DNA of 64,000 nucleotides, taken from contig CAZYDI010000001.1 of NCBI GenBank assembly GCA_964646255.1, forward strand, positions 35,213-99,212, written 5' to 3'. The translations under genes were made by a program, and so were the position numbers. Below, piece after piece: positions 1-64,000 of this stretch. The notes beneath the pieces are model-generated. The model ran no database searches. It was not told the origin of the DNA and saw only the letters and a program-made list of their open reading frames with translations. Numbering within the stretch: position 1 is the first letter of the stretch; every line of letters starts with the position of its first letter. Origin of the DNA: an uncultured Bacteroidales bacterium (lineage in GTDB: Bacteria; Bacteroidota; Bacteroidia; Bacteroidales; UBA10428).

Positions 1-771
1 CAAATAAGGGATGAAAACGACTGTTATCCTGTAATTCAATCCATGAGTGCCATTTCAGGGATTTCAGCCATCAATATCGCTGCAGAGCTGCTCAGCAACC
101 AAAATGGAGGCAAAGGCGTTCTGCTTGGAAGTGTTTCAGGCATTACTCCTACTGAAGTTGTTATCATAGGTGCCGGCACTATTGCTGAATTTGCCGGTCG
201 GGCAGCACTCGGTCTTGGTGCTGTTGTTAAGGTATTTGACAACTCCCCCCAGCGTCTTGAAGAACTTCAGCGGCAGCTCGGACAAAGATTGTATACCTCC
301 ATATTCCATCCAAAGGTGCTGCGCAGGACCTTGAAATCGGCTGATGTTGTAATAGGCGCAATTAACTTATGGGACAGGGGCCCGCGTTATTTCGTAACTG
401 AAGATATGGTACAGGAAATGAAGAAGGGCTCTGTTATCATTGACTTAAGCATTGACATGGGAGGCTGCATTGAAACTTCAGAATACCGGTCTATGCAGGA
501 TGCCACCTACATTAAACACAATGTTATTCATTATTCCGTGCCCAATTTGCCTTCCAGGGTTGCACGCACAGCATCCATAGCCCTTAGCAATATATTATCG
601 CCCATTCTTGTAACCGTTGGCAGTTCGGGAGGATTCAAGCCTTTCCTTAAAGCCAACCTTGGCGTTCGGAATAGCGTTTATATATACAACGGTATTCTTA
701 CCAACGAATACCTGGGCAATCAATTCGGAATCCCTTCAAAAAATATCGATCTGCTGATGGCAGCCTTTTGA
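1..771 (+). CDS. ald: alanine dehydrogenase family protein, 5'-truncated by the window edge
   Basis: The frame is open from nt 1, with no stop before the listed Met at 43. Rossmann motif VVIIGAGTIAEFAGRAA, IIDLSIDMGGCIETS and HYSVPNLPSRVARTAS parallel the NAD-binding/catalytic core of L-alanine dehydrogenases. Confidence 0.7.
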   Translation, partial: QIRDENDCYPVIQSMSAISGISAINIAAELLSNQNGGKGVLLGSVSGITPTEVVIIGAGTIAEFAGRAALGLGAVVKVFDNSPQRLEELQRQLGQRLYTSIFHPKVLRRTLKSADVVIGAINLWDRGPRYFVTEDMVQEMKKGSVIIDLSIDMGGCIETSEYRSMQDATYIKHNVIHYSVPNLPSRVARTASIALSNILSPILVTVGSSGGFKPFLKANLGVRNSVYIYNGILTNEYLGNQFGIPSKNIDLLMAAF

Positions 772-848
772 TTATGCTTTGAATGCATGATAAAAGCCAT
801 TGTTATCCTGTTTGTTTTCCGATACTTTTATAATAGGCATATATAACA

Positions 849-1574
849 ATGAATTACGAAAACATGCGCCTTTTAAAAAGGCGGCTTAGTGAATACCATG
901 CCGGATCATTGCTCGATGTTGCTGTTGGTCGTGGCGAATTCCTTAAGTTTGCGCTTGAGTCATTTAATTCATGGCATTGTGCAGCAGGAATAGATGATGA
1001 TCCGCTGGTTCTTGATGCCGCCAGAAAGTACCTTGCCGGTTTGCAGGTGATTTTAATCAAGGCATCAGCACTTTCTATGCCTTTCACCAAAGGGTATTTT
1101 GATACCATTACCATGTCCAATGCCCTGCATCATATTGAGAATACTTCAGCCCTGTTCATGGAAACCTGCAGGGTTTGCAAGCAAAAGGGACTTGTGGTAA
1201 TCAACGAAATGCTGAACGAAGAAAATACCCTTGATGAATCCTATATGCTTTATCACCGGATGATATCGGATGTTGATCATCAATTGGGCCGTTATCACAG
1301 GGAAACGTTTACCCTTAAAGAAATGCTTTCGTTAATAAAGGGGCATAACCTGGATCTGCTCGATTACTTTATTCATGCCGAAGACAATGATGATAGAATG
1401 AATAGTGCGGAAATTGAAGCCATTGTGGAACGGTTAAAAAACAGGGTAGCGCAATTGAAGGGAAGTGACTATTATTATTTTTATGAGAACAAGGTCCGCG
1501 ATGTCATTCAGGTATTAAAGAATAACGGCATTCAAAGACCCCGGCATGTTACTTTCCTGATGCAAAACCAGTAA
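849..1574 (+). CDS. class I SAM-dependent methyltransferase
   Basis: Motif I-like LLDVAVGRGEF and post-II ITMSNALHHI. Substrate unknown. Confidence 0.6.
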   Translation: MNYENMRLLKRRLSEYHAGSLLDVAVGRGEFLKFALESFNSWHCAAGIDDDPLVLDAARKYLAGLQVILIKASALSMPFTKGYFDTITMSNALHHIENTSALFMETCRVCKQKGLVVINEMLNEENTLDESYMLYHRMISDVDHQLGRYHRETFTLKEMLSLIKGHNLDLLDYFIHAEDNDDRMNSAEIEAIVERLKNRVAQLKGSDYYYFYENKVRDVIQVLKNNGIQRPRHVTFLMQNQ

Positions 1575-1602
1575 AAAAACTTCCTGCTTCAGCACTTAGT
1601 CC

Positions 1603-2598
1603 CTAAAACTCGGGGCAAGGCACCATCTTTACCTTATGCTTAATGGGTTTTGTTTTAAAAACATAGCTGACAGACACCTCATGGGCTCCTCCCGACTTTG
1701 CAATGAGACGGGAAATGGTAAAATCGTAACTATAACCAAAGTTAAGGTCACCCGTCTTAAATCCCAGCAACAGCGTAAAGGCATCACGGTTGAATACTTC
1801 CTTGTAAAAGGGAATGCCCCTGTACCATACTCCGGCTACAAACGGGCTGTGAAACCAATAGACACCCAAATCAAGCTGCCTGTATTGCTCCTGCTGTTTA
1901 TAAATAAAAGCCAGTTGAATGCTTGTTGGTACCGGTCGTAACAGTTTTTCAGGCCTTACAAATTTTACGCCGCCAAATACGGAATACTTGATGGGAATCT
2001 TACCCTGGTTCGCCTCATCTCCTTCATATAAATAAAGTGACTGGTTGGGCCTTAACAGATGGTCTACTGCCATTCCAAACCAAAACTTTGAGGAATAAGT
2101 CAGCAACGAAGTTGAAAAGTCAATGTCATCAGCGCTTTCCATCGTGCGGTTTTCCTGAGAACTCGACTGCGTTCCGTCGGGCGTTATCTGGTCACTCCAT
2201 GTGAGCCTGTCAAAATCAATGCCTCGTTCGGTATAGTTAAAATGCAATCCCGGCCTTGCATGCCATGTTTCAGTCAGCCGAAAATCAAATGAATACTGAA
2301 GGCCTATGCTCGTGGTACGCATCCTTCCCGTTCCTGCTATATCCTGGTATGCGAGTACCCCCAAGCCGCTGTTAAATTTGTCGACGAATTTATCAAACGA
2401 TACGGAATATGTCTGATATGCATGTTTAATTTCAGGCCACTGATTCCGGTAATTGAAGCTGATCCGATTTTTATCGGTGAGCCCTGCAAAGGAGGGTGCC
2501 AGGTATAAATAGTTTGAGTAGAATTGAGAAAACTGGGGATCCTGAGCAGCAGCCCTGTAACCAATAAACATCAGCAATATGATACATAGCTTTCTCAT
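1603..2598 (-). CDS. type IX secretion system outer-membrane protein, PorP/SprF family
   Basis: Signal peptide followed by the family signature AQDPQFSQFYSNYLYLAPSFAG. Size is 331 aa. The start overlaps the stop of the upstream type-B CTD adhesin by 4 nt (ATGA). Confidence 0.85.
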   Translation of the reverse strand: MRKLCIILLMFIGYRAAAQDPQFSQFYSNYLYLAPSFAGLTDKNRISFNYRNQWPEIKHAYQTYSVSFDKFVDKFNSGLGVLAYQDIAGTGRMRTTSIGLQYSFDFRLTETWHARPGLHFNYTERGIDFDRLTWSDQITPDGTQSSSQENRTMESADDIDFSTSLLTYSSKFWFGMAVDHLLRPNQSLYLYEGDEANQGKIPIKYSVFGGVKFVRPEKLLRPVPTSIQLAFIYKQQEQYRQLDLGVYWFHSPFVAGVWYRGIPFYKEVFNRDAFTLLLGFKTGDLNFGYSYDFTISRLIAKSGGAHEVSVSYVFKTKPIKHKVKMVPCPEF

Positions 2599-5500
2599 CT
2601 CAGCAAGGTTACGTCTCCTGTTTGTTCAAATGTCAATCCGCTGGTATATTTACCTTCCACTCTCCAGATATATACATCTTCCTTGGCAACCGTACCATTG
2701 ATCATACCATCCCAACCCATGTCCTTGTCGAAACTCTCAAAAATAAGTTCTCCCCAGCGATTGAAAATCATCAGATGATAATCCTCTACAAAATCAATTA
2801 ATGCCGGTTTAAATACCCTGTTTTCCTGCAAACTGGCTTCGGGACTAAACACATTGGGGAACTTCAAGGTTCCTACGGGCTCAACCAATACTGCTGCCTG
2901 ATATTCATAAACATCATAGCATTGCTTATCCGTCCATACGTTTAGGGTAACATTATAACTTCCTGCTTCTTCATATAAATGCACTGGGTTAACATCCTGT
3001 GATCCGTTTCCATCGCCAAAATCCCACAGGTATGTATTGCCATCCACCGGATAAGCACCATTGTCTGATTGATTTTCAAACAGTACGGCCTGGTCATTGG
3101 CATATACCCGCCGTGGCTTTATGTCGAAGAAGGCATTGGGCAAAACATACACATCATTATTTGTGCTGTAGGATGAGGCGCTTCCATCATCACCCCAGGC
3201 GGTTAGTTTTATAGTGTAAGTGCCGGGTTCGTAATAGGTATACTGGGGATTTGGCTTGTTTGAAACAGCACCATCACCAAACTCCCACAGGTATGAATTT
3301 GAATACATCGAAGTGTTTTGAAACTGTATGGTTAGCGGCATACAACCCGGCTCTACCGGCATGAATGCAGCAATAGGAGGATGCGGTACAATCTGCGCCG
3401 ACTCCCAAACACTGTCGGAACAATGTTCCCCTCTTACTACAAGGTATATTAAATAGTTTCCCGCACCCGGATAGGTATGGGGTAAAGGTTCCCGTAATTC
3501 GCTGTAAGTGCTGTCACCAAACTTCCATAAATATTCCCAGTTGCCTTCTTCAGTCGTATTGGTAAAGGCAATCGTCCTGTCGGGAATCATCTGGTATGAA
3601 GGATCAAGGGTAAAGGATGCACGGGGTGACGGATGAACGGTAATCAAGGTCTGTCCGGAATCTACGCATCCAAAGAAAGAAGTGGATACGAGCCTTACCA
3701 GGAAGACGGTGTCCTTATCGGTATCATTAACAAAGGTATGCATGATATTAAAATCACCGTCAGCAAATTGCCCGTCACCGAAATTCCATTGGTAATTTAG
3801 TCCTCCCGGTGTGGAGGACAACAATATGTCAGCCGGAGCGCAGGCATTATCAGGGAAAGTACTGATTACCAGCGGAGGATTGGGATATACAACAATATAT
3901 TCATTGGTGGTATGAATGCAATTGCTGGCATTTACAGCGGTAAGCTGAACATTGAAGTACTGTACCGAATTGCTTGTATTGCTAAAAGTATGAACCGGAT
4001 TGGCCTCTGCACTGATGTTTCCGTCACCGAAATTCCATGAATAGGAAATTGCATCTTCTGAATTATTGGTGAAATGAACATTCAGCGGACTGCAACCCGG
4101 CTCGGCATCGGAAACAAATATTGCCCTTGGCGCATCATTGAGTATGCTGACCGAATCAGCGGCCATACAGCCGTGATTATCCGTAACAGAAAATTTCAGG
4201 TGATAGGTGCCCTTCAGGAAAGTGTTAAATACAGGGTTTGGTATATTGATATCAGAAAGCGGCGTAGTCTGTCCACTCCATAAATATTGCGGATAAATTC
4301 CAGACCCTCCGCTTACATTGGCATTAAGTGGCAGATCAGCTCCTGTACAGGTGAGTGAATCACTTGTAATCACCACCTCAGGGTTTGGATATACGGTTAT
4401 ATAAATGGTATCTGAAGCATTGTTCAGGTTAATATCGTTTACACTGATGGTAATCATATAGTTCCCCTCCGAAGGGGCATTAAAAATCGGGTTGGAAATA
4501 TTCGTGGCATTTAAGTACTGAACATCACCGCCCCAAACAAAGGTATATGAAGGGGTTCCCCCAGTGGGAACAGCTGAAAGCTGGAGATTGGTATTAATGC
4601 AACCATTGCCTGACTTCGGAGTGATATCAAGAACGATGAGGTCGGCTTTAACGTCTATGGTCTTAACTGCGGGTGGGCCTTCACAACCCAGGCTATTGGT
4701 CTCTGTTACCGATATATTATATGTTCCTATATTCGGGAATTCAACAATTACAAAGTTCTGGTTTTCCAGCAAAAGATTCATTCCCGGAGGTATGGCCCAG
4801 TCATAGGTTGATCCGGGTTGGAAATTAACGGAATATATTACATTGGTCTGGTTGATTCCTACTGCCTCAGGTCCAATGATGGTTTGGGGGGAAGGAACAG
4901 GAAGAATGACTGCCATTACTTCACGCCTGCTGCTTTCACATCCCGTACTTTCATTAAATGTTGAAACATAATATCGGCGTGTATTGGTTAAATATTCGGT
5001 AACATATTGTTCGTCCTGCATCAATACACTGCCCCCTGTAAGACTGTCATACCACCGGGTCACGGTTCCGTTCAATCCCGCTGAAGCCATAAGCACAACC
5101 GTATCAGGTCCGCACTGTGTTACATCAGGAGCTACAGGAAAACCGGGAATCGGATGTATATTGACCATTACACGCTGTCGCGGGCTCACACAACCTGTTG
5201 TTTTATTGATTGTAGAAACCCAATAAGACGTTGTTGAAGTTAAATACGGTGTTGCAAATGATGCTGTTGTATCCAGCAAAGTGCCGCCGGTTTGGGCATC
5301 AAACCATTGGTTATGGTTTCCGTTAACACCCACTGTTGAGGCTATTGTCAACGCACCTTCACCGCAGCGTGCTGTATCATAGGCCACTGGAGTGCCCGGA
5401 ATGATGTCTATCTGTACATGAACAGGGACTCTTTCGCCTTCGCATCCTGTAATCGCATTATAACTGCTTACCCAATAGGTAACAGGAGCTGTGAGTACAG

Positions 5501-8384
5501 GTGTAACAAACGTATCAGCTTCAGCCAGGATAACACCTCCTGATGAAACAGCATACCACCTGTTGTTAGTCCCATAATTTCCGACCGCTGCGGGTATAGT
5601 CGCACTCACATTGCCGCAATGCTGTATGTCGGAAACCACAGGAACCGAAGGGATATCATGAATGGTAATATTTACCCTTCTTCTTGGACTTTCACATCCA
5701 TTGGTAAGGTTAATGGAAGAAATCCAGTAATCGGCTGCTGAGGATAAAACCGGCGTGGTAAAACTATTGCCTTCTGACAGCAGGGGCCCTCCTGAAGGGT
5801 TGTCATACCAGCGGTTAATATCACCTCCCGATCCGGTTGTTGATGTAAGTACCAGGGTTCCCGGGCCGCATCGTTCTCCATCTGCAGCAAAAGGAGCTCC
5901 GGGCATTGGTTTAAAGAGAATGCTGACTGTATCAGCGGTTGGAGGACATGAACCGCTCTCTATCCTCCATTCAAAAGTGTACAATCCTTCGTCACCTTCA
6001 TCAATCTGTGCAATTGCAGCAGATGAATGAATACCGGGTATAAATGCAACTTCACCAGGCCCGGAAATCAGACTCCAGGTCCCTGTACCACGGCCTGCAC
6101 TATTAGCCGAAAGCGTGGCCTGTGTTCCACATACACTATCGGCAGGTCCGGCATCAGCAGGAGGAACGGGCATGCCGAAATCTACCCTTACGGTGTCTGA
6201 TGTGATACAACTTGCATTTACAATGGTCCACGCGAATTCATATATTCCTGCATTTCCGGCGGCTATTTGCACGGTTGCATCAGGGTTATTTATGGAGGGG
6301 CTAAATATTGGAGGAACTGCTACCGGAGCTGATACCACGCTCCAAGTCGCTGTTCCGACTGTGGCACTGTTTGCACCGAGTGGTGAAGTAACCGAACTGC
6401 AAAGCATTTGGTCAGCTCCTGCATTTGCAGGGGCAGGAGCCTCATCACGGGTGATTGTAACAACATCACTGCTGCCGGGACAAATATTGTATTCACTGAC
6501 GGCGGTCCACCGGAATTGATTGTTGCCAAAGCCTATATTCGAAACTTCGGTGGCCGGATCATATATATCATCAATCAGCGATGTTCCTGAAATCACTGAC
6601 CAGGAACCGGTTCCGCCGTTGTCAACAGTGTCAGCAGAAAGGTTAACGGCCGAAGAATCACAAACTCCCCTGTCAGGTCCTGCGTTTGCAGGTGAAGGTA
6701 TCCGGTCTCTCAGGATTCTCACAGTATCGGTGGTGGTATTGCAAACGCCATAACGACTTCTTATCGTCCATGCAAACTGGTTTACTCCTCCTGCCAGTGA
6801 TGATACAGTGGCATGCGGATTATTGCTGTCGTTAAAGGCACCATTGCCCTGTGCTACCGTCCATGTTCCTATTCCGTTGTTGGTCACTGCCGATGCAGCA
6901 AGTATTGTGCTTGTGTTGTTGCAAAATTGCTGGTTGGGACCTGCATTGGCCGGGTCCGGCTGCTGATCGCTGGTAATAAGCACTTCATCAACCGAAATAC
7001 ACGGACCATTGGTAATGGTCCAACGGAACAGGTTCGGGCCCGGACTTAAATTGTAAACCTGGCTTTGGGGATTAAGCGGATCGTCTATGGTGGCAAGAGA
7101 TGTGGTGGTCCACCTGCCGGTCCCTATCACAGGGGTATTGCCATTCAGTGTATACTGATTATCACAAATAGCCGCATCATCTCCTGCATCCGGTGCAGGT
7201 ACCGGTATGTCGAATATCCTGAAGGATACCCTGCTCGGTGCACTTGCGCAAGCCCCTATGGTTTCGGTAACCCAGTATGAATATGTTCCTCCGGTAGTAT
7301 TATCGATATAGGTGGGAGTTCCAACCGGGTTAAAGCTGTTTCCGGTGTGAATATGGTGGGTAAGTAGGGAATCGGTGTACCAGTTTACCTGTCCTCCTGA
7401 CGTTGAAAGGGTAAGGTTAATAGGGCTTCCTGCGCAAAATTCCAGCGAAGGATTGGTGATCTCGGGCGGCGTGGTAATGATTTCTATAAGGGCAGTGGTG
7501 GTAATCGGAGGATTATCACCATTGATAAGATCAGAAGGAGGCACTGCATCAAAAGGATTCCGATCGTATGGGTTGCAGATGTTCCAGTTCCTGAGGGTGA
7601 TTTCAAAAATATCACCGGCAATCCCGCCGGCAGGAGCACTGATTGGCCAGGATATTTCAGTTGGACCATCAGCAGGGATGGGTATTTCCACTATTGGTCC
7701 CGGAACCGGCGGCAGGGAATTTCCGTCGGCATCCGTCATCTGGTAAATATTTCCCAGCGGATCCCGGATTGTAATATTGGGAATCCTGTCTCCTCCAATG
7801 CTGGTTGTACCATAAATAAACTGTACCCACCGGGTTATCCGGTTAGGCTTGTCGGGTTCAACGTTAATATTGCAGTTAAAAGTGGAATTGTCGGCAAAAA
7901 CCACATCAACAATATCCTCACCCTCGCAAAACTGGGCTACTACCGGATCAGTAATGATAACGGCGCCATTTTGATTGTCCCTGGCCCATGCACTGAATGT
8001 TTGTTCCTGGCGGCTGCTGCTCACGCACTGCTGTCCGTCGTAAACAACATAAGCCTCTGCGGTATATGAGCACTGGTCAGAAGGAGGGTAAAGGTGGGAT
8101 GCTGTAGCTGTGAAAACTGTGTCACCTTGTGAAATTGCCGGAACCTGGGTGGTAGCTCCTGTTCCATCGTTCCATACATATAATATCTCCACACGTGATG
8201 GATCAACAGGAAGTATGAATTTATACCGTACGTCCATGTTCAGGTTAACAGGGGCACAAACGCTTCCGGCTACCTGTCCGCTGTAATTGTCGGTGATCAG
8301 TGCGCACTGACCGGCAGCCTTCTGCGATAACATGGTTGCGAATAACGGAATTACGGTGAGTAGTTTTGTTAATGTGCCCCTCAT
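2595..8384 (-). CDS. giant (1929 aa) modular cell-surface adhesin with a T9SS type-B (gliding motility-associated) C-terminal sorting domain
   Basis: Signal peptide (MRGTLTKLLTVIPLFATMLSQKAAGQ). Five PKD-type W/FxFGDG motifs. Ig-like WY...GG.LL...YWVS...GCES modules. C-terminus FPNVFSPE...MIFNRWGELIFES...GWDG...DVYIWRV...GDVTLLR. Confidence 0.9.
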   Translation of the reverse strand: MRGTLTKLLTVIPLFATMLSQKAAGQCALITDNYSGQVAGSVCAPVNLNMDVRYKFILPVDPSRVEILYVWNDGTGATTQVPAISQGDTVFTATASHLYPPSDQCSYTAEAYVVYDGQQCVSSSRQEQTFSAWARDNQNGAVIITDPVVAQFCEGEDIVDVVFADNSTFNCNINVEPDKPNRITRWVQFIYGTTSIGGDRIPNITIRDPLGNIYQMTDADGNSLPPVPGPIVEIPIPADGPTEISWPISAPAGGIAGDIFEITLRNWNICNPYDRNPFDAVPPSDLINGDNPPITTTALIEIITTPPEITNPSLEFCAGSPINLTLSTSGGQVNWYTDSLLTHHIHTGNSFNPVGTPTYIDNTTGGTYSYWVTETIGACASAPSRVSFRIFDIPVPAPDAGDDAAICDNQYTLNGNTPVIGTGRWTTTSLATIDDPLNPQSQVYNLSPGPNLFRWTITNGPCISVDEVLITSDQQPDPANAGPNQQFCNNTSTILAASAVTNNGIGTWTVAQGNGAFNDSNNPHATVSSLAGGVNQFAWTIRSRYGVCNTTTDTVRILRDRIPSPANAGPDRGVCDSSAVNLSADTVDNGGTGSWSVISGTSLIDDIYDPATEVSNIGFGNNQFRWTAVSEYNICPGSSDVVTITRDEAPAPANAGADQMLCSSVTSPLGANSATVGTATWSVVSAPVAVPPIFSPSINNPDATVQIAAGNAGIYEFAWTIVNASCITSDTVRVDFGMPVPPADAGPADSVCGTQATLSANSAGRGTGTWSLISGPGEVAFIPGIHSSAAIAQIDEGDEGLYTFEWRIESGSCPPTADTVSILFKPMPGAPFAADGERCGPGTLVLTSTTGSGGDINRWYDNPSGGPLLSEGNSFTTPVLSSAADYWISSINLTNGCESPRRRVNITIHDIPSVPVVSDIQHCGNVSATIPAAVGNYGTNNRWYAVSSGGVILAEADTFVTPVLTAPVTYWVSSYNAITGCEGERVPVHVQIDIIPGTPVAYDTARCGEGALTIASTVGVNGNHNQWFDAQTGGTLLDTTASFATPYLTSTTSYWVSTINKTTGCVSPRQRVMVNIHPIPGFPVAPDVTQCGPDTVVLMASAGLNGTVTRWYDSLTGGSVLMQDEQYVTEYLTNTRRYYVSTFNESTGCESSRREVMAVILPVPSPQTIIGPEAVGINQTNVIYSVNFQPGSTYDWAIPPGMNLLLENQNFVIVEFPNIGTYNISVTETNSLGCEGPPAVKTIDVKADLIVLDITPKSGNGCINTNLQLSAVPTGGTPSYTFVWGGDVQYLNATNISNPIFNAPSEGNYMITISVNDINLNNASDTIYITVYPNPEVVITSDSLTCTGADLPLNANVSGGSGIYPQYLWSGQTTPLSDINIPNPVFNTFLKGTYHLKFSVTDNHGCMAADSVSILNDAPRAIFVSDAEPGCSPLNVHFTNNSEDAISYSWNFGDGNISAEANPVHTFSNTSNSVQYFNVQLTAVNASNCIHTTNEYIVVYPNPPLVISTFPDNACAPADILLSSTPGGLNYQWNFGDGQFADGDFNIMHTFVNDTDKDTVFLVRLVSTSFFGCVDSGQTLITVHPSPRASFTLDPSYQMIPDRTIAFTNTTEEGNWEYLWKFGDSTYSELREPLPHTYPGAGNYLIYLVVRGEHCSDSVWESAQIVPHPPIAAFMPVEPGCMPLTIQFQNTSMYSNSYLWEFGDGAVSNKPNPQYTYYEPGTYTIKLTAWGDDGSASSYSTNNDVYVLPNAFFDIKPRRVYANDQAVLFENQSDNGAYPVDGNTYLWDFGDGNGSQDVNPVHLYEEAGSYNVTLNVWTDKQCYDVYEYQAAVLVEPVGTLKFPNVFSPEASLQENRVFKPALIDFVEDYHLMIFNRWGELIFESFDKDMGWDGMINGTVAKEDVYIWRVEGKYTSGLTFEQTGDVTLLR
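2880..4133 (-). repeat. five tandem PKD domains (aa ~1418-1835)
   Basis: YSWNFGDGN..NPVHTF, YQWNFGDGQ, YLWKFGDST, YLWEFGDGA..NPQYTY and YLWDFGDGN..NPVHLY, spaced about 83 aa apart. Confidence 0.85.
4899..5897 (-). repeat. four tandem ~82-aa Ig-like modules (aa ~830-1162); a fifth diverged copy lies at aa ~310-392 (nt ~7209-7457)
   Basis: Repeated pattern C-G-x-G...RWYD...GG.LL...F.TP.L...YWVS..N..TGCES.R..V.V.I. This looks like the Ig-like domain commonly attached to CHU_C/type-B CTD proteins. Confidence 0.75.
5907..7202 (-). repeat. five tandem ~85-aa coding modules (aa ~394-826) inside the adhesin
   Basis: Each module starts P-x-P-A-[ND]-A-G-x-[DN]-x3-C, then G-x-G-x-W, then F-x-W-T-I...C...D-x-V-x-I (for example PDPANAGPNQQFC / PSPANAGPDRGVC / APANAGADQMLC / PPADAGPADSVC). 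Boundaries are approximate. Confidence 0.75.
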
Positions 8385-8400
8385 ACCTGACGCTGTGCTT

Positions 8401-8418
8401 ATCCGTTGCCCAACGGAT
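8401..8418 (-). promoter_or_regulatory. perfect inverted repeat ATCCGTTG-CC-CAACGGAT in the 5' leader of the adhesin gene
   Basis: Read directly from the sequence. It lies 17-34 nt upstream of the ATG at 8384. It could form a 7-bp stem with a 4-nt loop in RNA, or act as a palindromic operator. Confidence 0.3.
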
Positions 8419-8661
8419 GGTTTAGTTCGTCTCTTTTTTATTTCATTCTATCCCGGTTTTTTTCAGATTTTGGACGTTTAGGTCTGGTAGTCCGGATTTT
8501 TTGATCAGGTATACGATTTTTGTGACGAATGGTTTCGATGAGGTGACGAACTGCTGAAAAAAGATTAAATTTTGGGCTCCTGTTCCAACGCAGAAAGCCA
8601 ATTCGAACAATTACAACCGAATGGATGTTTGTTTATGAAATTCATATAAAAATTAAACGCT

Positions 8662-9066
8662 ATGAACATCGGGGACATTAATTTTTTGGCCGTATTGATA
8701 GCCGCGTTGTCATTTTTTGCTATCGGTGCTTTGTGGTATTCACCATTGCTCTTTGCTAATACCTGGATGAGGGAAGCGGGTCTAAAAAAGGAAGAAGTTG
8801 AAAAAGCCAATATGGCAAAGGTATTGGGACTTTCATTTTTGCTTTCCTTGCTTATCAGTTTTAACCTGGCGGCCTTTCTTGGCCCTGATGCCGGGCTTAC
8901 ATGGGGAATTTCTGCCGGAGCCCTGGCAGGAGCCGGATGGGTAGCTGCTTCCATTGGGATATTGTATCTGTTTGAAAGCAGGTCCTTTAAACTTTTCCTT
9001 ATTAATGCGGGCTATTTTATTTTCTCCTTTATGGTAGCAGGCGGAATAATTGGAGCCTGGCAATAA
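8662..9066 (+). CDS. DUF1761 family small membrane protein
   Basis: 134 aa with four hydrophobic segments. The N-terminus INFLAVLIAALSFFAIGALWYSPLLFANTWM is typical of DUF1761. Confidence 0.6.
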   Translation: MNIGDINFLAVLIAALSFFAIGALWYSPLLFANTWMREAGLKKEEVEKANMAKVLGLSFLLSLLISFNLAAFLGPDAGLTWGISAGALAGAGWVAASIGILYLFESRSFKLFLINAGYFIFSFMVAGGIIGAWQ

Positions 9067-10434
9067 TCACTGGCGATACAGGTGGACGAATCCTTTAAAC
9101 CACTTCTTGTCTATAGGATTTATAGTACTTTGATACGCAGGTAGCCGGGATATTACATAAAAATAAACCCCTTCAGGGGCTTCTCTGCCCGAATCCATAA
9201 TAAAACCATCCCAGCCAGGCCAATCCCTTATTAATCCCTTGTACTGGTGTACTTTGAGCCCGGTTCTGCTGAAAATGGTTATGTCAACCCCAATTACCGA
9301 AACTTCAGATGTCCGGAAAACATCATTCTCGTTCAGGGTGAAAACCGTATTCCTTGAACCGGAAGGGGTGAACACATTGGGCATATTAAAGTTCTCTTCA
9401 GTTGCATAGTCTATGCTTACCATTAACGACATACTGTCGAGGCATTCGAAGGGTGGATGCGACATTGTTGTTAATACTACTTTATAGTCACCGGGCTTTT
9501 GGTATACATGCTCATACAGCAAAGAATCCGCACCTCCGGTAACCGAATCGCCATCTCCAAAAACAAGCAGGTACTTATTCAGGTTTTTTGACCCGGATAT
9601 GTCAATCCTGAAACGTGCAGGGGCAGAAACATCATCATAATCATAGAATGCCTCAAACCATGGATGATTCGGATAGTTGGCGGTATCATCAACAAGCTTA
9701 ATATATTCGATAGGGTTCTTAATTTCAGCCCTGGACTGAATTGACTTGTAAAATACCGAATCTTCCCGCCGCATGCCATAACTGTCGGAAATGGTTATGG
9801 TATACCAGGTATCCCTCCAGGGCGGATCATTTACACGGGTAAGCAATCGGCCCGGGGGTGTTGATGCGTCTGTATTATCAGACAACCAACGAATGGTATA
9901 CACATTGGGCAGGTTTACTTTTGCTCCTGTTGAGGGATTGTGGTAATATAAAGGAATCCTTGTGCTGTCGGCCCTTAAATCAAGCGAGGCACAATTGTAA
10001 TAGCCGAAAAGAACAGTATCACCTTCACCTTTATTGGTAATGGTTACATTCAAATCGTTCAATATGACCCAGGCCCTGAAAACATGGTTTATTGTACCAT
10101 TGCTCATGGTAACCTGATAACCTGCTGAAGCACTGATGTTATTCAGCACAGATGAATTGCCTGTATTGGATGCTGAAAGGTCATTGTAACCTGAATCCTG
10201 CGGTATGTAAATAGCCCATTGAAAAGTCCAGTCATCCAGCCCGTCAGGGGATAAAGCCAGGAGGGAGGCTGAAACCGGCGCACCAAAGTCAGGCCGGTTA
10301 AAAATAAAAACCTTATCGGTGCCATATTGGGCATTGATTGAATCATCAGCAGCCGGAGCGAATATCTGGGCCTGCAGGCCGCAAAAAATCGACATCACAG
10401 CTGAAACAATGATCCATTTCTTTGTCAATTGCAT
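9067..10434 (-). CDS. secreted protein with a PKD-like domain and a T9SS type-B C-terminal sorting domain
   Basis: Signal peptide. FGDGDSVTG...YEHVYQKPGDYKVVLT. C-terminus MPNVFTPSGS...ITIFSRTGLKVHQY...WPGWDG...PEGVYFYVI...GFVHLYRQ. Confidence 0.8.
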   Translation of the reverse strand: MQLTKKWIIVSAVMSIFCGLQAQIFAPAADDSINAQYGTDKVFIFNRPDFGAPVSASLLALSPDGLDDWTFQWAIYIPQDSGYNDLSASNTGNSSVLNNISASAGYQVTMSNGTINHVFRAWVILNDLNVTITNKGEGDTVLFGYYNCASLDLRADSTRIPLYYHNPSTGAKVNLPNVYTIRWLSDNTDASTPPGRLLTRVNDPPWRDTWYTITISDSYGMRREDSVFYKSIQSRAEIKNPIEYIKLVDDTANYPNHPWFEAFYDYDDVSAPARFRIDISGSKNLNKYLLVFGDGDSVTGGADSLLYEHVYQKPGDYKVVLTTMSHPPFECLDSMSLMVSIDYATEENFNMPNVFTPSGSRNTVFTLNENDVFRTSEVSVIGVDITIFSRTGLKVHQYKGLIRDWPGWDGFIMDSGREAPEGVYFYVISRLPAYQSTINPIDKKWFKGFVHLYRQ

Positions 10435-10503
10435 TCGCCAGAAATATTTTCTACAATGCTAACTAAAAAAAACTAGAATTATTATGGAGACAGGGTATTT
10501 TGC

Positions 10504-11025
10504 CTATAAATCAAACAACCCCTCGGGGGTGTCAATGGTAAGGAGTTTCTCCTTCCGGTTTATCTCAATAATCATACTCCCATGCATCGGGATTAAGTAT
10601 TCCTTTCCTTCATTGTTAACCTGCAATAACGGGTTTTGGGCAATGTCCACCACATCGCCTGCAATCCCAACATACCCTGCACGTTTATCTAGAACCCTGA
10701 AACCTTTCACCGGGTTAATGCCGGTTTCTTTCATTTTTTTTCGGCTTATTTGCCCGGGCAGCACATAAACCTCGTTGCCGCAATATTCCCTGATTCCGGC
10801 TTCATCATCGATACCCTCGAATTTAACAATGATGGAATCAGATGTTCTTACGCTAAACGCTTCAATAAAAAAAGGAACCAGTAGTCCGTCAATACAGATA
10901 AACACTGATCCCTTTTTTTTGATTTCTTCAGCCTTAAAATCACTCAGCAAAACAATCCCGGCCCCTTTGGTAGCATGTGGCTTTACCAATAAGCCTAAAA
11001 ACAGGCATTCTTCCTTTTTGATCAT
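10504..11025 (-). CDS. rimM: ribosome maturation factor RimM
   Basis: 173 aa, directly downstream of rpsP. RimM N-terminal and PRC-barrel pattern (GLLVKPHATKG...; GYVGIAGDVVDIAQNPLLQV; LIPMHGSMIIEINRKEKLLTIDTPEGL). Confidence 0.85.
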   Translation of the reverse strand: MIKKEECLFLGLLVKPHATKGAGIVLLSDFKAEEIKKKGSVFICIDGLLVPFFIEAFSVRTSDSIIVKFEGIDDEAGIREYCGNEVYVLPGQISRKKMKETGINPVKGFRVLDKRAGYVGIAGDVVDIAQNPLLQVNNEGKEYLIPMHGSMIIEINRKEKLLTIDTPEGLFDL

Positions 11026-11102
11026 CCGGTTGTAATAACGTAATTCAAATCGGAAACTCCTGAAGAACGGAATGCTGCAAATGAATAAAAAACCTTCCGG
11101 TA

Positions 11103-11696
11103 TTATTCGGCAGTTTCTTCGCTTTTTTCGGTTGAAGCCTCAGGCTGTTCAGCCTGTTCGGCAGCAGCAGGTTCCTGGGCAACTTCCTCTTCGGCAGTTG
11201 CTTCAGCTTGAGCAGCAGCTTTTGATTCTTCTTCCTGAGCTTTCAGCTTTTTTGCCAATTCCTGTGCTTTTGCTTCCTTAATCTTGGTTTCTGCTTCCAG
11301 GCGCCTTTTCCTCTCGTCGGCTTTACCCTGAGAGATCTTTTCTGTCTGCACCTTCAACCGTGCAGCTTTTTCGCTAAACCATTTCTGGAAACGCGATTCT
11401 GCTTCTTCCATTGAGAAAGCACCTTTTTTTGCACCTTCAATGAGATGCTTCTTCATCATTACACCTTGTTCTGATAAAATAGCCCTACAGGTGTCAGTAG
11501 GTTGAGCGCCCTTTTGTAACCAATCTAATGCTCTATCAAAGTTTAATTCAATAGTAGCAGGATTAGTCTGGGGATTGTACATGCCAATCCTTTCAACGAA
11601 CTTACCATCGCGTGGCGCCCTGCTATCTGCTACCACAATGTGGTAGAAAGGCAACTTCTTGCGGCCTTTTTTCGATAATCTGATTTTTACGGGCAT
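11103..11696 (-). CDS. rpsP: 30S ribosomal protein S16 with a long K/A/E-rich C-terminal extension
   Basis: [42 protein letters not shown]...[14 protein letters not shown] is canonical bS16. Residues ~85-197 are a low-complexity charged tail. Confidence 0.95.
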
Positions 11697-11734
11697 AAAT
11701 AATTATAAAATGAAACCTACTTTATTTGAGGTTG

Positions 11735-11742
11735 CAAATGTA
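11735..11742 (-). promoter_or_regulatory. candidate Bacteroidota -7 box (TACATTTG on the minus strand) for rpsP-rimM
   Basis: Matches TAnnTTTG, 38 nt upstream of the rpsP ATG. No clear -33 TTG; the upstream region is A/T-rich. Confidence 0.35.
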
Positions 11743-11781
11743 TAATTTTTTTTAAAAATTTTTCCGTATTGAAAAATTAAT

Positions 11782-11789
11782 TATTTTTG
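11782..11789 (+). promoter_or_regulatory. candidate -7 box (TATTTTTG) for rpsT
   Basis: Matches TAnnTTTG, 43 nt upstream of the rpsT ATG. The -33 element is not convincing. Confidence 0.35.
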
Positions 11790-11832
11790 TCGCTCTTTTT
11801 AAATAGCATAATTCGAAAATTAAAACAATACC

Positions 11833-12087
11833 ATGGCCAATCATAAGTCATCAGAGAAAAGGATAAGACAGGACGAAACCAAGAAGACAAGAAATAAATA
11901 CGCTGCCCGTACCACAAGAAATGCGGTTAAGGAAATGCGTGCTGTTACAGATAAAGCCAAGGCAGCAGAGTTGTTACCCAAAGTTTCCGCTATGCTTGAT
12001 AAACTTGCAAAAAAGAATGTCATTCACCCCAACAAGGCTGCCAACCTGAAATCAGAACTGGCAAAGCAGGTGAACAACGCAAAATAA
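11833..12087 (+). CDS. rpsT: 30S ribosomal protein S20
   Basis: [33 protein letters not shown]...; 84 aa and basic. Confidence 0.95.
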
Positions 12088-12110
12088 ATATTTCCCACAA
12101 TAATGTCAGA

Positions 12111-12135
12111 CCCCGGCCCAAAACCGGGGTTTTTT
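12111..12135 (+). terminator. rho-independent terminator of rpsT
   Basis: CCCCGG (12111-12116) pairs with CCGGGG (12124-12129), followed by T6. Confidence 0.8.
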
Positions 12136-12202
12136 CATTGGTTGTCAGTATCCTATATGGACTTTTTTTATTACCTTTTGAAAGTCAATTTAGTTAACTG
12201 AA

Positions 12203-12898
12203 ATGGAAGGGTATAAATCAATAAGTATACGTAACTGGGCTGTTGAAGATCGCCCCCGCGAAAAATTGGTTTCCTGTGGCACACAAAGCCTCAGTGATGC
12301 AGAGTTAATCGCCTTGCTCATAGGATCCGGCACACGCAGTCATTCGGCTGTTGACCTGGCCCGTCAACTATTGCACATGGCGGGTAACAGCCTTGACAAG
12401 CTTGGTAAGTACCCGGTGGGTGACCTTACAAAGCTAAAGGGTATTGGCCAGGCAAAGGCTATTACCATAGTTGCAGCCCTCGAACTTGGTCGCAGGCGAA
12501 AAGCCGAAGAGCTGCCTGATCCCCCTAAAATTACCGGCAGTGCCGACGTTTTCCGAATCATGCAGCCTGTGCTTTGCGACCTCCCTCATGAGGAATTCTG
12601 GACACTTTTCCTCACCCGTTCAAACCGGGTAATCAGCAAATTTAAAATAAGCCAGGGAGGAATAACCGGTACAGTTACCGATATTCGCCTTATCTTAAAA
12701 ACAGCACTCAATCAGCTGGCTACATCCATGATACTCTGCCATAATCATCCTTCCGGTAATCTTCAGCCCAGTGAGGCCGATATTTCCATAACACGACGCT
12801 TAAAGGAATCTGCATCACTAATGGATATTTCATTGCTCGATCACCTCATTATAGGTGGCAGGGGGTATTTTAGTTTTGCCGATGAAAATATTCTTTAA
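12203..12898 (+). CDS. radC: RadC-family JAB/MPN domain protein
   Basis: Helix-hairpin-helix region (LKGIGQAKAITIVAALELGRR) and JAB motif HNHPSGNLQPSEADISITRRL. Confidence 0.9.
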   Translation: MEGYKSISIRNWAVEDRPREKLVSCGTQSLSDAELIALLIGSGTRSHSAVDLARQLLHMAGNSLDKLGKYPVGDLTKLKGIGQAKAITIVAALELGRRRKAEELPDPPKITGSADVFRIMQPVLCDLPHEEFWTLFLTRSNRVISKFKISQGGITGTVTDIRLILKTALNQLATSMILCHNHPSGNLQPSEADISITRRLKESASLMDISLLDHLIIGGRGYFSFADENIL

Positions 12899-13374
12899 AC
12901 TTTCCTTACGGTTAATTCATCCGTACAGCGCCCGAGGAGCTGCAAAATAGTCCGGCCCAGAACAGGATGTACATACGTCGGAGCTATCTGAACCATGGGA
13001 ATAAGTACAAATTTTCTTTCATGGATAAGCGGATGCGGTATTTTTAACTCCTCCGATGAATATATCCGGTTATCATAAAACAGAATGTCGATATCAATAG
13101 TCCTGGGCATAAACCTTTCCAATGTAAGCTTTCGGCCACATTTCGATTCAATGCTCTTTACAAATTCCAATAAATCCTGCGGTTCAAGAACAGTTTCTAT
13201 TAATACCACCTGGTTAAAAAAAGGCGGTTGATTGATACGCCCCCATGCCTCGGTTTCATAAATAGCCGACGTGACCACGACTTTGGCCTGCTCCTGAATT
13301 AGTCTCAGGGCCTTTGCCAGGTTACCCTCCCGGTTTCCGACATTGCTTCCCAATGAAATATAAACCTGATGCAT
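12895..13374 (-). CDS. folK: 2-amino-4-hydroxy-6-hydroxymethyldihydropteridine diphosphokinase
   Basis: 159 aa. VYISLGSNVGN, YETEAWG, RTIDIDILFY and IPHP are typical of HPPK. Confidence 0.9.
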   Translation of the reverse strand: MHQVYISLGSNVGNREGNLAKALRLIQEQAKVVVTSAIYETEAWGRINQPPFFNQVVLIETVLEPQDLLEFVKSIESKCGRKLTLERFMPRTIDIDILFYDNRIYSSEELKIPHPLIHERKFVLIPMVQIAPTYVHPVLGRTILQLLGRCTDELTVRKV

Positions 13375-13456
13375 GGACGATTGTTAGCATTACAAAATTA
13401 GGCTATTTCAGTCGAAATCATTAATATTGTTCGTAATTCCAATAAACTGTACCAAC

Positions 13457-15226
13457 ATGAAAAGTTTCTTTAAATTCCTTCTTGCTTCCACGCTTGGTGT
13501 ATTGATAGCATCTTTGATCATGTTCTTTATAACCGTTGGCATTTTAACCGCTATGATCGCTTCGGCCGACAAACCCACAAACATCAAGTCAAACAGTATA
13601 TTATTGCTTAAACTGGATAAGCCCATTAAGGACAGGAAATCTTCCATGCCTGCCCTTTCTTTTAATATCATCAACTTTGGCACTGAATCTGATCTCGGTC
13701 TTAACGATATCCTGAAGAATATCCGGAAAGCCAAGGAAGATGACAACATAAAAGGCATTTACCTCCAGTTATCCGGGATGCAAACCGGTATAGCAACCAT
13801 CGAAGAAATCCGCAATGCGCTCATCGACTTTAAAGCATCGGGTAAATTTATCGTTGCATTCAGTGAGATATTTAGCCAGGGATCCTATTACCTGGCTTCG
13901 GTTTCCGACAGGATTTACATTACCCATGGTGGTTCATTGCCCTTTACAGGCCTCAGTGCGGATCTCTTCTTTTATAAAAACATGCTGGAGAAACTTGATC
14001 TGGAGCCCGAAATAATCCGCCATGGCAAGTTTAAAAGTGCTGTTGAGCCCTTTATGAACGATAAAATGAGCGACGAAAACCGTGAGCAGATTAAGACCTA
14101 TGTGGGTTCTATCTGGCATTATATGCTGGGGCAAATAGCAGAGAGCAGAAAAACCTCCGTGGAAAATCTGAATACCCTGGCCGACAACCTGCTTTTCTGG
14201 GACAACAATAACCTGATTCGTTATGACCTCATCGATGGGATACTTTATAAGGATCAGGTACTTGATACCCTTGCCAATCTTGTTGATATATCAAAAGCGA
14301 AAGATCTTGAATTTGTGTCGCATGGCAAATACCTTCGGGTTCCTGAAAAAAGTGAAAAGAAGAAATATTCATCGAATAAGGTTGCCGTCATTTATGCTGA
14401 AGGAGACATCGTATCCGGTGACCAGGGCGATGGATATATCGGATCGGAAAGAATTGCCCGGACCATAAGGGAAGCCCGGCAGGATTCTTCGATAAAAGCC
14501 ATTGTTTTCAGAATAAATTCCGGTGGAGGCAGTGCCCTGGCTTCCGAAACAATCTGGAGAGAACTCGACCTGGCAAGACAGGCAAAACCCCTGATAGCAT
14601 CCATGGGTGATGTTGCTGCTTCGGGCGGTTATTATATTGCAGCTCCGGCAGATACCATCGTGGCAAGTCCAAATACAATAACCGGTTCAATTGGCGTTTT
14701 CGGGCTGCTGCTTAATACCAGGGACTTCCTTAAAAATAAACTGGGCATTACCACCGATGTTGAAAAAACCAATACGTATGCAGATTTTCCTTCTTTCACA
14801 CGGCTTCTGACAACAGCAGAAAGAACGGTGTTACAGCAATCGATCGATTATATCTATCAAACCTTTGTTAACCGTGTTTCCAGTGGCCGGGATATGCCAT
14901 TTGCTGAAGTTGACAAAATTGGCGAAGGTCGCGTATGGAGTGGTATTAATGCACAGGAGCGTGGACTGGTTGATGTTTTCGGGGGACTGAACACTGCAAT
15001 TAATATAGCCGTTGAAAAGGCCGGGCTTGAATCATACAGGATTGTGGAATTGCCTAAGCAGGAAGATCCTCTTGCACAAATCCTGAAGGAACTTACTGGT
15101 GAAGTAAAGGCACGGATCATTAAAAATGAATTGGCCGGCCAGTACCGCCACTTCAAGTACCTTGAAAATTTACTTAAACAGGAAGTTATCCAGGCAAGGA
15201 TGCCTTTTGAAATGACCGTACAATAG
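13457..15226 (+). CDS. sppA: signal peptide peptidase SppA, 67K type (the ORF could start at 13427)
   Basis: N-terminal TM segment and two S49 domains. Motif MGDVAASGGYYIAAPAD; SGINAQERGLVD. Confidence 0.9.
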   Translation: MKSFFKFLLASTLGVLIASLIMFFITVGILTAMIASADKPTNIKSNSILLLKLDKPIKDRKSSMPALSFNIINFGTESDLGLNDILKNIRKAKEDDNIKGIYLQLSGMQTGIATIEEIRNALIDFKASGKFIVAFSEIFSQGSYYLASVSDRIYITHGGSLPFTGLSADLFFYKNMLEKLDLEPEIIRHGKFKSAVEPFMNDKMSDENREQIKTYVGSIWHYMLGQIAESRKTSVENLNTLADNLLFWDNNNLIRYDLIDGILYKDQVLDTLANLVDISKAKDLEFVSHGKYLRVPEKSEKKKYSSNKVAVIYAEGDIVSGDQGDGYIGSERIARTIREARQDSSIKAIVFRINSGGGSALASETIWRELDLARQAKPLIASMGDVAASGGYYIAAPADTIVASPNTITGSIGVFGLLLNTRDFLKNKLGITTDVEKTNTYADFPSFTRLLTTAERTVLQQSIDYIYQTFVNRVSSGRDMPFAEVDKIGEGRVWSGINAQERGLVDVFGGLNTAINIAVEKAGLESYRIVELPKQEDPLAQILKELTGEVKARIIKNELAGQYRHFKYLENLLKQEVIQARMPFEMTVQ

Positions 15227-15231
15227 TCAAT

Positions 15232-16317
15232 ATGCGCTTATCCGGACGTGCACAAAGGCCAGTTCTCATTCCTTTTTCTTTTCTGTTCGGAATCGTAGTC
15301 CGGTTGCGAAACTTTCTTTATAATACCGGTTTTTTTAAATCGGAACGTTTCGCCATTCCTGTTATATCGGTAGGAAATATTACCGTTGGCGGAACAGGTA
15401 AAACTCCCCATGTTGAATACATGGTTAAACTGCTTAAAGATGTCCATCATCTGGCTGTTCTGAGCCGCGGATATAAAAGACATACACGTAATTTCATCCT
15501 GGCCGGAGAAAACTCCACCGTCGGTGAAATTGGCGATGAACCAAAGCAGATTAAGCAGAAATTTCCCGATGTTCATGTTGCCGTGGACAGAAACAGAGTG
15601 AATGGCATACATACGCTGCATAAACTACTGCCCGGCCTTAACCTGGTAATCCTCGACGATGCTTTTCAGCACCGGAAGGTATCACCGGGATTATCCATTG
15701 TACTGATTGATTATAACCGGCCTTTGTTTAAAGATATGATGCTGCCGGCCGGTAATCTGCGTGAACCGGCTAAAAACATCGACCGGGCCGATGTGGTAAT
15801 TGTAACCAAATGCCCCGGAAACCTTACGATAGAATCAAGGGAGCAGTACATTGCCCGATTGGAAACCAAAACAGGGCATATATTCTTTACCACCTTCAAC
15901 TATGGCAATGTTTTGCCGGTGTTCCCCAATCATGACAAAATAAAGGGTTTCGCCAATGCTGAACCTTTTCCTTCTCCTCACCTCTTACTGATCACCGGTA
16001 TCGCAAACCCGGTTCCTCTAAGGGAATATTTATCTTCTTTAGGGCAATTAGCCGGTGAAATGGTCTTCCCCGATCATCACCACTACCGCCATAACGATAT
16101 TCTTGCTATTCAAAAGCGATTTCATACCATCAAAGCAGATCAGAAATTGATTGTTGTTACTGAGAAAGATGCGGTACGCCTACGCGAATTAAGTATTCCC
16201 GATGATATAAAAAGGGCGCTGCATTATATTCCAATAGATGTACGCTTTTTATATAATGAAGAACCGGCTTTTAAACAGCTTATTTATCAGTATATGAAGG
16301 GATCATTACCCCGGTGA
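15232..16317 (+). CDS. lpxK: tetraacyldisaccharide 4'-kinase
   Basis: VISVGNITVGGTGKTPHVEYM P-loop, LSRGYKR and ILDDAFQHR. Confidence 0.9.
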   Translation: MRLSGRAQRPVLIPFSFLFGIVVRLRNFLYNTGFFKSERFAIPVISVGNITVGGTGKTPHVEYMVKLLKDVHHLAVLSRGYKRHTRNFILAGENSTVGEIGDEPKQIKQKFPDVHVAVDRNRVNGIHTLHKLLPGLNLVILDDAFQHRKVSPGLSIVLIDYNRPLFKDMMLPAGNLREPAKNIDRADVVIVTKCPGNLTIESREQYIARLETKTGHIFFTTFNYGNVLPVFPNHDKIKGFANAEPFPSPHLLLITGIANPVPLREYLSSLGQLAGEMVFPDHHHYRHNDILAIQKRFHTIKADQKLIVVTEKDAVRLRELSIPDDIKRALHYIPIDVRFLYNEEPAFKQLIYQYMKGSLPR

Positions 16318-17211
16318 TTATTCCACCCCGCTTACCTTCATCTTAAAAAGGTATACCGATGTTCTCGCAGTTATAAAGAGAATATTCCGCCCGGCACCTC
16401 CAAAACAAACATTGGAAGGAGATTCAGGAACATCTATTTCGGCTATTTTTTGTCCCCCGGGGTTAATTACCAAAACCTTACCCGAGGTGAGATACACATT
16501 ACCCTTATTGTCCAGCGCCATGCCATCGGATCCGAATGGTGCAAACAGCATTTTATTGCTCAGTGTTCCATCTGCATTAATGGAATATTTCCAGGTCTTT
16601 CCGGCCCTGATATCAGCAACATACAGGTATTTTCCATCAGGGGTGCCTGCTATTCCGTTTGGTTGTTCAAGGTCGTCGATAATCCTTACTGCGTTGCCTC
16701 CCGGTGGCAGGTAATATACTCCCTGAACATCCAGTTCCTGTTTGTGGTGTGAGGGCCACCAGGGACGGTGATAATAAGGATCGGTGAAATAAATACCTCC
16801 CTTGTTGTCGACCCACAAATCGTTGGGCCCGTTAAAATGCTTGCCTGAATAATGGCTCTCATAGTAAGGTTTTACCACACCCTCAGGGGTGATGATAACA
16901 ATCCGGTTATGGAGATCTGCACAACTGTATAAAATGCCGTTGGTATCAGCATACGTTCCGTTGGACCGCTCAACATCATAAATAGTATCAATGATTCCCT
17001 GGCCCTCCTCCCAGACAAAAATCTTATCATTGGGCTGATCGGTAAAATACACTTTACCGTCGGGCAAAACCGAAGGCCCCTCGGTAAAGGAAAAACCGGT
17101 GGCCGCTTTAACCATCTTAGCATTGTCTTCAGCAATAAGGCATAAGCCTGGTTCCTGGCCCTGGCAAGTAATGCCGGCCATGAAGATAATTACCAACAGG
17201 GTAAGTTTCAT
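16318..17211 (-). CDS. SMP-30/gluconolactonase/LRE family beta-propeller protein, exported
   Basis: Signal peptide from MKLTLLVIIFMAG. FTEGPSV, GPNDLWVD, QPNGIAGTPDGKYLYVAD and PSNVCFGG motifs. Confidence 0.75.
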   Translation of the reverse strand: MKLTLLVIIFMAGITCQGQEPGLCLIAEDNAKMVKAATGFSFTEGPSVLPDGKVYFTDQPNDKIFVWEEGQGIIDTIYDVERSNGTYADTNGILYSCADLHNRIVIITPEGVVKPYYESHYSGKHFNGPNDLWVDNKGGIYFTDPYYHRPWWPSHHKQELDVQGVYYLPPGGNAVRIIDDLEQPNGIAGTPDGKYLYVADIRAGKTWKYSINADGTLSNKMLFAPFGSDGMALDNKGNVYLTSGKVLVINPGGQKIAEIDVPESPSNVCFGGAGRNILFITARTSVYLFKMKVSGVE

Positions 17212-17320
17212 TTTTTTATTACAAAAATAAACAAGAAATAGCAAAAGCCGTCGTCAATCACTATGCTTCATTTTTTATCTTTGTTTGGCTAACAACATTT
17301 CTAACTAAAATCAACATTCC

Positions 17321-19192
17321 ATGAAAAATTTCGCTTGCCTGATGGTTGTTTTAATGATTTCAGTGGCTTCTTTTGCCCAACCTCCTTATTATAAAAACTT
17401 TACGGTTTCTGTTTATGCCAGGGCCTATGAGGTTAACGAAATGGCCGATATTAAGAAGCTGGAACAAAACTGGGATATTATTAGTCAACAGGTTAAAGTT
17501 GACAAAATTTACCTGGAAACTCACCGCGATAAGCTGATTACAGATTCCAAAGCACTTGAGCAGGCAATAAAGTTTTTTAAGTCGAAAGGCCTGAAAGTGG
17601 CCGGTGGCATTACGTATACAATGAATGAAAGCAATAATTTTGAGACTTTTTGTTATACCAATCCTGAACACCGGCAAAAGGCTAAAGAGATAGCAACTTA
17701 CACAGCCAAATACTTTGATGAATTTATTCTTGATGATTTCTTTTTTACAAGCTGCAAGTGCGATTTATGCATTGAAGCAAAAGGAAATAAAAGCTGGACC
17801 GAATATCGTCTGCAATTAATGACAGATGCGGCACGTGACCTAATCATCAATCCTGCCAAAGCAGTTAACCCCAAGGTGAAGGTCATCATCAAGTACCCCA
17901 ACTGGTATGAGCATTTTCAGGGCCTGGGTTTCAACCTCGAAACAGAACCCGGCATGTTCGATGGCATCTACACGGGAACGGAAACCCGTGACCCGGTATT
18001 TACCGATCAGCATCTTCAGCAATATGAAAGTTATCTTATTGTCCGTTATTTTGAAAACATTGCCCCGGGTAGAAATGGCGGAGGATGGGTTGATCCGGGC
18101 GCTGCCTTTTACCTCGACAGGTATGCTGAACAGTTTTGGCTTACACTTTTTGCCAAAGCTCCCGAAGTAACAATGTTTGATTACCGGCAATTGCTTAACC
18201 CTGTTTCTCTCTCACAGCGAGGATCATGGCAGGGAAATCAAACCAGTTTTAATTTTGAAGAAGGCTTTAAACCTGTCGTTACGCGTGACAACACCGTAAA
18301 ACCTGCAACCTATGCCCGCGCAGCAGGAATGGCATTTGAACAGGTTGATAAGTTTCTTGGTAAACTTGGCAATCCGGAAGGCATTAAAAGTTACCGGCCA
18401 TTCCATGCCACAGGGGAAGATTTTTTGCAAAACTACCTGGGCATGATTGGTATACCAATGGATATTGTACCCGTATTTCCCAATGACGGGGATATGATCA
18501 TCCTTACTGAGTCGGCTGCCTTTGATGCGGACATTGTTTCCAAAATTAAAACCCGTTTGCGCTCCGGCAGGAATGTTATGATAACTTCAGGCTTATTGCG
18601 GGCATTGCAGGGGAAAGGTATTGAAGACATTGCTGAAATAACATACACCGACCGAAAAGCATTGGTTTCTGATTTCAAAGCCGGATGGGGCAGATTTGTT
18701 AAATCGGAGCAGGAAATTCTGATTCCCCAGATTAATTACCTTACCAATGATTCATGGGAAGAAGTTTCGGCAATCAAAGGCGCCACAGGATGGCCAGTTT
18801 TACACAGGGCACAGTATTCAGGGGCAAATTTATACGTGCTGACCATTCCCGATAATTTCTCCGATTTATACCAATATCCTGCAGAAGTTCTGAACAGGAT
18901 ACGCGCGGTGGCAACAAAGGACCTTAAAGTTAGAATTGAAGGCCCTTCACAGGTAAGCTTATTTTGCTATGACAACGGTACCTTCATTGTGGAATCATTC
19001 CTGCCTGAACCGGTCAGGGTAAAAATAGTATTCAGCAATCCTTATAAAGCAATTACGGACTTGATCAGCAATGAAACCCTCCAGGGAAACCTGGTGTCAA
19101 ACGCCTTTTTCAGAAACAGGCAGGCCACCCCGGAATACAATGTCGAATTAACTATAAAGCCTCATTCATATATGGTATATCAATTACAATAG
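17321..19192 (+). CDS. secreted protein of unknown function, possibly a distant GH42-like three-domain glycoside hydrolase
   Basis: Signal peptide. The N-terminal half has an alternating beta/alpha pattern. Cysteine cluster C111-x33-C145-x-C147-x2-C150 (FCYTNPEH...SCKCDLC). The function assignment is inference only. Confidence 0.35.
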   Translation: MKNFACLMVVLMISVASFAQPPYYKNFTVSVYARAYEVNEMADIKKLEQNWDIISQQVKVDKIYLETHRDKLITDSKALEQAIKFFKSKGLKVAGGITYTMNESNNFETFCYTNPEHRQKAKEIATYTAKYFDEFILDDFFFTSCKCDLCIEAKGNKSWTEYRLQLMTDAARDLIINPAKAVNPKVKVIIKYPNWYEHFQGLGFNLETEPGMFDGIYTGTETRDPVFTDQHLQQYESYLIVRYFENIAPGRNGGGWVDPGAAFYLDRYAEQFWLTLFAKAPEVTMFDYRQLLNPVSLSQRGSWQGNQTSFNFEEGFKPVVTRDNTVKPATYARAAGMAFEQVDKFLGKLGNPEGIKSYRPFHATGEDFLQNYLGMIGIPMDIVPVFPNDGDMIILTESAAFDADIVSKIKTRLRSGRNVMITSGLLRALQGKGIEDIAEITYTDRKALVSDFKAGWGRFVKSEQEILIPQINYLTNDSWEEVSAIKGATGWPVLHRAQYSGANLYVLTIPDNFSDLYQYPAEVLNRIRAVATKDLKVRIEGPSQVSLFCYDNGTFIVESFLPEPVRVKIVFSNPYKAITDLISNETLQGNLVSNAFFRNRQATPEYNVELTIKPHSYMVYQLQ

Positions 19193-19257
19193 CGGATTTT
19201 TGAACCCGAAGTTCAAAGCTGTTGTTGTATTCAAAGGAAAGTAAAAATGAAGCCGTT

Positions 19258-20049
19258 ATGAAAAAAGCAATATTTCTTATGTTGGTTCTGGCTGTTGGTT
19301 GCGCCGTTGCGCCTATAACCGGGCGTAAACAACTGCTGGTAATCCCTGCGGGGGAAATGCTATCCCTCAGTTCTGAAAGTTATGCACAGGTGCTAAAGGA
19401 AAGCAAGGTTTCAACAAACCAAAAGTATATTAATTCAGTTAGAAATGTAGGCGTCAGGCTTACTGCAGCTGTTAAACAATATATGCAGCAAAACAATCTT
19501 CAATCGAGCATCGAAGGCTATCAATGGCAATATACTGTTTTGCAATCCAAAGAGGTGAACGCATGGTGCATGCCCGGCGGGCAAATTGCCTTTTACGAAG
19601 GAATTATGCCTATTTGTGCCGATGACAATGGAATTGCTGTTGTCATGGGTCATGAAATAGCGCATGCCATTGCCCAGCACGGGAATGAACGTATGTCACA
19701 GCAATTAATGCTGCAAATGGGTGGAGTGGCATTATCGGAAGCCCTTAAAACCAGTAAAGAGACTACCCAGCAACTTGCCATGGCTGCATTTGGTGTAGGT
19801 TCGTCGTTGGGGGTTGTTCTACCCTACAGCCGCACTCATGAGTATGAAGCCGATGAACTGGGACTCTACTTTATGGCAATGGCTGGCTATGATCCACGAA
19901 CTGCCCCGGCATTTTGGGAAAGAATGGTCGCTCAGGGAGGTTCCGGTGCGCCGGAATTTTTATCCACCCATCCCGATCCCCAAAACCGTATCAGGGAAAT
20001 GAAACGCAAAATGAACAAAGCAATGGAATACTATTCGTCAGCTAAATAA
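19258..20049 (+). CDS. M48 family zinc metallopeptidase lipoprotein (the ORF could start at 19222)
   Basis: Lipobox LAVGC. HEIAHAIAQH (HExxH) with a downstream EYEAD. Confidence 0.85.
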   Translation: MKKAIFLMLVLAVGCAVAPITGRKQLLVIPAGEMLSLSSESYAQVLKESKVSTNQKYINSVRNVGVRLTAAVKQYMQQNNLQSSIEGYQWQYTVLQSKEVNAWCMPGGQIAFYEGIMPICADDNGIAVVMGHEIAHAIAQHGNERMSQQLMLQMGGVALSEALKTSKETTQQLAMAAFGVGSSLGVVLPYSRTHEYEADELGLYFMAMAGYDPRTAPAFWERMVAQGGSGAPEFLSTHPDPQNRIREMKRKMNKAMEYYSSAK

Positions 20050-20073
20050 TACTAACCCAATTATTTTAATCCT

Positions 20074-21955
20074 ATGAAAAAGATCTTTCCTGCATTGTTG
20101 ACCCTGCTTTCGCTTGTTTCCTGCAAGACTGCTGTGGAAATTCCGCGGTACACCATTGATCAGTTTTATAAGAACATCCGGATTTCTGGCGGCAGCTTTA
20201 ATACCGATGAGTCCAGGCTCCTGGTCAGTTCGGATAAATCAGGTATTTTCAATGTGTATGAGATCAACCTTGCCGATACCGGCATGCGACAGATTACCCA
20301 TTCCACCAATGAATCATTTTATGGTATAGATTACGTTCCCGGAACCAATGCCATCTTATATTCGGCAGATAAAGGGGGAAATGAAATTGACCATATCTAC
20401 CTTTACAATGAGGATGGAAGTTCACTGGACCTGACACCGGGTGAAAAGGAAAAGGCAAATTTTGCTGGTTGGAGCAAGGATAAAAAATCCATGTACTTCA
20501 CTTCCAATAAGCGTGATTCCAAGTATTTCGACCTGTATAAAATGAAAATTGGTGAATGGAAACCTGAGTTGGTTTATCAATATAAAGACGGACTTGATAT
20601 TGCAGGTTGGTCAGATGATGAGAATACGTTAGCCCTTCAGAAAGTTATTACATCCAGTGAAAACCAATTGTTTCTGCTTGACCGCAGTACGAATAAAATG
20701 GTAGAAATTTCTGATCCTGCATTACCAGGACAATACAACGCATCAGAATTCAGTGATGACGGAAAATACTTTTATTACATTACCGATGCCGGAAAGGAAT
20801 TTGCTTACCTTATGCAATATGAAATAGCATCCGGTAAAAGAACATCGCTCTATGAAACAAACTGGGATGTTATGTATAGCTATGTAAGTGAAAATGAAAA
20901 GTACAGGGTATTGGCCATAAACGAAGATGGAAAGAACACAATTGATCATTAAAGACAACCAGACAGGCGAAAACATCTCCTTCCCGCAAATACCTGATGG
21001 CAACATCACCAGTGTTGCCATATCCGATAGCGAAAGTCTCATGAGACTTTCTGTAGGTACTTCCATTTCCCCTACCAACCTGTATGTTTACAATTTTGAA
21101 ACCGGGGCACTGAAAAAACTAACGGAAACCCAAAATCCGGAAATTAACAAAGACCACCTGGTAGCTGCCGAAGTTGTTAGGTATAAATCATTTGACGACC
21201 TTGAAATTCCTTCTATTTATTACAAACCAATGATGGCCTCTCCGAAAAATAAAGTTCCCGCTTTGATATGGGTACATGGCGGACCCGGTGGCCAGTCGCG
21301 TATAGGCTATTCACCCCTGATTCAATTTCTGGTTAATAACGGATATGCAGTGTTAGCAGTAAACAACCGTGGGAGCAGTGGTTACGGAAAAACTTTCTTT
21401 ACCTTGGATGACCAAAACCATGGAGACAAGGATTTAAAGGATTGCATTGCGGGTAAGCATTGGCTGCAAAAGCAGAACTATATAGACACCGCTAACATCG
21501 GCATCCTTGGAGGAAGTTATGGCGGATTTATGACCATGGCTGCTATGACAACAACGCCCGATGAATTTAAGGCAGGAGTTAATTTATTCGGTGTTACCAA
21601 CTGGATAAGGACACTTAAATCAATTCCGCCATGGTGGGCATCATTTAAAGATGCTTTATACCAGGAAATGGGCGATCCTTATACGTCCGATTCAGTAAGG
21701 CTTTACAATATTTCACCGGTATTTCATGGCGACAAGGTGAAAAATCCGGTTATGGTACTTCAAGGAGCCAACGATCCAAGGGTTCTGCAGGTTGAATCGG
21801 ATGAAATGGTGGAGGCTATAAGAAAAAACAACGTCCCGGTTGAATACGTGATATTCCCCGATGAAGGGCATGGCTTTGTAAAAAAGGAAAACGAAATAAA
21901 AGGGTATAGCCAGATATTGGCTTTTCTCGATAAATACCTGAAAGAACAGGAATAA
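20074..21955 (+). pseudogene. S9 family prolyl oligopeptidase/dipeptidyl aminopeptidase lipoprotein, split by a +1 frame change near 20927-20952
   Basis: ORF 20074-20952 is the lipobox plus PD40/beta-propeller half. ORF 20927-21955 is the alpha/beta-hydrolase half (GGSYGGFM nucleophile, GANDPRV, DEGHGF). The two overlap by 26 nt in adjacent frames. Confidence 0.7.
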
Positions 21956-21958
21956 TAA

Positions 21959-21991
21959 GTACGGCCAGGTGTGCTTAAAGCCTGGCCATAC
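21959..21991. terminator. hairpin between convergent genes (S9 peptidase / DUF4249)
   Basis: GGCCAGG (21963-21969) pairs with CCTGGCC (21981-21987) and is extendable with one mismatch. A T-rich tract follows on the plus strand. Confidence 0.55.
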
Positions 21992-22002
21992 TTTTACTTA
22001 TA

Positions 22003-22872
22003 TCATCGCATATCTACTGCGATACCTGTTTTTTCTGAACTAAATATGGCGGCAAAATATCCGGTTGCATTTGGAATATTTCCTGTTGCGTTGGCCGGAG
22101 GACCGCTCATGCTGAATGCATTACCCGACTCATCAATCATTTTTAGGTCATTTATGTAATCATAGAATTTCTTTTCTACGGAAATAATGCGGAAACGTAT
22201 AAAATCATCTGGCATTACGTTATCCACGTACAGGATGAAATCATTATAGTTGCCGTTTGAAAACTCGTCATTGAAGGTTAGAATTTCTTTGGCGGTTTTT
22301 TGCAGGGGCACCTCATTGCTGAAAATCCTTGCCAGGTAATAGTTTTCCTCATCGACAGGCTCATAGCCGAAATAATAGATACCCAGGATGGTTGAGTCAA
22401 CATCTTCTTCATCTTCCTGTATATCCAATATAGGCATTTCATACACTTCACACAAGATGGTATCCAGTTCAATGCCACGCGGCATAAGGGTAGTAGCAGA
22501 ATAGTCGGAGAACCCGCTTACCGGTGTTTCCAAATGGATATCCAAAACATAGGTTTTTGTTGGTTCTCCTGTAAAAGCTTCATCAGAAATATACAATCCG
22601 GGCCGGGAATTGCTTTCACTATAAGTATATACCTGGCTTCCTGAGGTAACCATAACGGTGGCTCCAGATACTGCTGGCGGCTGACCGGTATTGAAATAAT
22701 CGGTTGTAAGTGTCAGCATTATGGTTTGATGCCTGGGCGAATTGACAATGGTTCCGTCAACATTGAGTTTGTCAGGATAATCATCCAGTTTCCAGCTAAT
22801 TTCCTCTTCCATTTCATTGCATGAAAGCATTGCAAGGGCTGCGAATATTATATATACAAAAGGTTTCATCAT
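22003..22872 (-). CDS. DUF4249 family lipoprotein (second copy)
   Basis: I chose the internal start MMKPFVYIIFAALAMLSCNE (lipobox), 16 nt after the TonB-receptor stop. The longer ORF to 23022 would overlap the receptor. LNVDGTIVNSPRHQTIMLTLT is a family-like N-terminus. Confidence 0.65.
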   Translation of the reverse strand: MMKPFVYIIFAALAMLSCNEMEEEISWKLDDYPDKLNVDGTIVNSPRHQTIMLTLTTDYFNTGQPPAVSGATVMVTSGSQVYTYSESNSRPGLYISDEAFTGEPTKTYVLDIHLETPVSGFSDYSATTLMPRGIELDTILCEVYEMPILDIQEDEEDVDSTILGIYYFGYEPVDEENYYLARIFSNEVPLQKTAKEILTFNDEFSNGNYNDFILYVDNVMPDDFIRFRIISVEKKFYDYINDLKMIDESGNAFSMSGPPANATGNIPNATGYFAAIFSSEKTGIAVDMR

Positions 22873-22888
22873 TGCTGTATTTTTGAGG

Positions 22889-25291
22889 TTAGAAAGAAAA
22901 GTTCCATGAAACAGATGGCATAAAGCCAAGGAAGTTTTGCTTATAAGCATGGGTAATGTTTTCATTGTCTTCATCGGGTTTGAAATATATCGAAATCGGA
23001 TTGGTGCGGTTATACACATCAAATACGGACAGGACTAACTCATTGTGAAACCGCCGGTTTGGCTTTTCCTTGCTTTTCCATGTTACGCTCAAATCAAGCC
23101 GGTGGTATAAAGGCATACGGTCTTTGTTGCGTCCTGCATAATAGGGCACTACCACACTTCCGCTGCTTATTAGAGAATCGCCGTAATAATAGGTTCTTTT
23201 AACGGGTGAAGTAAAAGGCCTGCCTGATTTAAGCTGGAAATTGGCCGATACCGAAAGTCGCTTGCTTATTTCATACATAGCCACCACCGATAAATCATGC
23301 GGCCTGTCAAATGAGGATAAATACCATCCCTTTTCCTGAATATCCTTTGTTTTTTTCTCGGTCTTCGATAATGTATAACTTATCCAGCCGGTAAGATCAC
23401 CGGTGGATTTCTTAACAAACAACTCCAGGCCATAGGAACGGCCTTTGCCAAACCTGAAGTCTTCGTCCATTCTCTCATTGAACTGTGGTGTTGCAAATTC
23501 ACGGAATTCAATCTGATTTTGCATATCCTTATAATACACTTCCACCGATGCCTCTATCAGGTTGTTTTTCGAATTGTGGAAGAATCCTATGCTGTACAGG
23601 TCTGCCAACTGTGGTTTAATGTTTGTGCCTGAGCCGACCCAGATATCCAGAAGTGAACCTACACTTGAGTTGGAAGCAACATGTACAAATTGACTGGTAC
23701 GGCTGTATCCGGCCTTTATGGCATTGTTGGAATTAAGCTTCAGGTTCATGCCAATCCTTGGTTCAAAGGATTGATAATGGTTATATATGTCTCCTTCACC
23801 ATAATGGGCTGTATCATAAGTTGCGTAAGCATCGTTCAGCAGGAACACATCGGTCTTGCCCATGTTTTGAAATAAAGCGTACCTAAAGCCGTACTCAAGT
23901 GTAAGGTTGGGAGTTACCTTATATTCATCTGAAATATACCCTGCATGCTCAAGCGCTTTGTTCTGTGGCATGATGTAATCAAACCGTGATGTATCATTGT
24001 ACCCGATAACTTCGCCGGGATTAAATTTGTGCAGCGTACTGATCCATCCGGCCCTTAATGTATGCTTTTCCCCGGCAAAATAGTCAAAATCGAGTTTTGC
24101 TGAATAATCGAGCAAATCAGCATCCCAATCGAATGACACCTCTTTTTGAGGCTCACTGTAACTGATGCTGTTGCCAAAAGAGTAATTATAATTGCTCACC
24201 AGCAAGGTTAAATTGCCAAATAACTTCTCCGAAGGAATATAGTTCCACCTGAACGTACCTGTATAATTTCCCCATTTGAACCGGTTTTCGAGGGCATCAT
24301 TTTCCGAATCCAATTCAAAAACATCTTTTCCAAAATATCCCGAAAGATAAACCCGGTTTTTTGGGTTAACCTGATAATTGGCTTTCAGGTTCAAATCATA
24401 AAAGTAATAGGGAACAACAGGAATGGTGTCATCCAGTTTATTCATGGCCTTGGTAAGAAGATCAATATATGCCCTGCGCCCCGAAATAAAAAATGATCCT
24501 CTGTCTTTTACAATGGGCCCTTCTACGGTGAGCCTGCTCGACAGGGTTCCTATGCCTCCTGATACCCCGAAATTTTTTCTGTTTCCGTCCTTCATGCGCA
24601 TATCAATTACCGATGATAACCGGCCTCCATACTGCGCAGGCATATTGCCCTTGTAAAATTCCATATTCTGAATGGCATCATTGTTAAACACTGAGAGCAG
24701 GTTTCCAAGATGACTGGCATTGTAAACGGTAGCTTCATCAAGCATTATCAGGTTCTGATCGCGTCCTCCTCCGCGCACACTTATTGTTGACCCGCCATCA
24801 TCACTGGATTTTACCCCCGGTAGCAGTACAAGGGTTTTCAGAACATCGGCCTCACCATAGGCAACAGGAATCTGTTTGAGGGTTTTGGCAGATAGTGTAA
24901 CCACTGCCATTTTGGTTGAATTAACATTCTCCTGTGCCTTTTCGGCCTTGATTACAACCTCTCCCAGTTGCTGAGCCTTTTCTGTGAGTTCAAAATTTAC
25001 GGCGATGGATTGCTTCAAATCAATTATGGTATCAATTGTCTCGTACCCCAGATAACTTACCATAAGGTTGTATTCACCGGGTGCCAGGCTGAGGGAATAA
25101 AAGCCATAAGCATTGGTGATTACGCCAATGGTGGTATTATTGACGTACACTCCCACTCCAATCAGTGTTTCGCCATTTTTCCTATCCGTAATGTTTCCGC
25201 TGATGGTAATTTTTTGAGCATTCAAATAACAACCAACCGATAACAACAGTAGACCAAAGAATGGTCGTAAAATCTTTTTCATCATATTCAA
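22889..25291 (-). CDS. TonB-dependent receptor with an N-terminal carboxypeptidase-regulatory-like domain (no STN domain)
   Basis: ITISGNITDRKNGETLIGVGVYV...NAYGFYSL. Plug region GEADVLKTLVLLPGV, ISVRGG. 800 aa. C-terminal beta-barrel ends in ...SWNFSF. Confidence 0.85.
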   Translation of the reverse strand: MNMMKKILRPFFGLLLLSVGCYLNAQKITISGNITDRKNGETLIGVGVYVNNTTIGVITNAYGFYSLSLAPGEYNLMVSYLGYETIDTIIDLKQSIAVNFELTEKAQQLGEVVIKAEKAQENVNSTKMAVVTLSAKTLKQIPVAYGEADVLKTLVLLPGVKSSDDGGSTISVRGGGRDQNLIMLDEATVYNASHLGNLLSVFNNDAIQNMEFYKGNMPAQYGGRLSSVIDMRMKDGNRKNFGVSGGIGTLSSRLTVEGPIVKDRGSFFISGRRAYIDLLTKAMNKLDDTIPVVPYYFYDLNLKANYQVNPKNRVYLSGYFGKDVFELDSENDALENRFKWGNYTGTFRWNYIPSEKLFGNLTLLVSNYNYSFGNSISYSEPQKEVSFDWDADLLDYSAKLDFDYFAGEKHTLRAGWISTLHKFNPGEVIGYNDTSRFDYIMPQNKALEHAGYISDEYKVTPNLTLEYGFRYALFQNMGKTDVFLLNDAYATYDTAHYGEGDIYNHYQSFEPRIGMNLKLNSNNAIKAGYSRTSQFVHVASNSSVGSLLDIWVGSGTNIKPQLADLYSIGFFHNSKNNLIEASVEVYYKDMQNQIEFREFATPQFNERMDEDFRFGKGRSYGLELFVKKSTGDLTGWISYTLSKTEKKTKDIQEKGWYLSSFDRPHDLSVVAMYEISKRLSVSANFQLKSGRPFTSPVKRTYYYGDSLISSGSVVVPYYAGRNKDRMPLYHRLDLSVTWKSKEKPNRRFHNELVLSVFDVYNRTNPISIYFKPDEDNENITHAYKQNFLGFMPSVSWNFSF

Positions 25292-25369
25292 TACTGGTTT
25301 AACTTAATTTTTCACATATGACAAAAACATTGAAAGAAACCCTACCTCTGCCTGGCAAAATAACAACAC

Positions 25370-26179
25370 TTAAGGAATGGCAACGATTACGACTTCTTTT
25401 CTGATAACTGCTGATACCTGGAAATAACCCGGAGTCCATGGTTCAAATAGTGCGGGTAAGTTGGTCTGGTAACTGATGTGACTTAAATCAAGTGAAAATA
25501 CCTGGTAACTCAGCTTGAAATAATAATCGAACAATTCTTTTGACAGGGTATAAAGCCTGATATCCATCGTATCATTTACCTGTAACGGTATATTTATGGA
25601 CAATCCTTTCAGTTGATCTACGTAGTTATCCTGGAATATGTAGAGCTCACTCCCGTGGGTTATCCTCGATCCGTTGGTATCCACATCAACAAGGTAATAT
25701 CCTGTAAGGTTAGCAGGGTGCTTCTTTAGGTCGAAATACACATAATAAGCAGAATCCTTGCTTTCGGGAGGTTTATCATATTTGTAATATACCGAATCAA
25801 GGCTGCCCCTCTCCTGTATCGATCCCGTTGAAACATAAGTAATTCCGGCCAAAGTTACTTCAAGGGTATACTCAACCCCAGGGCAGGCAGCAAAAACGCT
25901 GCTATTATACCATCCGTTCTCATCGTAACTGAATGAAAAGGTTTCTCCTTCCGATGAACAGATAATAACATCGGCATCTGAAACAGCACTGTAAGCCAAA
26001 CTATCGTTCAGGTTTGTACTGTAAGTAACCCTTACTTTCTGGACTTCTTCACTGTCTGTTAGTATGGCTTCAATCACAGGCAAAGCAGAATAATCATCCT
26101 GGTCGGGAAACCGGACAACATCTTCACAGGCTATGTGCGTTAAAAACAGCAACAGAAAATATACAGGCTTACCCTTCAT
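25370..26179 (-). CDS. DUF4249 family lipoprotein (first copy)
   Basis: Lipobox THIAC. LPVIEAILTDSEEVQKVRVTYS. 4-nt overlap with the upstream receptor gene. Confidence 0.65.
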   Translation of the reverse strand: MKGKPVYFLLLFLTHIACEDVVRFPDQDDYSALPVIEAILTDSEEVQKVRVTYSTNLNDSLAYSAVSDADVIICSSEGETFSFSYDENGWYNSSVFAACPGVEYTLEVTLAGITYVSTGSIQERGSLDSVYYKYDKPPESKDSAYYVYFDLKKHPANLTGYYLVDVDTNGSRITHGSELYIFQDNYVDQLKGLSINIPLQVNDTMDIRLYTLSKELFDYYFKLSYQVFSLDLSHISYQTNLPALFEPWTPGYFQVSAVIRKEVVIVAIP

Positions 26180-28740
26180 TTTCCAAATTTAAATTCATAG
26201 GCAACCGATGGAAAAAAATTAAAAAAGTAATACCCCATCATGCTGAACGAGCGTGTATGGTAATCACTGTTGGGGTTCTTTCCGGTATCACCATCTGCAA
26301 CATCACTATAGCTGTAAAAAACCGGATTTCTTCGCGAGTAAACATTGTACAACATAAGGGTAAGATGATGCCTGAATGGCATTTTTTTCCCAAGGCCATA
26401 CCGCACACTTAAATCCAGCCGGTGATAATCGGGCATTCTTCTGTTGTACAAATGATCCTGATCATACAGCGGAACCGAACGCCCCCTGAGTTCGTATTTT
26501 CCAACCGGCAATGAATAGGGGTTTCCACTCATGTAGACCCAGTTTGAAGAGATATCGGTTCTTCGGCCTGCCTTAAAGTTTACACTCAACACCAGATCAT
26601 GCCGGCGATCATAATAGGCAAAATAATAGCTTCCTGAATTTATTTCACTTTCCTTGCGCAGGGTTTTTGACAGGGTATAGCTCATCATGCCGGTAAAACG
26701 GCCCGAAAGCTTTCGGAGTGAAACCTCTCCCCCAAAGGATTTGATGGTACCATGCCCCGGCGTAAAATCGATATCACGTTCAAAAAAGATATTATCGGTA
26801 ACGGGAAGCCGGTATTGGTTATGATAAATAGAATAGTATGCTTCTACGGAAAGTTCGATTTGCTGATTTTCGGGCGAACAAAAAATACCCGTAGTAATAT
26901 GATCGGCATATTGCGGTTTCAGTTGTGTTCCTGCCATCATGTATTTGTCGAATGGAAGCAATAGCTCAAATACCCCGATCCCGTGGTGATACTGATAATT
27001 TCTCGAATAGGCCGACTTTACCGATATTTCCGGATTAAATGAATACGTTAAGCCTAATCCCGGTTCAGGCCGAAGATAATTTTTCACCTTTGGCGGATAT
27101 TTACGGTAAGCGTAATTCACTTTCAATCCCAGGTCAGCATACAATTCCCTGAACAGATGAAATGTCCCCTGTATATATGATCCGTAAAGATTCTGGCGAT
27201 ATACATGGGGATCTCCGGCAATAAGGTTGCTTCGCAAAACGGTTCCTGTTATATTCGCCGGTGGAAGAAAGTTATACCGAACGTTAATTCCAAAGTTGAG
27301 CTTATTGTTTTTGGGCGTATACCAGCTTATATCATATTTAGCATTGAAATTGCGAATACGGATCAGAAGTTGTGAAACCTCATCTTCCCCTGTCTGGGTG
27401 TCAAACGCATGCTTATACCAGCTTCCCGTCATGCATAAATTCGAAAATACATTCTCGGAAAAAAGATGATTCCACCGGGTCGATAAGAAAGAATTTCCCC
27501 ACCGAACACCACCGTTGTCATCAATTAGGTCCTTTCCTGAATAGGAAGAAAAATAAAACCGGTTATTTCTGTTCAGGGTATAGTTTATCTTGGCATTAAG
27601 ATCATAGAAATATATTTTCCCCATGTCAATTACATCTTCAAGCCTGAAGAGGCGGATAACCTGATCCATATATGTACGGCGGGCCGAAAAAATAAATGAA
27701 GCTTTGTTCTTTACTACCGGGCCTTCCAGGGTTATCCGGCTGGTAATCGTTCCTATGCTTCCTGATGCATTAAAATGCTGATTATTGCCATCCCTTAAAC
27801 GGATATCGATTACAGACGCCAGGGAACCACTGCTTTTACCGGGCAAATGGCCTTTAAATAACCTTACTTCCTTTACCGCATCGGGATTTATTGTTGAGAA
27901 CCACCCCGAAAAATGAAACATATTATACATGGGTGCATCATCAATGATAAATGATGTATGCTGCGGCATACCTCCACGCACAAAAAGTCCGTTCAATCCT
28001 TCTGTAGTGGTTTGCACTCCGGGCATCATCTTAATGAATTGCAAAACATCGTTTTCACTTAGCATAGCTGCATACGACCGCATAAGTGAAGAAGGTGCAA
28101 TATCAGTGCCAGCTTTAAGGTTCACTGTCCGGTTCAATTGACCCGATTCTAATCTCACCGCTTCGATGGCCTTAACATACGGAATCATGGAAAAATTCAA
28201 AATGGTGTTTTCCTTGACTTCAATTTCCCGTATTATGGGTTCATAGCCAACATAACTGCAACGAATGATGTATTTGGATAGGTCAAGTGCATAGGAAAAA
28301 TAACCATACGCATTGGTGACGGTACCATAGGTAGTTCCTTCAATTACTATGGCAGCCCCGATAAGACGCTCCCCTGTAAGGGAATCCTGAATATATCCTG
28401 AAATCCTCCCGGCATTGCTTGTCAATGGTTTCTTAAAGAGAATTACCTGGTCACCATTAATCTGAAAATCTACTGATGCCCTGGAACAGATTTCGCTTAT
28501 GGCATCAATGAAGGGTTTGTTTGTGCAAATAATGGATATCCGTGTATGTAAAGGGATATGACTTGAACTGTAGTAGAAATTAACCTGATACTGTTGATGC
28601 AGTTGAAGCAATATTTCTTCAAAGGTTTTATCCCTGATATCCAGGGTAATGGTTTCAGGTAAGCTGTTTTGCTGAGGGTAAGCCGTTAAAGGCAGGAATG
28701 CAACAATAAGTGTAAATAAGAAGAATAACCGCATGCGCAA
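26176..28740 (-). CDS. TonB-dependent receptor/transducer with an N-terminal STN signalling domain plus a carboxypeptidase-regulatory-like domain
   Basis: STN-like ITLDIRDKTFEEILLQLHQQYQVNFYYSS...DAISEICSRASVDFQINGDQVILF. Then ISGYIQDSLTGERLIGAAIVIEG...NAYGYFS. Plug region NDVLQFIKMMPGV, FVRGG. Confidence 0.85.
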   Translation of the reverse strand: MRMRLFFLFTLIVAFLPLTAYPQQNSLPETITLDIRDKTFEEILLQLHQQYQVNFYYSSSHIPLHTRISIICTNKPFIDAISEICSRASVDFQINGDQVILFKKPLTSNAGRISGYIQDSLTGERLIGAAIVIEGTTYGTVTNAYGYFSYALDLSKYIIRCSYVGYEPIIREIEVKENTILNFSMIPYVKAIEAVRLESGQLNRTVNLKAGTDIAPSSLMRSYAAMLSENDVLQFIKMMPGVQTTTEGLNGLFVRGGMPQHTSFIIDDAPMYNMFHFSGWFSTINPDAVKEVRLFKGHLPGKSSGSLASVIDIRLRDGNNQHFNASGSIGTITSRITLEGPVVKNKASFIFSARRTYMDQVIRLFRLEDVIDMGKIYFYDLNAKINYTLNRNNRFYFSSYSGKDLIDDNGGVRWGNSFLSTRWNHLFSENVFSNLCMTGSWYKHAFDTQTGEDEVSQLLIRIRNFNAKYDISWYTPKNNKLNFGINVRYNFLPPANITGTVLRSNLIAGDPHVYRQNLYGSYIQGTFHLFRELYADLGLKVNYAYRKYPPKVKNYLRPEPGLGLTYSFNPEISVKSAYSRNYQYHHGIGVFELLLPFDKYMMAGTQLKPQYADHITTGIFCSPENQQIELSVEAYYSIYHNQYRLPVTDNIFFERDIDFTPGHGTIKSFGGEVSLRKLSGRFTGMMSYTLSKTLRKESEINSGSYYFAYYDRRHDLVLSVNFKAGRRTDISSNWVYMSGNPYSLPVGKYELRGRSVPLYDQDHLYNRRMPDYHRLDLSVRYGLGKKMPFRHHLTLMLYNVYSRRNPVFYSYSDVADGDTGKNPNSDYHTRSFSMMGYYFFNFFPSVAYEFKFGK

Positions 28741-28768
28741 ATATAATATTTACCTCAATTGGTAAATA

Positions 28769-29752
28769 TCAGTTACATGAATGGCCGCTAACGAAAAACT
28801 GTTCCCCGTCGCCGGTGACATCGCCACCGGTGGCCACAGCAATCACATTCAATATGTTATTTAATTGCGGATCGCTAAATTCTCCCGAGAAAAGACAGGT
28901 TTCGATAGAGTCGGAAAATGTCAGGGCAACATTAAAATAGTTTTCCAGGTCTTCCCTCACAAGGCCAAGCGGCGTATTATCAAAGGAAAGAAGGTTGCGC
29001 ACCCGGGCAGCAGCATTTTTTGACGGCTCAATTTCTTTAATGATCCTTTTTTCATCATTATACAACATGGCTCTTTCACCGGCCTTAAGGTTTAATTGGT
29101 TGCGCTCCTTATTCTTCGCATAAAACAATACCCTGCCTTCGTCCACTACTACCCTGGTAATTGAGTCTGAGCTGTTTTCAACCAGGAATTTTGTCCCCAT
29201 AACCTGTATGTAAGAAGTTCCTGCATCAACCCGGAATTTGGTTCCGTTTTTTGCCACTTCAAAATACACTTCGCCTTTCGATCGCACCAGCCGGTGTTTT
29301 ACCATGTTGTTTGGATAACGTATTTCCGCATTGGTACCAAGCCATATTTGAGTGCTGTCAGGCAGAATAACATGTTTTCGTTCATCAACGGATGCAACCG
29401 TGATCCATTGCTTACCCGAACTCTTGTTAAAAAGGGTGATCCCCGCCACCGAAAGCATAATGAGCGGAACCAATACAGCTGCAATTTTCAAGACAATATT
29501 CCGGGGCGACATATGAATTTGCCGGGCATCAGGATAATCGCTTTTTAACCTGCTAAATTTCTGCCATTCCAGGTCGATATTGACATTGATATTCTCATGG
29601 TTACCCGAAAGATTCCATATAGCCGACAGTTCTTCATAGGTTTTTTTGTTCTCAGGAGAATCTGCAATCCATGCATTCAAAATGGCCAGGTTCTCTGCTG
29701 AGATTTTGCCCCTAAGCTGATCTGCTATAATATGGTAAATTTCTGTTTTCAC
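28769..29752 (-). CDS. FecR family anti-sigma factor / transmembrane sensor
   Basis: N-terminal anti-sigma region, a single TM segment (IAAVLVPLIMLSVAGITLF) and a FecR domain (VILPDSTQIWLGTNAEI...QVMGTKFLVEN). Confidence 0.85.
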   Translation of the reverse strand: MKTEIYHIIADQLRGKISAENLAILNAWIADSPENKKTYEELSAIWNLSGNHENINVNIDLEWQKFSRLKSDYPDARQIHMSPRNIVLKIAAVLVPLIMLSVAGITLFNKSSGKQWITVASVDERKHVILPDSTQIWLGTNAEIRYPNNMVKHRLVRSKGEVYFEVAKNGTKFRVDAGTSYIQVMGTKFLVENSSDSITRVVVDEGRVLFYAKNKERNQLNLKAGERAMLYNDEKRIIKEIEPSKNAAARVRNLLSFDNTPLGLVREDLENYFNVALTFSDSIETCLFSGEFSDPQLNNILNVIAVATGGDVTGDGEQFFVSGHSCN

Positions 29753-29767
29753 CCTTCCTGGATTATC

Positions 29768-30340
29768 TTAATGACAAATTTGATTAAAAAAACCCCACCC
29801 CATTCTTATGTTAATCAATAAAAAAAGCAATGCCAACGACTCAAAATAGTGTGCTTTATGCGGTTCCATTGCCTCACGAAGGCTTTTGAGCGCTTTGGTA
29901 ATATGCTTTTCCACCGCCTTAACGGATATATTTAATTGTTCGGCTATTTCTTTATTTGAAAGGTCGCTGAAACGGCTTAGCCTGAAAACCTTCTGGCAAA
30001 CAGGGGGCAAGTCACTGATCGCTGCTTGTAACTGACGGCTGATAAAATCCTCCTGAACCTGCTCAATTCCATTGACAGCCATTTGAGGCGGGGCCTCCTG
30101 TATGGCAGTCAGTTTTTTTTGCTGCTTTAGCCTGGTTAAGGAGGCGTTCAGGACACTTCTGTAAAAATAACCGTTATACGTTCCCTTAACCTGTAATTCA
30201 TGGCGTTTCTGCCAAAAATTAAGAAAAACATGCTGAACAATGTCCTTTGCCTCATCCCTGTCTTTCACTACGGAATAGGCAAGGCTGGACAAGGGTGTGA
30301 ACTGCTCACGGAAGAATTGTTCAAATTCACGGTCGGTCAT
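29768..30340 (-). CDS. ECF-type RNA polymerase sigma-70 factor
   Basis: Region 2 is DEAKDIVQHVFLNFWQKR. Region 4 HTH is LSNKEIAEQLNISVKAVEKHITKA. It lies 15 nt upstream of fecR. Confidence 0.9.
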   Translation of the reverse strand: MTDREFEQFFREQFTPLSSLAYSVVKDRDEAKDIVQHVFLNFWQKRHELQVKGTYNGYFYRSVLNASLTRLKQQKKLTAIQEAPPQMAVNGIEQVQEDFISRQLQAAISDLPPVCQKVFRLSRFSDLSNKEIAEQLNISVKAVEKHITKALKSLREAMEPHKAHYFESLALLFLLINIRMGWGFFNQICH

Positions 30341-30380
30341 GCCACAAAAATATCAGAAAAATGATGAAAATTGAACGGGT

Positions 30381-30411
30381 TTGTTTTTTTCTCAACATTT
30401 CATTAATATTG
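30381..30411 (+). promoter_or_regulatory. candidate tRNA promoter (TTG at 30381-30383; TAATATTG at 30404-30411)
   Basis: 20-nt spacing between the TTG and a 7/8 match to TAnnTTTG. The tRNA 5' end is 15 nt downstream. Confidence 0.4.
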
Positions 30412-30426
30412 CAGCCCAAAATAACC

Positions 30427-30500
30427 GGTCCCATAGCTCAGCTGGTTAGAGCACCTGACTCATAATCAGGGAGTCCCTGGTTCGAGCCCAGGTGGGACCA
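30427..30500 (+). tRNA. tRNA with anticodon CAU (elongator Met, or Ile2 read via lysidine)
   Basis: Manual cloverleaf: acceptor GGTCCCA/TGGGACC, D-arm GCTC-AGCTGGTTA-GAGC, anticodon arm CCTGA-CTCATAA-TCAGG, T-arm CCTGG-TTCGAGC-CCAGG, discriminator A. CCA is not encoded. Confidence 0.9.
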
Positions 30501-30501
30501 C

Positions 30502-30536
30502 AAAAAAAATCCGGGAATCAATCCCGGTTTTTTTTT
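30502..30536. terminator. bidirectional rho-independent terminator
   Basis: A8, then CCGGGA (30511-30516), loop ATCAA, TCCCGG (30522-30527), then T9. Confidence 0.8.
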
Positions 30537-30565
30537 ATGCTACTGGCTGGTAGTGCCTTCAGGCA

Positions 30566-30802
30566 TCAATCTACCTTTACCGGCTTAATTGTTCGTACGC
30601 TTTTTCCGGCTTTTACCGGGCAAAGGTAAATTCCGGGCTGCAGACCTGCGGCATCCACTTCAAAAGCATACGCATTAGTGTTGATTCCGGATGGATGATC
30701 TGATGACTCCATTGGAAATAGGGTTGGATATCTGGCTTCACCCGGATTTGCCGGCACTGGAAGCCAGGTTATCAATAACTGAAAAATCTGCAGAAAGTTC
30801 GA
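30566..30802 (-). pseudogene. orphan remnant of a T9SS type-A (Por) C-terminal sorting domain
   Basis: The open frame ends ...AYAFEVDAAGLQPGIYLCPVKAGKSVRTIKPVKVD, resembling the terminal GxY-[FL]-x-x-[VI]-K...K-[LI]-x-K strands of type-A CTDs. It has no signal peptide and no ATG (TTG only). It starts just after the stop of the upstream 158-aa gene, in another frame. Confidence 0.35.
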
Positions 30803-30810
30803 TCAGGGCC

Positions 30811-31287
30811 CTAAAACGTAATGGATTCGATGTTTCTCATTTCAACCACCACGTTATTTTTTTCTTCGGTGAGCGGATTAATGACCTGAACATGCAATTC
30901 ATTGTACTTATCTGCCGGGTTGAAACATGACATGACCAATTCAGCCTCCTCCAACTGAACCGTAACACCGTTCTTCTTTATTACGCTTATCGTACCCTTC
31001 TGATTACCCACCGAAGGTGCGGGCGAAGCCGTAAAACCGGTTAGTATCAGTTTACTGATGTCTTTAAAATCTTTGATTTCAGTATGGCTGTTATGAAATT
31101 TCCCTTTAAGGATGGTAAAATTGGTCATATACACGTTGGACTCACATTTTAACTTCCCAAAATGGTATGCTTCAATTACTTTGCCGTCCTTTAGTTTAAT
31201 GGTAGCCTTAACAGCTTGTGCATTAGCCGTTAACATTACTGCACCAAGCATTACGGAAAGGATGAGTAGTTTTCTCATAATCAACAA
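30811..31287 (-). CDS. small secreted protein of unknown function
   Basis: Signal peptide MRKLLILSVMLGAVMLTANAQA. No recognisable motif. Confidence 0.55.
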   Translation of the reverse strand: MLIMRKLLILSVMLGAVMLTANAQAVKATIKLKDGKVIEAYHFGKLKCESNVYMTNFTILKGKFHNSHTEIKDFKDISKLILTGFTASPAPSVGNQKGTISVIKKNGVTVQLEEAELVMSCFNPADKYNELHVQVINPLTEEKNNVVVEMRNIESITF

Positions 31288-31408
31288 CTATTGTTTAATG
31301 TGGATTTTATTTAACGAAAAATCCGGCAAATTGTTATATGGTTTGCGGGTTGCGCAATCATGCATCAGATGCATACCTCAACAGGTTGATGCTATAGAAG
31401 GGTGATGA

Positions 31409-32056
31409 TTAAAGCTCAAAGATGTTGGTAAGGGTTAAAGGATGTATTATATGAATGGTTTGAAAACCCATTAGTCTTGCAGTATCGATGTTTTCAATGA
31501 AATCATCAATAAACATTGTCTCTTCAGCATTAATTCCTGCATCCTTGACAACAAATTTAAAAATTTCTGCATTGGGCTTTCTCATTCCGATTTCAAAAGA
31601 ATAATAGGTCTTCTCAAACAGGTGGGTATACCCGTTGGTACCGTATTTTTCATGTATGCGGTTAAAATAATAGGGTAAATGTATGGCATTGGTATTGCTG
31701 AGAAGGAAAGTCCGGTATTTCCCGGACGCTTTCTTTAATATATTCCACCGGTCTTCGGGCAATTCGCCTAACATAGCGCTCCATGCGCTATCAATCATTT
31801 CATCGGTCATGGGTGTGGATGTCATTTTCCTCACCCGCTTGCGGAATTCAGCTGCAGAAATTTTACCTGTTTCAAAAGGAACAAATAAGTCGTCGTTCGG
31901 ATCGTGCGGCACTGATTCATCAAAAATGGTAAGTCCCAATTCTTTGAAAGCATTTATGGTGGCTTTAAAATTCAAATCCGTAATTACACCGCCCCAGTCG
32001 AAAATAATATTCTTAATTTTTGTTTTTCCATTGTAAATTGCAGGCGCGAAATTCAT
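31409..32056 (-). CDS. HAD-IA family hydrolase/phosphatase
   Basis: Motif I variant IIFDWGGVI, motif II LLSNTN and motif III/IV FIDDFIENI. Confidence 0.75.
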   Translation of the reverse strand: MNFAPAIYNGKTKIKNIIFDWGGVITDLNFKATINAFKELGLTIFDESVPHDPNDDLFVPFETGKISAAEFRKRVRKMTSTPMTDEMIDSAWSAMLGELPEDRWNILKKASGKYRTFLLSNTNAIHLPYYFNRIHEKYGTNGYTHLFEKTYYSFEIGMRKPNAEIFKFVVKDAGINAEETMFIDDFIENIDTARLMGFQTIHIIHPLTLTNIFEL

Positions 32057-32095
32057 ATTTTTATTTTTTACAAAAGAAATGCTTTCCGGTCATTT

Positions 32096-33202
32096 ATGAA
32101 AGTAAAGGGCAACCATTTTGAAACCATTTGGATTCATCCTTCCAATGATACTGTTGTTCAGATCATCGATCAGCGTTTTTTGCCCTTTTATTTAGAAACT
32201 GAGGACATACGCACTGTTGAGGAAATGTACCGTGCAATAAAGGATATGCATTTGCGTGGTGCACCATTGATAGGTGCTGCAGGAGCTCTGGGTATGTACC
32301 TGGCTGTTATAGGATTTGAAGGTCAGCATATTCATTCCGGCTATATAATGGAAAAGGCGGCGTATTTAAAATCATCCCGGCCCACAGCAGTAAATTTAAG
32401 CTGGGCTGTTGATATTCTGTCGGGTATTCTTGCTCATGGAGGAGATAAGCGCGAATTGGCCAAAATTGCACTGCAAAAAAGTCTTGAGATTATCGGCAAT
32501 GAAAGGGAAAATTGTTTGAGGATAGGGCAGCATGGGGTGAAAATAATTGAGGAGATCAGCCAAAGGAAAAGCGGAAATGTGGTGAATATACTTACCCATT
32601 GCAATGCGGGATGGCTTGCATGTATTGATTACGGAACAGCCACCGCACCCATTTATCTTGCACATGATAAGGGAATAAAGGTTCACGTATGGATTGATGA
32701 AACCAGGCCGCGCAACCAGGGTGGCAGACTAACCGCATGGGAACTGCGCCAGCATGGAGTGCCATGTACGGTAATTGCTGACAACACCGGGGGATTGCTG
32801 ATGCAACAGAACATGGTGGATATGGTAATCGTCGGATCAGACAGGGCTTCTCCGTACGGTGATGTGGTAAACAAGATAGGTACCTATTTAAAAGCGTTGG
32901 CTGCACACGATAACAAGGTTCCTTTTTATGCCGCCTTGCCGTCGTCTACCATCGACTGGACGCTGGGTGAAGGAGCCATGGAAACGGAGATAGAACAGCG
33001 TGATGGTGATGAAATGAAGGTCATGGAAGGTTTGCATGAGGGCATAATTAAAACGGTTGAGGTTCTTGAACCCGGCACCGAAGTGGTCAATTATGGCTTT
33101 GATATTACGCCTGCACGACTTGTAACAGGAATTATTACTGAAAGGGGAATTTCAAATGCAAACAAAAAAAGTATATTTACATTATTTCCTGAAAAAACTT
33201 AA
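32096..33202 (+). CDS. mtnA: S-methyl-5-thioribose-1-phosphate isomerase
   Basis: eIF-2B-like family: RGAPLIGAAGA, TRPRNQGGRLTAWEL, VGSDRASPYGDVVNKIGTY and FDITPARLVTGIITERG. Confidence 0.85.
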   Translation: MKVKGNHFETIWIHPSNDTVVQIIDQRFLPFYLETEDIRTVEEMYRAIKDMHLRGAPLIGAAGALGMYLAVIGFEGQHIHSGYIMEKAAYLKSSRPTAVNLSWAVDILSGILAHGGDKRELAKIALQKSLEIIGNERENCLRIGQHGVKIIEEISQRKSGNVVNILTHCNAGWLACIDYGTATAPIYLAHDKGIKVHVWIDETRPRNQGGRLTAWELRQHGVPCTVIADNTGGLLMQQNMVDMVIVGSDRASPYGDVVNKIGTYLKALAAHDNKVPFYAALPSSTIDWTLGEGAMETEIEQRDGDEMKVMEGLHEGIIKTVEVLEPGTEVVNYGFDITPARLVTGIITERGISNANKKSIFTLFPEKT

Positions 33203-33214
33203 ACCCGGTTGAGC

Positions 33215-33964
33215 ATGAAAATAGCCATTATTGGGGGAACGGGCTTTGCCCTGCCCGATTATCTTAAAAATCCAAAGGAGATGAAGGTAGAGACGCCTTT
33301 TGGAAAACCGGACCCGGTTATTTACAATGGAAAATACGAAGGGATTGAAATTTTCCATTTATCGCGCAATGGCAAAAACCATGAATTGCCACCAACGAAA
33401 ATTAATTACCGCGCGAACATGTATGCCATGAAACAGCTGGGCTGCACCCATATTATTGCAACAGGCACATGCGGAAGTTTACAGGAGGAGATATGTCCGG
33501 GTGAAGTGATCATTTTTGACCAGTTTATTGATATGACCAAACAGCCCGTTACGGGAATTTGTGAAGAATTATCTCCGGGAACCAGCAACTTTGTTTCAAT
33601 GGCTGAGCCATTTTCTGAAGAATTAAGGGACTGCCTCATAGAGTCAGCTATTGTACAAGGAATCACGGTACACACTAAGGGTGTGACTATTTCTATTGAT
33701 GGACAGCGTTCATCCTCAAGGGCCGAATCAAAATTATACCGCTGCTGGGGAGCCGATGTGGTTAATATGACCACTGCTCCCGAGGCTATCCTGGCCAATG
33801 AACTGGGAATTGCCTATGCTGCGGTTTCGTTGTGTACCGGCTATGATTCATGGAGGCATGAGGACAATTCAGCCGACCCGAATGAGAAAATGAATATTGT
33901 AAATTATCATCACGAGCGAATTGTCAGGCTTTTAACAAACGCCCTGAAAAAAATAGAAGAATAA
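33215..33964 (+). CDS. mtnP: S-methyl-5'-thioadenosine phosphorylase
   Basis: MKIAIIGGTGF, the RHG-like LSRNGKNHELPP, IIATGTCGSL and GADVVNMTTAPEAILANELGI. The ATG is at 33215; the track ORF begins at a TTG at 33209. Confidence 0.85.
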   Translation: MKIAIIGGTGFALPDYLKNPKEMKVETPFGKPDPVIYNGKYEGIEIFHLSRNGKNHELPPTKINYRANMYAMKQLGCTHIIATGTCGSLQEEICPGEVIIFDQFIDMTKQPVTGICEELSPGTSNFVSMAEPFSEELRDCLIESAIVQGITVHTKGVTISIDGQRSSSRAESKLYRCWGADVVNMTTAPEAILANELGIAYAAVSLCTGYDSWRHEDNSADPNEKMNIVNYHHERIVRLLTNALKKIEE

Positions 33965-34059
33965 AACTCCCCCTGGCTACAACTGATCATCTGTTGTACA
34001 CTTTGCGATGACCCTTATTCGCGTTTTTTGCCGGAAAATTGTTTCTGATTGCTATATGT

Positions 34060-35724
34060 TCAAACTGTTTTTCTCTCTGCCCAATCTCCGTTTTCCTTTA
34101 TTACGGCAATAAGTTCTTCCACTGCATCCTTTTCGGGAATATTTCTTTTAACCACTTCCCTGCCCTTATACAAGGTGATTTTACCCTTGCCTGCGCCAAC
34201 ATATCCGTAATCAGCATCTGCCATCTCACCCGGCCCGTTTACAATGCATCCCATTACTCCGATTTTTAATCCTTTCAGGTGCGCTGTGGCCGCTTTAATA
34301 TGAGATAACGTTTCCATGAGGTTGAAATTTGTCCTGCCGCAGGAGGGGCATGCAATATACTCTGTTTTCGACATCCTGGCTCGTGTAGCCTGAAGTATCC
34401 CAAGGGCAGCTGATGTTTCAGCACCACCGGGCAAAGGATACCTGTTTGATAACCATAACCCGTCGCCAAAGCCATCAATGAATGCCCCGGCAATACCGGC
34501 AGCACTTTTAAGCATGAAATCCTCATGGTTTTGCTCCGTCATTTGCAGCTTAAAAATAACCGGAACATCGCTATGGTTTACCTCAAGAAGATGACGCGCT
34601 TTTCTTATATCTCCGGGTGTATTTTCTGTTCCCTTATTTAATACAAGAACCGAATTCTTTTTGCTGTTGATTCCGGTAATAATTTCTGTTGTCAATTCAG
34701 ACAATCCGGCCTCGATAATATGCATTCCATCGGCTATCTTATCAAAGCCAATTACCACGGGGGGATTATTACCTCCTACATTTCCGGCCGCTCTGCTTGT
34801 TCGTTTATGGTAATCAACCTTGCCCGGTTGGAAGGAGCCTGAATGGCTGAAACTTATTATTTTACGGGCCACAGGGATTTCCGCTTCAGGGTCTTCGGTA
34901 AGTGAAACCCTGATGGTATCACCGATACCTTCGTTCAATAAAGTAGCAATCCCCGAAGTCGATTTGACTCTTCCGTCCTCTCCTTCTCCGGCTTCGGTGA
35001 CCCCAAGGTGAAGCGGCAAGGGCAATCCCTCCCTGTCCATCATTTGCACTGTTAACCGGGTGGCATATACCATTACCCTAACATTGCTCGACTTCATTGA
35101 CACAACTACCTGGTTGAAATAATTTTGCCGGCAGAGACGGATGAACTCCATGGCCGATTCGGCCATTCCAAGGGGCGAATCCCCAAATTTGTCCATCATT
35201 CGCTGTGAAAGCGAACCATGGTTCACACCAACACGAATAACTACATTGCGGCGCTTACATATTTCAATGAGTTGTATGAATTTTTGCAGATCGGTAAAAT
35301 TGCCGGGGTTAATTCTTACTTTGTCGGCATATTCTGCAACACCGAGGGCAATGTCAGGATTAAAATGCACATCGGCAATGAGCGGGGCCTTATACCCTCT
35401 TTCACGAATGCCTGCTTTAATTTTTGCAAAATTTTCCACATCAGCTATGGAGGGTACCGTGAACCGTACGTAATCGGCCCCTGCCCGGATAATGCTTATG
35501 CATTGCTGAATACTCGCTTCGATATCGCTGGTGGATGTATTGGCCATTGATTGAATCCTCACCGGAAAATCGCTACCTAAAGGAATTCCTCCAATATTTA
35601 CCGTTATGGTTTTTCTTCTCCCAAGGGAAATATTAATTCCGCCTGAATGATTCATAATTGGTGTGTGATTTGTGTTCAAAATTACAATTTCCTTTGGAGT
35701 AAAACATCCATGAAAGATTTGCAA
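34060..35724 (-). CDS. ispG: 4-hydroxy-3-methylbut-2-en-1-yl diphosphate synthase, long form with an insert domain (alternative start 35655)
   Basis: FPVRIQSMANT, TIM-barrel part RINPGNF, and the C-terminal Fe-S part ACPSCGRT...GCIVNGPGE. Confidence 0.9.
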   Translation of the reverse strand: MQIFHGCFTPKEIVILNTNHTPIMNHSGGINISLGRRKTITVNIGGIPLGSDFPVRIQSMANTSTSDIEASIQQCISIIRAGADYVRFTVPSIADVENFAKIKAGIRERGYKAPLIADVHFNPDIALGVAEYADKVRINPGNFTDLQKFIQLIEICKRRNVVIRVGVNHGSLSQRMMDKFGDSPLGMAESAMEFIRLCRQNYFNQVVVSMKSSNVRVMVYATRLTVQMMDREGLPLPLHLGVTEAGEGEDGRVKSTSGIATLLNEGIGDTIRVSLTEDPEAEIPVARKIISFSHSGSFQPGKVDYHKRTSRAAGNVGGNNPPVVIGFDKIADGMHIIEAGLSELTTEIITGINSKKNSVLVLNKGTENTPGDIRKARHLLEVNHSDVPVIFKLQMTEQNHEDFMLKSAAGIAGAFIDGFGDGLWLSNRYPLPGGAETSAALGILQATRARMSKTEYIACPSCGRTNFNLMETLSHIKAATAHLKGLKIGVMGCIVNGPGEMADADYGYVGAGKGKITLYKGREVVKRNIPEKDAVEELIAVIKENGDWAERKTV

Positions 35725-35744
35725 CCAGTGTTTGCGGAAGTGAC

Positions 35745-38700
35745 TTAATATGGAAATAATTTCACCCGGAAATTGTCAATGAATATGGCTTCATTTTTCC
35801 CACTATTCCAGCAATAAACCAATAGCTCATCGCCGCGCTTCATTTGACGTGATGAAATTTCCGCACTGGTAAAACCTGTTTTCCATCCACGCGCATCGGC
35901 CTCATACTGCCGCAAATCGAGTGCATGGTATTTTATGGTTGTGCCCTTCCTGATCAGCGTAATAACCAGGTGACAGGAACCGGTATCGGAGCTGAATGAT
36001 TGTACTTCGGCATAAATCCTCAAGGACTTTCCCGGCTTTTCAATCGTTTGCCGGAAAGTTGAACTGTATTCTCTATCTTCCTTTAATATTTCAAAATTTC
36101 CGCGGACATCATCATTGCCAAAAATGATTCCATCGCTGCTCCATTCATCAGGTACTGCCTCATAGGTGTTAACATGCAAACCTGAGCCGTTAACGGTCAT
36201 GGTATCCTTTGAATACACGGTTACCGAACTTCGCCTGCTTTTATACAATTCAACCGGATTACCGTACCGTACCGACAACATATCCCGCAATTCAGGAGGA
36301 TCGGCAACATTTGACCAGACATATATAAAGTGTTGAACAGGCATGGTATCTGCCATCCTTTGGATAGCTCCCGATTCATCAGGGTACCTAAATCGTTGAT
36401 AATGTGAACGCACACCGGGAAATGAATCCGGCGATTCGGTGTTAAACAATACAAAGGCTGAATCCTTTGGATGGTTGTTAAAATAGGCCTCCAGTGTGAG
36501 CGTCATGTCATTGAGCTCCTTTTGCTGAATGCGTGAAAAGGGTATGGTTTTTTGTAAAACCAAATAAATAACGGCTAAAACCCCAAGTATTAAAAGTGCA
36601 TAGACGTGTTTCAAGGGTGATTTCCGATTGTCAAAAAGTTTTATGCCCAGGTAAAACAGCAGCATCAGCACAAAAATCCCGAAGGCAAAAATGGTGGCTT
36701 TCTGGTAAGGCATATTCCTGTATTCAAACGACAAGTCATGATTTCCTGCAGGAAGAAAAACCCCGATAAGGCTGCGGTTTACAGTATAATGCCGGATGGG
36801 TTGGCCATTCAAACTGACTTTCCATCCGGGAAAATTATTTTGCAAAAGCACAAGAAATTGCTCATGATTACACCCAACCCTGTAACTAATGCGCTCCGGT
36901 GAAAAGAATGTGCATTGAATGGTATCGTACGTGCAATACCGGCTGGTGTATTGAGAAAAATGATTGAAATAAACGGAGTCTTCCATAAAGGCAAAATTCC
37001 GTTGGTCTGCTCCTTTACCCAGCAAAATCTTAAGAGAATCGGTTTTTGCTGCCGGCAACAAGCTGTCGGCACGATAGAGCAGAGGATTGCCAATAACATG
37101 ATTGAACAATACCGGATCTTTTTCAAGCGCACGAAAACCATCCGGACAAAACGGATACATGTACCATGGAGATACTGTTTTAGCATACGTGTTGGTATTG
37201 TTAATCACGGGGATAAACGATACACTTTCCTCCGTATTTTCTGATAAAGGCCGGTTATCGGGTAATGGAAAACCAGACGGGCTGTTGAGGATAAAAGCAC
37301 GAATTTCCAGGGGATCATAAGGAGAGGTGACAGTATAAGGAATATTCATTTGTGTAAAGGCAATTCCTTCGATAATCAGTATACCGGTAAGCAGCGGATA
37401 TAACAGGTTACTTTTGTGCCTGACAAAATAAACAAGAATAAAAACTCCACACAGAAGGAAAATGATGAATGCCTGAATAAACAAGGGTCCGAAAATCCCG
37501 TAGTCCTTCACCAGGCTTTCCCATCCGGCGTTGAAATCCACCGGGCCAATCGCTTTACAGGCAATAAATATTGCGGATGCAAGCGACACGGCCAGTATAA
37601 CTCCGGTAAAGCCAATGAAAACATGTTTAAAGCGGTTACGGTTTTCATCCGTGGAAGGATTGTTTCTGCTAACCTGAATTCCTGTAAATACCAGAAGAAA
37701 GAGTATGGTAATAAAACGGAAAGAGCTGGGATGTCTGAATTTATTAAAGAAAGGCACGTATTCGTAAAAAATCCGGTGAAGGAAAAAGTGTTCGCCAAAT
37801 GAAAACAACAATAAAAACACTCCGCCAATTAGGAAAAGCAAGCTGGCTTTGCTTTTTTTACGGGTGATTGCATAAAATAATAAAACCAGGAAAATGGCTC
37901 CGAAATAATGATTGCTCATGGAGAAATCCGTAGGAAAAACCTCCTTATGAGCAGCAGTAACCAGGGGGGCTATAAGGGAAATAAGCGCTGAAGGCGGAAA
38001 TTGATTGGAAACGGCAAATTCATATGAAAGCCCTTCATACCTGTCGACATAGGGGGTGGATTGCAGAAGACTGATGATAACTCCTGAACTCAGGGCAAGC
38101 AATACAGTAAAGGCAAAAGTACAATGCAACACATACGACCATATAAACCGGTATTCAAGCTGGCGTGCGCGTTTTACAATCATGAACAAAAAAACAACCA
38201 GCAAAATATATCCAAGCATGATTACAAACGAAGGATACCCGCCGGTTGAAAGCAGGTGGGTGAAAATGATAAAGCCCAGGGCATTAGATACCTTTATCTC
38301 ACCGGACAACTTCAGAAAATAAAGCAATGCAAAGGGAAACCATGCAGCACCGATGATGAACTGAATATGTTGCGCATTCCCGGTTGTAAAACCCGAAAGT
38401 GCATATGCAACCGCTATGCAAATACCTAAACCTGAATCAATGTTATAGTGGCGGGATAGCTTAAAGGCGCCGAATCCGGCAATGATAACGTAAAAAACGA
38501 ACAATATGTGGAATGTTACATTGGTATAGGGGAAGAGCCTCCCGAGGGCCATATCCACAATATAATTGGTATTCAGCATATCGGCATACAGGGGAAATCC
38601 CAATTGCTGATAAGGGTCCCAGAGAGGGAATATATTATTGCGCAAACACTCACTCAAAAAGTAGTGTCCATGCAAGTAGCCATCGAGAATGTCGTATTTA

Positions 38701-38783
38701 AGTGTTTGTCCAAGAAATGCAACCTGGTAAAAGGCAATTACGCTAACCACGATAATAACCAGGTAAGGAAGGACCCTTTTCAT
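35745..38783 (-). CDS. YfhO-like polytopic membrane protein (putative glycosyltransferase-C fold) with an extra ~265-aa C-terminal soluble domain
   Basis: At least 12 hydrophobic segments in the first ~480 aa. N-terminus [38 protein letters not shown]. Two late TM segments, then a non-membrane tail ending ...[14 protein letters not shown]. The family call is by resemblance only. Confidence 0.5.
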
Positions 38784-40261
38784 TGAACCTCCTTTTCCCA
38801 GGTAGATCCGTCTTTAGTGTCTTTTACAACAATACCTAATGCTGTCAGTTTATTTCTGATGTTATCCGATGCGGCGTAGTCCTTACGCGCTTTGGCTTCC
38901 TGACGTTGTTCGAGCAAAATCTGAATTACCGCATCGAGCAATTCTTTATCCGCGGAGTCTGCTGAATTTTCAGGATAAAGTCCGAGCAGTTCAAAAACAA
39001 AGGTATGCATAAAGGGTTTCAGCGCCTTCAAATCGTGTTCACTGAGCGTTGCCTTGCCATCATATGCCGAGTTTATAATACGAACAACCTCAAATAAGTG
39101 ACTTAGTACAATGGGGGTATTCAGGTCATCACTCATTGCCTCATAAGCTTTTTCGATCAAAGCATTGATTTCAACAGATGATGTGGATGATGGTTTTAGT
39201 TTCCCGAGTAAGTCAATTCCTTTTAGCAACCTGGCCAGCCCTTGCTCGGCAGCTTTCAGCGAATCATTCGAGAAATCTACCTGGCTTGAGTAATGTGCCT
39301 GCAACACATAAAAGCGAATGGTCATGGGTGAGTATGCCTTTGCCAGCAACGCATGACTTCCTGTAAACATCTCCTCCAGGGTTATGAAATTGTTCTTCGA
39401 CCGGGCCATTTTCTGGCCATTTATCGTAATCATGTTGTTGTGCACCCAGTATTTGGCATGATTCTTACCGGTAACTACGGTTGATTGTGCAATTTCACAC
39501 TCATGATGCGGAAAAACCAGGTCCATGCCTCCTCCATGAATGTCAAACTGTTCTCCCAGGTATTTCATGCCCATGGCAGAACATTCCAGGTGCCATCCGG
39601 GAAAACCTTCGCTCCATTCCGACGGCCAATGCATCAGGTGTGAAGGTTCTGCTCTCTTCCACAAGGCAAAATCAAGGGGAAATTGTTTTTCATCCTGCCC
39701 TTCGAGTTCACGGGTATTGCTCAGCATATCATCCAGGTTTCTCCCCGAAAGTTTTCCATAGCCAAACTGCTCGTTGTACTTTCTAAGGTTAAAATATACC
39801 GAACCATTCACTTCATAGGCAAATCCTTTGTCTATTATGGCTTTAATGAGCTGCTGCTGTTCAATGATATGACCTGATGCACGCGGTTCAATGCCCGGAT
39901 TCAGCATTCCGAGTTTTTCCATAAACCTGTGATAGCTGTTGGTATACCGCTGTACCACCTCCATAGGTTCTACCTGCTCAAGCCTTGCCTTCTTTTGTAT
40001 CCGGTCTTCTCCTTCCCCCGCAATTTCGTCCTCAAGGTGTCCGACATCGGTTACATTCCTTACATACCTGACTTTATACCCCAGATGTACGAGGTAGCGG
40101 TACAGAATATCGAAGGTAACAGCAGGACGGGCATGGCCCAGGTGCGGATCACTATAAACTGTAGGGCCGCATACATACAATCCCACATGAGGAGGGTTTA
40201 ACGGCTCAAACTTTTCTTTTGTTCTGGACAGTGTATTATAAAGGAAAAGGTCACGCACCAT
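38780..40261 (-). CDS. cysS: cysteine--tRNA ligase
   Basis: [16 protein letters not shown] (HIGH), WHLECSAM and [10 protein letters not shown] (KMSKS). Confidence 0.95.
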
Positions 40262-40328
40262 GGAAAGGCATTTGATGATTGAACGAGAGGTTAAAGATAA
40301 AGAATTTTTATTCGTTCAATCAACCCTT

Positions 40329-41006
40329 TCAGAAACTTAGCCCTACCGTGAAATTAAATGAAGGTACCGGGGTTTTCTTGGAATTGTCTTCCATATTGCC
40401 GTAATAATCATCCTTTTCGAGTTTCTTATCCTCTTCATTATAGCGTCTTAATTTGGCAAATCCCGGGTTAATCTCAAATCCAAGCATGAGCAGGGAATAT
40501 CGCACATTTATTCCGGCAGAATATTTCATGCCCATAAAACCTAACCAGGCCTGATCGTCTGTAAACTCGTTCGAGGAATTTGAAAAATTACCGGCAACCC
40601 ATACCGGATTAAATTTGAAATAGGCATCAAATGTGAGCCGTTGCACAGGGCAATAAGAAAATGACGGACCTACCTTTGAACCAACGAACAGAAAATTCAA
40701 ACTGTTACCGCTGGTTTCAGTATCACCAAAACGGTTGTACGATACAGAAAGGTAATCAATGTTTATCCCAAGTCGCATTCCGGGCGACAATTTTATGCTG
40801 TTGAGCATAAAAATATTTCCGGCTTCGATAATTCCTCCTACCCTTCTGGTATCAGGCCAATCGTTTTTATCCTCAAATCCTATATATTTCCAGCTTGGAA
40901 TTGAATACCCGATGCGCAGGTAGGTTTGCTTCTTAAGATCGCCGCCCTGGGCGAAACCGGCAAAAGAAATTGCCAAAAAACACAAGATAACGGTAGTTTT
41001 TCTCAT
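40329..41006 (-). CDS. putative outer-membrane beta-barrel protein
   Basis: Signal peptide, alternating amphipathic strands and a terminal ...FNFTVGLSF. Confidence 0.5.
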   Translation of the reverse strand: MRKTTVILCFLAISFAGFAQGGDLKKQTYLRIGYSIPSWKYIGFEDKNDWPDTRRVGGIIEAGNIFMLNSIKLSPGMRLGINIDYLSVSYNRFGDTETSGNSLNFLFVGSKVGPSFSYCPVQRLTFDAYFKFNPVWVAGNFSNSSNEFTDDQAWLGFMGMKYSAGINVRYSLLMLGFEINPGFAKLRRYNEEDKKLEKDDYYGNMEDNSKKTPVPSFNFTVGLSF

Positions 41007-41180
41007 AATTTTGTTTAATCGTTTTTTGGGTATACGTAGTATGGCATCCTAAGGGTTAGTGCTTTAAATGAGTTTCTGTTTATTTGGAATGATTTTAAAT
41101 TAGATTGTTGCGAATTGCAAAAAATGGGTTAATGGCATATTATTCCTAATATTGCCGCACTATTTGATCTAATATAACTA

Positions 41181-43373
41181 ATGATTTCAACCATGAGAAC
41201 AAAAGGGAAAGGAACAGTTGCACTTAGGGGTCTGATAATTTCGGTTCTGGTGTTGATAATTCCATTGATTTCAAGCTGCAGGCAGAAATCCGCGATCCAA
41301 TATACTGACATTACGTCTCCGGCTGATGAGAAAAAAATAGACAGTTTGGTAAACATGATGTCGTTGGAAGAAAAAGTGGCCATGCTTTGTGGTAAAACCT
41401 TGTTTACTTCGCCCGGAGTTGAAAGGCTTGGTGTAGGTGAGCTGAATTATACCGATGGTCCTTTTGGAATACGTGAGGAATTGGATGGAAAAACATGGGC
41501 TCCCTTAAACCTGACAACCGATTCAGCAACTTTTTTTCCAACAGGATCTGCACTTGCGGCAACCTGGAATCCGGACCTTTCATACCAGTATGGCGTTGGC
41601 ATGGGCGAAGAAGCAAAAGCGCGTAAAAAGGACATTCTGTTAGGGCCCGCTGTTAATATAACCCGGTCACCCCTTAATGGAAGAACATATGAATACATGA
41701 GCGAGGATCCGCTGTTGAATGCACGTCTGGCTGTTTCTTATGTAAAGGGTGTCCAGTCTGCAGGCGTCGCTTCATGCGTAAAACATTATGCCGTCAACAA
41801 CCAGGAAACACTGCGGGGTACGGTTGATGTTCAAATGGATGAACGCACCCTGCGGGAAATTTATTTGCCCGCTTTTAAGGCAGCTGTCACGGAAGGCGGA
41901 GCTTATGCCGTCATGTCAGCCTACAACAAATTCCGGGGATATTATTGTGGCGAAAATGATTACCTGCTCAACAAAGTTCTCAGGGATGAATGGAATTTCA
42001 AAGGCATGGTAATGTCGGACTGGGGCGGAACGCACAGCACGGTAAACTCAGCACTCAATGGACTTGATGTTGAAATGGGTACTGCCATGTATTTTAATGC
42101 CGGCCTTGTCGATTCTGTTAAGGCTGGTCTGGTTCCTGAAGCGGTAATCAATGAGAAGGTTAAAAGAATTCTGCGGGTATATTATTTCAGTAAGAGAACC
42201 CCGGCACCTGAGGGCAATCCGGTGATATCAACACCCGGACATAATAAAATTGCTTATGATGTGGCTTCACAGAGCATTGTCCTGCTTAAGAATGAAGCCA
42301 AAGTACTGCCACTAAAAACGGATCGCCTTAAGAATATTGTGGTTATCGGTGAAAATGCAGTTAAAACGCATGCACAGGGCGGATTTGGCGCCGGAGTTAA
42401 AGCCAGGTACGAAATCACACCGTTGAAAGGATTACAGCAGCAATTGGGAAGTTCTGTAAACATTGAGTTTGTACAGGGTTACCGTTCTGCATTTTTAAAA
42501 CGCTTCGTGCCGGACAACACCCCCAATCAGGCATTAATAGATGAAGCCGTGAAAAAAGCCGCCAATGCGGATGCCGTATTGCTTTTTGTCGGCAACAACA
42601 GGGAAGTGGAAACTGAAAGTTTTGACCGGCAGCAATTTCAATTGCCCTTTGGCCAGGACAAACTCATTAAAGCCGTATGTGCTGTAAACCCGAAAACCAT
42701 CGTCGTGGTAGTTGCAGGAGCCCCTTCGGACCTCTCGGTAGCCGATTCCTCCTCAAAAACTATTGTCTGGTCCTGGTTTAATGGTTCCCAGGCAGGAACA
42801 GCACTGGCTGATGTACTTACAGGTAAAGTCAATCCTTCAGGACGCCTGCCCTTTACCATACCTGCAAAAATCAATGATTCCCCGGCCCATGCGCTGGGCA
42901 TATTCCCGGGTGATTCAGTAACCACTTATGAAGAAGGACTTTTTGTTGGCTACCGTTGGTTTGATAACAAAGAGATAACACCCAAATTTCCTTTTGGTTA
43001 CGGACTTTCCTATACCACTTTTGAATATGGTGACATGTCACCGGATAAAGAAAAATACCGTTTGAACGATTCCATTAAGATTACCCTGCGCATAAGGAAC
43101 AGTGGGGGAATGGATGGACTGGAAACGGTGCAGATATACGTAAGTCAGCCCGGAACAAAAGTCATCAAACCGGTAAGGGAATTGAAAGCCTTTAAAAAGA
43201 TTCACCTTGCCGCAGGTACAGAATCCACCATAACCATTCCCCTGGCAGTTGCTGATTTGGCCTGGTTTGATGAAAAAATCATGTCATGGACTGTATCGCC
43301 GGGTAAGTATTTAATCGCAGCAGGTAAATCGTCCCGCGACATCCATAAGATTTCTGAAGTTGAAATAAAGTAA
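41181..43373 (+). CDS. glycoside hydrolase family 3 beta-glucosidase-like lipoprotein
   Basis: Lipobox LISSC. GPFGIRE, KHYAVNNQE, MSDWGG (nucleophile Asp) and a C-terminal Fn3-like domain (VQIYVSQP...RELKAFKKIHL). Confidence 0.9.
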   Translation: MISTMRTKGKGTVALRGLIISVLVLIIPLISSCRQKSAIQYTDITSPADEKKIDSLVNMMSLEEKVAMLCGKTLFTSPGVERLGVGELNYTDGPFGIREELDGKTWAPLNLTTDSATFFPTGSALAATWNPDLSYQYGVGMGEEAKARKKDILLGPAVNITRSPLNGRTYEYMSEDPLLNARLAVSYVKGVQSAGVASCVKHYAVNNQETLRGTVDVQMDERTLREIYLPAFKAAVTEGGAYAVMSAYNKFRGYYCGENDYLLNKVLRDEWNFKGMVMSDWGGTHSTVNSALNGLDVEMGTAMYFNAGLVDSVKAGLVPEAVINEKVKRILRVYYFSKRTPAPEGNPVISTPGHNKIAYDVASQSIVLLKNEAKVLPLKTDRLKNIVVIGENAVKTHAQGGFGAGVKARYEITPLKGLQQQLGSSVNIEFVQGYRSAFLKRFVPDNTPNQALIDEAVKKAANADAVLLFVGNNREVETESFDRQQFQLPFGQDKLIKAVCAVNPKTIVVVVAGAPSDLSVADSSSKTIVWSWFNGSQAGTALADVLTGKVNPSGRLPFTIPAKINDSPAHALGIFPGDSVTTYEEGLFVGYRWFDNKEITPKFPFGYGLSYTTFEYGDMSPDKEKYRLNDSIKITLRIRNSGGMDGLETVQIYVSQPGTKVIKPVRELKAFKKIHLAAGTESTITIPLAVADLAWFDEKIMSWTVSPGKYLIAAGKSSRDIHKISEVEIK

Positions 43374-43384
43374 ATAGCTAAAGG

Positions 43385-43630
43385 TTATTCCACAGCTTCG
43401 AGCGCCTTCATTTCAGGAAACTTTTTACGGATAGCCTGTTCTATCCCTGCCTTTAACGTCATTACACTAAACGGACATCCGTCACAGGCTCCCATGAGCC
43501 TTACTTTTACCGTATTGTCGGGTGTAAGGTCAATAAGCTCCACATCTCCGCCATCGGCCCTAAGATATGGCCGAACCTCATTAATGGCGGTATTGATATT
43601 ATTCAGTATAATTTCCCTGGATGTATTCAT
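43385..43630 (-). CDS. NifU C-terminal domain (Nfu-type) Fe-S assembly protein
   Basis: RPYLRADGGDVELI...GACDGCPFS. The start is taken at MNTSREI, which avoids overlap with mrp. Confidence 0.8.
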   Translation of the reverse strand: MNTSREIILNNINTAINEVRPYLRADGGDVELIDLTPDNTVKVRLMGACDGCPFSVMTLKAGIEQAIRKKFPEMKALEAVE

Positions 43631-43640
43631 GTTCAACAAT

Positions 43641-44756
43641 TTAATGGGTATTATGGGAGCGTGTTTTTGAAATTTCAACCACACGGGTAGGTGCCAAATT
43701 GGTATTTCGTTTGATCAGCTGTATAATGAGGTTATCGGCCACCGTCTTGAAAGCTTCACCGGCCGGACCCTTTTTCACTACTATTGGCTCACCCTGATCG
43801 CCGCTTTCACGGATACTTTGCACAAGGGGTATCTGCCCAAGCAATGCAATGTCGAACTGGGTTGCCAGCTTAGAACAGCCGTCCTTGCCAAAAATATAGT
43901 ATTTATTGTCGGGTAATTCTTCGGGCGTAAACCACGCCATGTTCTCAATGAGTCCGAGTACAGGAACATTTACCGAAGGATTGCGAAACATATTGATGCC
44001 TTTAACAACATCGGCCAGCGCAACATCCTGCGGAGTGCTGACAATAACAGCTCCCGTAACAGGAACACTCTGAACAAGGGTAAGGTGAATATCGCTTGTG
44101 CCCGGGGGCAAATCAATAAACATGTAATCAAGTTCACCCCACTCGGCATCACCGAGTAACTGCTGAAAGGCTCCTGATGCCATTGGCCCCCGCCATATCG
44201 TTGCTTCATCGGGATTCACGAAAAAACCCATTGACAATGTTTTTATTCCGTATCGCTCAATTGGAATAATAAGATCCTTGCCATTGACCTTATTTACGTA
44301 AGGATTTTCATATTCAGCATTAAGCATCTTAGGAATTGAGGGGCCAAAAATATCGGCATCGATAAGGCCAACCTTTGCACCGGTTTTGGCAAAAGCCACA
44401 GCCAGGTTAACAGCTACGGTGGATTTCCCAACGCCTCCCTTTCCCGATGCTATCGCGATAATATTTCTTGTCTCCTTAAGGTACCTGGCTGCACCGGTTT
44501 CAGCTTTCTTTACCGGAGCTATGATCTCAATATCCACATTAAGGTCCTGGCCAAATTCATCCTGCAGCACTTTTATACATGCTTTTCGTATGGAAGATTT
44601 CAGCGGATCATTGGCGGCAAACTCCATTGAAAAATGTATGCCCTGTTCATTGATTGACAGGCCATTGATCAAATGCATCGATATGATATCCTTTCCTGTG
44701 GCAGGATGAACAACTTTGCGCAGCACTTCAAGTACACGACTTTCTGAAATATTCAT
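43641..44756 (-). CDS. Mrp/NBP35 (ApbC) family Fe-S cluster carrier ATPase
   Basis: N-terminal DUF59-like region and deviant Walker A IASGKGGVGKSTV. Confidence 0.9.
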   Translation of the reverse strand: MNISESRVLEVLRKVVHPATGKDIISMHLINGLSINEQGIHFSMEFAANDPLKSSIRKACIKVLQDEFGQDLNVDIEIIAPVKKAETGAARYLKETRNIIAIASGKGGVGKSTVAVNLAVAFAKTGAKVGLIDADIFGPSIPKMLNAEYENPYVNKVNGKDLIIPIERYGIKTLSMGFFVNPDEATIWRGPMASGAFQQLLGDAEWGELDYMFIDLPPGTSDIHLTLVQSVPVTGAVIVSTPQDVALADVVKGINMFRNPSVNVPVLGLIENMAWFTPEELPDNKYYIFGKDGCSKLATQFDIALLGQIPLVQSIRESGDQGEPIVVKKGPAGEAFKTVADNLIIQLIKRNTNLAPTRVVEISKTRSHNTH

Positions 44757-44816
44757 TGTAAGCCTTATGTTTTACAAGGCAAATTTACAATTCTTTTCAG
44801 GGATAAATACAATTAT

Positions 44817-45179
44817 TTAGACTAATTCAAGATAAGGATCCCAAAAACACTGTTTGAAGTTTTTGATTTGATCTTTCTCTATGACTATTCCTTCACTTTC
44901 CAATAACTCCTGCATCAAATCGGGATGCCTGAAATGGTGCTTTCCGGTGAGCATTCCGTTTCGGTTTACCACCCGGTGAGCCGGAATTGATGTTAATTCA
45001 TAATGGGAGGCATTCATGGCCCAACCTACCATGCGCGATGATTGTGGTGATCCGGTATACCGGGCAATTGCCCCGTACGTGGTTACCCTGCCGGGTGGAA
45101 TTAATCGCACTACTTCATAAACCCGGTTAAAGAAACCGTCATTCTTCGCTTTCGGGAGGTTCGGCAATTTTTTTTTCAT
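44817..45179 (-). CDS. alkyltransferase-like (ATL) protein of the MGMT family, lacking the acceptor cysteine
   Basis: GRVTTYGAIARYTGSPQSSRMVGWAM...IPAHRVVNRNGMLTG. PAHRVV replaces PCHRVV, and the protein resembles E. coli YbaZ (LPWHRVVNRHG). The start is taken at MKKKLPN. Confidence 0.75.
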   Translation of the reverse strand: MKKKLPNLPKAKNDGFFNRVYEVVRLIPPGRVTTYGAIARYTGSPQSSRMVGWAMNASHYELTSIPAHRVVNRNGMLTGKHHFRHPDLMQELLESEGIVIEKDQIKNFKQCFWDPYLELV

Positions 45180-45840
45180 GAGGCAGCTCAAAACAAAGGT
45201 AATTAATCCGCATTCCCATAGCCAGGAACTGCTGTTCATAAAAGGTTTTAATATCCAGGATATCGTCATTGATGCCGGAGCGGTATAAATCACCGGTACT
45301 TATCCTTATGTTAAAACCATTGGTAATAGCAAGTTCCCGGGTATAATTGTACAATATATCGTTATCCGTCTTTAGGTGTATCAATCCGTTGTTCTTTAAA
45401 AACTGCGCATAACTGGACAGGAACCTGGGGCTGGTAAGTCTTTTTCTTTTCTTTTTTAGTTGAGGGTCAGGAAAGGTTATCCATATTTCGTCCACTTCAT
45501 GATGATCGAAAAAGGAACTGATCAATTCAATGTGGGTTCGCAGGAAACGAACATTACCAAGATTCTCACGCAGCGCAGTGCTTGCACCTTTCCAAATGCG
45601 TGAACCTTTAATATCCACCCCGATAAAATTTTTATCCGGAAACCGCTTTGCAAGGCCGGTGGTATATTCCCCTTTGCCACAGCCCAGCTCCAGAACCAGA
45701 GGATTCGAATTCCCAAACTGATCCTTTTTCCAGTTTCCCTTTGTATGATAGTTCTTATTGAATACTTCCTGAAATGAAGGTTGAATAACATTGGAAAAGG
45801 TTTCCATTTCAGCAAATCGCTGAAGTTTTTTCTTGCCCAT
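45139..45840 (-). CDS. trmB: tRNA (guanine46-N7)-methyltransferase
   Basis: LELGCGKGEYT, FIGVDIKG and WITFPDPQLKK. Confidence 0.9.
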   Translation of the reverse strand: MGKKKLQRFAEMETFSNVIQPSFQEVFNKNYHTKGNWKKDQFGNSNPLVLELGCGKGEYTTGLAKRFPDKNFIGVDIKGSRIWKGASTALRENLGNVRFLRTHIELISSFFDHHEVDEIWITFPDPQLKKKRKRLTSPRFLSSYAQFLKNNGLIHLKTDNDILYNYTRELAITNGFNIRISTGDLYRSGINDDILDIKTFYEQQFLAMGMRINYLCFELPHEKKIAEPPESEE

Positions 45841-45858
45841 AAATACTCAGAAGCGTTA

Positions 45859-46329
45859 TTACCGTTTTTGTTTAGCCTTTTCAATCCGAAGGCCGATATG
45901 ACTTATATGTTTCAGATCATTAATCCACATGGCCTGTTCAATATCAAACCGGTAAATTCCCTTTACCGGAAACCGGATATTTGTACGGTAAGGCTGATAA
46001 AGTGTATACACTGCTGCAGATCCCTTGCCAAGCCATTTTCCATGATCATTGGCCAGGACAGCTTCAATAGTGTCCCTGGAAAGTGATCCGCTTGGGGCCT
46101 TTGCAGTTACAAACATATAAAGGTTGCTGAATTCATATTGCCCCGTGTTTCTTACAGATATATATACATTGTGTGCAGAGGCCGTATCGGTTATATTTAC
46201 ATTGAAATGCAGAATGTCATTGCTATTCCATGTCTGGTTTTTAATTGTCTCAAATTGTTCGAATACCATCTGACGGTCACATGCAATAACCACCAGGCAA
46301 GAACATATCCCTATAAGGAATTTCTTCAT
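45859..46329 (-). CDS. gldH: gliding motility lipoprotein GldH
   Basis: The start MKKFLIGICSCLVVIACD (lipobox) lies 1 nt after the PSP1 gene stop. YISVRNTGQYEFSNLYMF...GKWLGKG...GIYRFDIEQAM...GLRIEK. Confidence 0.8.
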   Translation of the reverse strand: MKKFLIGICSCLVVIACDRQMVFEQFETIKNQTWNSNDILHFNVNITDTASAHNVYISVRNTGQYEFSNLYMFVTAKAPSGSLSRDTIEAVLANDHGKWLGKGSAAVYTLYQPYRTNIRFPVKGIYRFDIEQAMWINDLKHISHIGLRIEKAKQKR

Positions 46330-46330
46330 T

Positions 46331-47470
46331 TTAACGGCGGTGTTTGTTATGGGGCTTTTTGCGGGGCTTGTTCGATGGCTTGTCTTCGAACCGGGTAAGA
46401 ATTTTTTCATCTACTGCATTCTTATACTGATAGTCAATAATGGGTGCAATATTTATATCCTGTATGCTTTCGAGCTTCTTTACTTTCTCGCCTTTCCTGT
46501 TCTTTGCAATAATATCTTTAACCTGATCAACCGACAAACAAACAATTTCAGCGGGCAGGTCTTTTCTTGATGAATACCACATCAATCCTTTAAAAACATC
46601 GGTTTTTTGATGATATACCATCCCCTGTTCCGTTTCCAACGGAATGGAGGTATCCGGGAAATTCTTCTGTGCATCAAGATACGATGCTAACTCATAATTG
46701 AGGCAGCACTTGAGCTTACCGCATTGTCCGGCCAGTTTCTGCGGATTCAGTGAAACCTCCTGATAACGGGCTGCATTGGTAGTAACTGAGATAAAGCTTG
46801 TAATCCATGTTGAACAACACAATTCGCGACCGCATGAACCTATCCCGCCAATTCTGCCGGCTTCCTGCCTTGCGCCAATCTGCTTCATCTCAATGCGTAC
46901 CTTTAGCTGATCGGCTAAAACCTTGATCAGTTCCCTGAAATCAACCCGGTCATCCGCGATATAGTAAAAGATTGCCTTGGTGCCGTCTCCCTGATATTCC
47001 ACATCACCTATCTTCATTTCAAGCTTGAGGTCCAGGGCAATTTTCCTCGATTTAATCATGGTTGTGAATTCCAGGGCAATGGATTCATTCCATTTGTCAA
47101 TATCGGCAGGCTTGGCTTTCCGGTATATTTTCCTGAACTCTGTCCCTTCCAAAGGAATATTATTGCGCATCAGCTGTAACCGGACCAGTGATCCGACAAG
47201 TGAAACGATGCCGATATCATGGCCGGGAGATGCCTCAACCGCGATAACATCCCCTTTTTTTAACTTGATATCGTTTACATTCCTGTAATAACCTTTCCTG
47301 GTATTTTTGAACCTTACCTCTACAATGTCACACTCCTGGTACATTTCAGGAATATCTGAAAGGTAGTCGTATGTATTGAGTTTGTTACCCCCAAGATCTA
47401 CACAGGTAACAGATTCAGTGGCGTCTTTAATAAACTTATGGCATCCACGGCCATTACAACCGTTGGTCAT
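46331..47470 (-). CDS. PSP1 domain protein (YaaT/RicT-like)
   Basis: A PSP1 C-terminal-like core with Cys-rich GSCGRELCCSTW...GQCGKLKCCLNYE. Confidence 0.8.
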   Translation of the reverse strand: MTNGCNGRGCHKFIKDATESVTCVDLGGNKLNTYDYLSDIPEMYQECDIVEVRFKNTRKGYYRNVNDIKLKKGDVIAVEASPGHDIGIVSLVGSLVRLQLMRNNIPLEGTEFRKIYRKAKPADIDKWNESIALEFTTMIKSRKIALDLKLEMKIGDVEYQGDGTKAIFYYIADDRVDFRELIKVLADQLKVRIEMKQIGARQEAGRIGGIGSCGRELCCSTWITSFISVTTNAARYQEVSLNPQKLAGQCGKLKCCLNYELASYLDAQKNFPDTSIPLETEQGMVYHQKTDVFKGLMWYSSRKDLPAEIVCLSVDQVKDIIAKNRKGEKVKKLESIQDINIAPIIDYQYKNAVDEKILTRFEDKPSNKPRKKPHNKHRR

Positions 47471-47558
47471 TATTTGCTGTATTTAATAACATGTGAACAG
47501 GCAAAAGTAAAAAATAAATCGTAAGACCGGCATTAAATTAAGTCTAAATACAGGATTG

Positions 47559-49400
47559 TCAGTTCTCCTGAATTGTCCACGCAGGCTCCCAATCCCAATT
47601 CGACCGAAGTTGTTCAGCTTTATCGGAGACAAATACTTTTTCAGGTTGTATTTTTTTCAGGTAGTTGCCTGTATCCCATTTCCCATTGTCATTGGCATCG
47701 TAAATGGCTTTGAACATATATTTACCCGGCAACATATAGTCGAAGGTCAAAATACCATCACCCCGGGCAATGGTCGACTTTACCACCAATCCCTTTTGGT
47801 CAATGATTTGTACAATCATAGGGTATGCATAAGCGCTGAAATTGAGCAGGATTCTGCCGTAGAAGTCGGCCTGCTGGGTAACAAACTTTACCTCGATGGT
47901 ATCATTGCTGTTCCCATAGATGTCAATTGCAGCCCCGGGCTTGAATAATACGCTGTAATCCGTTGATTCTTCCCAGTCAGCCTTTATATTAAACCTTCGA
48001 TGCTGCATGGAATCCTTAACCAAATCAAACCTTTCCGGCACATAAAGCGTGTCAGAAAGTTTTTTAACAATGATGGAATCCTTGTTTAGTAACCGGATGG
48101 GTTTTCCTGTTGCAACAACCAGCATTGCGTTTAACTGCAAAACGCTTCCGCTTCTTGCACCGGGCGTTAACTGCAAACCCTTTTTTTCAACTTTTTTTAG
48201 TTCGGGTTGACCGCGCCTTCCCCCTCCGCTTCCCTTTTCGTCCCTGGCTGAGGCTGAGGCAATCCTTAACTTTACAGTATCGGTTACAGCAGCCAGGTTA
48301 CCGGTTGAATCGGTAGTTTTGTATTGCAACTTCAGATGCAGGGTATCCAGTTTGGATTTCAGTGTATCTGTTATCCAGTAACCCAAAGTATCGCCGTTTA
48401 CCGAAGGTTCCTGCAGCAACCAACCCTCATGTGCTTCAAAGTTCAGCGGTACAATATGAAGGGAATCAAAAAGCGATCTGTTAAAGGTAAAAGTAAATTT
48501 TTCCGCTGATTCCCGGGTCCTTGAGGTGATGAATACATTCTTGTTTTCTTCAGAAAAAGAGAAAAGTGAAACATTCACAGCATTCAGCACTTTACCAGGG
48601 GCAATGATGGTATCCGCTAAATTGGCCGTATCGCGCCGGCTTCCCCGCTGAACAATCCTCTCAGGGGTTATAATTTTGACGGTATCCTTAATGAACGTTT
48701 GAACTTTTACATTTTCACTGCTTATTACCAGGAGCGAATCCATAAAAGCAATGTCTTCAATTCCCGGATTGTATTTTAAGTCATTGTTGGCATCTTCCAG
48801 GGCTATGAGCCTGAATGTATCCGGATGTATATTGTTTACGGCAAAAAGTCCATAACTATTGGCTTTTCCGTAATATCGCGGGATTTCCAGAAACGGTGCT
48901 GAGTCATTCAGGTTTTCGTAAAGGAGAATGAAAACATCCTTTTTTTCTTCAGGTTTCAGGGTGAATGCATCTTTAACACTGCCTGTAACCGATAATGAAT
49001 CAATCACATCCCCTGTGGAAAACACAAACTCAAAGTCGGGTAAAGGATTTCCTTCATTCAAATCGGCAATGGCCTTCCCGAAATTTATGGTATAGGTAGT
49101 ATTGGGCAGTAGATCTTCACCAAACGTTACCCTGATTGACTTTTCCCTTACCCGCACCAAAGGCTTTTTTTTCATTGGAGGAGAAATGATAATCTCCTTG
49201 TTCTGGTCTTTTAATTGCAGGTACTCATCAAAATAAATGTCCACACGGTCGCCATTAAACCGAACCGACCTGTTCTCAGGAAAAGATGATAAATACAATG
49301 GCGGATTAACATCCTTAGGGCCGCCTGTCGGACTGCCCATTTTTGCACAACCCTGTATAAGAATCAGGATAAGAAATGTGAAATATAGTGATAGCTTCAT
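47559..49400 (-). CDS. Ig-like (SbsA/Big_5-type) domain lipoprotein
   Basis: Lipobox LIQGC. N-terminus GSPTGGPKDVNPP...FDEYLQLKD is typical of this conserved Bacteroidota lipoprotein family. Function unknown. Confidence 0.6.
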   Translation of the reverse strand: MKLSLYFTFLILILIQGCAKMGSPTGGPKDVNPPLYLSSFPENRSVRFNGDRVDIYFDEYLQLKDQNKEIIISPPMKKKPLVRVREKSIRVTFGEDLLPNTTYTINFGKAIADLNEGNPLPDFEFVFSTGDVIDSLSVTGSVKDAFTLKPEEKKDVFILLYENLNDSAPFLEIPRYYGKANSYGLFAVNNIHPDTFRLIALEDANNDLKYNPGIEDIAFMDSLLVISSENVKVQTFIKDTVKIITPERIVQRGSRRDTANLADTIIAPGKVLNAVNVSLFSFSEENKNVFITSRTRESAEKFTFTFNRSLFDSLHIVPLNFEAHEGWLLQEPSVNGDTLGYWITDTLKSKLDTLHLKLQYKTTDSTGNLAAVTDTVKLRIASASARDEKGSGGGRRGQPELKKVEKKGLQLTPGARSGSVLQLNAMLVVATGKPIRLLNKDSIIVKKLSDTLYVPERFDLVKDSMQHRRFNIKADWEESTDYSVLFKPGAAIDIYGNSNDTIEVKFVTQQADFYGRILLNFSAYAYPMIVQIIDQKGLVVKSTIARGDGILTFDYMLPGKYMFKAIYDANDNGKWDTGNYLKKIQPEKVFVSDKAEQLRSNWDWEPAWTIQEN

Positions 49401-49490
49401 GGTACTGGTTCAATTGCAAATATAAGCAACAAATGGGTTGCCTTATAGGTAGTTTTCTTAGATTTGCATAAAATAATACCCTATATAACA

Positions 49491-50606
49491 ATGACACTGA
49501 ATTATGTGATCTGGAACGTTACCCCTCAAATTGTTGATTTTGGTAAGTTTGAAATTCGCTATTACAGCTTTTTGTTTGCCCTTGGGTTTGTGCTCGGCTA
49601 TTTTATACTGCTGAAGGTATTTAAAAAACAAGGCTTAACCATTGAATTGCTTGACCGGCTAACCATTTATATGGTAATCAGCACCATTATCGGGGCCCGT
49701 GTTGGCCATTGCCTCTTTTATGAGTTTGACTACTATATAAAACATCCGCTTGAAATAATTCTACCCTGGCGAGGCCAGCCGGGAGAGGATTTTGTGTTTA
49801 CCGGCTTTCAGGGACTGGCAAGTCATGGCGCGGCCATTGGCATAATCATTGGAATTATTCTTTTTGCCAGAAAAACCAAAACGGCTTTTTTCTGGACCAT
49901 GGACATGATTGTTATTGTTACTGCACTCGCAGGAGCATGCATCCGCATGGGCAACCTGATGAATTCCGAAATATATGGGAAACCTACCGGCACTGATAAA
50001 GGATATGTTTTTACCAACGATCTTACCACTGCATTAAAGCATAATTACACCGGCCTGATTGAGAAAATCAGCTATAAAAAGTCGGATTCAGTTAAGGTTG
50101 AAAAGGGAGTGCCGCTTACCATGGAAATAGTATTTTCAAGGAAAGTTAAGGAACAGCAAAAAGTTCAGCAGTTTGGTGACCACCTGCTGGCTGAAACATT
50201 CCAACGCTATAATTTCGATAACAATGTATTCCTGCCCCCGGGAAATGCCGTTACCTATGAAATTGAACGCCTTAATAACAGGAATTATGTCCTTACGGCT
50301 GGCATTGGCGGATTACCGAGGTATCCTACCCAGATTTATGAAGCTGCATGTTACCTGCTGATTTTTGTTGTGCTGCTGGCTTTGTTTTATTTGCTAGGAG
50401 ACAGGCGCAGGAATGGTTTTATCTTTGGTGTTTTCCTGATATTGCTTTTTACGGCAAGGTTTTTTATTGAGTTTATCAAAGAAAACCAGGAAAGTTTCGA
50501 GGAAGCCATGGCACTTAATATGGGCCAACTTCTCAGCATCCCGTTTGTTATTGCCGGTATAGCATTAATTGTCCTTAAATGGCCGGTTAAACCGGTATCA
50601 TCATGA
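49491..50606 (+). CDS. lgt: prolipoprotein diacylglyceryl transferase with an enlarged periplasmic insert
   Basis: FEIRYYSFLFALGF, GARVGHCLFYE, GLASHGAAIG, RMGNLMNSEIYG and PRYPTQIYEA. About 110 aa lie between the last two motifs. Confidence 0.85.
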   Translation: MTLNYVIWNVTPQIVDFGKFEIRYYSFLFALGFVLGYFILLKVFKKQGLTIELLDRLTIYMVISTIIGARVGHCLFYEFDYYIKHPLEIILPWRGQPGEDFVFTGFQGLASHGAAIGIIIGIILFARKTKTAFFWTMDMIVIVTALAGACIRMGNLMNSEIYGKPTGTDKGYVFTNDLTTALKHNYTGLIEKISYKKSDSVKVEKGVPLTMEIVFSRKVKEQQKVQQFGDHLLAETFQRYNFDNNVFLPPGNAVTYEIERLNNRNYVLTAGIGGLPRYPTQIYEAACYLLIFVVLLALFYLLGDRRRNGFIFGVFLILLFTARFFIEFIKENQESFEEAMALNMGQLLSIPFVIAGIALIVLKWPVKPVSS

Positions 50607-51523
50607 GTCATTCGCATCACCATAACCATCACCATCATCACGAAGCCAGCCGTCCTGAAAAGAGCCTGTTGTTTTCAACCCTCCTTAATCTTGTAGTTTC
50701 CATTGCAGAAGTAATTGGAGGACTTGTTTCAAACAGTCTCGCCCTCATCTCCGATGCACTCCATAATTTGGGCGATACCTCGGCATTATTTATTGCCTGG
50801 CTTGCCAACAGGGTAAGCCGAAGAAAGCAAAACACAAGAAAAACCTTCGGTTATAAAAGAATTGAGATTCTTGCAGCGCTGTTTAATGCCATTGTACTGG
50901 TTGTTATTATTGTTTACCTTTTTATTGAAGCATTTCAGCGACTTTCAAGCCCGGAACCAATAAAGGGACTGGTCATGTTTATTGTGGCAGTCATTGGCCT
51001 GATTGCCAATCTGACATCAGTTATTCTGTTGAGAAAATTCAAGCGCGATAACATCAACATAAGGGCTGCATATTTGCATTTACTGGGCGATACAATATCG
51101 TCAGTGATCGTAATCATCACGGCTGCGCTTATCTATTTTTACAACATATACTGGATAGATCCGCTGGTTACTTTCCTTCTTGGTATATACTTATTGAGGG
51201 AGACTTTCCTTATCCTGAAAGAAGCCCTTGATATCCTGATGCAGTTTACTCCTTCAGGTCTTGACCTGAACGATGTAAAGCTTTCACTGGAGGCCATTCC
51301 CGGAATAGAAAACATACACCACGTGCATGCCTGGAACCTGAATGACAAGGAAATCCATTTTGAATGTCATGTCGATCTTTCAAATGACATCCGCATCAGT
51401 GAAACCGAAACCATCAAGAACCTGGTGCAGAAAACACTGCTGAACAAATACAATGTAAATCACGTTACAATTCAGTATGAATACAACTGCTGCAGTGATA
51501 AAAACATTATTCACCCCGGTTGA
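50603..51523 (+). CDS. cation diffusion facilitator (CzcD/ZitB-like) transporter with a His-rich N-terminus
   Basis: MSHSHHHNHHHHHE. TM2 is SDALHNLGD and TM5 is HLLGD. Has a C-terminal cytoplasmic domain. The start overlaps the lgt stop (ATGA). Confidence 0.85.
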   Translation: MSHSHHHNHHHHHEASRPEKSLLFSTLLNLVVSIAEVIGGLVSNSLALISDALHNLGDTSALFIAWLANRVSRRKQNTRKTFGYKRIEILAALFNAIVLVVIIVYLFIEAFQRLSSPEPIKGLVMFIVAVIGLIANLTSVILLRKFKRDNINIRAAYLHLLGDTISSVIVIITAALIYFYNIYWIDPLVTFLLGIYLLRETFLILKEALDILMQFTPSGLDLNDVKLSLEAIPGIENIHHVHAWNLNDKEIHFECHVDLSNDIRISETETIKNLVQKTLLNKYNVNHVTIQYEYNCCSDKNIIHPG

Positions 51524-51541
51524 ATATTTAATTGACCTGTT

Positions 51542-51751
51542 ATGAACGAGGCTAAAATCAAAGTAAGCGGAATGAATTGCAACCATTGCAAAATCATCAT
51601 CGAAAACGGAATTTCAAAAATTCATGGAATTGAGTTAGCCACAGCCGACATTGTTAATGGTGAAGTAACAATTAAAGGTAAAGAGATCAACCTGGAGGAG
51701 GTGAAGGATACCATCGAGGATCTCGGGTATACTTACAGCGGTGAATTGTAA
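51542..51751 (+). CDS. heavy-metal-associated (CopZ-like) domain protein
   Basis: 69 aa. KVSGMNCNHCKIIIENGI (M-x-C-x-x-C). Confidence 0.75.
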   Translation: MNEAKIKVSGMNCNHCKIIIENGISKIHGIELATADIVNGEVTIKGKEINLEEVKDTIEDLGYTYSGEL

Positions 51752-51864
51752 CCATAACTCAGGTGATATTCTTTTATAAAATCCGATTATCTGATAGGGT
51801 TTATTAACGGGTTTTGTATATTTGCAGGCTCATATAATATCATATTTATCCTAATTTATATTTT

Positions 51865-52611
51865 ATGTATAAAATCGTTTTGCTGCGTCATGGTGAAAGC
51901 ACCTGGAATAAAGAAAACCGCTTTACCGGATGGACGGATGTTGATTTGAGTGAAAAGGGAATGGAAGAGGCCCGGAATGCCGGTAAAATTATGAAAGAAG
52001 CCGGTTATGAATTTGATGTTGCTTATGTATCTGTACTCAAACGTGCGATGAGAACCCTTTGGCTTGCACTGGAGGAAATGGATCAACTCTGGATCCCTTG
52101 GATCAAAACATGGCGCTTAAATGAACGCCATTACGGAGCTTTGCAAGGGCTGAATAAGGCTGAAACTGCTGCACTGCATGGTGATGAAAAGGTTAAGATC
52201 TGGAGACGCAGTTACGATGTACCGCCTCCCCCACTTGAAAGATCGGATCCCCGCTATCCGGGTAATCATCCCGCATATCGCAGCCTTCCTGCAAAAGACA
52301 TTCCCACTACTGAATGTCTCAAGGATACGGTTGACCGTTTTCTGCCTTATTGGCATGAAACCATTGTACCGGCCATTAAAGCAGGCAAAAGGATTATTAT
52401 TGCTGCCCACGGGAATAGCCTGCGCGCACTGGTAAAGTATCTCGACAATATGACCGAGGAAGAAGTTATCGAACTCAATATCCCTACCGGAACACCATTG
52501 GTGTATGAGCTTAACAATGAACTGAAGCCATTGAAGCATTATTACCTTGGCGATCAGGAAGCTATCAGGAAGGCTATGGATTCGGTTGCAAACCAGGGAA
52601 AGGCAAAGTAA
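51865..52611 (+). CDS. gpmA: 2,3-bisphosphoglycerate-dependent phosphoglycerate mutase
   Basis: [26 protein letters not shown] and [10 protein letters not shown]. Confidence 0.95.
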
Positions 52612-52633
52612 ATATATCATTCACTGATTCATT

Positions 52634-52663
52634 AAGGGTGTAGAGCAATCACACCCTTTTTTT
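52634..52663 (+). terminator. rho-independent terminator of gpmA
   Basis: AAGGGTGT (52634-52641) pairs with ACACCCTT (52651-52658) and runs into T7. Confidence 0.8.
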
Positions 52664-52669
52664 ATTCCC

Positions 52670-52700
52670 CGTTTACCGACCGTTAAATGACGTTTACCGA
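52670..52700 (+). promoter_or_regulatory. phased decamer repeats CGTTTACCGA / CGTTAAATGA / CGTTTACCGA; candidate LytTR-regulator binding site
   Basis: Perfect 10-bp copies at 52670-52679 and 52691-52700 (21 bp start to start), with a 7/10 copy between them. They lie 30 bp upstream of a TAnnTTTG box and 64 bp upstream of the first gene of the LiaF-like/kinase/LytTR operon. Confidence 0.45.
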
Positions 52701-52730
52701 TTTCTCTGCCTGCAGGTTATCAAATCTTCT

Positions 52731-52738
52731 TACATTTG
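52731..52738 (+). promoter_or_regulatory. candidate -7 box TACATTTG for the LiaF-like/kinase/LytTR operon
   Basis: Exact TAnnTTTG, 25 nt before the ATG at 52764. There is no -33 TTG, consistent with activator dependence. Confidence 0.4.
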
Positions 52739-52763
52739 ATCTGTTAATTAAAAACGAATTCTT

Positions 52764-53549
52764 ATGGAAGTAAATGATATGAGAGATCGCGAGAGCAAAA
52801 GACGGTTTCAACACCACAGGGTAGGCGGTTGCTGCTCATCCGACAGGCATTCTGATAAAAGACTGTGGATGGGTATTGCCATCATTTTGCTGGGAGTGGT
52901 GCTCCTGGGTAATAACCTTAATTTCCTTTCCTATGATATGCGAAGGTACCTGTTAACCTGGGAAAACATACTGATTCTGCTGGGCCTTGTTTTCTTTTTT
53001 GGAAAAGGAAACAGGACAACCGGGATCTTATTGTTCGTAATCGGTGCCATATTTTATATGAAAAACGTTCTGAACCTCATCGACTTCAATTTCTGGTCAT
53101 TGTTCTGGCCCGGCTTATTGATTCTGATGGGCATACTCATGATTTTCAGGCATCAGCTCGATGGCAGTACGGAAAAAAAAAGTACAGCAGGTAACGAAGA
53201 CATTATCGACGAAATAGCGGTATTTGGGGGCGGCGATCGCCTGGTTGCATCACAAAATTTTCAGGGTGGCAAGGTAACAACAGTTTTTGGCGGCCTTAAT
53301 TTTAATATGTTACAGGCTAAAATGGCCCCGGGTGATAATGTTTTGGATGTGTTTTGTTTGTTCGGCGGAATGAAACTAATTGTTCCCGAAGGATGGAATG
53401 TTAAAATACAGGTATTCTCACTTTTTGGCGGATTTAGCGACAAGCACCGGTTCCGGCTATCCAACAATACACCCGATCAGGGATCCCAATTGATCATTAA
53501 AGGAACCGTGTTTTTTGGCGGAGGTGAAATAAAAAGCTATTTCGACTAA
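52764..53549 (+). CDS. LiaF/YvqF-like membrane protein (cell-envelope stress module)
   Basis: Four to five TM segments, then repeated beta-strand units VFGGGDRLV / TVFGGLNFNM / CLFGGMKLIVPEGWNV / SLFGGFSD / VFFGGGEI. Confidence 0.6.
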   Translation: MEVNDMRDRESKRRFQHHRVGGCCSSDRHSDKRLWMGIAIILLGVVLLGNNLNFLSYDMRRYLLTWENILILLGLVFFFGKGNRTTGILLFVIGAIFYMKNVLNLIDFNFWSLFWPGLLILMGILMIFRHQLDGSTEKKSTAGNEDIIDEIAVFGGGDRLVASQNFQGGKVTTVFGGLNFNMLQAKMAPGDNVLDVFCLFGGMKLIVPEGWNVKIQVFSLFGGFSDKHRFRLSNNTPDQGSQLIIKGTVFFGGGEIKSYFD

Positions 53550-53572
53550 TGCTGTTGCTTATCTGACACCCT

Positions 53573-54622
53573 ATGCAAAACCCTATCCTCAACAACAGAA
53601 AAAGCCTCACCTATTACCTGACATTATGGACCATTGTTATAATTGTCCATATTGTCCTGCTCAGGATTTCTGCATCAATAACATTGGGCGCTGCGGTTGT
53701 GGATTCGCTGATTTTTAACCTGCTTTTTTCTGCCATTGGGGTGGGACTTTGGTTTCCCATATTCTTCAGCAGGTCAGAGGGTGAAAGCCTTATCAGTGTT
53801 ATCATTAACAATGTGGTAGGTGGGATCATAGCGGTTAGTTTCTGGTTGGGCATATCCTATTTTTTGCTTACCTCCCTGCTCCACAATGAACCTTCCTACC
53901 TGCAATTTTTGCAGGCATCCGTTCCATGGCGCTCCGGAATTGGCTTTCTCTATTATGAGGTTCTTATTTTGGTTTATTATCTGATCATTTATTACCGAAA
54001 CCTTGAGGAAAACAAGCTTAAAGAGGCAGAATTAAAAGCCCTGGTCAAGGAGTCTCAGCTCAATTCCCTTAAATCACAAATAAATCCGCATTTTTTGTTT
54101 AACAGCCTTAATTCCATAAGTTCCTTAACCATGATTGAACCCGGCAAGGCGCAGGAAATGATTATTAAACTATCGGAATTCCTCAGGTACACTACCTCTC
54201 AAAAAGAGGAGAAACTTACTACACTTGAGGAAGAACTAAATAATATCAACCGGTACCTGGATATCGAAAAAATAAGGTTTGGCAAACGCCTGCTTGTTAA
54301 ACAAACAATGGCAGAACCATGCCATCAGCTCAAACTCCCCGGCCTCATTCTTCAACCTTTGCTTGAAAATGCAGTGAAATACGGGGTATACGAAAGTACC
54401 GAGGAATCAACCATCGAAGTAATTTGCACTTGCAACTCCTCGGCCCTGAGCATTATAGTAAGGAATCAATGGGATCCTGATTTTCAGCTCAACAAGGGGG
54501 AGGGAATAGGCCTTAAAAACATCCGCAGCCGGCTCAGGATCATCTATAACAGGGATGACCTGTTTATTGTCCGGAAGGACCAGAAGTTTTTTGAAGTGAA
54601 TATCGTTTTTCCACAGTCTTAA
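53573..54622 (+). CDS. LytS/YehU-type sensor histidine kinase
   Basis: Multi-TM N-terminus, His_kinase motif INPHFLFNSLNSI and HATPase region LLENAVKYG...GEGIGLKN. Confidence 0.85.
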   Translation: MQNPILNNRKSLTYYLTLWTIVIIVHIVLLRISASITLGAAVVDSLIFNLLFSAIGVGLWFPIFFSRSEGESLISVIINNVVGGIIAVSFWLGISYFLLTSLLHNEPSYLQFLQASVPWRSGIGFLYYEVLILVYYLIIYYRNLEENKLKEAELKALVKESQLNSLKSQINPHFLFNSLNSISSLTMIEPGKAQEMIIKLSEFLRYTTSQKEEKLTTLEEELNNINRYLDIEKIRFGKRLLVKQTMAEPCHQLKLPGLILQPLLENAVKYGVYESTEESTIEVICTCNSSALSIIVRNQWDPDFQLNKGEGIGLKNIRSRLRIIYNRDDLFIVRKDQKFFEVNIVFPQS

Positions 54623-54628
54623 ACATCT

Positions 54629-55381
54629 ATGCATATGAATGCGGTAAATGCCCTGATCATTGACGACGAACAACTGGCAAGAGAACTGATTAAAAATTAC
54701 CTGAAAGACTTTCCCCAGGTTAATATTGTAGGGGAATGCGAAAATGGCTTCGACGGGGTGCTTCAAATAGGCCAGTTAAAACCCGATTTGGTATTTCTGG
54801 ATATTCAAATGCCAAAGCTGAATGGATTCGAAATGCTCGAGATTATTGAAAATCCGCCTGAAATTATTTTTATCACCGCGCACAATGAGCATGCAATAAA
54901 GGCTTTTGAAATGAATGCAATTGATTACCTGCTCAAGCCCTATTCGCGTGAACGCCTTCATGCTGCCGTGAAAAAAGCCATCGACAAAATCAAGGCTCCG
55001 GGACCAAGGGAGAGCAGGATTAACCAGTTGCTCCAGCAAACACCTTCCGAAAAGCTCGAAAGAATTGTAGTGAAAACAGGATCCAAAATAAAGGTTATTC
55101 CCGTGGATAAAATAAACTACCTCGAAGCCCAGGATGATTATATTATGATATATACCGATGAGGGAAAACACCTGAAACAGGGAACAATGAAATACTATGA
55201 AGATCATCTCGATAATACCAGGTTCATCAGGGTCCACCGGTCATATATCGTAAAAATGGACCAGGTGGTTCAGCTTGAACCTTATGCAAGGGATAATTAC
55301 GTTATTAAACTGAAAAACGGAACTGCTTTGAAAATCAGCAGAAGCGGCCTGAAGAATCTGAAAGACAAATTTAATTTCTAG
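54629..55381 (+). CDS. LytR/AlgR family response regulator (receiver + LytTR DNA-binding domain)
   Basis: LIIDDE, DLVFLDIQMPKLNG and the LytTR part IPVDKINYLEAQDDYIMIYT...FIRVHRSYIV. Confidence 0.9.
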   Translation: MHMNAVNALIIDDEQLARELIKNYLKDFPQVNIVGECENGFDGVLQIGQLKPDLVFLDIQMPKLNGFEMLEIIENPPEIIFITAHNEHAIKAFEMNAIDYLLKPYSRERLHAAVKKAIDKIKAPGPRESRINQLLQQTPSEKLERIVVKTGSKIKVIPVDKINYLEAQDDYIMIYTDEGKHLKQGTMKYYEDHLDNTRFIRVHRSYIVKMDQVVQLEPYARDNYVIKLKNGTALKISRSGLKNLKDKFNF

Positions 55382-56510
55382 TTTGCCTTATCAGCGCCGA
55401 AAGTTTTAGCCCCAGATCAAGAAAAATAATCCTTCCGTTGCCATTTCGCTCTATATCGCGTATGGCATAATTAAGTTCATTGGTAAGCCCCACTACATTG
55501 GCTCCGTTTACAAAGGGTGAAAAATCACGCGTAAACTTTGATTCCTTTTGGGCAAAAAACTGGATATCCCCTTCTTCAAAATGCAAGGCCATGCACTCCC
55601 GTATGGTGCGTAAACCATATTCAAGAAAAGATTTCTGCTTCTCGCGGGTAAGGGCCGACAGGTTCTCGGCATGCTTAATAATCTCCGGAATGCTTGGTTT
55701 ATAACAACTACGCATCAGTTCCCTGAAATTATCGAAAAACAACGCCGAATCACCTTCTTCTTCAATAATGTTAAGCGCTTTAAGGTAATTGCCTTCAGCC
55801 AGCCTGGTAACCTCATTCGCATTCTCAACCTCCATCTGATGATGTTCGGAAAGATGCGCAAAAAGATCAGCGTCCGTTATCCTGGGAACCTTAATCTGAA
55901 TACACCGTGAACGAATGGTTCCCAAAAGCTGGTCAGGATTGTCACAAATGAGCAAAAATACAGTCATGGGCGGCGGTTCCTCGAGCAGTTTCAATAACAT
56001 ATTTGCCGAAGCGTCATTCATTTTTTCGGGATGCCATATAATCAATATTTTATAATCCGATTCGAATGATTTAAGCGACATTTTCGCCGCAATTTTTTTG
56101 CTTTCTTCTTTGTCTATCTTCCCCTGCTTATTATCAAGGTCAATAAAATCGTACCATTGTATCAGGCTGCCATAGGGATTCTGCTGCAGGAACTCGCGCC
56201 AATACGAAATCAGGTCATCGCTGGTAATGTTGTCCCTGTCCGCCGCCTTTATTCTGTTTACAGGCATTACAAAATGAAGGTCAGGATGAATATACTTCGA
56301 AGTTTTTTTGCACGCAGCACACATCCCACAGGAATCCCCTGCAGACCGGTTTGTACACAATATAAATGAAGCAAAGGCAAGTGAAACGGGCAAACTACCG
56401 GTACCTTCCTCACCAAAAAAAAGCCAGGCATGACTTAAACGATCTTCATATACGGTTTTCACCAACCTGCTTTTAAGTAAATCCTGACCTATAATATCCT
56501 TGAATTGCAT
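55371..56510 (-). CDS. holB: DNA polymerase III subunit delta'
   Basis: LSHAWLFFGEEGTG, Zn-module CGMCAACK, LLKLLEEPP and TIRSRC. Confidence 0.85.
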   Translation of the reverse strand: MQFKDIIGQDLLKSRLVKTVYEDRLSHAWLFFGEEGTGSLPVSLAFASFILCTNRSAGDSCGMCAACKKTSKYIHPDLHFVMPVNRIKAADRDNITSDDLISYWREFLQQNPYGSLIQWYDFIDLDNKQGKIDKEESKKIAAKMSLKSFESDYKILIIWHPEKMNDASANMLLKLLEEPPPMTVFLLICDNPDQLLGTIRSRCIQIKVPRITDADLFAHLSEHHQMEVENANEVTRLAEGNYLKALNIIEEEGDSALFFDNFRELMRSCYKPSIPEIIKHAENLSALTREKQKSFLEYGLRTIRECMALHFEEGDIQFFAQKESKFTRDFSPFVNGANVVGLTNELNYAIRDIERNGNGRIIFLDLGLKLSALIRQTRN

Positions 56511-56611
56511 AATTCGTAAATCGTGGTAAAGCTTTTAAAAATAAGCCTTTGCCAAAGGTAAATAAAAATATTTTTTATCTTTGCTCAATTATTAACTCAA
56601 CACAAATCAAC

Positions 56612-57874
56612 ATGCAAACGATAGATAAATTCAGCTTTAAAGGGAAAAAAGCCATTGTCAGGGTAGATTTTAATGTGCCGCTCGACAAGAAAACCTTTGA
56701 AGTTACGGATGACACCCGTATCAGGGGTGCTCTTCCCACCATCAGGAAAATACTTAGCGACGGAGGCAGTGCCATTCTTATGTCGCATCTTGGCCGCCCG
56801 GATGGTGTACCACAAGACAAATATTCCCTTAAACATGTGATTCCTGCACTGGAGAAACTTGTTGGTCAGAAAGTAAAATTTGCTGATGATTGTGTTGGTG
56901 AATCTGCTGTATCATTGGCAAAAGAATTAAAATCAGGGGAAATTCTGTTGCTCGAAAACTTGCGGTTTTACCTTGAAGAAGAAGGTAAGCCTAAATTACC
57001 GGAAAATGTTACGGATGAAGAAAAAAAGGCTGCCAAGGATGCCCTTAAAAAGAAACAGAAAGACTTTACGGCTAAGCTGGCCTCCTTTGCCGATTGCTAT
57101 GTTAACGATGCTTTTGGCACTGCCCACAGGGCTCATGCATCCACAGCGCTTATTGCCGACCTGTTCTCCGATGAAAATAAGATGTTCGGTTTCCTCATTG
57201 TTGCCGAGCTCGAAGCTATGGACAAGGTGTTGAAATCAGCCAAAAAGCCTTTCACAGCCATCATGGGCGGCGCAAAAGTTTCCGATAAAATTCTTGTTAT
57301 TGAAAATCTGCTGCCCCGGATCGATAACCTGATTATTGGCGGCGGAATGACCTATACTTTCATTAAGGCAAAAGGAGGAAAAATTGGTAATTCATTATGC
57401 GAAGCGGATAAACTCGACCTTGCTCTAAGTATTCTGGAGAAAGCAAAAAGCAACAACGTTAAGGTATACCTGCCTGTTGATGCAGTGAATGCCGATAAAT
57501 TTGATGCAGAAGCTGCCACATCCAAATCAGCGGTTGATCAAACCCCTGATGGATGGATGGGTCTCGATATCGGAGAAGAAACGGTTAAAACTTTTTCTGA
57601 AATTATAGGCAACTCCCAAACCATTCTTTGGAACGGACCAATGGGTGTGTTTGAAATGCCAAAGTTTGCCAACGGAACATCTGCCGTTGCCAAAGCCATT
57701 GCTGAGGCAACCGGTAAAGGCGCATTCAGCCTTATAGGCGGGGGCGACTCTGTTGCAGCCATCAACAAGAATAAGCTGGCTGACAAGGTGAGTTACGTTT
57801 CCACCGGCGGTGGAGCTATGCTTGAATATATCGAAGGTAAAGAATTACCTGGCATCAAGGCCATTCGTAAGTAA
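56612..57874 (+). CDS. pgk: phosphoglycerate kinase
   Basis: The start is taken at [35 protein letters not shown] and STGGGA. Confidence 0.95.
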
Positions 57875-57895
57875 TCAGCCTTCGATTATTCCGGT

Positions 57896-57944
57896 TAATG
57901 CCCGTTTTGATCGTCGAAGTCAAACGGGCATTATCGTTATTTTT
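57896..57944 (+). terminator. rho-independent terminator of pgk
   Basis: A 14-bp stem with one bulge: TAATGCCCGTTTTGA (57896-57910) pairs with TCAAACGGGCATTA (57920-57933), followed by a T-rich tract. Confidence 0.8.
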
Positions 57945-57981
57945 ATAGTGTTCATCTGTGTTTTACCCCAAAATAATTCCT

Positions 57982-58803
57982 ATGAAAGAATTTAAAATTT
58001 GCATTCTTGGAGGTGGAAATCTCGGAACATCATTGGCTAAAGGCTTGATAAATTCCGGCCTCTATTCCGATAAAGACATCATCATTACAGAAAAACGCGA
58101 TTCGAGGTTGAGTTATCTCAAATCCCAGGGTTTCCAGGTAAGCGAAAACAACCGCGACGCTGTTCATCGTTCCGGTACTGTTGTAATATCAGTTAAGCCA
58201 CAGCAATTTAAAGCACTTGCCGAGGAAATAAAAGACGCTGTCAGCGATCATATCCTCATATCCACGGTTACCGGTGTTGTTTTCAGGGACATTGAAAATA
58301 TCGTAGGAAAAATACCGATGCTTCGGATAATGCCCAACACAGCCCTTGAGATATGCGAATCGATGACATGCATTGCCTTCAACAATACAACACCCAACCA
58401 GGAATCAATGATGTTGTCAATGTTTGAAAAAATGGGGAAAGCACTGGTAATTCCCGAAGATATGATGGACGCTGCCACAGTGGTGGGTGCATGCGGAATT
58501 GCTTTTGCCCTCCGCTTTATGCGCGCTATGTCACAAGGGGGAATCGAAATCGGTTTTAACTCCGAAATGTCGCAGCTGATAACTGCCCAGACGGTTAAAG
58601 GTGCTGCACAGTTAATTGTTGAAACGAGCAATCATCCTGAAAGGGAAATTGACAAGGTTACTACGCCCCAGGGAATCACCATTTCCGGCCTGAATGAAAT
58701 GGAGCATCAGGGCCTGAGCTCGGCTGTTATCAGGGGCCTGATTACCTCATACAACAAGTTGCTTAACCTGGAAACGCGGTCACACAAAATCGCGCATAAT
58801 TAG
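57982..58803 (+). CDS. proC: pyrroline-5-carboxylate reductase
   Basis: MKEFKICILGGGNLG, VKPQQF and TTPQGITISGL. Confidence 0.85.
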   Translation: MKEFKICILGGGNLGTSLAKGLINSGLYSDKDIIITEKRDSRLSYLKSQGFQVSENNRDAVHRSGTVVISVKPQQFKALAEEIKDAVSDHILISTVTGVVFRDIENIVGKIPMLRIMPNTALEICESMTCIAFNNTTPNQESMMLSMFEKMGKALVIPEDMMDAATVVGACGIAFALRFMRAMSQGGIEIGFNSEMSQLITAQTVKGAAQLIVETSNHPEREIDKVTTPQGITISGLNEMEHQGLSSAVIRGLITSYNKLLNLETRSHKIAHN

Positions 58804-58824
58804 GCAGCGCATCAGTTTTTAGCA

Positions 58825-58832
58825 TACTTTTG
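58825..58832 (+). promoter_or_regulatory. candidate -7 box TACTTTTG for cysE-cysK
   Basis: Exact TAnnTTTG, 16 nt before the cysE ATG. No -33 TTG found. Confidence 0.3.
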
Positions 58833-58848
58833 ACAGATATTCGTCATT

Positions 58849-59688
58849 ATGAGCACAATTAAAGACTTTCCGAAATACCTCTTTGAGCAATACAACAGTT
58901 TTAAGAAAGAGGTACCATCAATGACCAAGGCACACCAATTTATTGATAACCTCATCTATTTTATCTTCCCCTTCAAAATCGATAAAAAATGTACCCTTCC
59001 GCTTATTGATCTTAACCTTGCCCAACTTCAACTGGACTTTAAGGATTTGCTCACCCCTCTCGAAACCATCCTCGAAAAGCCTTCCAATGTGCTATGTGAT
59101 GCATTCTTTGAAGAATTGCCCGATATCTATGAAAGTCTCGTTAAGGACGCACAACTGTTTGTAGATTTCGATCCTGCCGCCAGGTCTCGTGAAAGCGTGA
59201 TCCTTTATTATCCCGGTTTTTATGCAATATCGGTATACCGGCTTTCACATAAGCTATTCAACCTTAAAATCCCTTATTTGCCAAGGATGATTTCAGAATA
59301 TGCGCACAGCAAAACCGGTATCGATATTCACCCCGGCGCACAAATCGGTCAGCACTTCTTTATTGATCACGGAACAGGAATTGTCATTGGTGAAACAACC
59401 ATCATTGGTAACAATGTGAAAATATACCAGGGAGTTACCCTCGGAGCAGCCTCAGTGGAAAAAAGCATGAAAGGGAAAAAAAGACACCCCACCCTGGAAG
59501 ACAATGTAATTGTATATTCAGGAAGCACAATTCTTGGCGGTGACACCATAATCGGCCATGATACCATTGTTGGAGGTAATGTCTGGCTTACCAAAAGTGT
59601 ACCCCCCTACTCCATTGTATACCACGAAAGTCAGGTGATCATCAGGGACAGCAAAAGCAACCGCGCTGCAGATAATTTTGTCATTTAA
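58849..59688 (+). CDS. cysE: serine O-acetyltransferase (long EpsC-type)
   Basis: [40 protein letters not shown], followed by further hexapeptide repeats. Confidence 0.85.
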
Positions 59689-59707
59689 TCACATAATTGC
59701 AACCATC

Positions 59708-60619
59708 ATGAAAGCAAATAACATACTTGAAACGATCGGCAATACTCCGCATGTTAAACTCAATCGTATTTTCGGAGAGCGGGTTGAAGTATGGTATAAG
59801 CTTGAACGATACAATCCCGGAGGAAGCATAAAGGACAGGATCGCCCTATCCATGATCGAAGATGCTGAAAGAAAAGGATTGCTTAAAAAAGGTTCGGTTA
59901 TCGTTGAACCCACATCAGGAAATACGGGCATTGGATTGGCCATGGTGGCAGCAGTTAAGGAATACCGGCTGATACTTGTTATGCCTGAATCGTTCTCACT
60001 CGAACGCAGAAAGATTATGGCATCATACGGGGCAGAACTCCTGTTAACTCCCCGTGAAAAAGGCATGCAGGGAGCTATTGACAAGGCTACCGAAATTCTA
60101 TCATCCGACCCTATGGCATGGATGCCCATGCAATTTGAAAATGAAGCCAATATAGAAGCCCATCGTAATACTACTGCACAGGAAATACGCAATGACTTTC
60201 CCGAAGGCCTTGATTATATTTTTGGAGGCGTAGGAACGGGTGGACATATATCCGGCGTTGCCCATGAGCTTAAACCGCTATTTCCGGGCCTTAAAATAAT
60301 TGCATTTGAACCGGAATTATCACCCATCATTAGTGGTGGACAGGCAGGCCCCCATCCCATACAGGGAATAGGCGCTAATTTTATTCCTAAAAACCTGCAT
60401 CGTCAGCTGATTGATGAGGTAGTCACCGTATCTAAAGAAGATTCATTTGAGTTTGCCAGGCGTTTAGCCCGCGAGGAAGGAATATTTGCCGGTATTTCTT
60501 CGGGAGCATCACTTGCAGCCGTGGCTAAAAAATTGCCTCAAATTCCGGATGGCGCAAGGATTCTTGCCTTTAATTATGACACCGGTGAAAGGTACCTCTC
60601 TGTTGAAGGATTGTTTTAG
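59708..60619 (+). CDS. cysK: cysteine synthase A (O-acetylserine sulfhydrylase)
   Basis: [18 protein letters not shown] (PLP Lys), [10 protein letters not shown] and [10 protein letters not shown]. Confidence 0.9.
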
Positions 60620-60738
60620 CGTTTAATTGTGTTTTCGATTTACAGGGGAATCCTGCTGTCTAACCTGATTAACTTCCTTTTAACAGCATTGCCTGAAACC
60701 TGAACCCCTAACCGATGTTAATACTGCAAAAATCCCCC

Positions 60739-61230
60739 ATGCAGTATAAAGCAAGCTTACTGATCTTTTTTTGTGCCGCTTTTTTCGCTGAAACAAAAGC
60801 ACAGGATGCCAATGTTCCGGTAGTCCGGTTCATCGAATTTGAGAAATTCCTTTCAAACCATTCTGATACCACCTATGTAATAAATTTTTGGGCTACATGG
60901 TGTGCCCCCTGCAGAAAGGAATTGCCCGATTTTCAGAAAATACATTCCCGATACTTAAACCACAAGGTAAAGGTTCTTCTTGTAAGCCTCGATTTTTTAA
61001 ACCAGGCCGATAAAGCCCTTAAGGATTTTTTAATCACCAACCAGATTACAGCTCCGGTAATACTATTGAATGAACCGGACGCAAATTCATGGATTGATAA
61101 AGTCAGCCCGCAATGGTCCGGTGCAATTCCGGCAACACTTATTTTCCGCAAGGACCAGCGGATATTTTACGAAAGAGTACTCACCTATGAGGATATAGAG
61201 AAATCCATTTCAACGTTAAATAAACTATAA
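60739..61230 (+). CDS. TlpA-like thiol:disulfide oxidoreductase (exported thioredoxin fold)
   Basis: Signal peptide. FWATWCAPC. Confidence 0.75.
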   Translation: MQYKASLLIFFCAAFFAETKAQDANVPVVRFIEFEKFLSNHSDTTYVINFWATWCAPCRKELPDFQKIHSRYLNHKVKVLLVSLDFLNQADKALKDFLITNQITAPVILLNEPDANSWIDKVSPQWSGAIPATLIFRKDQRIFYERVLTYEDIEKSISTLNKL

Positions 61231-61235
61231 TTTAT

Positions 61236-61859
61236 ATGATTATGAAAACTATTCTGTCAGCAGTTCTGTTTTTCTTTGCCGCCGCAGCAATTGCGGGCGA
61301 AGGATATAAAGTGGGTGATAAGGCCACCGATTTTAAGCTTAAAAATGTAGATGGCAAGTATGTAAGCCTGAAAGACTTTCCCAATGCCAAGGGATTTGTC
61401 GTGGTGTTTACCTGTAACCACTGTCCTTATGCCATAGCTTACCAGGACAGGTTAATCGCACTTGATAAAAAGTACAAGGCAAAAGGCTATCCGGTTATTG
61501 CCATCAATCCTAATGATCCGTCGGTACAACCTGCCGATTCATATGAGGCCATGGTGACAAGGTCCAGGGAAAAGGGCTTTACCTTCCCTTACCTTTATGA
61601 CGAAAAGCACAGTGTTTATAAGTCTTACGGCGCAACAAACACGCCTCATTTATATATCCTCCAGAAGGATAAGGCAGGAGAACTGGTTGTAAAGTATATA
61701 GGAACTATCGATGACAACTATCAGAATGCTGATGCTGTACAAAAGCCCTATGTTGAAAATGCGCTTGAAGCCCTGCTGAACAACCAGGAGCCCAATCCAA
61801 GCTTTACCAAAGCCATAGGATGCAGCATTAAATCCAAACCGGCCGAAGCGAAACTGTAA
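61236..61859 (+). CDS. exported thioredoxin-fold (redoxin/AhpC-TSA-like) protein
   Basis: Signal peptide. VVVFTCNHCPY (CxxC) and TPHLYIL. Confidence 0.7.
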   Translation: MIMKTILSAVLFFFAAAAIAGEGYKVGDKATDFKLKNVDGKYVSLKDFPNAKGFVVVFTCNHCPYAIAYQDRLIALDKKYKAKGYPVIAINPNDPSVQPADSYEAMVTRSREKGFTFPYLYDEKHSVYKSYGATNTPHLYILQKDKAGELVVKYIGTIDDNYQNADAVQKPYVENALEALLNNQEPNPSFTKAIGCSIKSKPAEAKL

Positions 61860-61882
61860 AGTATGTCAAGGCAATAAAAAGC

Positions 61883-61919
61883 AAAAAGGCCACATTGACG
61901 ATTCAGTGTGGCCTTTTTT
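61883..61919. terminator. bidirectional terminator between convergent genes
   Basis: A5, then GGCCACA (61888-61894), a 12-nt loop, TGTGGCC (61907-61913), then T6. Confidence 0.8.
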
Positions 61920-61920
61920 A

Positions 61921-62310
61921 TCATGGCTTTTCAGAAGTGAAGAACTGATCGAAATCATTATAGGAAACCAACCGGTAATTCAACAGTTGTCGCGATGTAA
62001 ACGTACCAAAATAACCTTTGGTGAGCATATCCTCCTTAATATCCGGAAGGCTTGAATTGATGAGCAGAACACTTTTCTGGCCATGAAGTGATGATGAATC
62101 ACCGAAATACTTAATAATGCATTCATTCCCCTTGCTCTCATGCAAAACTTTCAATTCTGTGGCCCTGGCCGATAATCTGTCGCCGCTTCCTTTCAACACC
62201 ACTGTGTACAACAAACTATCCCCCTGCACCGAAGAATAAAACTGGTCACCCTTGGAATACTTGCAACCAAAGGCCAAAACCAATAAGATGAATGAAGCGA
62301 TGATCTTCAT
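61921..62310 (-). CDS. small lipoprotein of unknown function
   Basis: Lipobox LAFGC. 129 aa. The start overlaps the upstream gene stop by 4 nt. Confidence 0.5.
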   Translation of the reverse strand: MKIIASFILLVLAFGCKYSKGDQFYSSVQGDSLLYTVVLKGSGDRLSARATELKVLHESKGNECIIKYFGDSSSLHGQKSVLLINSSLPDIKEDMLTKGYFGTFTSRQLLNYRLVSYNDFDQFFTSEKP

Positions 62311-63203
62311 TGTATTTGTTTTAAAGTTGTATATACACGCTCTATTGCATTGCGGGCAATGGTTTCATCGGTTAAGTTCATAACGCCGATGAGGAATCCG
62401 CTGCCTTTTTTCAGGTAAACAGTTCCGTTGAAGGGATCATTAACAACAACAAGGTTGTCTTTTACGTTTACATTGCTCTCCTTAACCAGTGCAAAATATT
62501 GTTCGGCCATTGAGCTGATCTCCTCATCCGGTAACCTTATAATAAACAATTGATGCGGCAAAGGTTCTTTATACCGGGCAGCAAAAGCATGATGGAAAAA
62601 GGAATAACCCATGAAGTTTTGGGCAATATACGTGTCTGAAAGAATAACCTTTCCTTCGTCCGGGAATACGCTCACCAATTCAGGCAATGATTTGGGCTGT
62701 GCCATTGCTTTTTCCACCATTTCCGCGATGTTTACAATGGACGCTTCATCCGCCTCTTCAATGCCTGCCGACATAATTTTTACATAATAATTGCCTGCCA
62801 GAAAATTCAACACACCCTGGCTTTTATAGCCCTGGCTGCCAACAGGCACCTGAGGGTAGTCGGGCATTCGCTCCGCAGTATAAATTCCGTAAGCATCATC
62901 GCTTGTTTTATGGCGATACAATTCAACCCTTATCATTTTGTCCTTTTGGGTATACTCCCCGATCAAAAGGTCTTCAAAATAATAACTGAGAAAAATATCT
63001 GCTGCTCCATTAATCAGTTCCCACAAATCTCCTGCATTATATACATGTTCGTTCACATTTAATTTCCATCCCGGAATTTCAGGAAACTTGATGTTTTCCC
63101 CTGCCCATACATGACAACCCCAAAACAGGGAAATCATCAATGCCAGCGATTTTAAACCTTTATTCATTGTTTTGCTTTTTTTACCACATACTATTTTCAT
63201 CAT
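62307..63203 (-). CDS. exported protein of unknown function (alternative start 63167)
   Basis: Signal peptide KSLALMISLFWGCHVWA. DLWELINGAADIFLSYYFEDL. No catalytic motif recognised. Confidence 0.5.
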   Translation of the reverse strand: MMKIVCGKKSKTMNKGLKSLALMISLFWGCHVWAGENIKFPEIPGWKLNVNEHVYNAGDLWELINGAADIFLSYYFEDLLIGEYTQKDKMIRVELYRHKTSDDAYGIYTAERMPDYPQVPVGSQGYKSQGVLNFLAGNYYVKIMSAGIEEADEASIVNIAEMVEKAMAQPKSLPELVSVFPDEGKVILSDTYIAQNFMGYSFFHHAFAARYKEPLPHQLFIIRLPDEEISSMAEQYFALVKESNVNVKDNLVVVNDPFNGTVYLKKGSGFLIGVMNLTDETIARNAIERVYTTLKQIQ

Positions 63204-64000
63204 ACCAAAAATTCCCTTGGAATAGCGCTTAATCGCGATACATCAGCGATGCGCTCATGTATGTTAAAACCCTTGGAACATTTTACCGTACAGCCTTCAC
63301 AATCCTTACATGGATTGGTTACATTGCCCATATCAGCCAGCAGCGAACCTGCGTTTTCATAATGGCGATAACCATAGGTATACATATAGGCCCTCATATA
63401 ATCATAAACAGGTAATCCTTTGCGGCATTGATCATAACATTGCCCGCATCCGTCACAGTACAATCCTGCCATTGTATTGGCCATTTCAAGATCAGCCTTT
63501 TCCTTTTCGCTTAATTCAAGGTTCTCCATAATGGAGAAATTCTGCACCATATGGTCATAGGAAACAATTCCGGGAATTGATGTATGAATACTGGGATCCT
63601 GTAAAACCCATTTCAATGCGGCAGTGCAATTCACTGGCTGCTGCCTGTCCTTGTCCATATATCCTCCTGCCATGGTCTTCATGGCAACCATACCAATACC
63701 TTTACCGGCGGCCAAAGCAGCCTTCTCCTTAATTTCTGATGCGCGTGAATGCTTAAAGTTAATGGATGTGAGCACAACATCATAAAAATTACTGTCGATG
63801 GCAGCCTGGATTACCTCTGGTTCATTCCTGTGCGTGGACATGCCAACATACCTTACTTTACCCTGTTTTTTTAGTTCATCAAGGGCATCAATAATCTGCG
63901 GCGCCAAAGCGGTAGCTTTACTCGACACTCCATGCAGGTAAAGGATATCAACATATTTCATCCGGAGTCGCTGCAAACTGAGTTCAAATTTATTCAGGAT
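63200..64000 (-). CDS. aldo/keto reductase with a C-terminal 4Fe-4S dicluster-like domain; N-terminus lies beyond the window edge
   Basis: The frame stays open to nt 64000 (...ILNKFELSLQRLRMKYVDILYLHGV, the AKR motif LxrLxxDYvDly..H). The C-terminus has CDGCGQCYDQC and CKDCEGCTVKC. Confidence 0.75.
   Translation of the reverse strand: MLNKFELSLQRLRMKYVDILYLHGVSSKATALAPQIIDALDELKKQGKVRYVGMSTHRNEPEVIQAAIDSNFYDVVLTSINFKHSRASEIKEKAALAAGKGIGMVAMKTMAGGYMDKDRQQPVNCTAALKWVLQDPSIHTSIPGIVSYDHMVQNFSIMENLELSEKEKADLEMANTMAGLYCDGCGQCYDQCRKGLPVYDYMRAYMYTYGYRHYENAGSLLADMGNVTNPCKDCEGCTVKCSKGFNIHERIADVSRLSAIPREFLV

Follow-up and report, generated by a model that had tools for sequence, protein, structure and literature searches.

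Type-B T9SS substrates make up the surface adhesins with which Bacteroidota glide, prey and attach to hosts or algae, and the tip domain or ligand is known for very few of them. The locus described here lies in a 64-kb stretch of DNA from an uncultured Bacteroidales bacterium, analysed as a whole and referred to below as the window. It raises the question of whether a large gene with a type-B sorting domain and the smaller PorP/SprF-family gene behind it form a self-contained unit of adhesin and carrier, and of what the adhesin carries at its tip. An original prediction, made from the sequence alone, had read the two genes as a SprB/SprF-like pair, translationally coupled, with a cysteine-rich head of the large protein as its most likely ligand-binding part.

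The gene pair and its conservation

Both open reading frames (1929 aa and 331 aa, on the minus strand) are present as originally described (Table 1). The junction reads CTG AGA TGA / ATG AGA AAG, with ATGA common to the cargo stop and the PorP start, and the predicted overlap is confirmed by the sequence. No terminator-like site was found in the region 1300-2700, between or after both genes, and co-transcription of the two is well supported. The coupling claim fared less evenly: the overlap exists in the window but is not kept in relatives, where the distance from the cargo stop to the PorP ATG ranges from -1 to 171 nt (median about 12, 51 cases). Because the overlap varies in this way, translational coupling is only plausible. 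Assignment of the 331-aa protein to the PorP/SprF family is borne out by TIGR03519, which scores 236.8 bits (far above its curated cut-off of 90.55) and covers model positions 3-292 of 292, and by PF11751 (224.2 bits). It is the only PorP protein encoded in the window.

Table 1. Features of the cargo/PorP locus and their positions in the window
Feature	Position	Strand	Basis or remark
Cargo gene (1929-aa type-B T9SS fibrillar surface protein)	2595..8384	minus	ORF and HMM matches
PorP/SprF-family outer-membrane shuttle/anchor gene, 331 aa	1603..2598	minus	TIGR03519 (236.8 bits), PF11751 (224 bits)
ATGA, stop of cargo and start of PorP	2595..2598	minus	direct sequence reading
Signal peptide, aa 1-25, MRGTLTKLLTVIPLFATMLSQKAAG, followed by QC	8310..8384	minus	direct reading
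Head, aa 26-305, two tandem beta-sandwich domains, seven conserved Cys	7470..8309	minus	profile search, AF2
First Ig_7 (CHU_C-associated Ig-like), aa 306-392	7209..7469	minus	Pfam Ig_7; PF19081 in P0001
Five beta-sandwich repeats of ~83 aa, aa 398-826, GhpA-homologous	5907..7193	minus	self-HMM map, PDB match
Four Ig_7, aa 828-1162	4899..5903	minus	Pfam, self-HMM map
PKD_6, two PKD/K319L-like and five PKD, aa 1164-1828	2901..4895	minus	Pfam, self-HMM map
Type-B (CHU_C) C-terminal sorting domain (CTD), aa 1841-1929, end GDVTLLR	2598..2864	minus	PF13585, TIGR04131
PorP C-terminal tail, aa 315-331, KTKPIKHKVKMVPCPEF, single Cys327 at 1618-1620	1606..1656	minus	orthologue alignment
Small hairpin ATCCGTT-GGGC-AACGGAT in 5' leader, 17-34 nt upstream of ATG	8401..8418	minus	single-sequence folding
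ECF-sigma-type promoter-like motif cGAAAC-N16-CGTATA	8510..8537	minus	153 nt upstream of cargo ATG
Two TTCGTCA heptamers (8544-8550, 8523-8529), 21 nt apart, overlapping the promoter-like motif	8523..8550	minus	sequence
Possible associate: 455-aa PKD and CHU_C (type-B) protein	9067..10434	minus	no PorP gene of its own

The proposal that the cargo and its own PorP/SprF protein form a unit was examined across the GTDB species, each represented by one genome, with a trimmed core alignment as query. This returned 80 loci, mostly from uncultured "Bacteroidales bacterium" MAGs, with the rest from Cytophagales (Ekhidna, Nafulsella and Cesiribacteraceae). In all 62 evaluable loci (those covering the cargo end and the DNA behind it), which represent about 60 species-level genomes, the orthologous cargo gene is followed directly by a PorP/SprF gene; the other 18 loci end at a contig border (12), carry an ORF that runs past the fetched flank (5) or are frameshifted (1, L078). 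Three distant head matches (P0009, P0016 and P0020) likewise meet a contig end or frameshift before their 3' end and are uninformative on PorP. Adjacency of cargo and PorP is thus far beyond chance, and co-occurrence of the head with a PorP/SprF neighbour, proposed originally as a check, holds throughout the evaluable related loci.

In the window the pair is accompanied by genes for a methyltransferase, AlaDH, a DUF1761 protein, the 455-aa CHU_C protein, rimM and rpsP. Close relatives share the order rpsP-rimM-[455-aa CHU_C]-[DUF1761]-cargo-PorP-<methyltransferase-<AlaDH, and more distant relatives the order rpsP-rimM-cargo-PorP. The kept gene order indicates vertical inheritance of a single-copy gene. 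The 455-aa protein, a possible second client of this PorP, is retained upstream in about 25 close relatives, and its CTD is only 31% identical to that of the 1929-aa cargo.

It could be argued that the adjacency and overlap are incidental, or that the large ORF is a decaying gene, as frameshifts often interrupt its homologues in long-read assemblies. The first idea is effectively refuted by the conserved pairing. As for the second, 50 full-length orthologues (1850-2000 aa, identical domain order) have an uninterrupted ORF, as does the window, and an NCBI assembly contains an identical protein. The interrupted copies come from metagenome assemblies, and the breaks look like errors of assembly. 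We regard either version as scarcely credible.

Architecture of the cargo and its N-terminal head

Read by eye, the N-terminus of the cargo consists of a basic n-region and a hydrophobic core ending in AAG, followed by QC. The predicted mature protein begins with Gln26-Cys27, and orthologues keep G/S-Q-C at this point, including the Gln at +1. A Gln at +1 after signal-peptide cleavage is common in Bacteroidota (the Q-rule; pyroglutamate).

The cargo is a chain of about 20 beta-sandwich modules in all. The PKD and CHU_C-associated Ig (Ig_7) domains that a Pfam search had been expected to reveal are both there: the protein matches Ig_7 five times (E-value: 1e-63), PKD/PKD_4 (E-value: 5e-49), PKD_6 and K319L-PKD. 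Self-trained HMMs delimit the PKD_6 domain (aa 1164-1247), the two PKD/K319L-like domains (aa 1251-1418) and the five PKD domains (aa 1419-1828). The orthologous fragment P0001 (aa 1-367) carries PF19081. The middle repeats (aa 393-830) match no Pfam model at E ≤ 1. At the C-terminus, Pfam CHU_C (PF13585) scores 33.4 bits over aa 1841-1911, above its gathering threshold of 27, and TIGR04131 (NCBIfam) scores 33.5 bits (E-value: 3e-8), 1.5 bits short of its curated cut-off of 35. The type-B sorting domain predicted for the end of the protein is therefore found, although one of its two models falls marginally under the NCBI cut-off. Ig_7, PKD and CHU_C are also the building blocks of the large CHU_C surface proteins of Cytophaga hutchinsonii, from which the Pfam models CHU_C and Ig_7 derive; unlike those, the cargo has a head that belongs to no described Pfam or NCBIfam CHU family, and no functional link to cellulose use is evident.

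Among solved structures, the only strong match to the cargo is GhpA of Aureispira (PDB 9flp; phmmer E-value: 3.4e-145, 12 stretches). GhpA is a T9SS grappling-hook protein of 5898 aa and 240 nm, the N-terminus of which forms the distal hook (Lien et al. 2024). Cargo residues 356-757 align both to GhpA 4716-5124 (the best stretch, i-E-value: 6e-34) and to GhpA 5239-5621, and the CTD (aa 1822-1910) aligns to GhpA 5794-5883. All of the alignments lie downstream of the head, except for the end of one weak stretch that starts at aa 292 (i-E-value: 0.44). The two proteins share homologous stalk repeat types and a type-B CTD, and each has a PorP homologue encoded alongside. They differ at the N-terminus: the cargo lacks the antigen I/II-like hook module of GhpA (residues 26-1402) and has a 280-aa head of two predicted beta-sandwiches instead. 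The cargo is also a third of the length of the heptameric GhpA; scaled from the latter, its fibre would be roughly 80 nm long, against 240 nm. As a short GhpA relative, the cargo may be easier to handle structurally.

The head (aa 26-305) had been described as Cys-rich, non-repetitive and impossible to place in any family, and each part of this description has stood. No Pfam model matches it at E ≤ 1 and no NCBIfam model matches it. Head profiles match no PDB sequence at E ≤ 10, the 5898-aa GhpA chain included. Descent from the cargo's own modules was considered and rejected, as hhalign gives a probability of at most 1.3% for either subdomain against the PKD domains, Ig_7 domains or middle repeats. 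In a set of 113 diverse heads, seven Cys residues (27, 43, 105, 120, 153, 171 and 270) reach 82-100% conservation, as do the motifs CAPV, W-DG, FNC, RWxQFxYGT and NWNxCNPY.

An AlphaFold2 model of the head, built on a 30-sequence alignment (pLDDT 91.8, pTM 0.82), predicts an all-beta structure of two sandwich domains; it replaced an earlier model built on 13 sequences (pLDDT 70). The accompanying fold search, Foldseek against the PDB, returned only generic tandem Ig-like pairs (E-values 1e-5 to 1e-4, TM ≤ 0.32), among them integrin alpha-V legs, transglutaminase/FXIII barrels, Esp, ClfB, Cpe0147 and cytokine receptors. As modelled, the head is without a close structural relative and without an enzyme fold. 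A characterised enzyme or adhesin domain within these N-terminal 280 aa was sought by Pfam, NCBIfam, PDB sequence search and Foldseek, and none was detected.

Heads of this type are widespread. The number of clusters found by an exhaustive profile search falls from 335 at E ≤ 1e-3 to 243 at E ≤ 1e-10 and to 125 at E ≤ 1e-30. In the best 150 matches listed, the head almost invariably begins no more than ~60 residues into a protein of 1000-6000 aa. A type-B CTD (...GDVTLIR) ends 76 of 96 representatives of at least 900 aa, and the other 20 look truncated. In comparison, a word-indexed search with the head gave 20 matches only, and these were all fragments, frameshifts in metagenome assemblies having broken up the orthologous genes; in L001, for example, the orthologue is divided into pieces of 367 aa and 1511 aa and synteny is perfect. 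Mean identity to the window protein is 76-78% for the head, 66% for the CTD and 44-60% for most stalk domains, with PKD4 (71%) and the first Ig_7 (66%) as exceptions.

The head is thus a distinct, real and undescribed family and the best-conserved part of the cargo, and as such (about 335 clusters) it could enter domain databases. Its status as the most constrained part points to a conserved ligand or to a structural role. Based on its distal position and highest conservation, the head most likely binds a conserved ligand. Conservation as high as this is unusual for adhesin tips, and it could mean a structural or assembly role instead.

A beta-sandwich head of the predicted kind would also be compatible with a carbohydrate-binding module, and the cargo might then be a released soluble binding protein or enzyme, for example a polysaccharide-binding protein like some Cytophaga CHU_C proteins, with PorP needed for export only. 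Some fusions of sfGFP to a type-B CTD do reach culture supernatants when the shuttle is co-expressed (PMC12618676). Three points make this very improbable. First, Pfam searches found no catalytic or CBM family in the cargo at any threshold. Second, the native type-B substrates that have been studied remain bound to their PorP-like protein (PMC9143113, PMC12618676). Third, twenty tandem Ig-like domains are typical of stalks.

The PorP partner, its tail and proposed surface anchoring

Cargo genes followed by a cognate shuttle gene are already documented in SprB-SprF, Fjoh_3952-3951, PG1035-PorP and GhpA-GhpB. Type-B substrates bind PorP-like proteins for surface anchorage, as in PG1035-PorP-PorE and SprB-SprF (PMC9143113), and secretion needs a cognate SprF-like protein, usually encoded directly behind its cargo (PMC12618676). 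Ekhidna algicida has 10 type-B proteins, and 7 of them adjoin porP. The present locus does not overturn current models and will not surprise a T9SS specialist; it is a clean and widely conserved example, and what is new here are the head family, the kinship of the stalk with GhpA, the single-Cys PorP tail and the ECF-type promoter motif.

The name "SprB/SprF-like" given to the pair originally is appropriate for the layout and fails for orthology. As in Flavobacterium johnsoniae SprB-SprF, a cargo of Ig-like repeats with a type-B CTD is followed immediately by a PorP/SprF-family gene, the operon has no PorE-like gene, and the carrier has a cysteine in its periplasmic C-tail. Unlike SprB, the cargo has no SprB repeats (PF13573 unmatched in Pfam at E ≤ 0.01), is a third of the size (1929 versus 6497 aa) and has a different, undescribed head. 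Where SprF has Cys-X-Cys in its tail, the carrier here has one Cys, in PCP[E/D]F. The name is therefore an analogy only.

Based on the four documented pairs, we infer that the cargo is secreted, paired with its cognate carrier and anchored. The complete reading, which we hold to be likely, is that a single operon encodes a type-B surface fibre and its PorP anchor. The cargo would leave the cytoplasm through Sec, lose its signal peptide ahead of Gln26 and fold in the periplasm as a chain of about 20 beta-sandwich domains. Its CHU_C/type-B CTD would target it to the SprA/Sov translocon, from which the co-expressed PorP-like beta-barrel would take the fibre while staying bound to the CTD. In this way the fibre, roughly 80 nm long, would be anchored by PorP to the outer membrane, and the disulfide-rich two-domain head would be placed at the distal tip, most likely binding a conserved ligand.

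Whether such a fibre would be fixed or mobile can be approached through the PorP tail, which begins after the last barrel strand (...VSVSYVF) and lies outside the Pfam and TIGR models. It consists of a basic stretch followed by [MLI][VIL]PCP[ED]F, a pattern shared by all 62 locus orthologues and by each of 120 database homologues with at least 57% identity; Ekhidna PorP versions keep C-P-x-F internally. The Cys-X-Cys of the SprF type is absent from this tail, which has one Cys, within the invariant PCP[E/D]F. L065 carries a second, convergent type-B cargo/PorP pair, and because the PorP of that pair is without the tail Cys (the only Cys-less paralogue seen), this residue is not universal among PorP proteins.

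In SprF, the Cys-X-Cys of the tail forms a disulfide with Cys343 of GldK, attaching the adhesin to the moving track, and Porphyromonas gingivalis PorG is functional with a single tail cysteine (Liu et al. 2025, PMC12635249). Operons with a PorE homologue have been associated with static adhesins and those without one with track-borne adhesins, on the evidence of a few F. johnsoniae examples (PMC12618676). A PorE-like gene adjoins the pair neither in the window nor in syntenic close relatives, Ekhidna or Cesiribacteraceae. The pair is similar to Fjoh_3952-Fjoh_3951-Fjoh_3950 and PG1035-PorP-PorE in having a type-B cargo with the shuttle gene directly downstream, but differs from these static systems, both of which include a PorE-like peptidoglycan-binding partner. 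It likewise differs from the GhpA cluster, which encodes the PorE homologue GhpC as well as the PorP homologue GhpB (Lien et al. 2024). The window also contains gldH (45859-46410), one marker separating gliders from non-gliders (PMC10515386); of the five glider/non-glider markers, out of 11 gliding-required proteins, it is the only one visible.

Because no PorE-like gene is nearby, gldH is present and the tail Cys is invariant, it is reasonable to suppose, as a more speculative step, that PorP may be disulfide-linked to GldK/PorK in the manner of SprF. In that case the gliding track would carry or hold the fibre, which would not be pinned to peptidoglycan. We offer this tentatively, with somewhat more doubt than belief. 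The PorP subfamily with an invariant tail cysteine provides a direct test of the SprF-GldK disulfide mechanism beyond SprF.

The cargo might instead be a static appendage, possibly multimeric like the heptameric GhpA and serving in particle, cell or prey capture or in cohesion, with no coupling to a track and another role for the tail Cys. GhpA, the strongest solved-structure match (E-value: 3e-145, through stalk repeats and CTD), adjoins a PorP homologue too. The fixed length and domain order in 50 orthologues would suit a structural appendage, and the head family has members in Ekhidna, whose adhesion to diatoms has been suggested, not demonstrated. Set against this are the missing GhpA hook module, together with the failure of the head profile to match the GhpA chain at E ≤ 10; a cargo length that is a third of that of GhpA; and an operon without a PorE/GhpC-like gene, PorE being the published hallmark of static anchoring (PMC12618676). 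We consider a static appendage possible but rather unlikely.

Returning to the track-linked fibre, a broader form of this idea would make the head family and the PCP[E/D]F-tailed PorP a second, non-SprB class of track-tethered fibre: single-copy across the lineage, ECF-sigma-controlled, hitched to GldK/PorK by a disulfide and tipped by the undescribed two-beta-sandwich domain, which would recognise a conserved ligand. Such fibres would serve as the main motility or capture adhesin in a large clade of uncultured Bacteroidales and also in Cytophagales, Ekhidna for example. This generalisation is decidedly doubtful, more so than the static appendage.

Region upstream of the cargo gene

The 153 nt upstream of the cargo ATG lead back to a promoter-like motif of the ECF-sigma type. 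Promoters of the sigma-W (ECF) type have the form TGAAAC-N16-CGTA. The pattern GAAAC-N15-17-CGT[AC] occurs this single time in the 64-kb window, both strands counted. When 76 upstream sequences were scanned (window included), TGAAAC-N16/17-CGTATA was found in 32 of them, at -79 to -217 and, with the exception of L017, at -144 to -217 in every carrier. The carriers comprise 31 of the 45 sequences with a head identity of at least 74%, plus L070. Among carriers the hexamers are invariant and the spacer sequence is variable, which is the pattern expected for an ECF-type sigma promoter. Transcription of the cargo probably starts from this conserved candidate promoter, which should be useful for the study of adhesin regulation. 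A cluster of ECF sigma, FecR and TonB genes in the window (22003-30340) was considered as the source of the regulator and rejected, as the window holds no second copy of the motif and no link was found.

Two further elements accompany the promoter-like motif. The paired TTCGTCA heptamers are two of only six in the window and are conserved in an alignment of close relatives; they may be a putative regulator binding site. Closer to the start codon, hairpins comparable to that in the 5' leader, with differing stem sequences, are present in many orthologues according to single-sequence folds only.

Upstream region of the cargo gene, and regulatory genes

The promoter-like motif TGAAAC-N16-CGTATA, which is of the ECF-sigma type and is overlapped by two TTCGTCA heptamers 21 nt apart, occurs only once in the whole window, and its position relative to the cargo gene (encoding the 1929-aa type-B surface protein) is kept in approximately 30 related loci. 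Between this motif and the start codon lies a hairpin, a possible 5'-leader element, that is found at the corresponding site in many orthologues, where the stem sequence is different and is frequently adjoined by GGGCA. The window also carries a typical trans-envelope signalling cluster, in which each of the two TonB-dependent receptor genes is followed by a DUF4249 gene. No copy of the cargo-gene motif was found in this cluster. A LytTR response regulator is encoded elsewhere in the window, and in Ekhidna sp. To15 (locus L083, 8721-9503) a gene for such a regulator is located immediately 5' of the head-family cargo gene.

Features of the window and of L065, a related locus in another genome
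Feature	Position	Strand	Details
Hairpin	8401-8418	-	7-bp stem, ATCCGTT-GGGC-AACGGAT; 17-34 nt 5' of cargo start codon
Promoter-like motif and TTCGTCA pair	8510-8550	-	ECF-sigma type; 5' of cargo gene
Small type-B protein	9067-10434	-	PKD + CHU_C, 455 aa
623-aa ORF	17321-19192	+	nearly without family assignment
S9 prolyl-oligopeptidase-type gene	20074-21955	+	seemingly split; two overlapping ORFs
Signalling cluster	22003-30340	-	ECF sigma factor, FecR anti-sigma factor, two CarboxypepD_reg TonB-dependent receptors, DUF4249 genes
1012-aa ORF	35745-38783	-	nearly without family assignment; weak YfhO match only
GldH lipoprotein gene	45859-46410	-	PF14109, E 2e-37
Regulatory cluster	52764-55381	+	LiaF-like membrane protein, histidine kinase, LytTR response regulator
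Second type-B cargo and PorP-like pair	L065 16582-20249	-	convergent to head-family pair

Stalk length and additional type-B proteins

In loci L072-L075 and L079 (Cytophagales MAGs and one labelled Hyphobacterium), the head-family ORFs extend more than 10.5 kb past the head, corresponding to more than 3500 aa, and members reach 6023 aa among the matches listed from the representative search. The same head is therefore carried on stalks that differ greatly in length.

The gene for the 455-aa type-B protein is kept just 5' of the cargo gene in approximately 25 close relatives. Its CHU_C domain shows 31% identity to that of the large protein, and its N-terminal 270 aa gave no family match. The protein lacks a PorP gene of its own and is a possible "orphan" among type-B substrates. 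In L065, the PorP paralogue of the second pair has the C-terminal end ...GDSTRRYRYWERY, without the tail cysteine.

Other genes in the window

The 623-aa ORF had no Pfam match at E ≤ 1e-3. The two S9 ORFs encode a beta-propeller part (292 aa) and a catalytic part (342 aa), and their apparent split may reflect a frameshift, pseudogene formation or an error in sequencing. GldH, encoded further along the window, is among the markers that separate gliding from non-gliding Bacteroidota (PMC10515386).

Follow-up and report, generated by a model that had tools for sequence, protein, structure and literature searches.

A LiaF-like/LytS-type kinase/LytTR operon of uncultured Bacteroidales and its predicted direct-repeat operator

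The two characterized relatives of the LiaF-like protein described here are inhibitors, with LiaF acting on LiaS and HdrM on the LytTR regulator HdrR, and LiaR binds an inverted repeat. Among systems with LytTR regulators, BtsS/BtsR (YehU/YehT), YpdA/YpdB, and LytS/LytR sense pyruvate or membrane potential, and AgrA sites consist of 9 bp plus 12 bp, giving the 21-bp register stated in the initial annotation of the DNA described here. This register agrees with the range for LytTR sites generally, which are two repeats of 9–11 nt that are 11–13 nt apart; YpdB, for example, binds a direct repeat of GGCATTTCAT (PMC4847170). A LytTR regulator is encoded together with a membrane protein in HdrRM and BrsRM of Streptococcus mutans and in “LRS-like” operons of Bacteroides (PMC6193735). 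In addition, a supplementary table gives the gene order LytTR, then LiaI-LiaF-TM+Toastrack, in Firmicutes, and LiaI-LiaF-TM+Toastrack, HISKIN, then REC+wHTH, in Ignavibacterium (PMC11237479). These two papers were the closest found in a literature search, which returned no description in Bacteroidota of the motif reported below or of a LiaF/LytTR system, and, for that phylum, no study of envelope stress that deals with a LiaF-like/LytTR system.

Here we describe an operon from the window (the whole 64-kb stretch of DNA that was analyzed, from an uncultured Bacteroidales bacterium) that encodes a LiaF-like membrane protein, a PF06580 histidine kinase, and a REC-LytTR response regulator. The same gene order was found in approximately 70 of 80 species-level genomes. 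Based on gene content and on a conserved repeat upstream, the three genes probably constitute a two-component envelope-stress sensor that is positively autoregulated.

Proteins encoded by the operon

The initial annotation described a LiaF-like protein with five FGG units, a LytS-type kinase, and a LytTR regulator, and the domains identified here agree with that description:

52764–53549, + strand: LiaF-like membrane protein, 261 aa (Pfam, alignment, AlphaFold model)
53573–54622, + strand: histidine kinase, 349 aa (Pfam PF06580 match, sequence reading)
54629–55381, + strand: REC-LytTR response regulator, 250 aa (Pfam, translation)

The LiaF-like protein, whose ATG is at 52764, comprises a Cys/His-containing N-tail, a LiaI-LiaF-TM segment of four TM helices, and, at the C-terminus, a beta domain that contains five FGG units. 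The protein matches Pfam LiaF-TM (58.7 bits; cut-off 27) and LiaI-LiaF-like_TM1 (49.3 bits; cut-off 27), and its C-terminus scores below the curated thresholds of both Pfam LiaF-like_C (25 vs. 29) and NCBIfam LiaF_C_term (23 vs. 57); many homologues of the protein carry a precomputed PF09922 match. The AlphaFold2 model is moderate overall (mean pLDDT 71.7) and shows four long helices followed by 10 strands, with a pLDDT of ~85 in the beta domain. A Foldseek search of the PDB with this model gave no significant match (the Toastrack exemplar 4qrk was second, with an E value of 0.35), and a profile search of the PDB with the protein found nothing.

The kinase begins with approximately four hydrophobic segments, read off the sequence without a topology tool, which are joined by short loops, include no recognized sensor domain, and are followed by a coiled linker; no Pfam match to 5TM-LYT or GAF was found in the kinase at E values up to 10. 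Its His_kinase domain (PF06580) scores 101 bits (cut-off 25.2), and the phosphoacceptor His173 lies in the motif NPHFLFNSLN and is conserved in 18/18 aligned orthologues. The ATP-binding domain is weakly recognizable (HATPase_c_5, 13.8 bits vs. a cut-off of 22): the N-box LLENAVKYG (265) and the G2 motif GEGIGL (309) are present, and DxGxG is absent, with RNx[WYF]DP in its place throughout the family.

The regulator has both expected domains (Response_reg, 89.3 bits, cut-off 30.2; LytTR, 90.4 bits, cut-off 22.6) and a complete set of receiver residues, namely IIDDE (D12, D13), FLDIQMP (D58), FITAH (T83), and LLKP (K103). The named families that score best are BtsR and LytR, both under their NCBIfam equivalog cut-offs (195.3 vs. 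246 and 145.7 vs. 375, respectively). The 3′ end of the regulator gene, including its stop, and the convergent holB share 11 bp.

A conserved direct repeat and promoter upstream of the operon

The region between gpmA and the operon contains the following features, with positions relative to the start given for the predicted transcription start:

52634–52665, + strand: gpmA intrinsic terminator, with an 8-bp stem (AAGGGTGT/ACACCCTT), a 9-nt loop, and then a T-run
52672–52680, + strand: distal half-site TTTACCGAC, family consensus TTYACCGAT, approximately -71 to -63
52681–52692, + strand: unconserved spacer including CGTTAAATGA, 0.0–0.5 bits per position
52693–52703, + strand: proximal half-site TTTACCGATTT, consensus TTTACCGAtTt, approximately -50 to -40
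52708–52711, + strand: position of the -33 promoter element, GCCT here and TTTn or TTCn in most orthologues
52731–52738, + strand: Bacteroidota sigma-A -7 box TACATTTG (TAnnTTTG), 30 bp past the second CGTTTACCGA

The regulatory region is bounded upstream by the gpmA terminator, the hairpin of which was located at 52634–52658 in a repeat search; a simple terminator scan did not report it, as its loop is longer than 8 nt. The repeat search also identified two perfect CGTTTACCGA decamers, at 52670–52679 and 52691–52700, with a start-to-start distance of 21 bp, so that the perfect decamers reported downstream of the terminator in the initial annotation were recovered with the same spacing. That annotation had proposed three abutting, phased decamers; however, the base C at 52680 divides the first decamer from CGTTAAATGA at 52681–52690, which precludes strict abutment, and CGTTAAATGA belongs to a spacer with less than 0.5 bit per position, leaving two sites. 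It had also emphasized a CGTT or AgrA-like GTT core, but neither the leading CG nor GTT is conserved (the base before the core is A in 34, G in 19, T in 14, and C in two of the orthologous sites), and the conserved core of the predicted operator is TTYACCGAT.

We did not take the repeat to be significant from the window alone: the window contains five exact direct repeats that are 10 nt or longer and spaced by 11–40, compared with 2.2 ± 1.4 expected from Markov simulations, a count within chance. What makes it significant is its conservation at orthologous loci, assessed in a comparison set of 80 species-level genomes, almost all of which are uncultured Bacteroidales. Absence of the repeats upstream of orthologous operons had been set in advance as the check on the operator; the pair TTYACCGA-N13-TTYACCGA was found upstream of 71/73 LiaF-like genes that have the kinase and regulator downstream, the other two operons having a degenerate pair or a 22-bp register. 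The pair was absent from all seven LiaF-like paralogues for which no kinase or regulator was detected downstream, and from 230 control windows. With a weight matrix built on the repeats only, 71 of the 73 linked genes scored at least 15, and the seven unlinked paralogues and 230 controls all scored below 9.

Spacing is also conserved. Two TTTACCGA-like cores lie exactly 21 bp apart in 69/81 upstream regions, and across 1.3 Mb (both strands) 66 core pairs have this spacing, compared with 0–7 for any other spacing between 10 and 40. Across 69 orthologous sites, the two cores carry 1–2 bits per position (1.1–2.0 in the distal half-site, where ACCG is near-invariant), and CCGA of the proximal half-site is invariant (69/69). 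TAnnTTT[G/A] lies exactly 30 bp 3′ of the proximal core in 67/69 of these sites, so that the distance of 30 bp from the repeats to an exact -7 box, which was noted in the initial annotation, is a fixed property of the family.

These comparisons refute a chance origin of the repeat. As its count in the window is close to chance, the repeat might have been an accidental duplication, or a piece of the gpmA 3′ end, with no regulatory role. However, it is conserved across genomes whose LiaF-like proteins share 38–70% identity, it is kept even where the upstream neighbor is not gpmA, and it keeps a fixed spacing and a fixed distance from the promoter around a freely varying spacer; a fortuitous repeat is therefore scarcely credible.

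Based on the -7 box, transcription is predicted to start at ~52743, with a leader of ~21 nt. The Bacteroidota -7 box corresponds to -12 to -5 (PMC9723704), which would place the predicted sites upstream of -33, the usual place for an activator. The -33 element reported to be lacking is indeed absent in this window, with GCCT at that position and no TTG found in the -33 region, but most orthologues have TTY there; thus, the lack of a -33 element belongs to this window and not to the family. Given TTY at -33 and a perfect -7 box, the promoters of most orthologues might function without an activator, and the cognate regulator on the repeats could repress, or only fine-tune, a constitutive promoter. 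We regard this as very unlikely: the sites (approximately -71 to -43) all lie upstream of -33 with no overlap of the core promoter, the promoter in this window has no -33 element, and characterized LytTR regulators with sites in such a position are activators (PMC4847170; PMC6193735).

Proposed regulation and candidate regulon

The predicted operator, TTYACCGAT(N12)TTTACCGAT, has a 21-bp register that fits the two-repeat architecture of LytTR sites (PMC4847170), as the initial annotation had proposed. The recurrence of this 21-bp layout in almost all related genomes makes it very probable that the operon’s own regulator binds there and activates the operon, and positive autoregulation from sites at approximately -67 and -46 is the most likely mechanism.

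The kinase has no sizeable extracytoplasmic loop and is therefore probably unable to sense outside signals alone; we infer that gating is provided by the LiaF-like protein from the same operon. The presumed stimulus, perturbation of the membrane or cell wall, would lead the kinase to phosphorylate the REC-LytTR regulator at Asp58. Two regulator molecules would then occupy the direct repeats TTTACCGA(N13)TTTACCGA in head-to-tail orientation; the repeats are two helical turns apart, have their centers at approximately -67 and -46, and lie a short way upstream of the -33 position. Bound in this way, the regulator could bring sigma-A RNA polymerase to a promoter that in this genome has a perfect -7 box and no -33 element, and expression of all three genes would rise. 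As the presumed LiaF-like inhibitor would also be induced, the circuit would have built-in negative feedback.

The operator and promoter were additionally found in 120 metagenome stretches, 88 of which have a LiaF-like gene downstream; the search pattern contained the promoter, so the fixed geometry of these matches is true by construction, and the loci have flanks of a few kb. Other genes found behind the operator and promoter encode PspC, LiaI-like, LemA, MacAB-type, TolC-type, ABC, and MFS proteins. This gene set hints at a Lia/Psp-like regulon and would fit an envelope-stress role. It also bears on the identity of the binding protein: the operator and promoter precede approximately 20 operons without an adjacent kinase or regulator, and in one case the operator also occurs near a convergent paralogous kinase/regulator pair that is ~31% identical (loci L082, L103, and L105). 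The operator could therefore be genuine and yet bound by a paralogue or a shared master regulator that co-ordinates PspC, LiaI-like, and efflux operons, in which case the operon’s own regulator would act elsewhere or merely share the site. We consider this unlikely, as the repeats track linkage to the kinase and regulator (71/73 linked LiaF-like genes vs. 0/7 unlinked paralogues) and LytTR systems as a rule autoregulate via direct repeats (PMC6193735).

A search of the 64-kb window yielded no second operator, and the proposal of a regulon is therefore based on other organisms. Two candidates in the window were rejected: a triple TTTACCGA/TTGCCCGA/TTTACCGA at 17039–17088 (- strand) was treated as a coincidence because it lies inside an ORF (16318–17244) and encodes FTE...YFTD, and a lone exact 10-mer at 48395 lies inside the ORF 47559–49400.

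With autoregulation by the cognate regulator as the preferred reading, we tentatively suggest, with a little less than even confidence, that a Lia/Psp-like envelope-stress response may operate in many Bacteroidota through a LytTR two-component system in which a LiaF-like protein acts as the gate, rather than through LiaRS or ECF sigma factors alone, and that TTYACCGA-N13-TTYACCGA 30 bp upstream of TAnnTTTG would define its regulon. If so, the sensor operon would itself belong to the regulon, together with PspC/LiaF-TM proteins, LiaI-like proteins, LemA, small LiaF-C proteins that are coupled to a transporter of the amino-acid-permease family, and MacAB-, TolC-, ABC-, and MFS-type exporters. 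The locus offers a concrete candidate circuit, consisting of a sensor module, a predicted operator of 29 bp whose position is fixed, and a set of membrane-protective proteins and exporters as the candidate regulon, and the operator consensus could be used for annotating Bacteroidota regulons and for building stress-responsive reporters.

Comparison with known systems

The operon resembles LiaFSR of Bacillus subtilis and VraTSR of Staphylococcus aureus in having a LiaI-LiaF-TM protein whose C-terminal domain is beta-rich and whose gene shares an operon with those of a response regulator and of a kinase without an external sensor domain. Those systems are autoregulated, as proposed here, and their targets include LiaI-like or PspC/PspA-type membrane proteins (PMC11237479), similar to the candidate targets in this study. 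It differs in its Gram-negative Bacteroidales host, and in the phosphorelay itself: the kinase has a PF06580 (LytS/BtsS-type) phosphoacceptor, whereas the LiaFSR kinase is of the HAMP-containing LiaS type, and the regulator has a LytTR output, whereas LiaR has a helix-turn-helix (NarL-type in the initial annotation; REC-wHTH in PMC11237479). The operator, a direct repeat with a 21-bp register, is likewise unlike that of LiaFSR.

In LRS systems, as here, a LytTR regulator is paired with a membrane protein; HdrM and the membrane proteins of Bacteroides LRS operons contain DUF2154, the LiaF C-terminal domain (PMC6193735), for which the C-terminus of the LiaF-like protein here is a candidate. Autoregulation of LRS operons acts through a pair of direct repeats immediately 5′ of the promoter, a layout matched at this locus, and in Bacteroides the membrane-protein gene is first and the promoter is of the TAnnTTTG type, as here (PMC6193735). 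However, LRS systems have no kinase and their regulators no receiver domain, whereas here a kinase gene lies between the other two and the receiver is complete; the Bacteroides LRS repeats are 11 bp + 11 bp, with a 22-bp register and of the TCCGGTATTCA type, in contrast to the 21-bp register here; and, unlike in this operon, Bacteroides LRS regulators carry transmembrane segments and the membrane proteins have an NfeD-like domain (PMC6193735).

The PF06580 kinase and REC-LytTR regulator are shared with BtsS/BtsR, YpdA/YpdB, and LytS/LytR, which have no LiaF-like partner; conversely, the 5TM-LYT and GAF sensor module of LytS/BtsS is missing from the kinase here. In the BtsR (YehT) binding oligonucleotide, ACCGCTTA and ACCACTCA can be read 21 bp apart with an ACC core as in TTTACCGA, which is a resemblance only (PMC4847170). 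As in AgrC/AgrA, activation by the LytTR regulator is proposed to depend on direct repeats that lie as a pair 5′ of the promoter, but the conserved TTYACCGAT differs from the GTT-containing motif of the AgrA type, and there is no peptide-pheromone locus here.

The initial annotation regarded the combination of a LiaF-like protein with a LytS/LytTR pair as a different wiring. The association with a PF06580 kinase and LytTR regulator recurs in ~70/80 loci, but LiaF-like/LytTR pairings are already known in Firmicutes, both as HdrRM (PMC6193735) and as LytTR followed by LiaI-LiaF-TM+Toastrack (PMC11237479), and the operon is therefore a variant of these and not unprecedented. LiaF-type proteins would thus have outputs through the LiaS/LiaR phosphorelay, through a kinase-less LytTR system and, as a third kind represented here, through a full LytS-family/LytTR phosphorelay, in keeping with the idea of LiaF-like proteins as portable input modules for membrane stress.

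Organization of the module and its upstream region

The three genes of the module and the elements ahead of them are arranged as follows in the window.

Features of the module and its upstream region
51865-52611, gpmA
52634-52658, hairpin at the gpmA end (AAGGGTGT/ACACCCTT), followed by a T-run
52670-52679, first copy of the 10-mer CGTTTACCGA, downstream of the gpmA hairpin
52691-52700, second copy of CGTTTACCGA
52731-52738, TACATTTG, a perfect Bacteroidota sigma-A -7 box (TAnnTTTG)
52764-53549, gene for the LiaF-like protein (261 aa; LiaF-TM 58.7 bits, LiaI-LiaF-like_TM1 49.3 bits)
53573-54622, histidine kinase gene (349 aa; PF06580 His_kinase the sole significant domain)
54629-55381, receiver-LytTR response regulator gene

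The two CGTTTACCGA copies lie 21 bp apart, start to start, and are separated by one C and the decamer CGTTAAATGA; the -7 box follows 30 bp beyond the second copy. The initial annotation, which described three abutting decamers with two perfect copies 21 bp apart, was accurate as to the sequence, save that a one-base gap separates the first two decamers. Because the sigma-A box spans -12 to -5 in Bacteroidota (PMC9723704), transcription is predicted to start near 52743, with a leader of ~21 nt. Counted from this predicted start, the proximal core spans -50 to -43 and its distal counterpart -71 to -64, placing both on the same helix face, two turns apart, just upstream of the -33 position, which reads GCCT in the window, with no TTG nearby. 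The window repeat alone is not beyond chance: five exact direct repeats of at least 10 nt occur at spacings of 11-40 in the window, vs 2.2 +/- 1.4 (maximum 5) in first-order Markov simulations of it. The case for the CGTTTACCGA repeat rests on comparison with relatives.

Just upstream of gpmA, at 50603-51751, two ORFs encode a membrane protein whose N-terminus is His-rich (MSHSHHHNHHHHHE) and a 69-aa product with a GMNCNHC motif; from their sequences, the pair look like a metal-efflux protein and a metal chaperone.

The module genes are closely packed, with intergenic gaps of 23 bp and 6 bp. The LiaF-like protein contains five FGG beta units, its LiaF-like_C match is sub-threshold (25 vs 29), and in its predicted structure a beta domain of ten strands (pLDDT ~85, vs a mean of 71.7 overall) comes after four long helices. 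Neither fold nor profile searches of solved structures gave a significant match for this protein, the Toastrack exemplar 4qrk ranking second (E 0.35). In the window and closer relatives, a Cys/His-rich cytoplasmic tail precedes the first membrane helix (window 52764-52870); in A1, an alignment that includes these proteins, columns 20-45 read GGCCSSDRHSD in the window and PCCDDHQHHDH, SCHEHSHRD and CCDKRHYD in relatives. By its composition, this tail could be metal- or redox-sensitive.

In the kinase, short loops join about four hydrophobic segments. No 5TM-LYT and GAF module, as in LytS and BtsS, was found, and in this the kinase is like those that rely on an accessory membrane protein. His173 (within the phosphoacceptor motif NPHFLFNSLN), the N-box and the GEGIGL box are kept across 18 aligned orthologues, and the GHKL domain is weakly detected (HATPase_c_5, 13.8 bits vs 22). 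No DxGxG (G1) box was found in the kinase family (the window and orthologues among the 80 relative loci, L001-L080); in its place is a conserved RNx[WYF]DP ~8 residues ahead of GxGxGL, and the ATP lid is therefore very short. ATP binding in this family may be other than usual. The regulator carries all receiver residues required for phosphorylation (D12, D13, D58, T83 and K103); BtsR and LytR are its best named relatives, and it is ruled out as an equivalog of either by scoring below both cut-offs. The stop of its gene and the 3' end of the convergent holB (DNA_pol3_delta2) share 11 bp (55371-55381), and no terminator-like hairpin was found between the two genes.

Conservation of the repeats across relatives

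The LiaF-like protein has 782 relatives at E <= 1e-5. A profile scan that took one genome for each species verified at least 493 encoded LiaF-like relatives, the best 80 of which were kept as loci; these share 36-70% identity with the query, and almost all are from uncultured Bacteroidales or Bacteroidota. In ~70 of the 80 loci, kinase and regulator orthologues lie downstream of the LiaF-like gene on the same strand, and thus, judged by gene order, the three-gene module is a conserved unit. The upstream neighbour is gpmA only in closer relatives.

A pair of TTTACCGA-like cores set exactly 21 bp apart is present upstream of the LiaF-like gene in 69 of 81 sequences, and this pairing proves specific: over both strands of the 1.3 Mb of loci plus window, 66 core pairs have a spacing of 21, vs 0-7 for any other spacing from 10 to 40. 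With a weight matrix derived solely from the repeats, 71 of the 73 loci with a kinase or regulator reach at least 15, showing conservation of the repeats upstream of orthologous operons; the exceptions are L059, with a degenerate TACACCGT-N13-TTTACCGA (score 10.3), and L067, in which the cores have a 22-bp spacing. The seven loci without a detected downstream kinase or regulator score from -7.8 to -20.6 (in four of them the downstream sequence is long enough to be sure that both are absent), and none of 230 control windows from the same loci exceeds 8.9. An ungapped alignment of 69 sites gives the consensus TTtACCGAT-N12-TTTACCGAtTt, with 1-2 bits per position in the cores and <0.5 bit in the spacer; the CCGA of the proximal core is invariant (69/69), and TAnnTTT[G/A] stands exactly 30 bp past this core in 67 of the sites.

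This strong phylogenetic footprint supports the interpretation of the repeats as an operator, with the motif redefined. The middle decamer, initially counted as a third site, falls in the unconserved spacer, and neither the leading CG nor the AgrA-like "GTT core" is conserved, the base ahead of the core being A in 34 sites, G in 19, T in 14 and C in 2. The missing -33 element, previously read as the mark of an activator-dependent promoter, holds for the window but not as a family trait: most orthologues have TTT or TTC at this position, 20 bp ahead of the -7 box.

In relative locus L025 (2184-2233) and metagenome contig L200 (496-545), three or more TTTACCGA units occur in 21-bp register within a TTGCCGATTGCCG-type tandem repeat; species thus differ in how many operator copies they have.

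Genes behind the operator in metagenomes

Public metagenome contigs were searched for TTYACCGA-N13-TTYACCGA-N30-TAnnTTTG, a pattern that itself sets the spacing geometry of the matches, yielding at least 121 sites in at least 120 stretches, all belonging to other organisms. Among the matches listed, 88 have a LiaF-like gene first downstream, many of these with kinase and regulator next where the contig allows, and ~23 have other downstream genes with no kinase or regulator nearby.

Other genes behind the metagenome operator and promoter, identified by Pfam
A fusion of PspC and LiaF-TM, in many cases with a ~300-aa protein of LiaF-TM plus beta domain next
177-aa protein with a LiaF-like C domain (28 bits vs cut-off 29), then a 741-aa amino-acid-permease-family transporter
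LiaI-like proteins (LiaF-TM only)
LemA
HlyD, ABC and FtsX/MacB sets
TolC-type OEP proteins, one behind a TetR gene
In fewer cases, MarR, an outer-membrane beta-barrel protein, a dioxygenase-like protein adjoining a paralogous kinase/regulator pair, and small secreted proteins
L179, 7284-7350 (-) and 8248-8314 (+), outward-facing operator and promoter units ~900 bp apart

On contig L179, one unit is ahead of a 604-aa ABC exporter and the other, divergent, is ahead of an MFS pump, with a 260-aa ORF between them; no kinase or regulator is within reach on this contig. This gene set is strongly reminiscent of Lia/Psp-type envelope-stress regulons and of antimicrobial-efflux responses, in support of the earlier reading of the module as an envelope-stress sensor. 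The metagenome targets may be served either by the LiaF-linked regulator in the same genome or by paralogues instead.

The 177-aa and 741-aa gene unit is recurrent (L118, L120, L136, L137, L144, L150, L169 and L191); the smaller protein has two hydrophobic N-terminal segments and the transporter a long C-terminal extension. In L086, L087 and L178, a small LiaF-TM-only (LiaI-like) gene lies between operator and LiaF-like gene, and in L112, L125, L135, L141 and L189 two tandem copies of the LiaF-like gene precede kinase and regulator.

No second operator was found within the 64-kb window. Three TTTACCGA-like units (TTTACCGA, TTGCCCGA, TTTACCGA) at 21-nt spacing occur at 17039-17088 (-), within an ORF at 16318-17244 (-); these are coding (FTE...LPD...YFTD), have no -7 box after them, and are probably a coincidence of a protein motif repeated every seven codons.

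Likely action and comparison with known systems

LytTR regulator sites generally consist of two direct repeats of 9-11 nt, 11-13 nt apart (PMC4847170), and LytTR regulatory systems have autoregulatory repeats, including those of Bacteroides operons 11 bp upstream of a TGTA-19 bp-TATCTTTG promoter (PMC6193735); the operator here has the same arrangement as both. The BtsR binding oligonucleotide (PMC4847170) contains ACCGCTTA and ACCACTCA 21 bp apart and has an ACC core in common with TTTACCGA, a resemblance only. From this architecture we infer regulator binding and the sign of regulation: the most likely mechanism, and one that we hold with fair assurance, is positive autoregulation of the module, in which the cognate LytTR regulator would act at the two phased sites. 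The putative stimulus is envelope stress. Both characterised relatives of the LiaF-like protein inhibit signalling, LiaF acting on LiaS and HdrM (a DUF2154 protein) on the LytTR regulator HdrR (PMC6193735; PMC11237479); the LiaF-like protein would, by inference, gate the kinase, or possibly the regulator. Because its gene comes first in the putatively autoregulated operon, its product would supply negative feedback.

A literature search turned up no account of this three-gene module in Bacteroidota, of its operator or of its candidate regulon. In its input the locus may be likened to LiaFSR and VraTSR, and in its output to BtsSR, YpdAB or AgrCA. Tests of the kinase and regulator types place it outside LiaFSR, since both differ, and its kinase and receiver domain set it apart from the LytTR regulatory systems as defined by Zou et al. 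An operon of LiaF-like, kinase and REC regulator genes is listed for Ignavibacterium, with the output domain labelled wHTH (PMC11237479). The association of LiaF-like and LytTR proteins is already precedented in Firmicutes, by HdrRM and by the neighbourhoods of Clostridium botulinum and Lactobacillus acidophilus in which LytTR is followed by LiaI-LiaF-TM plus Toastrack (PMC11237479).
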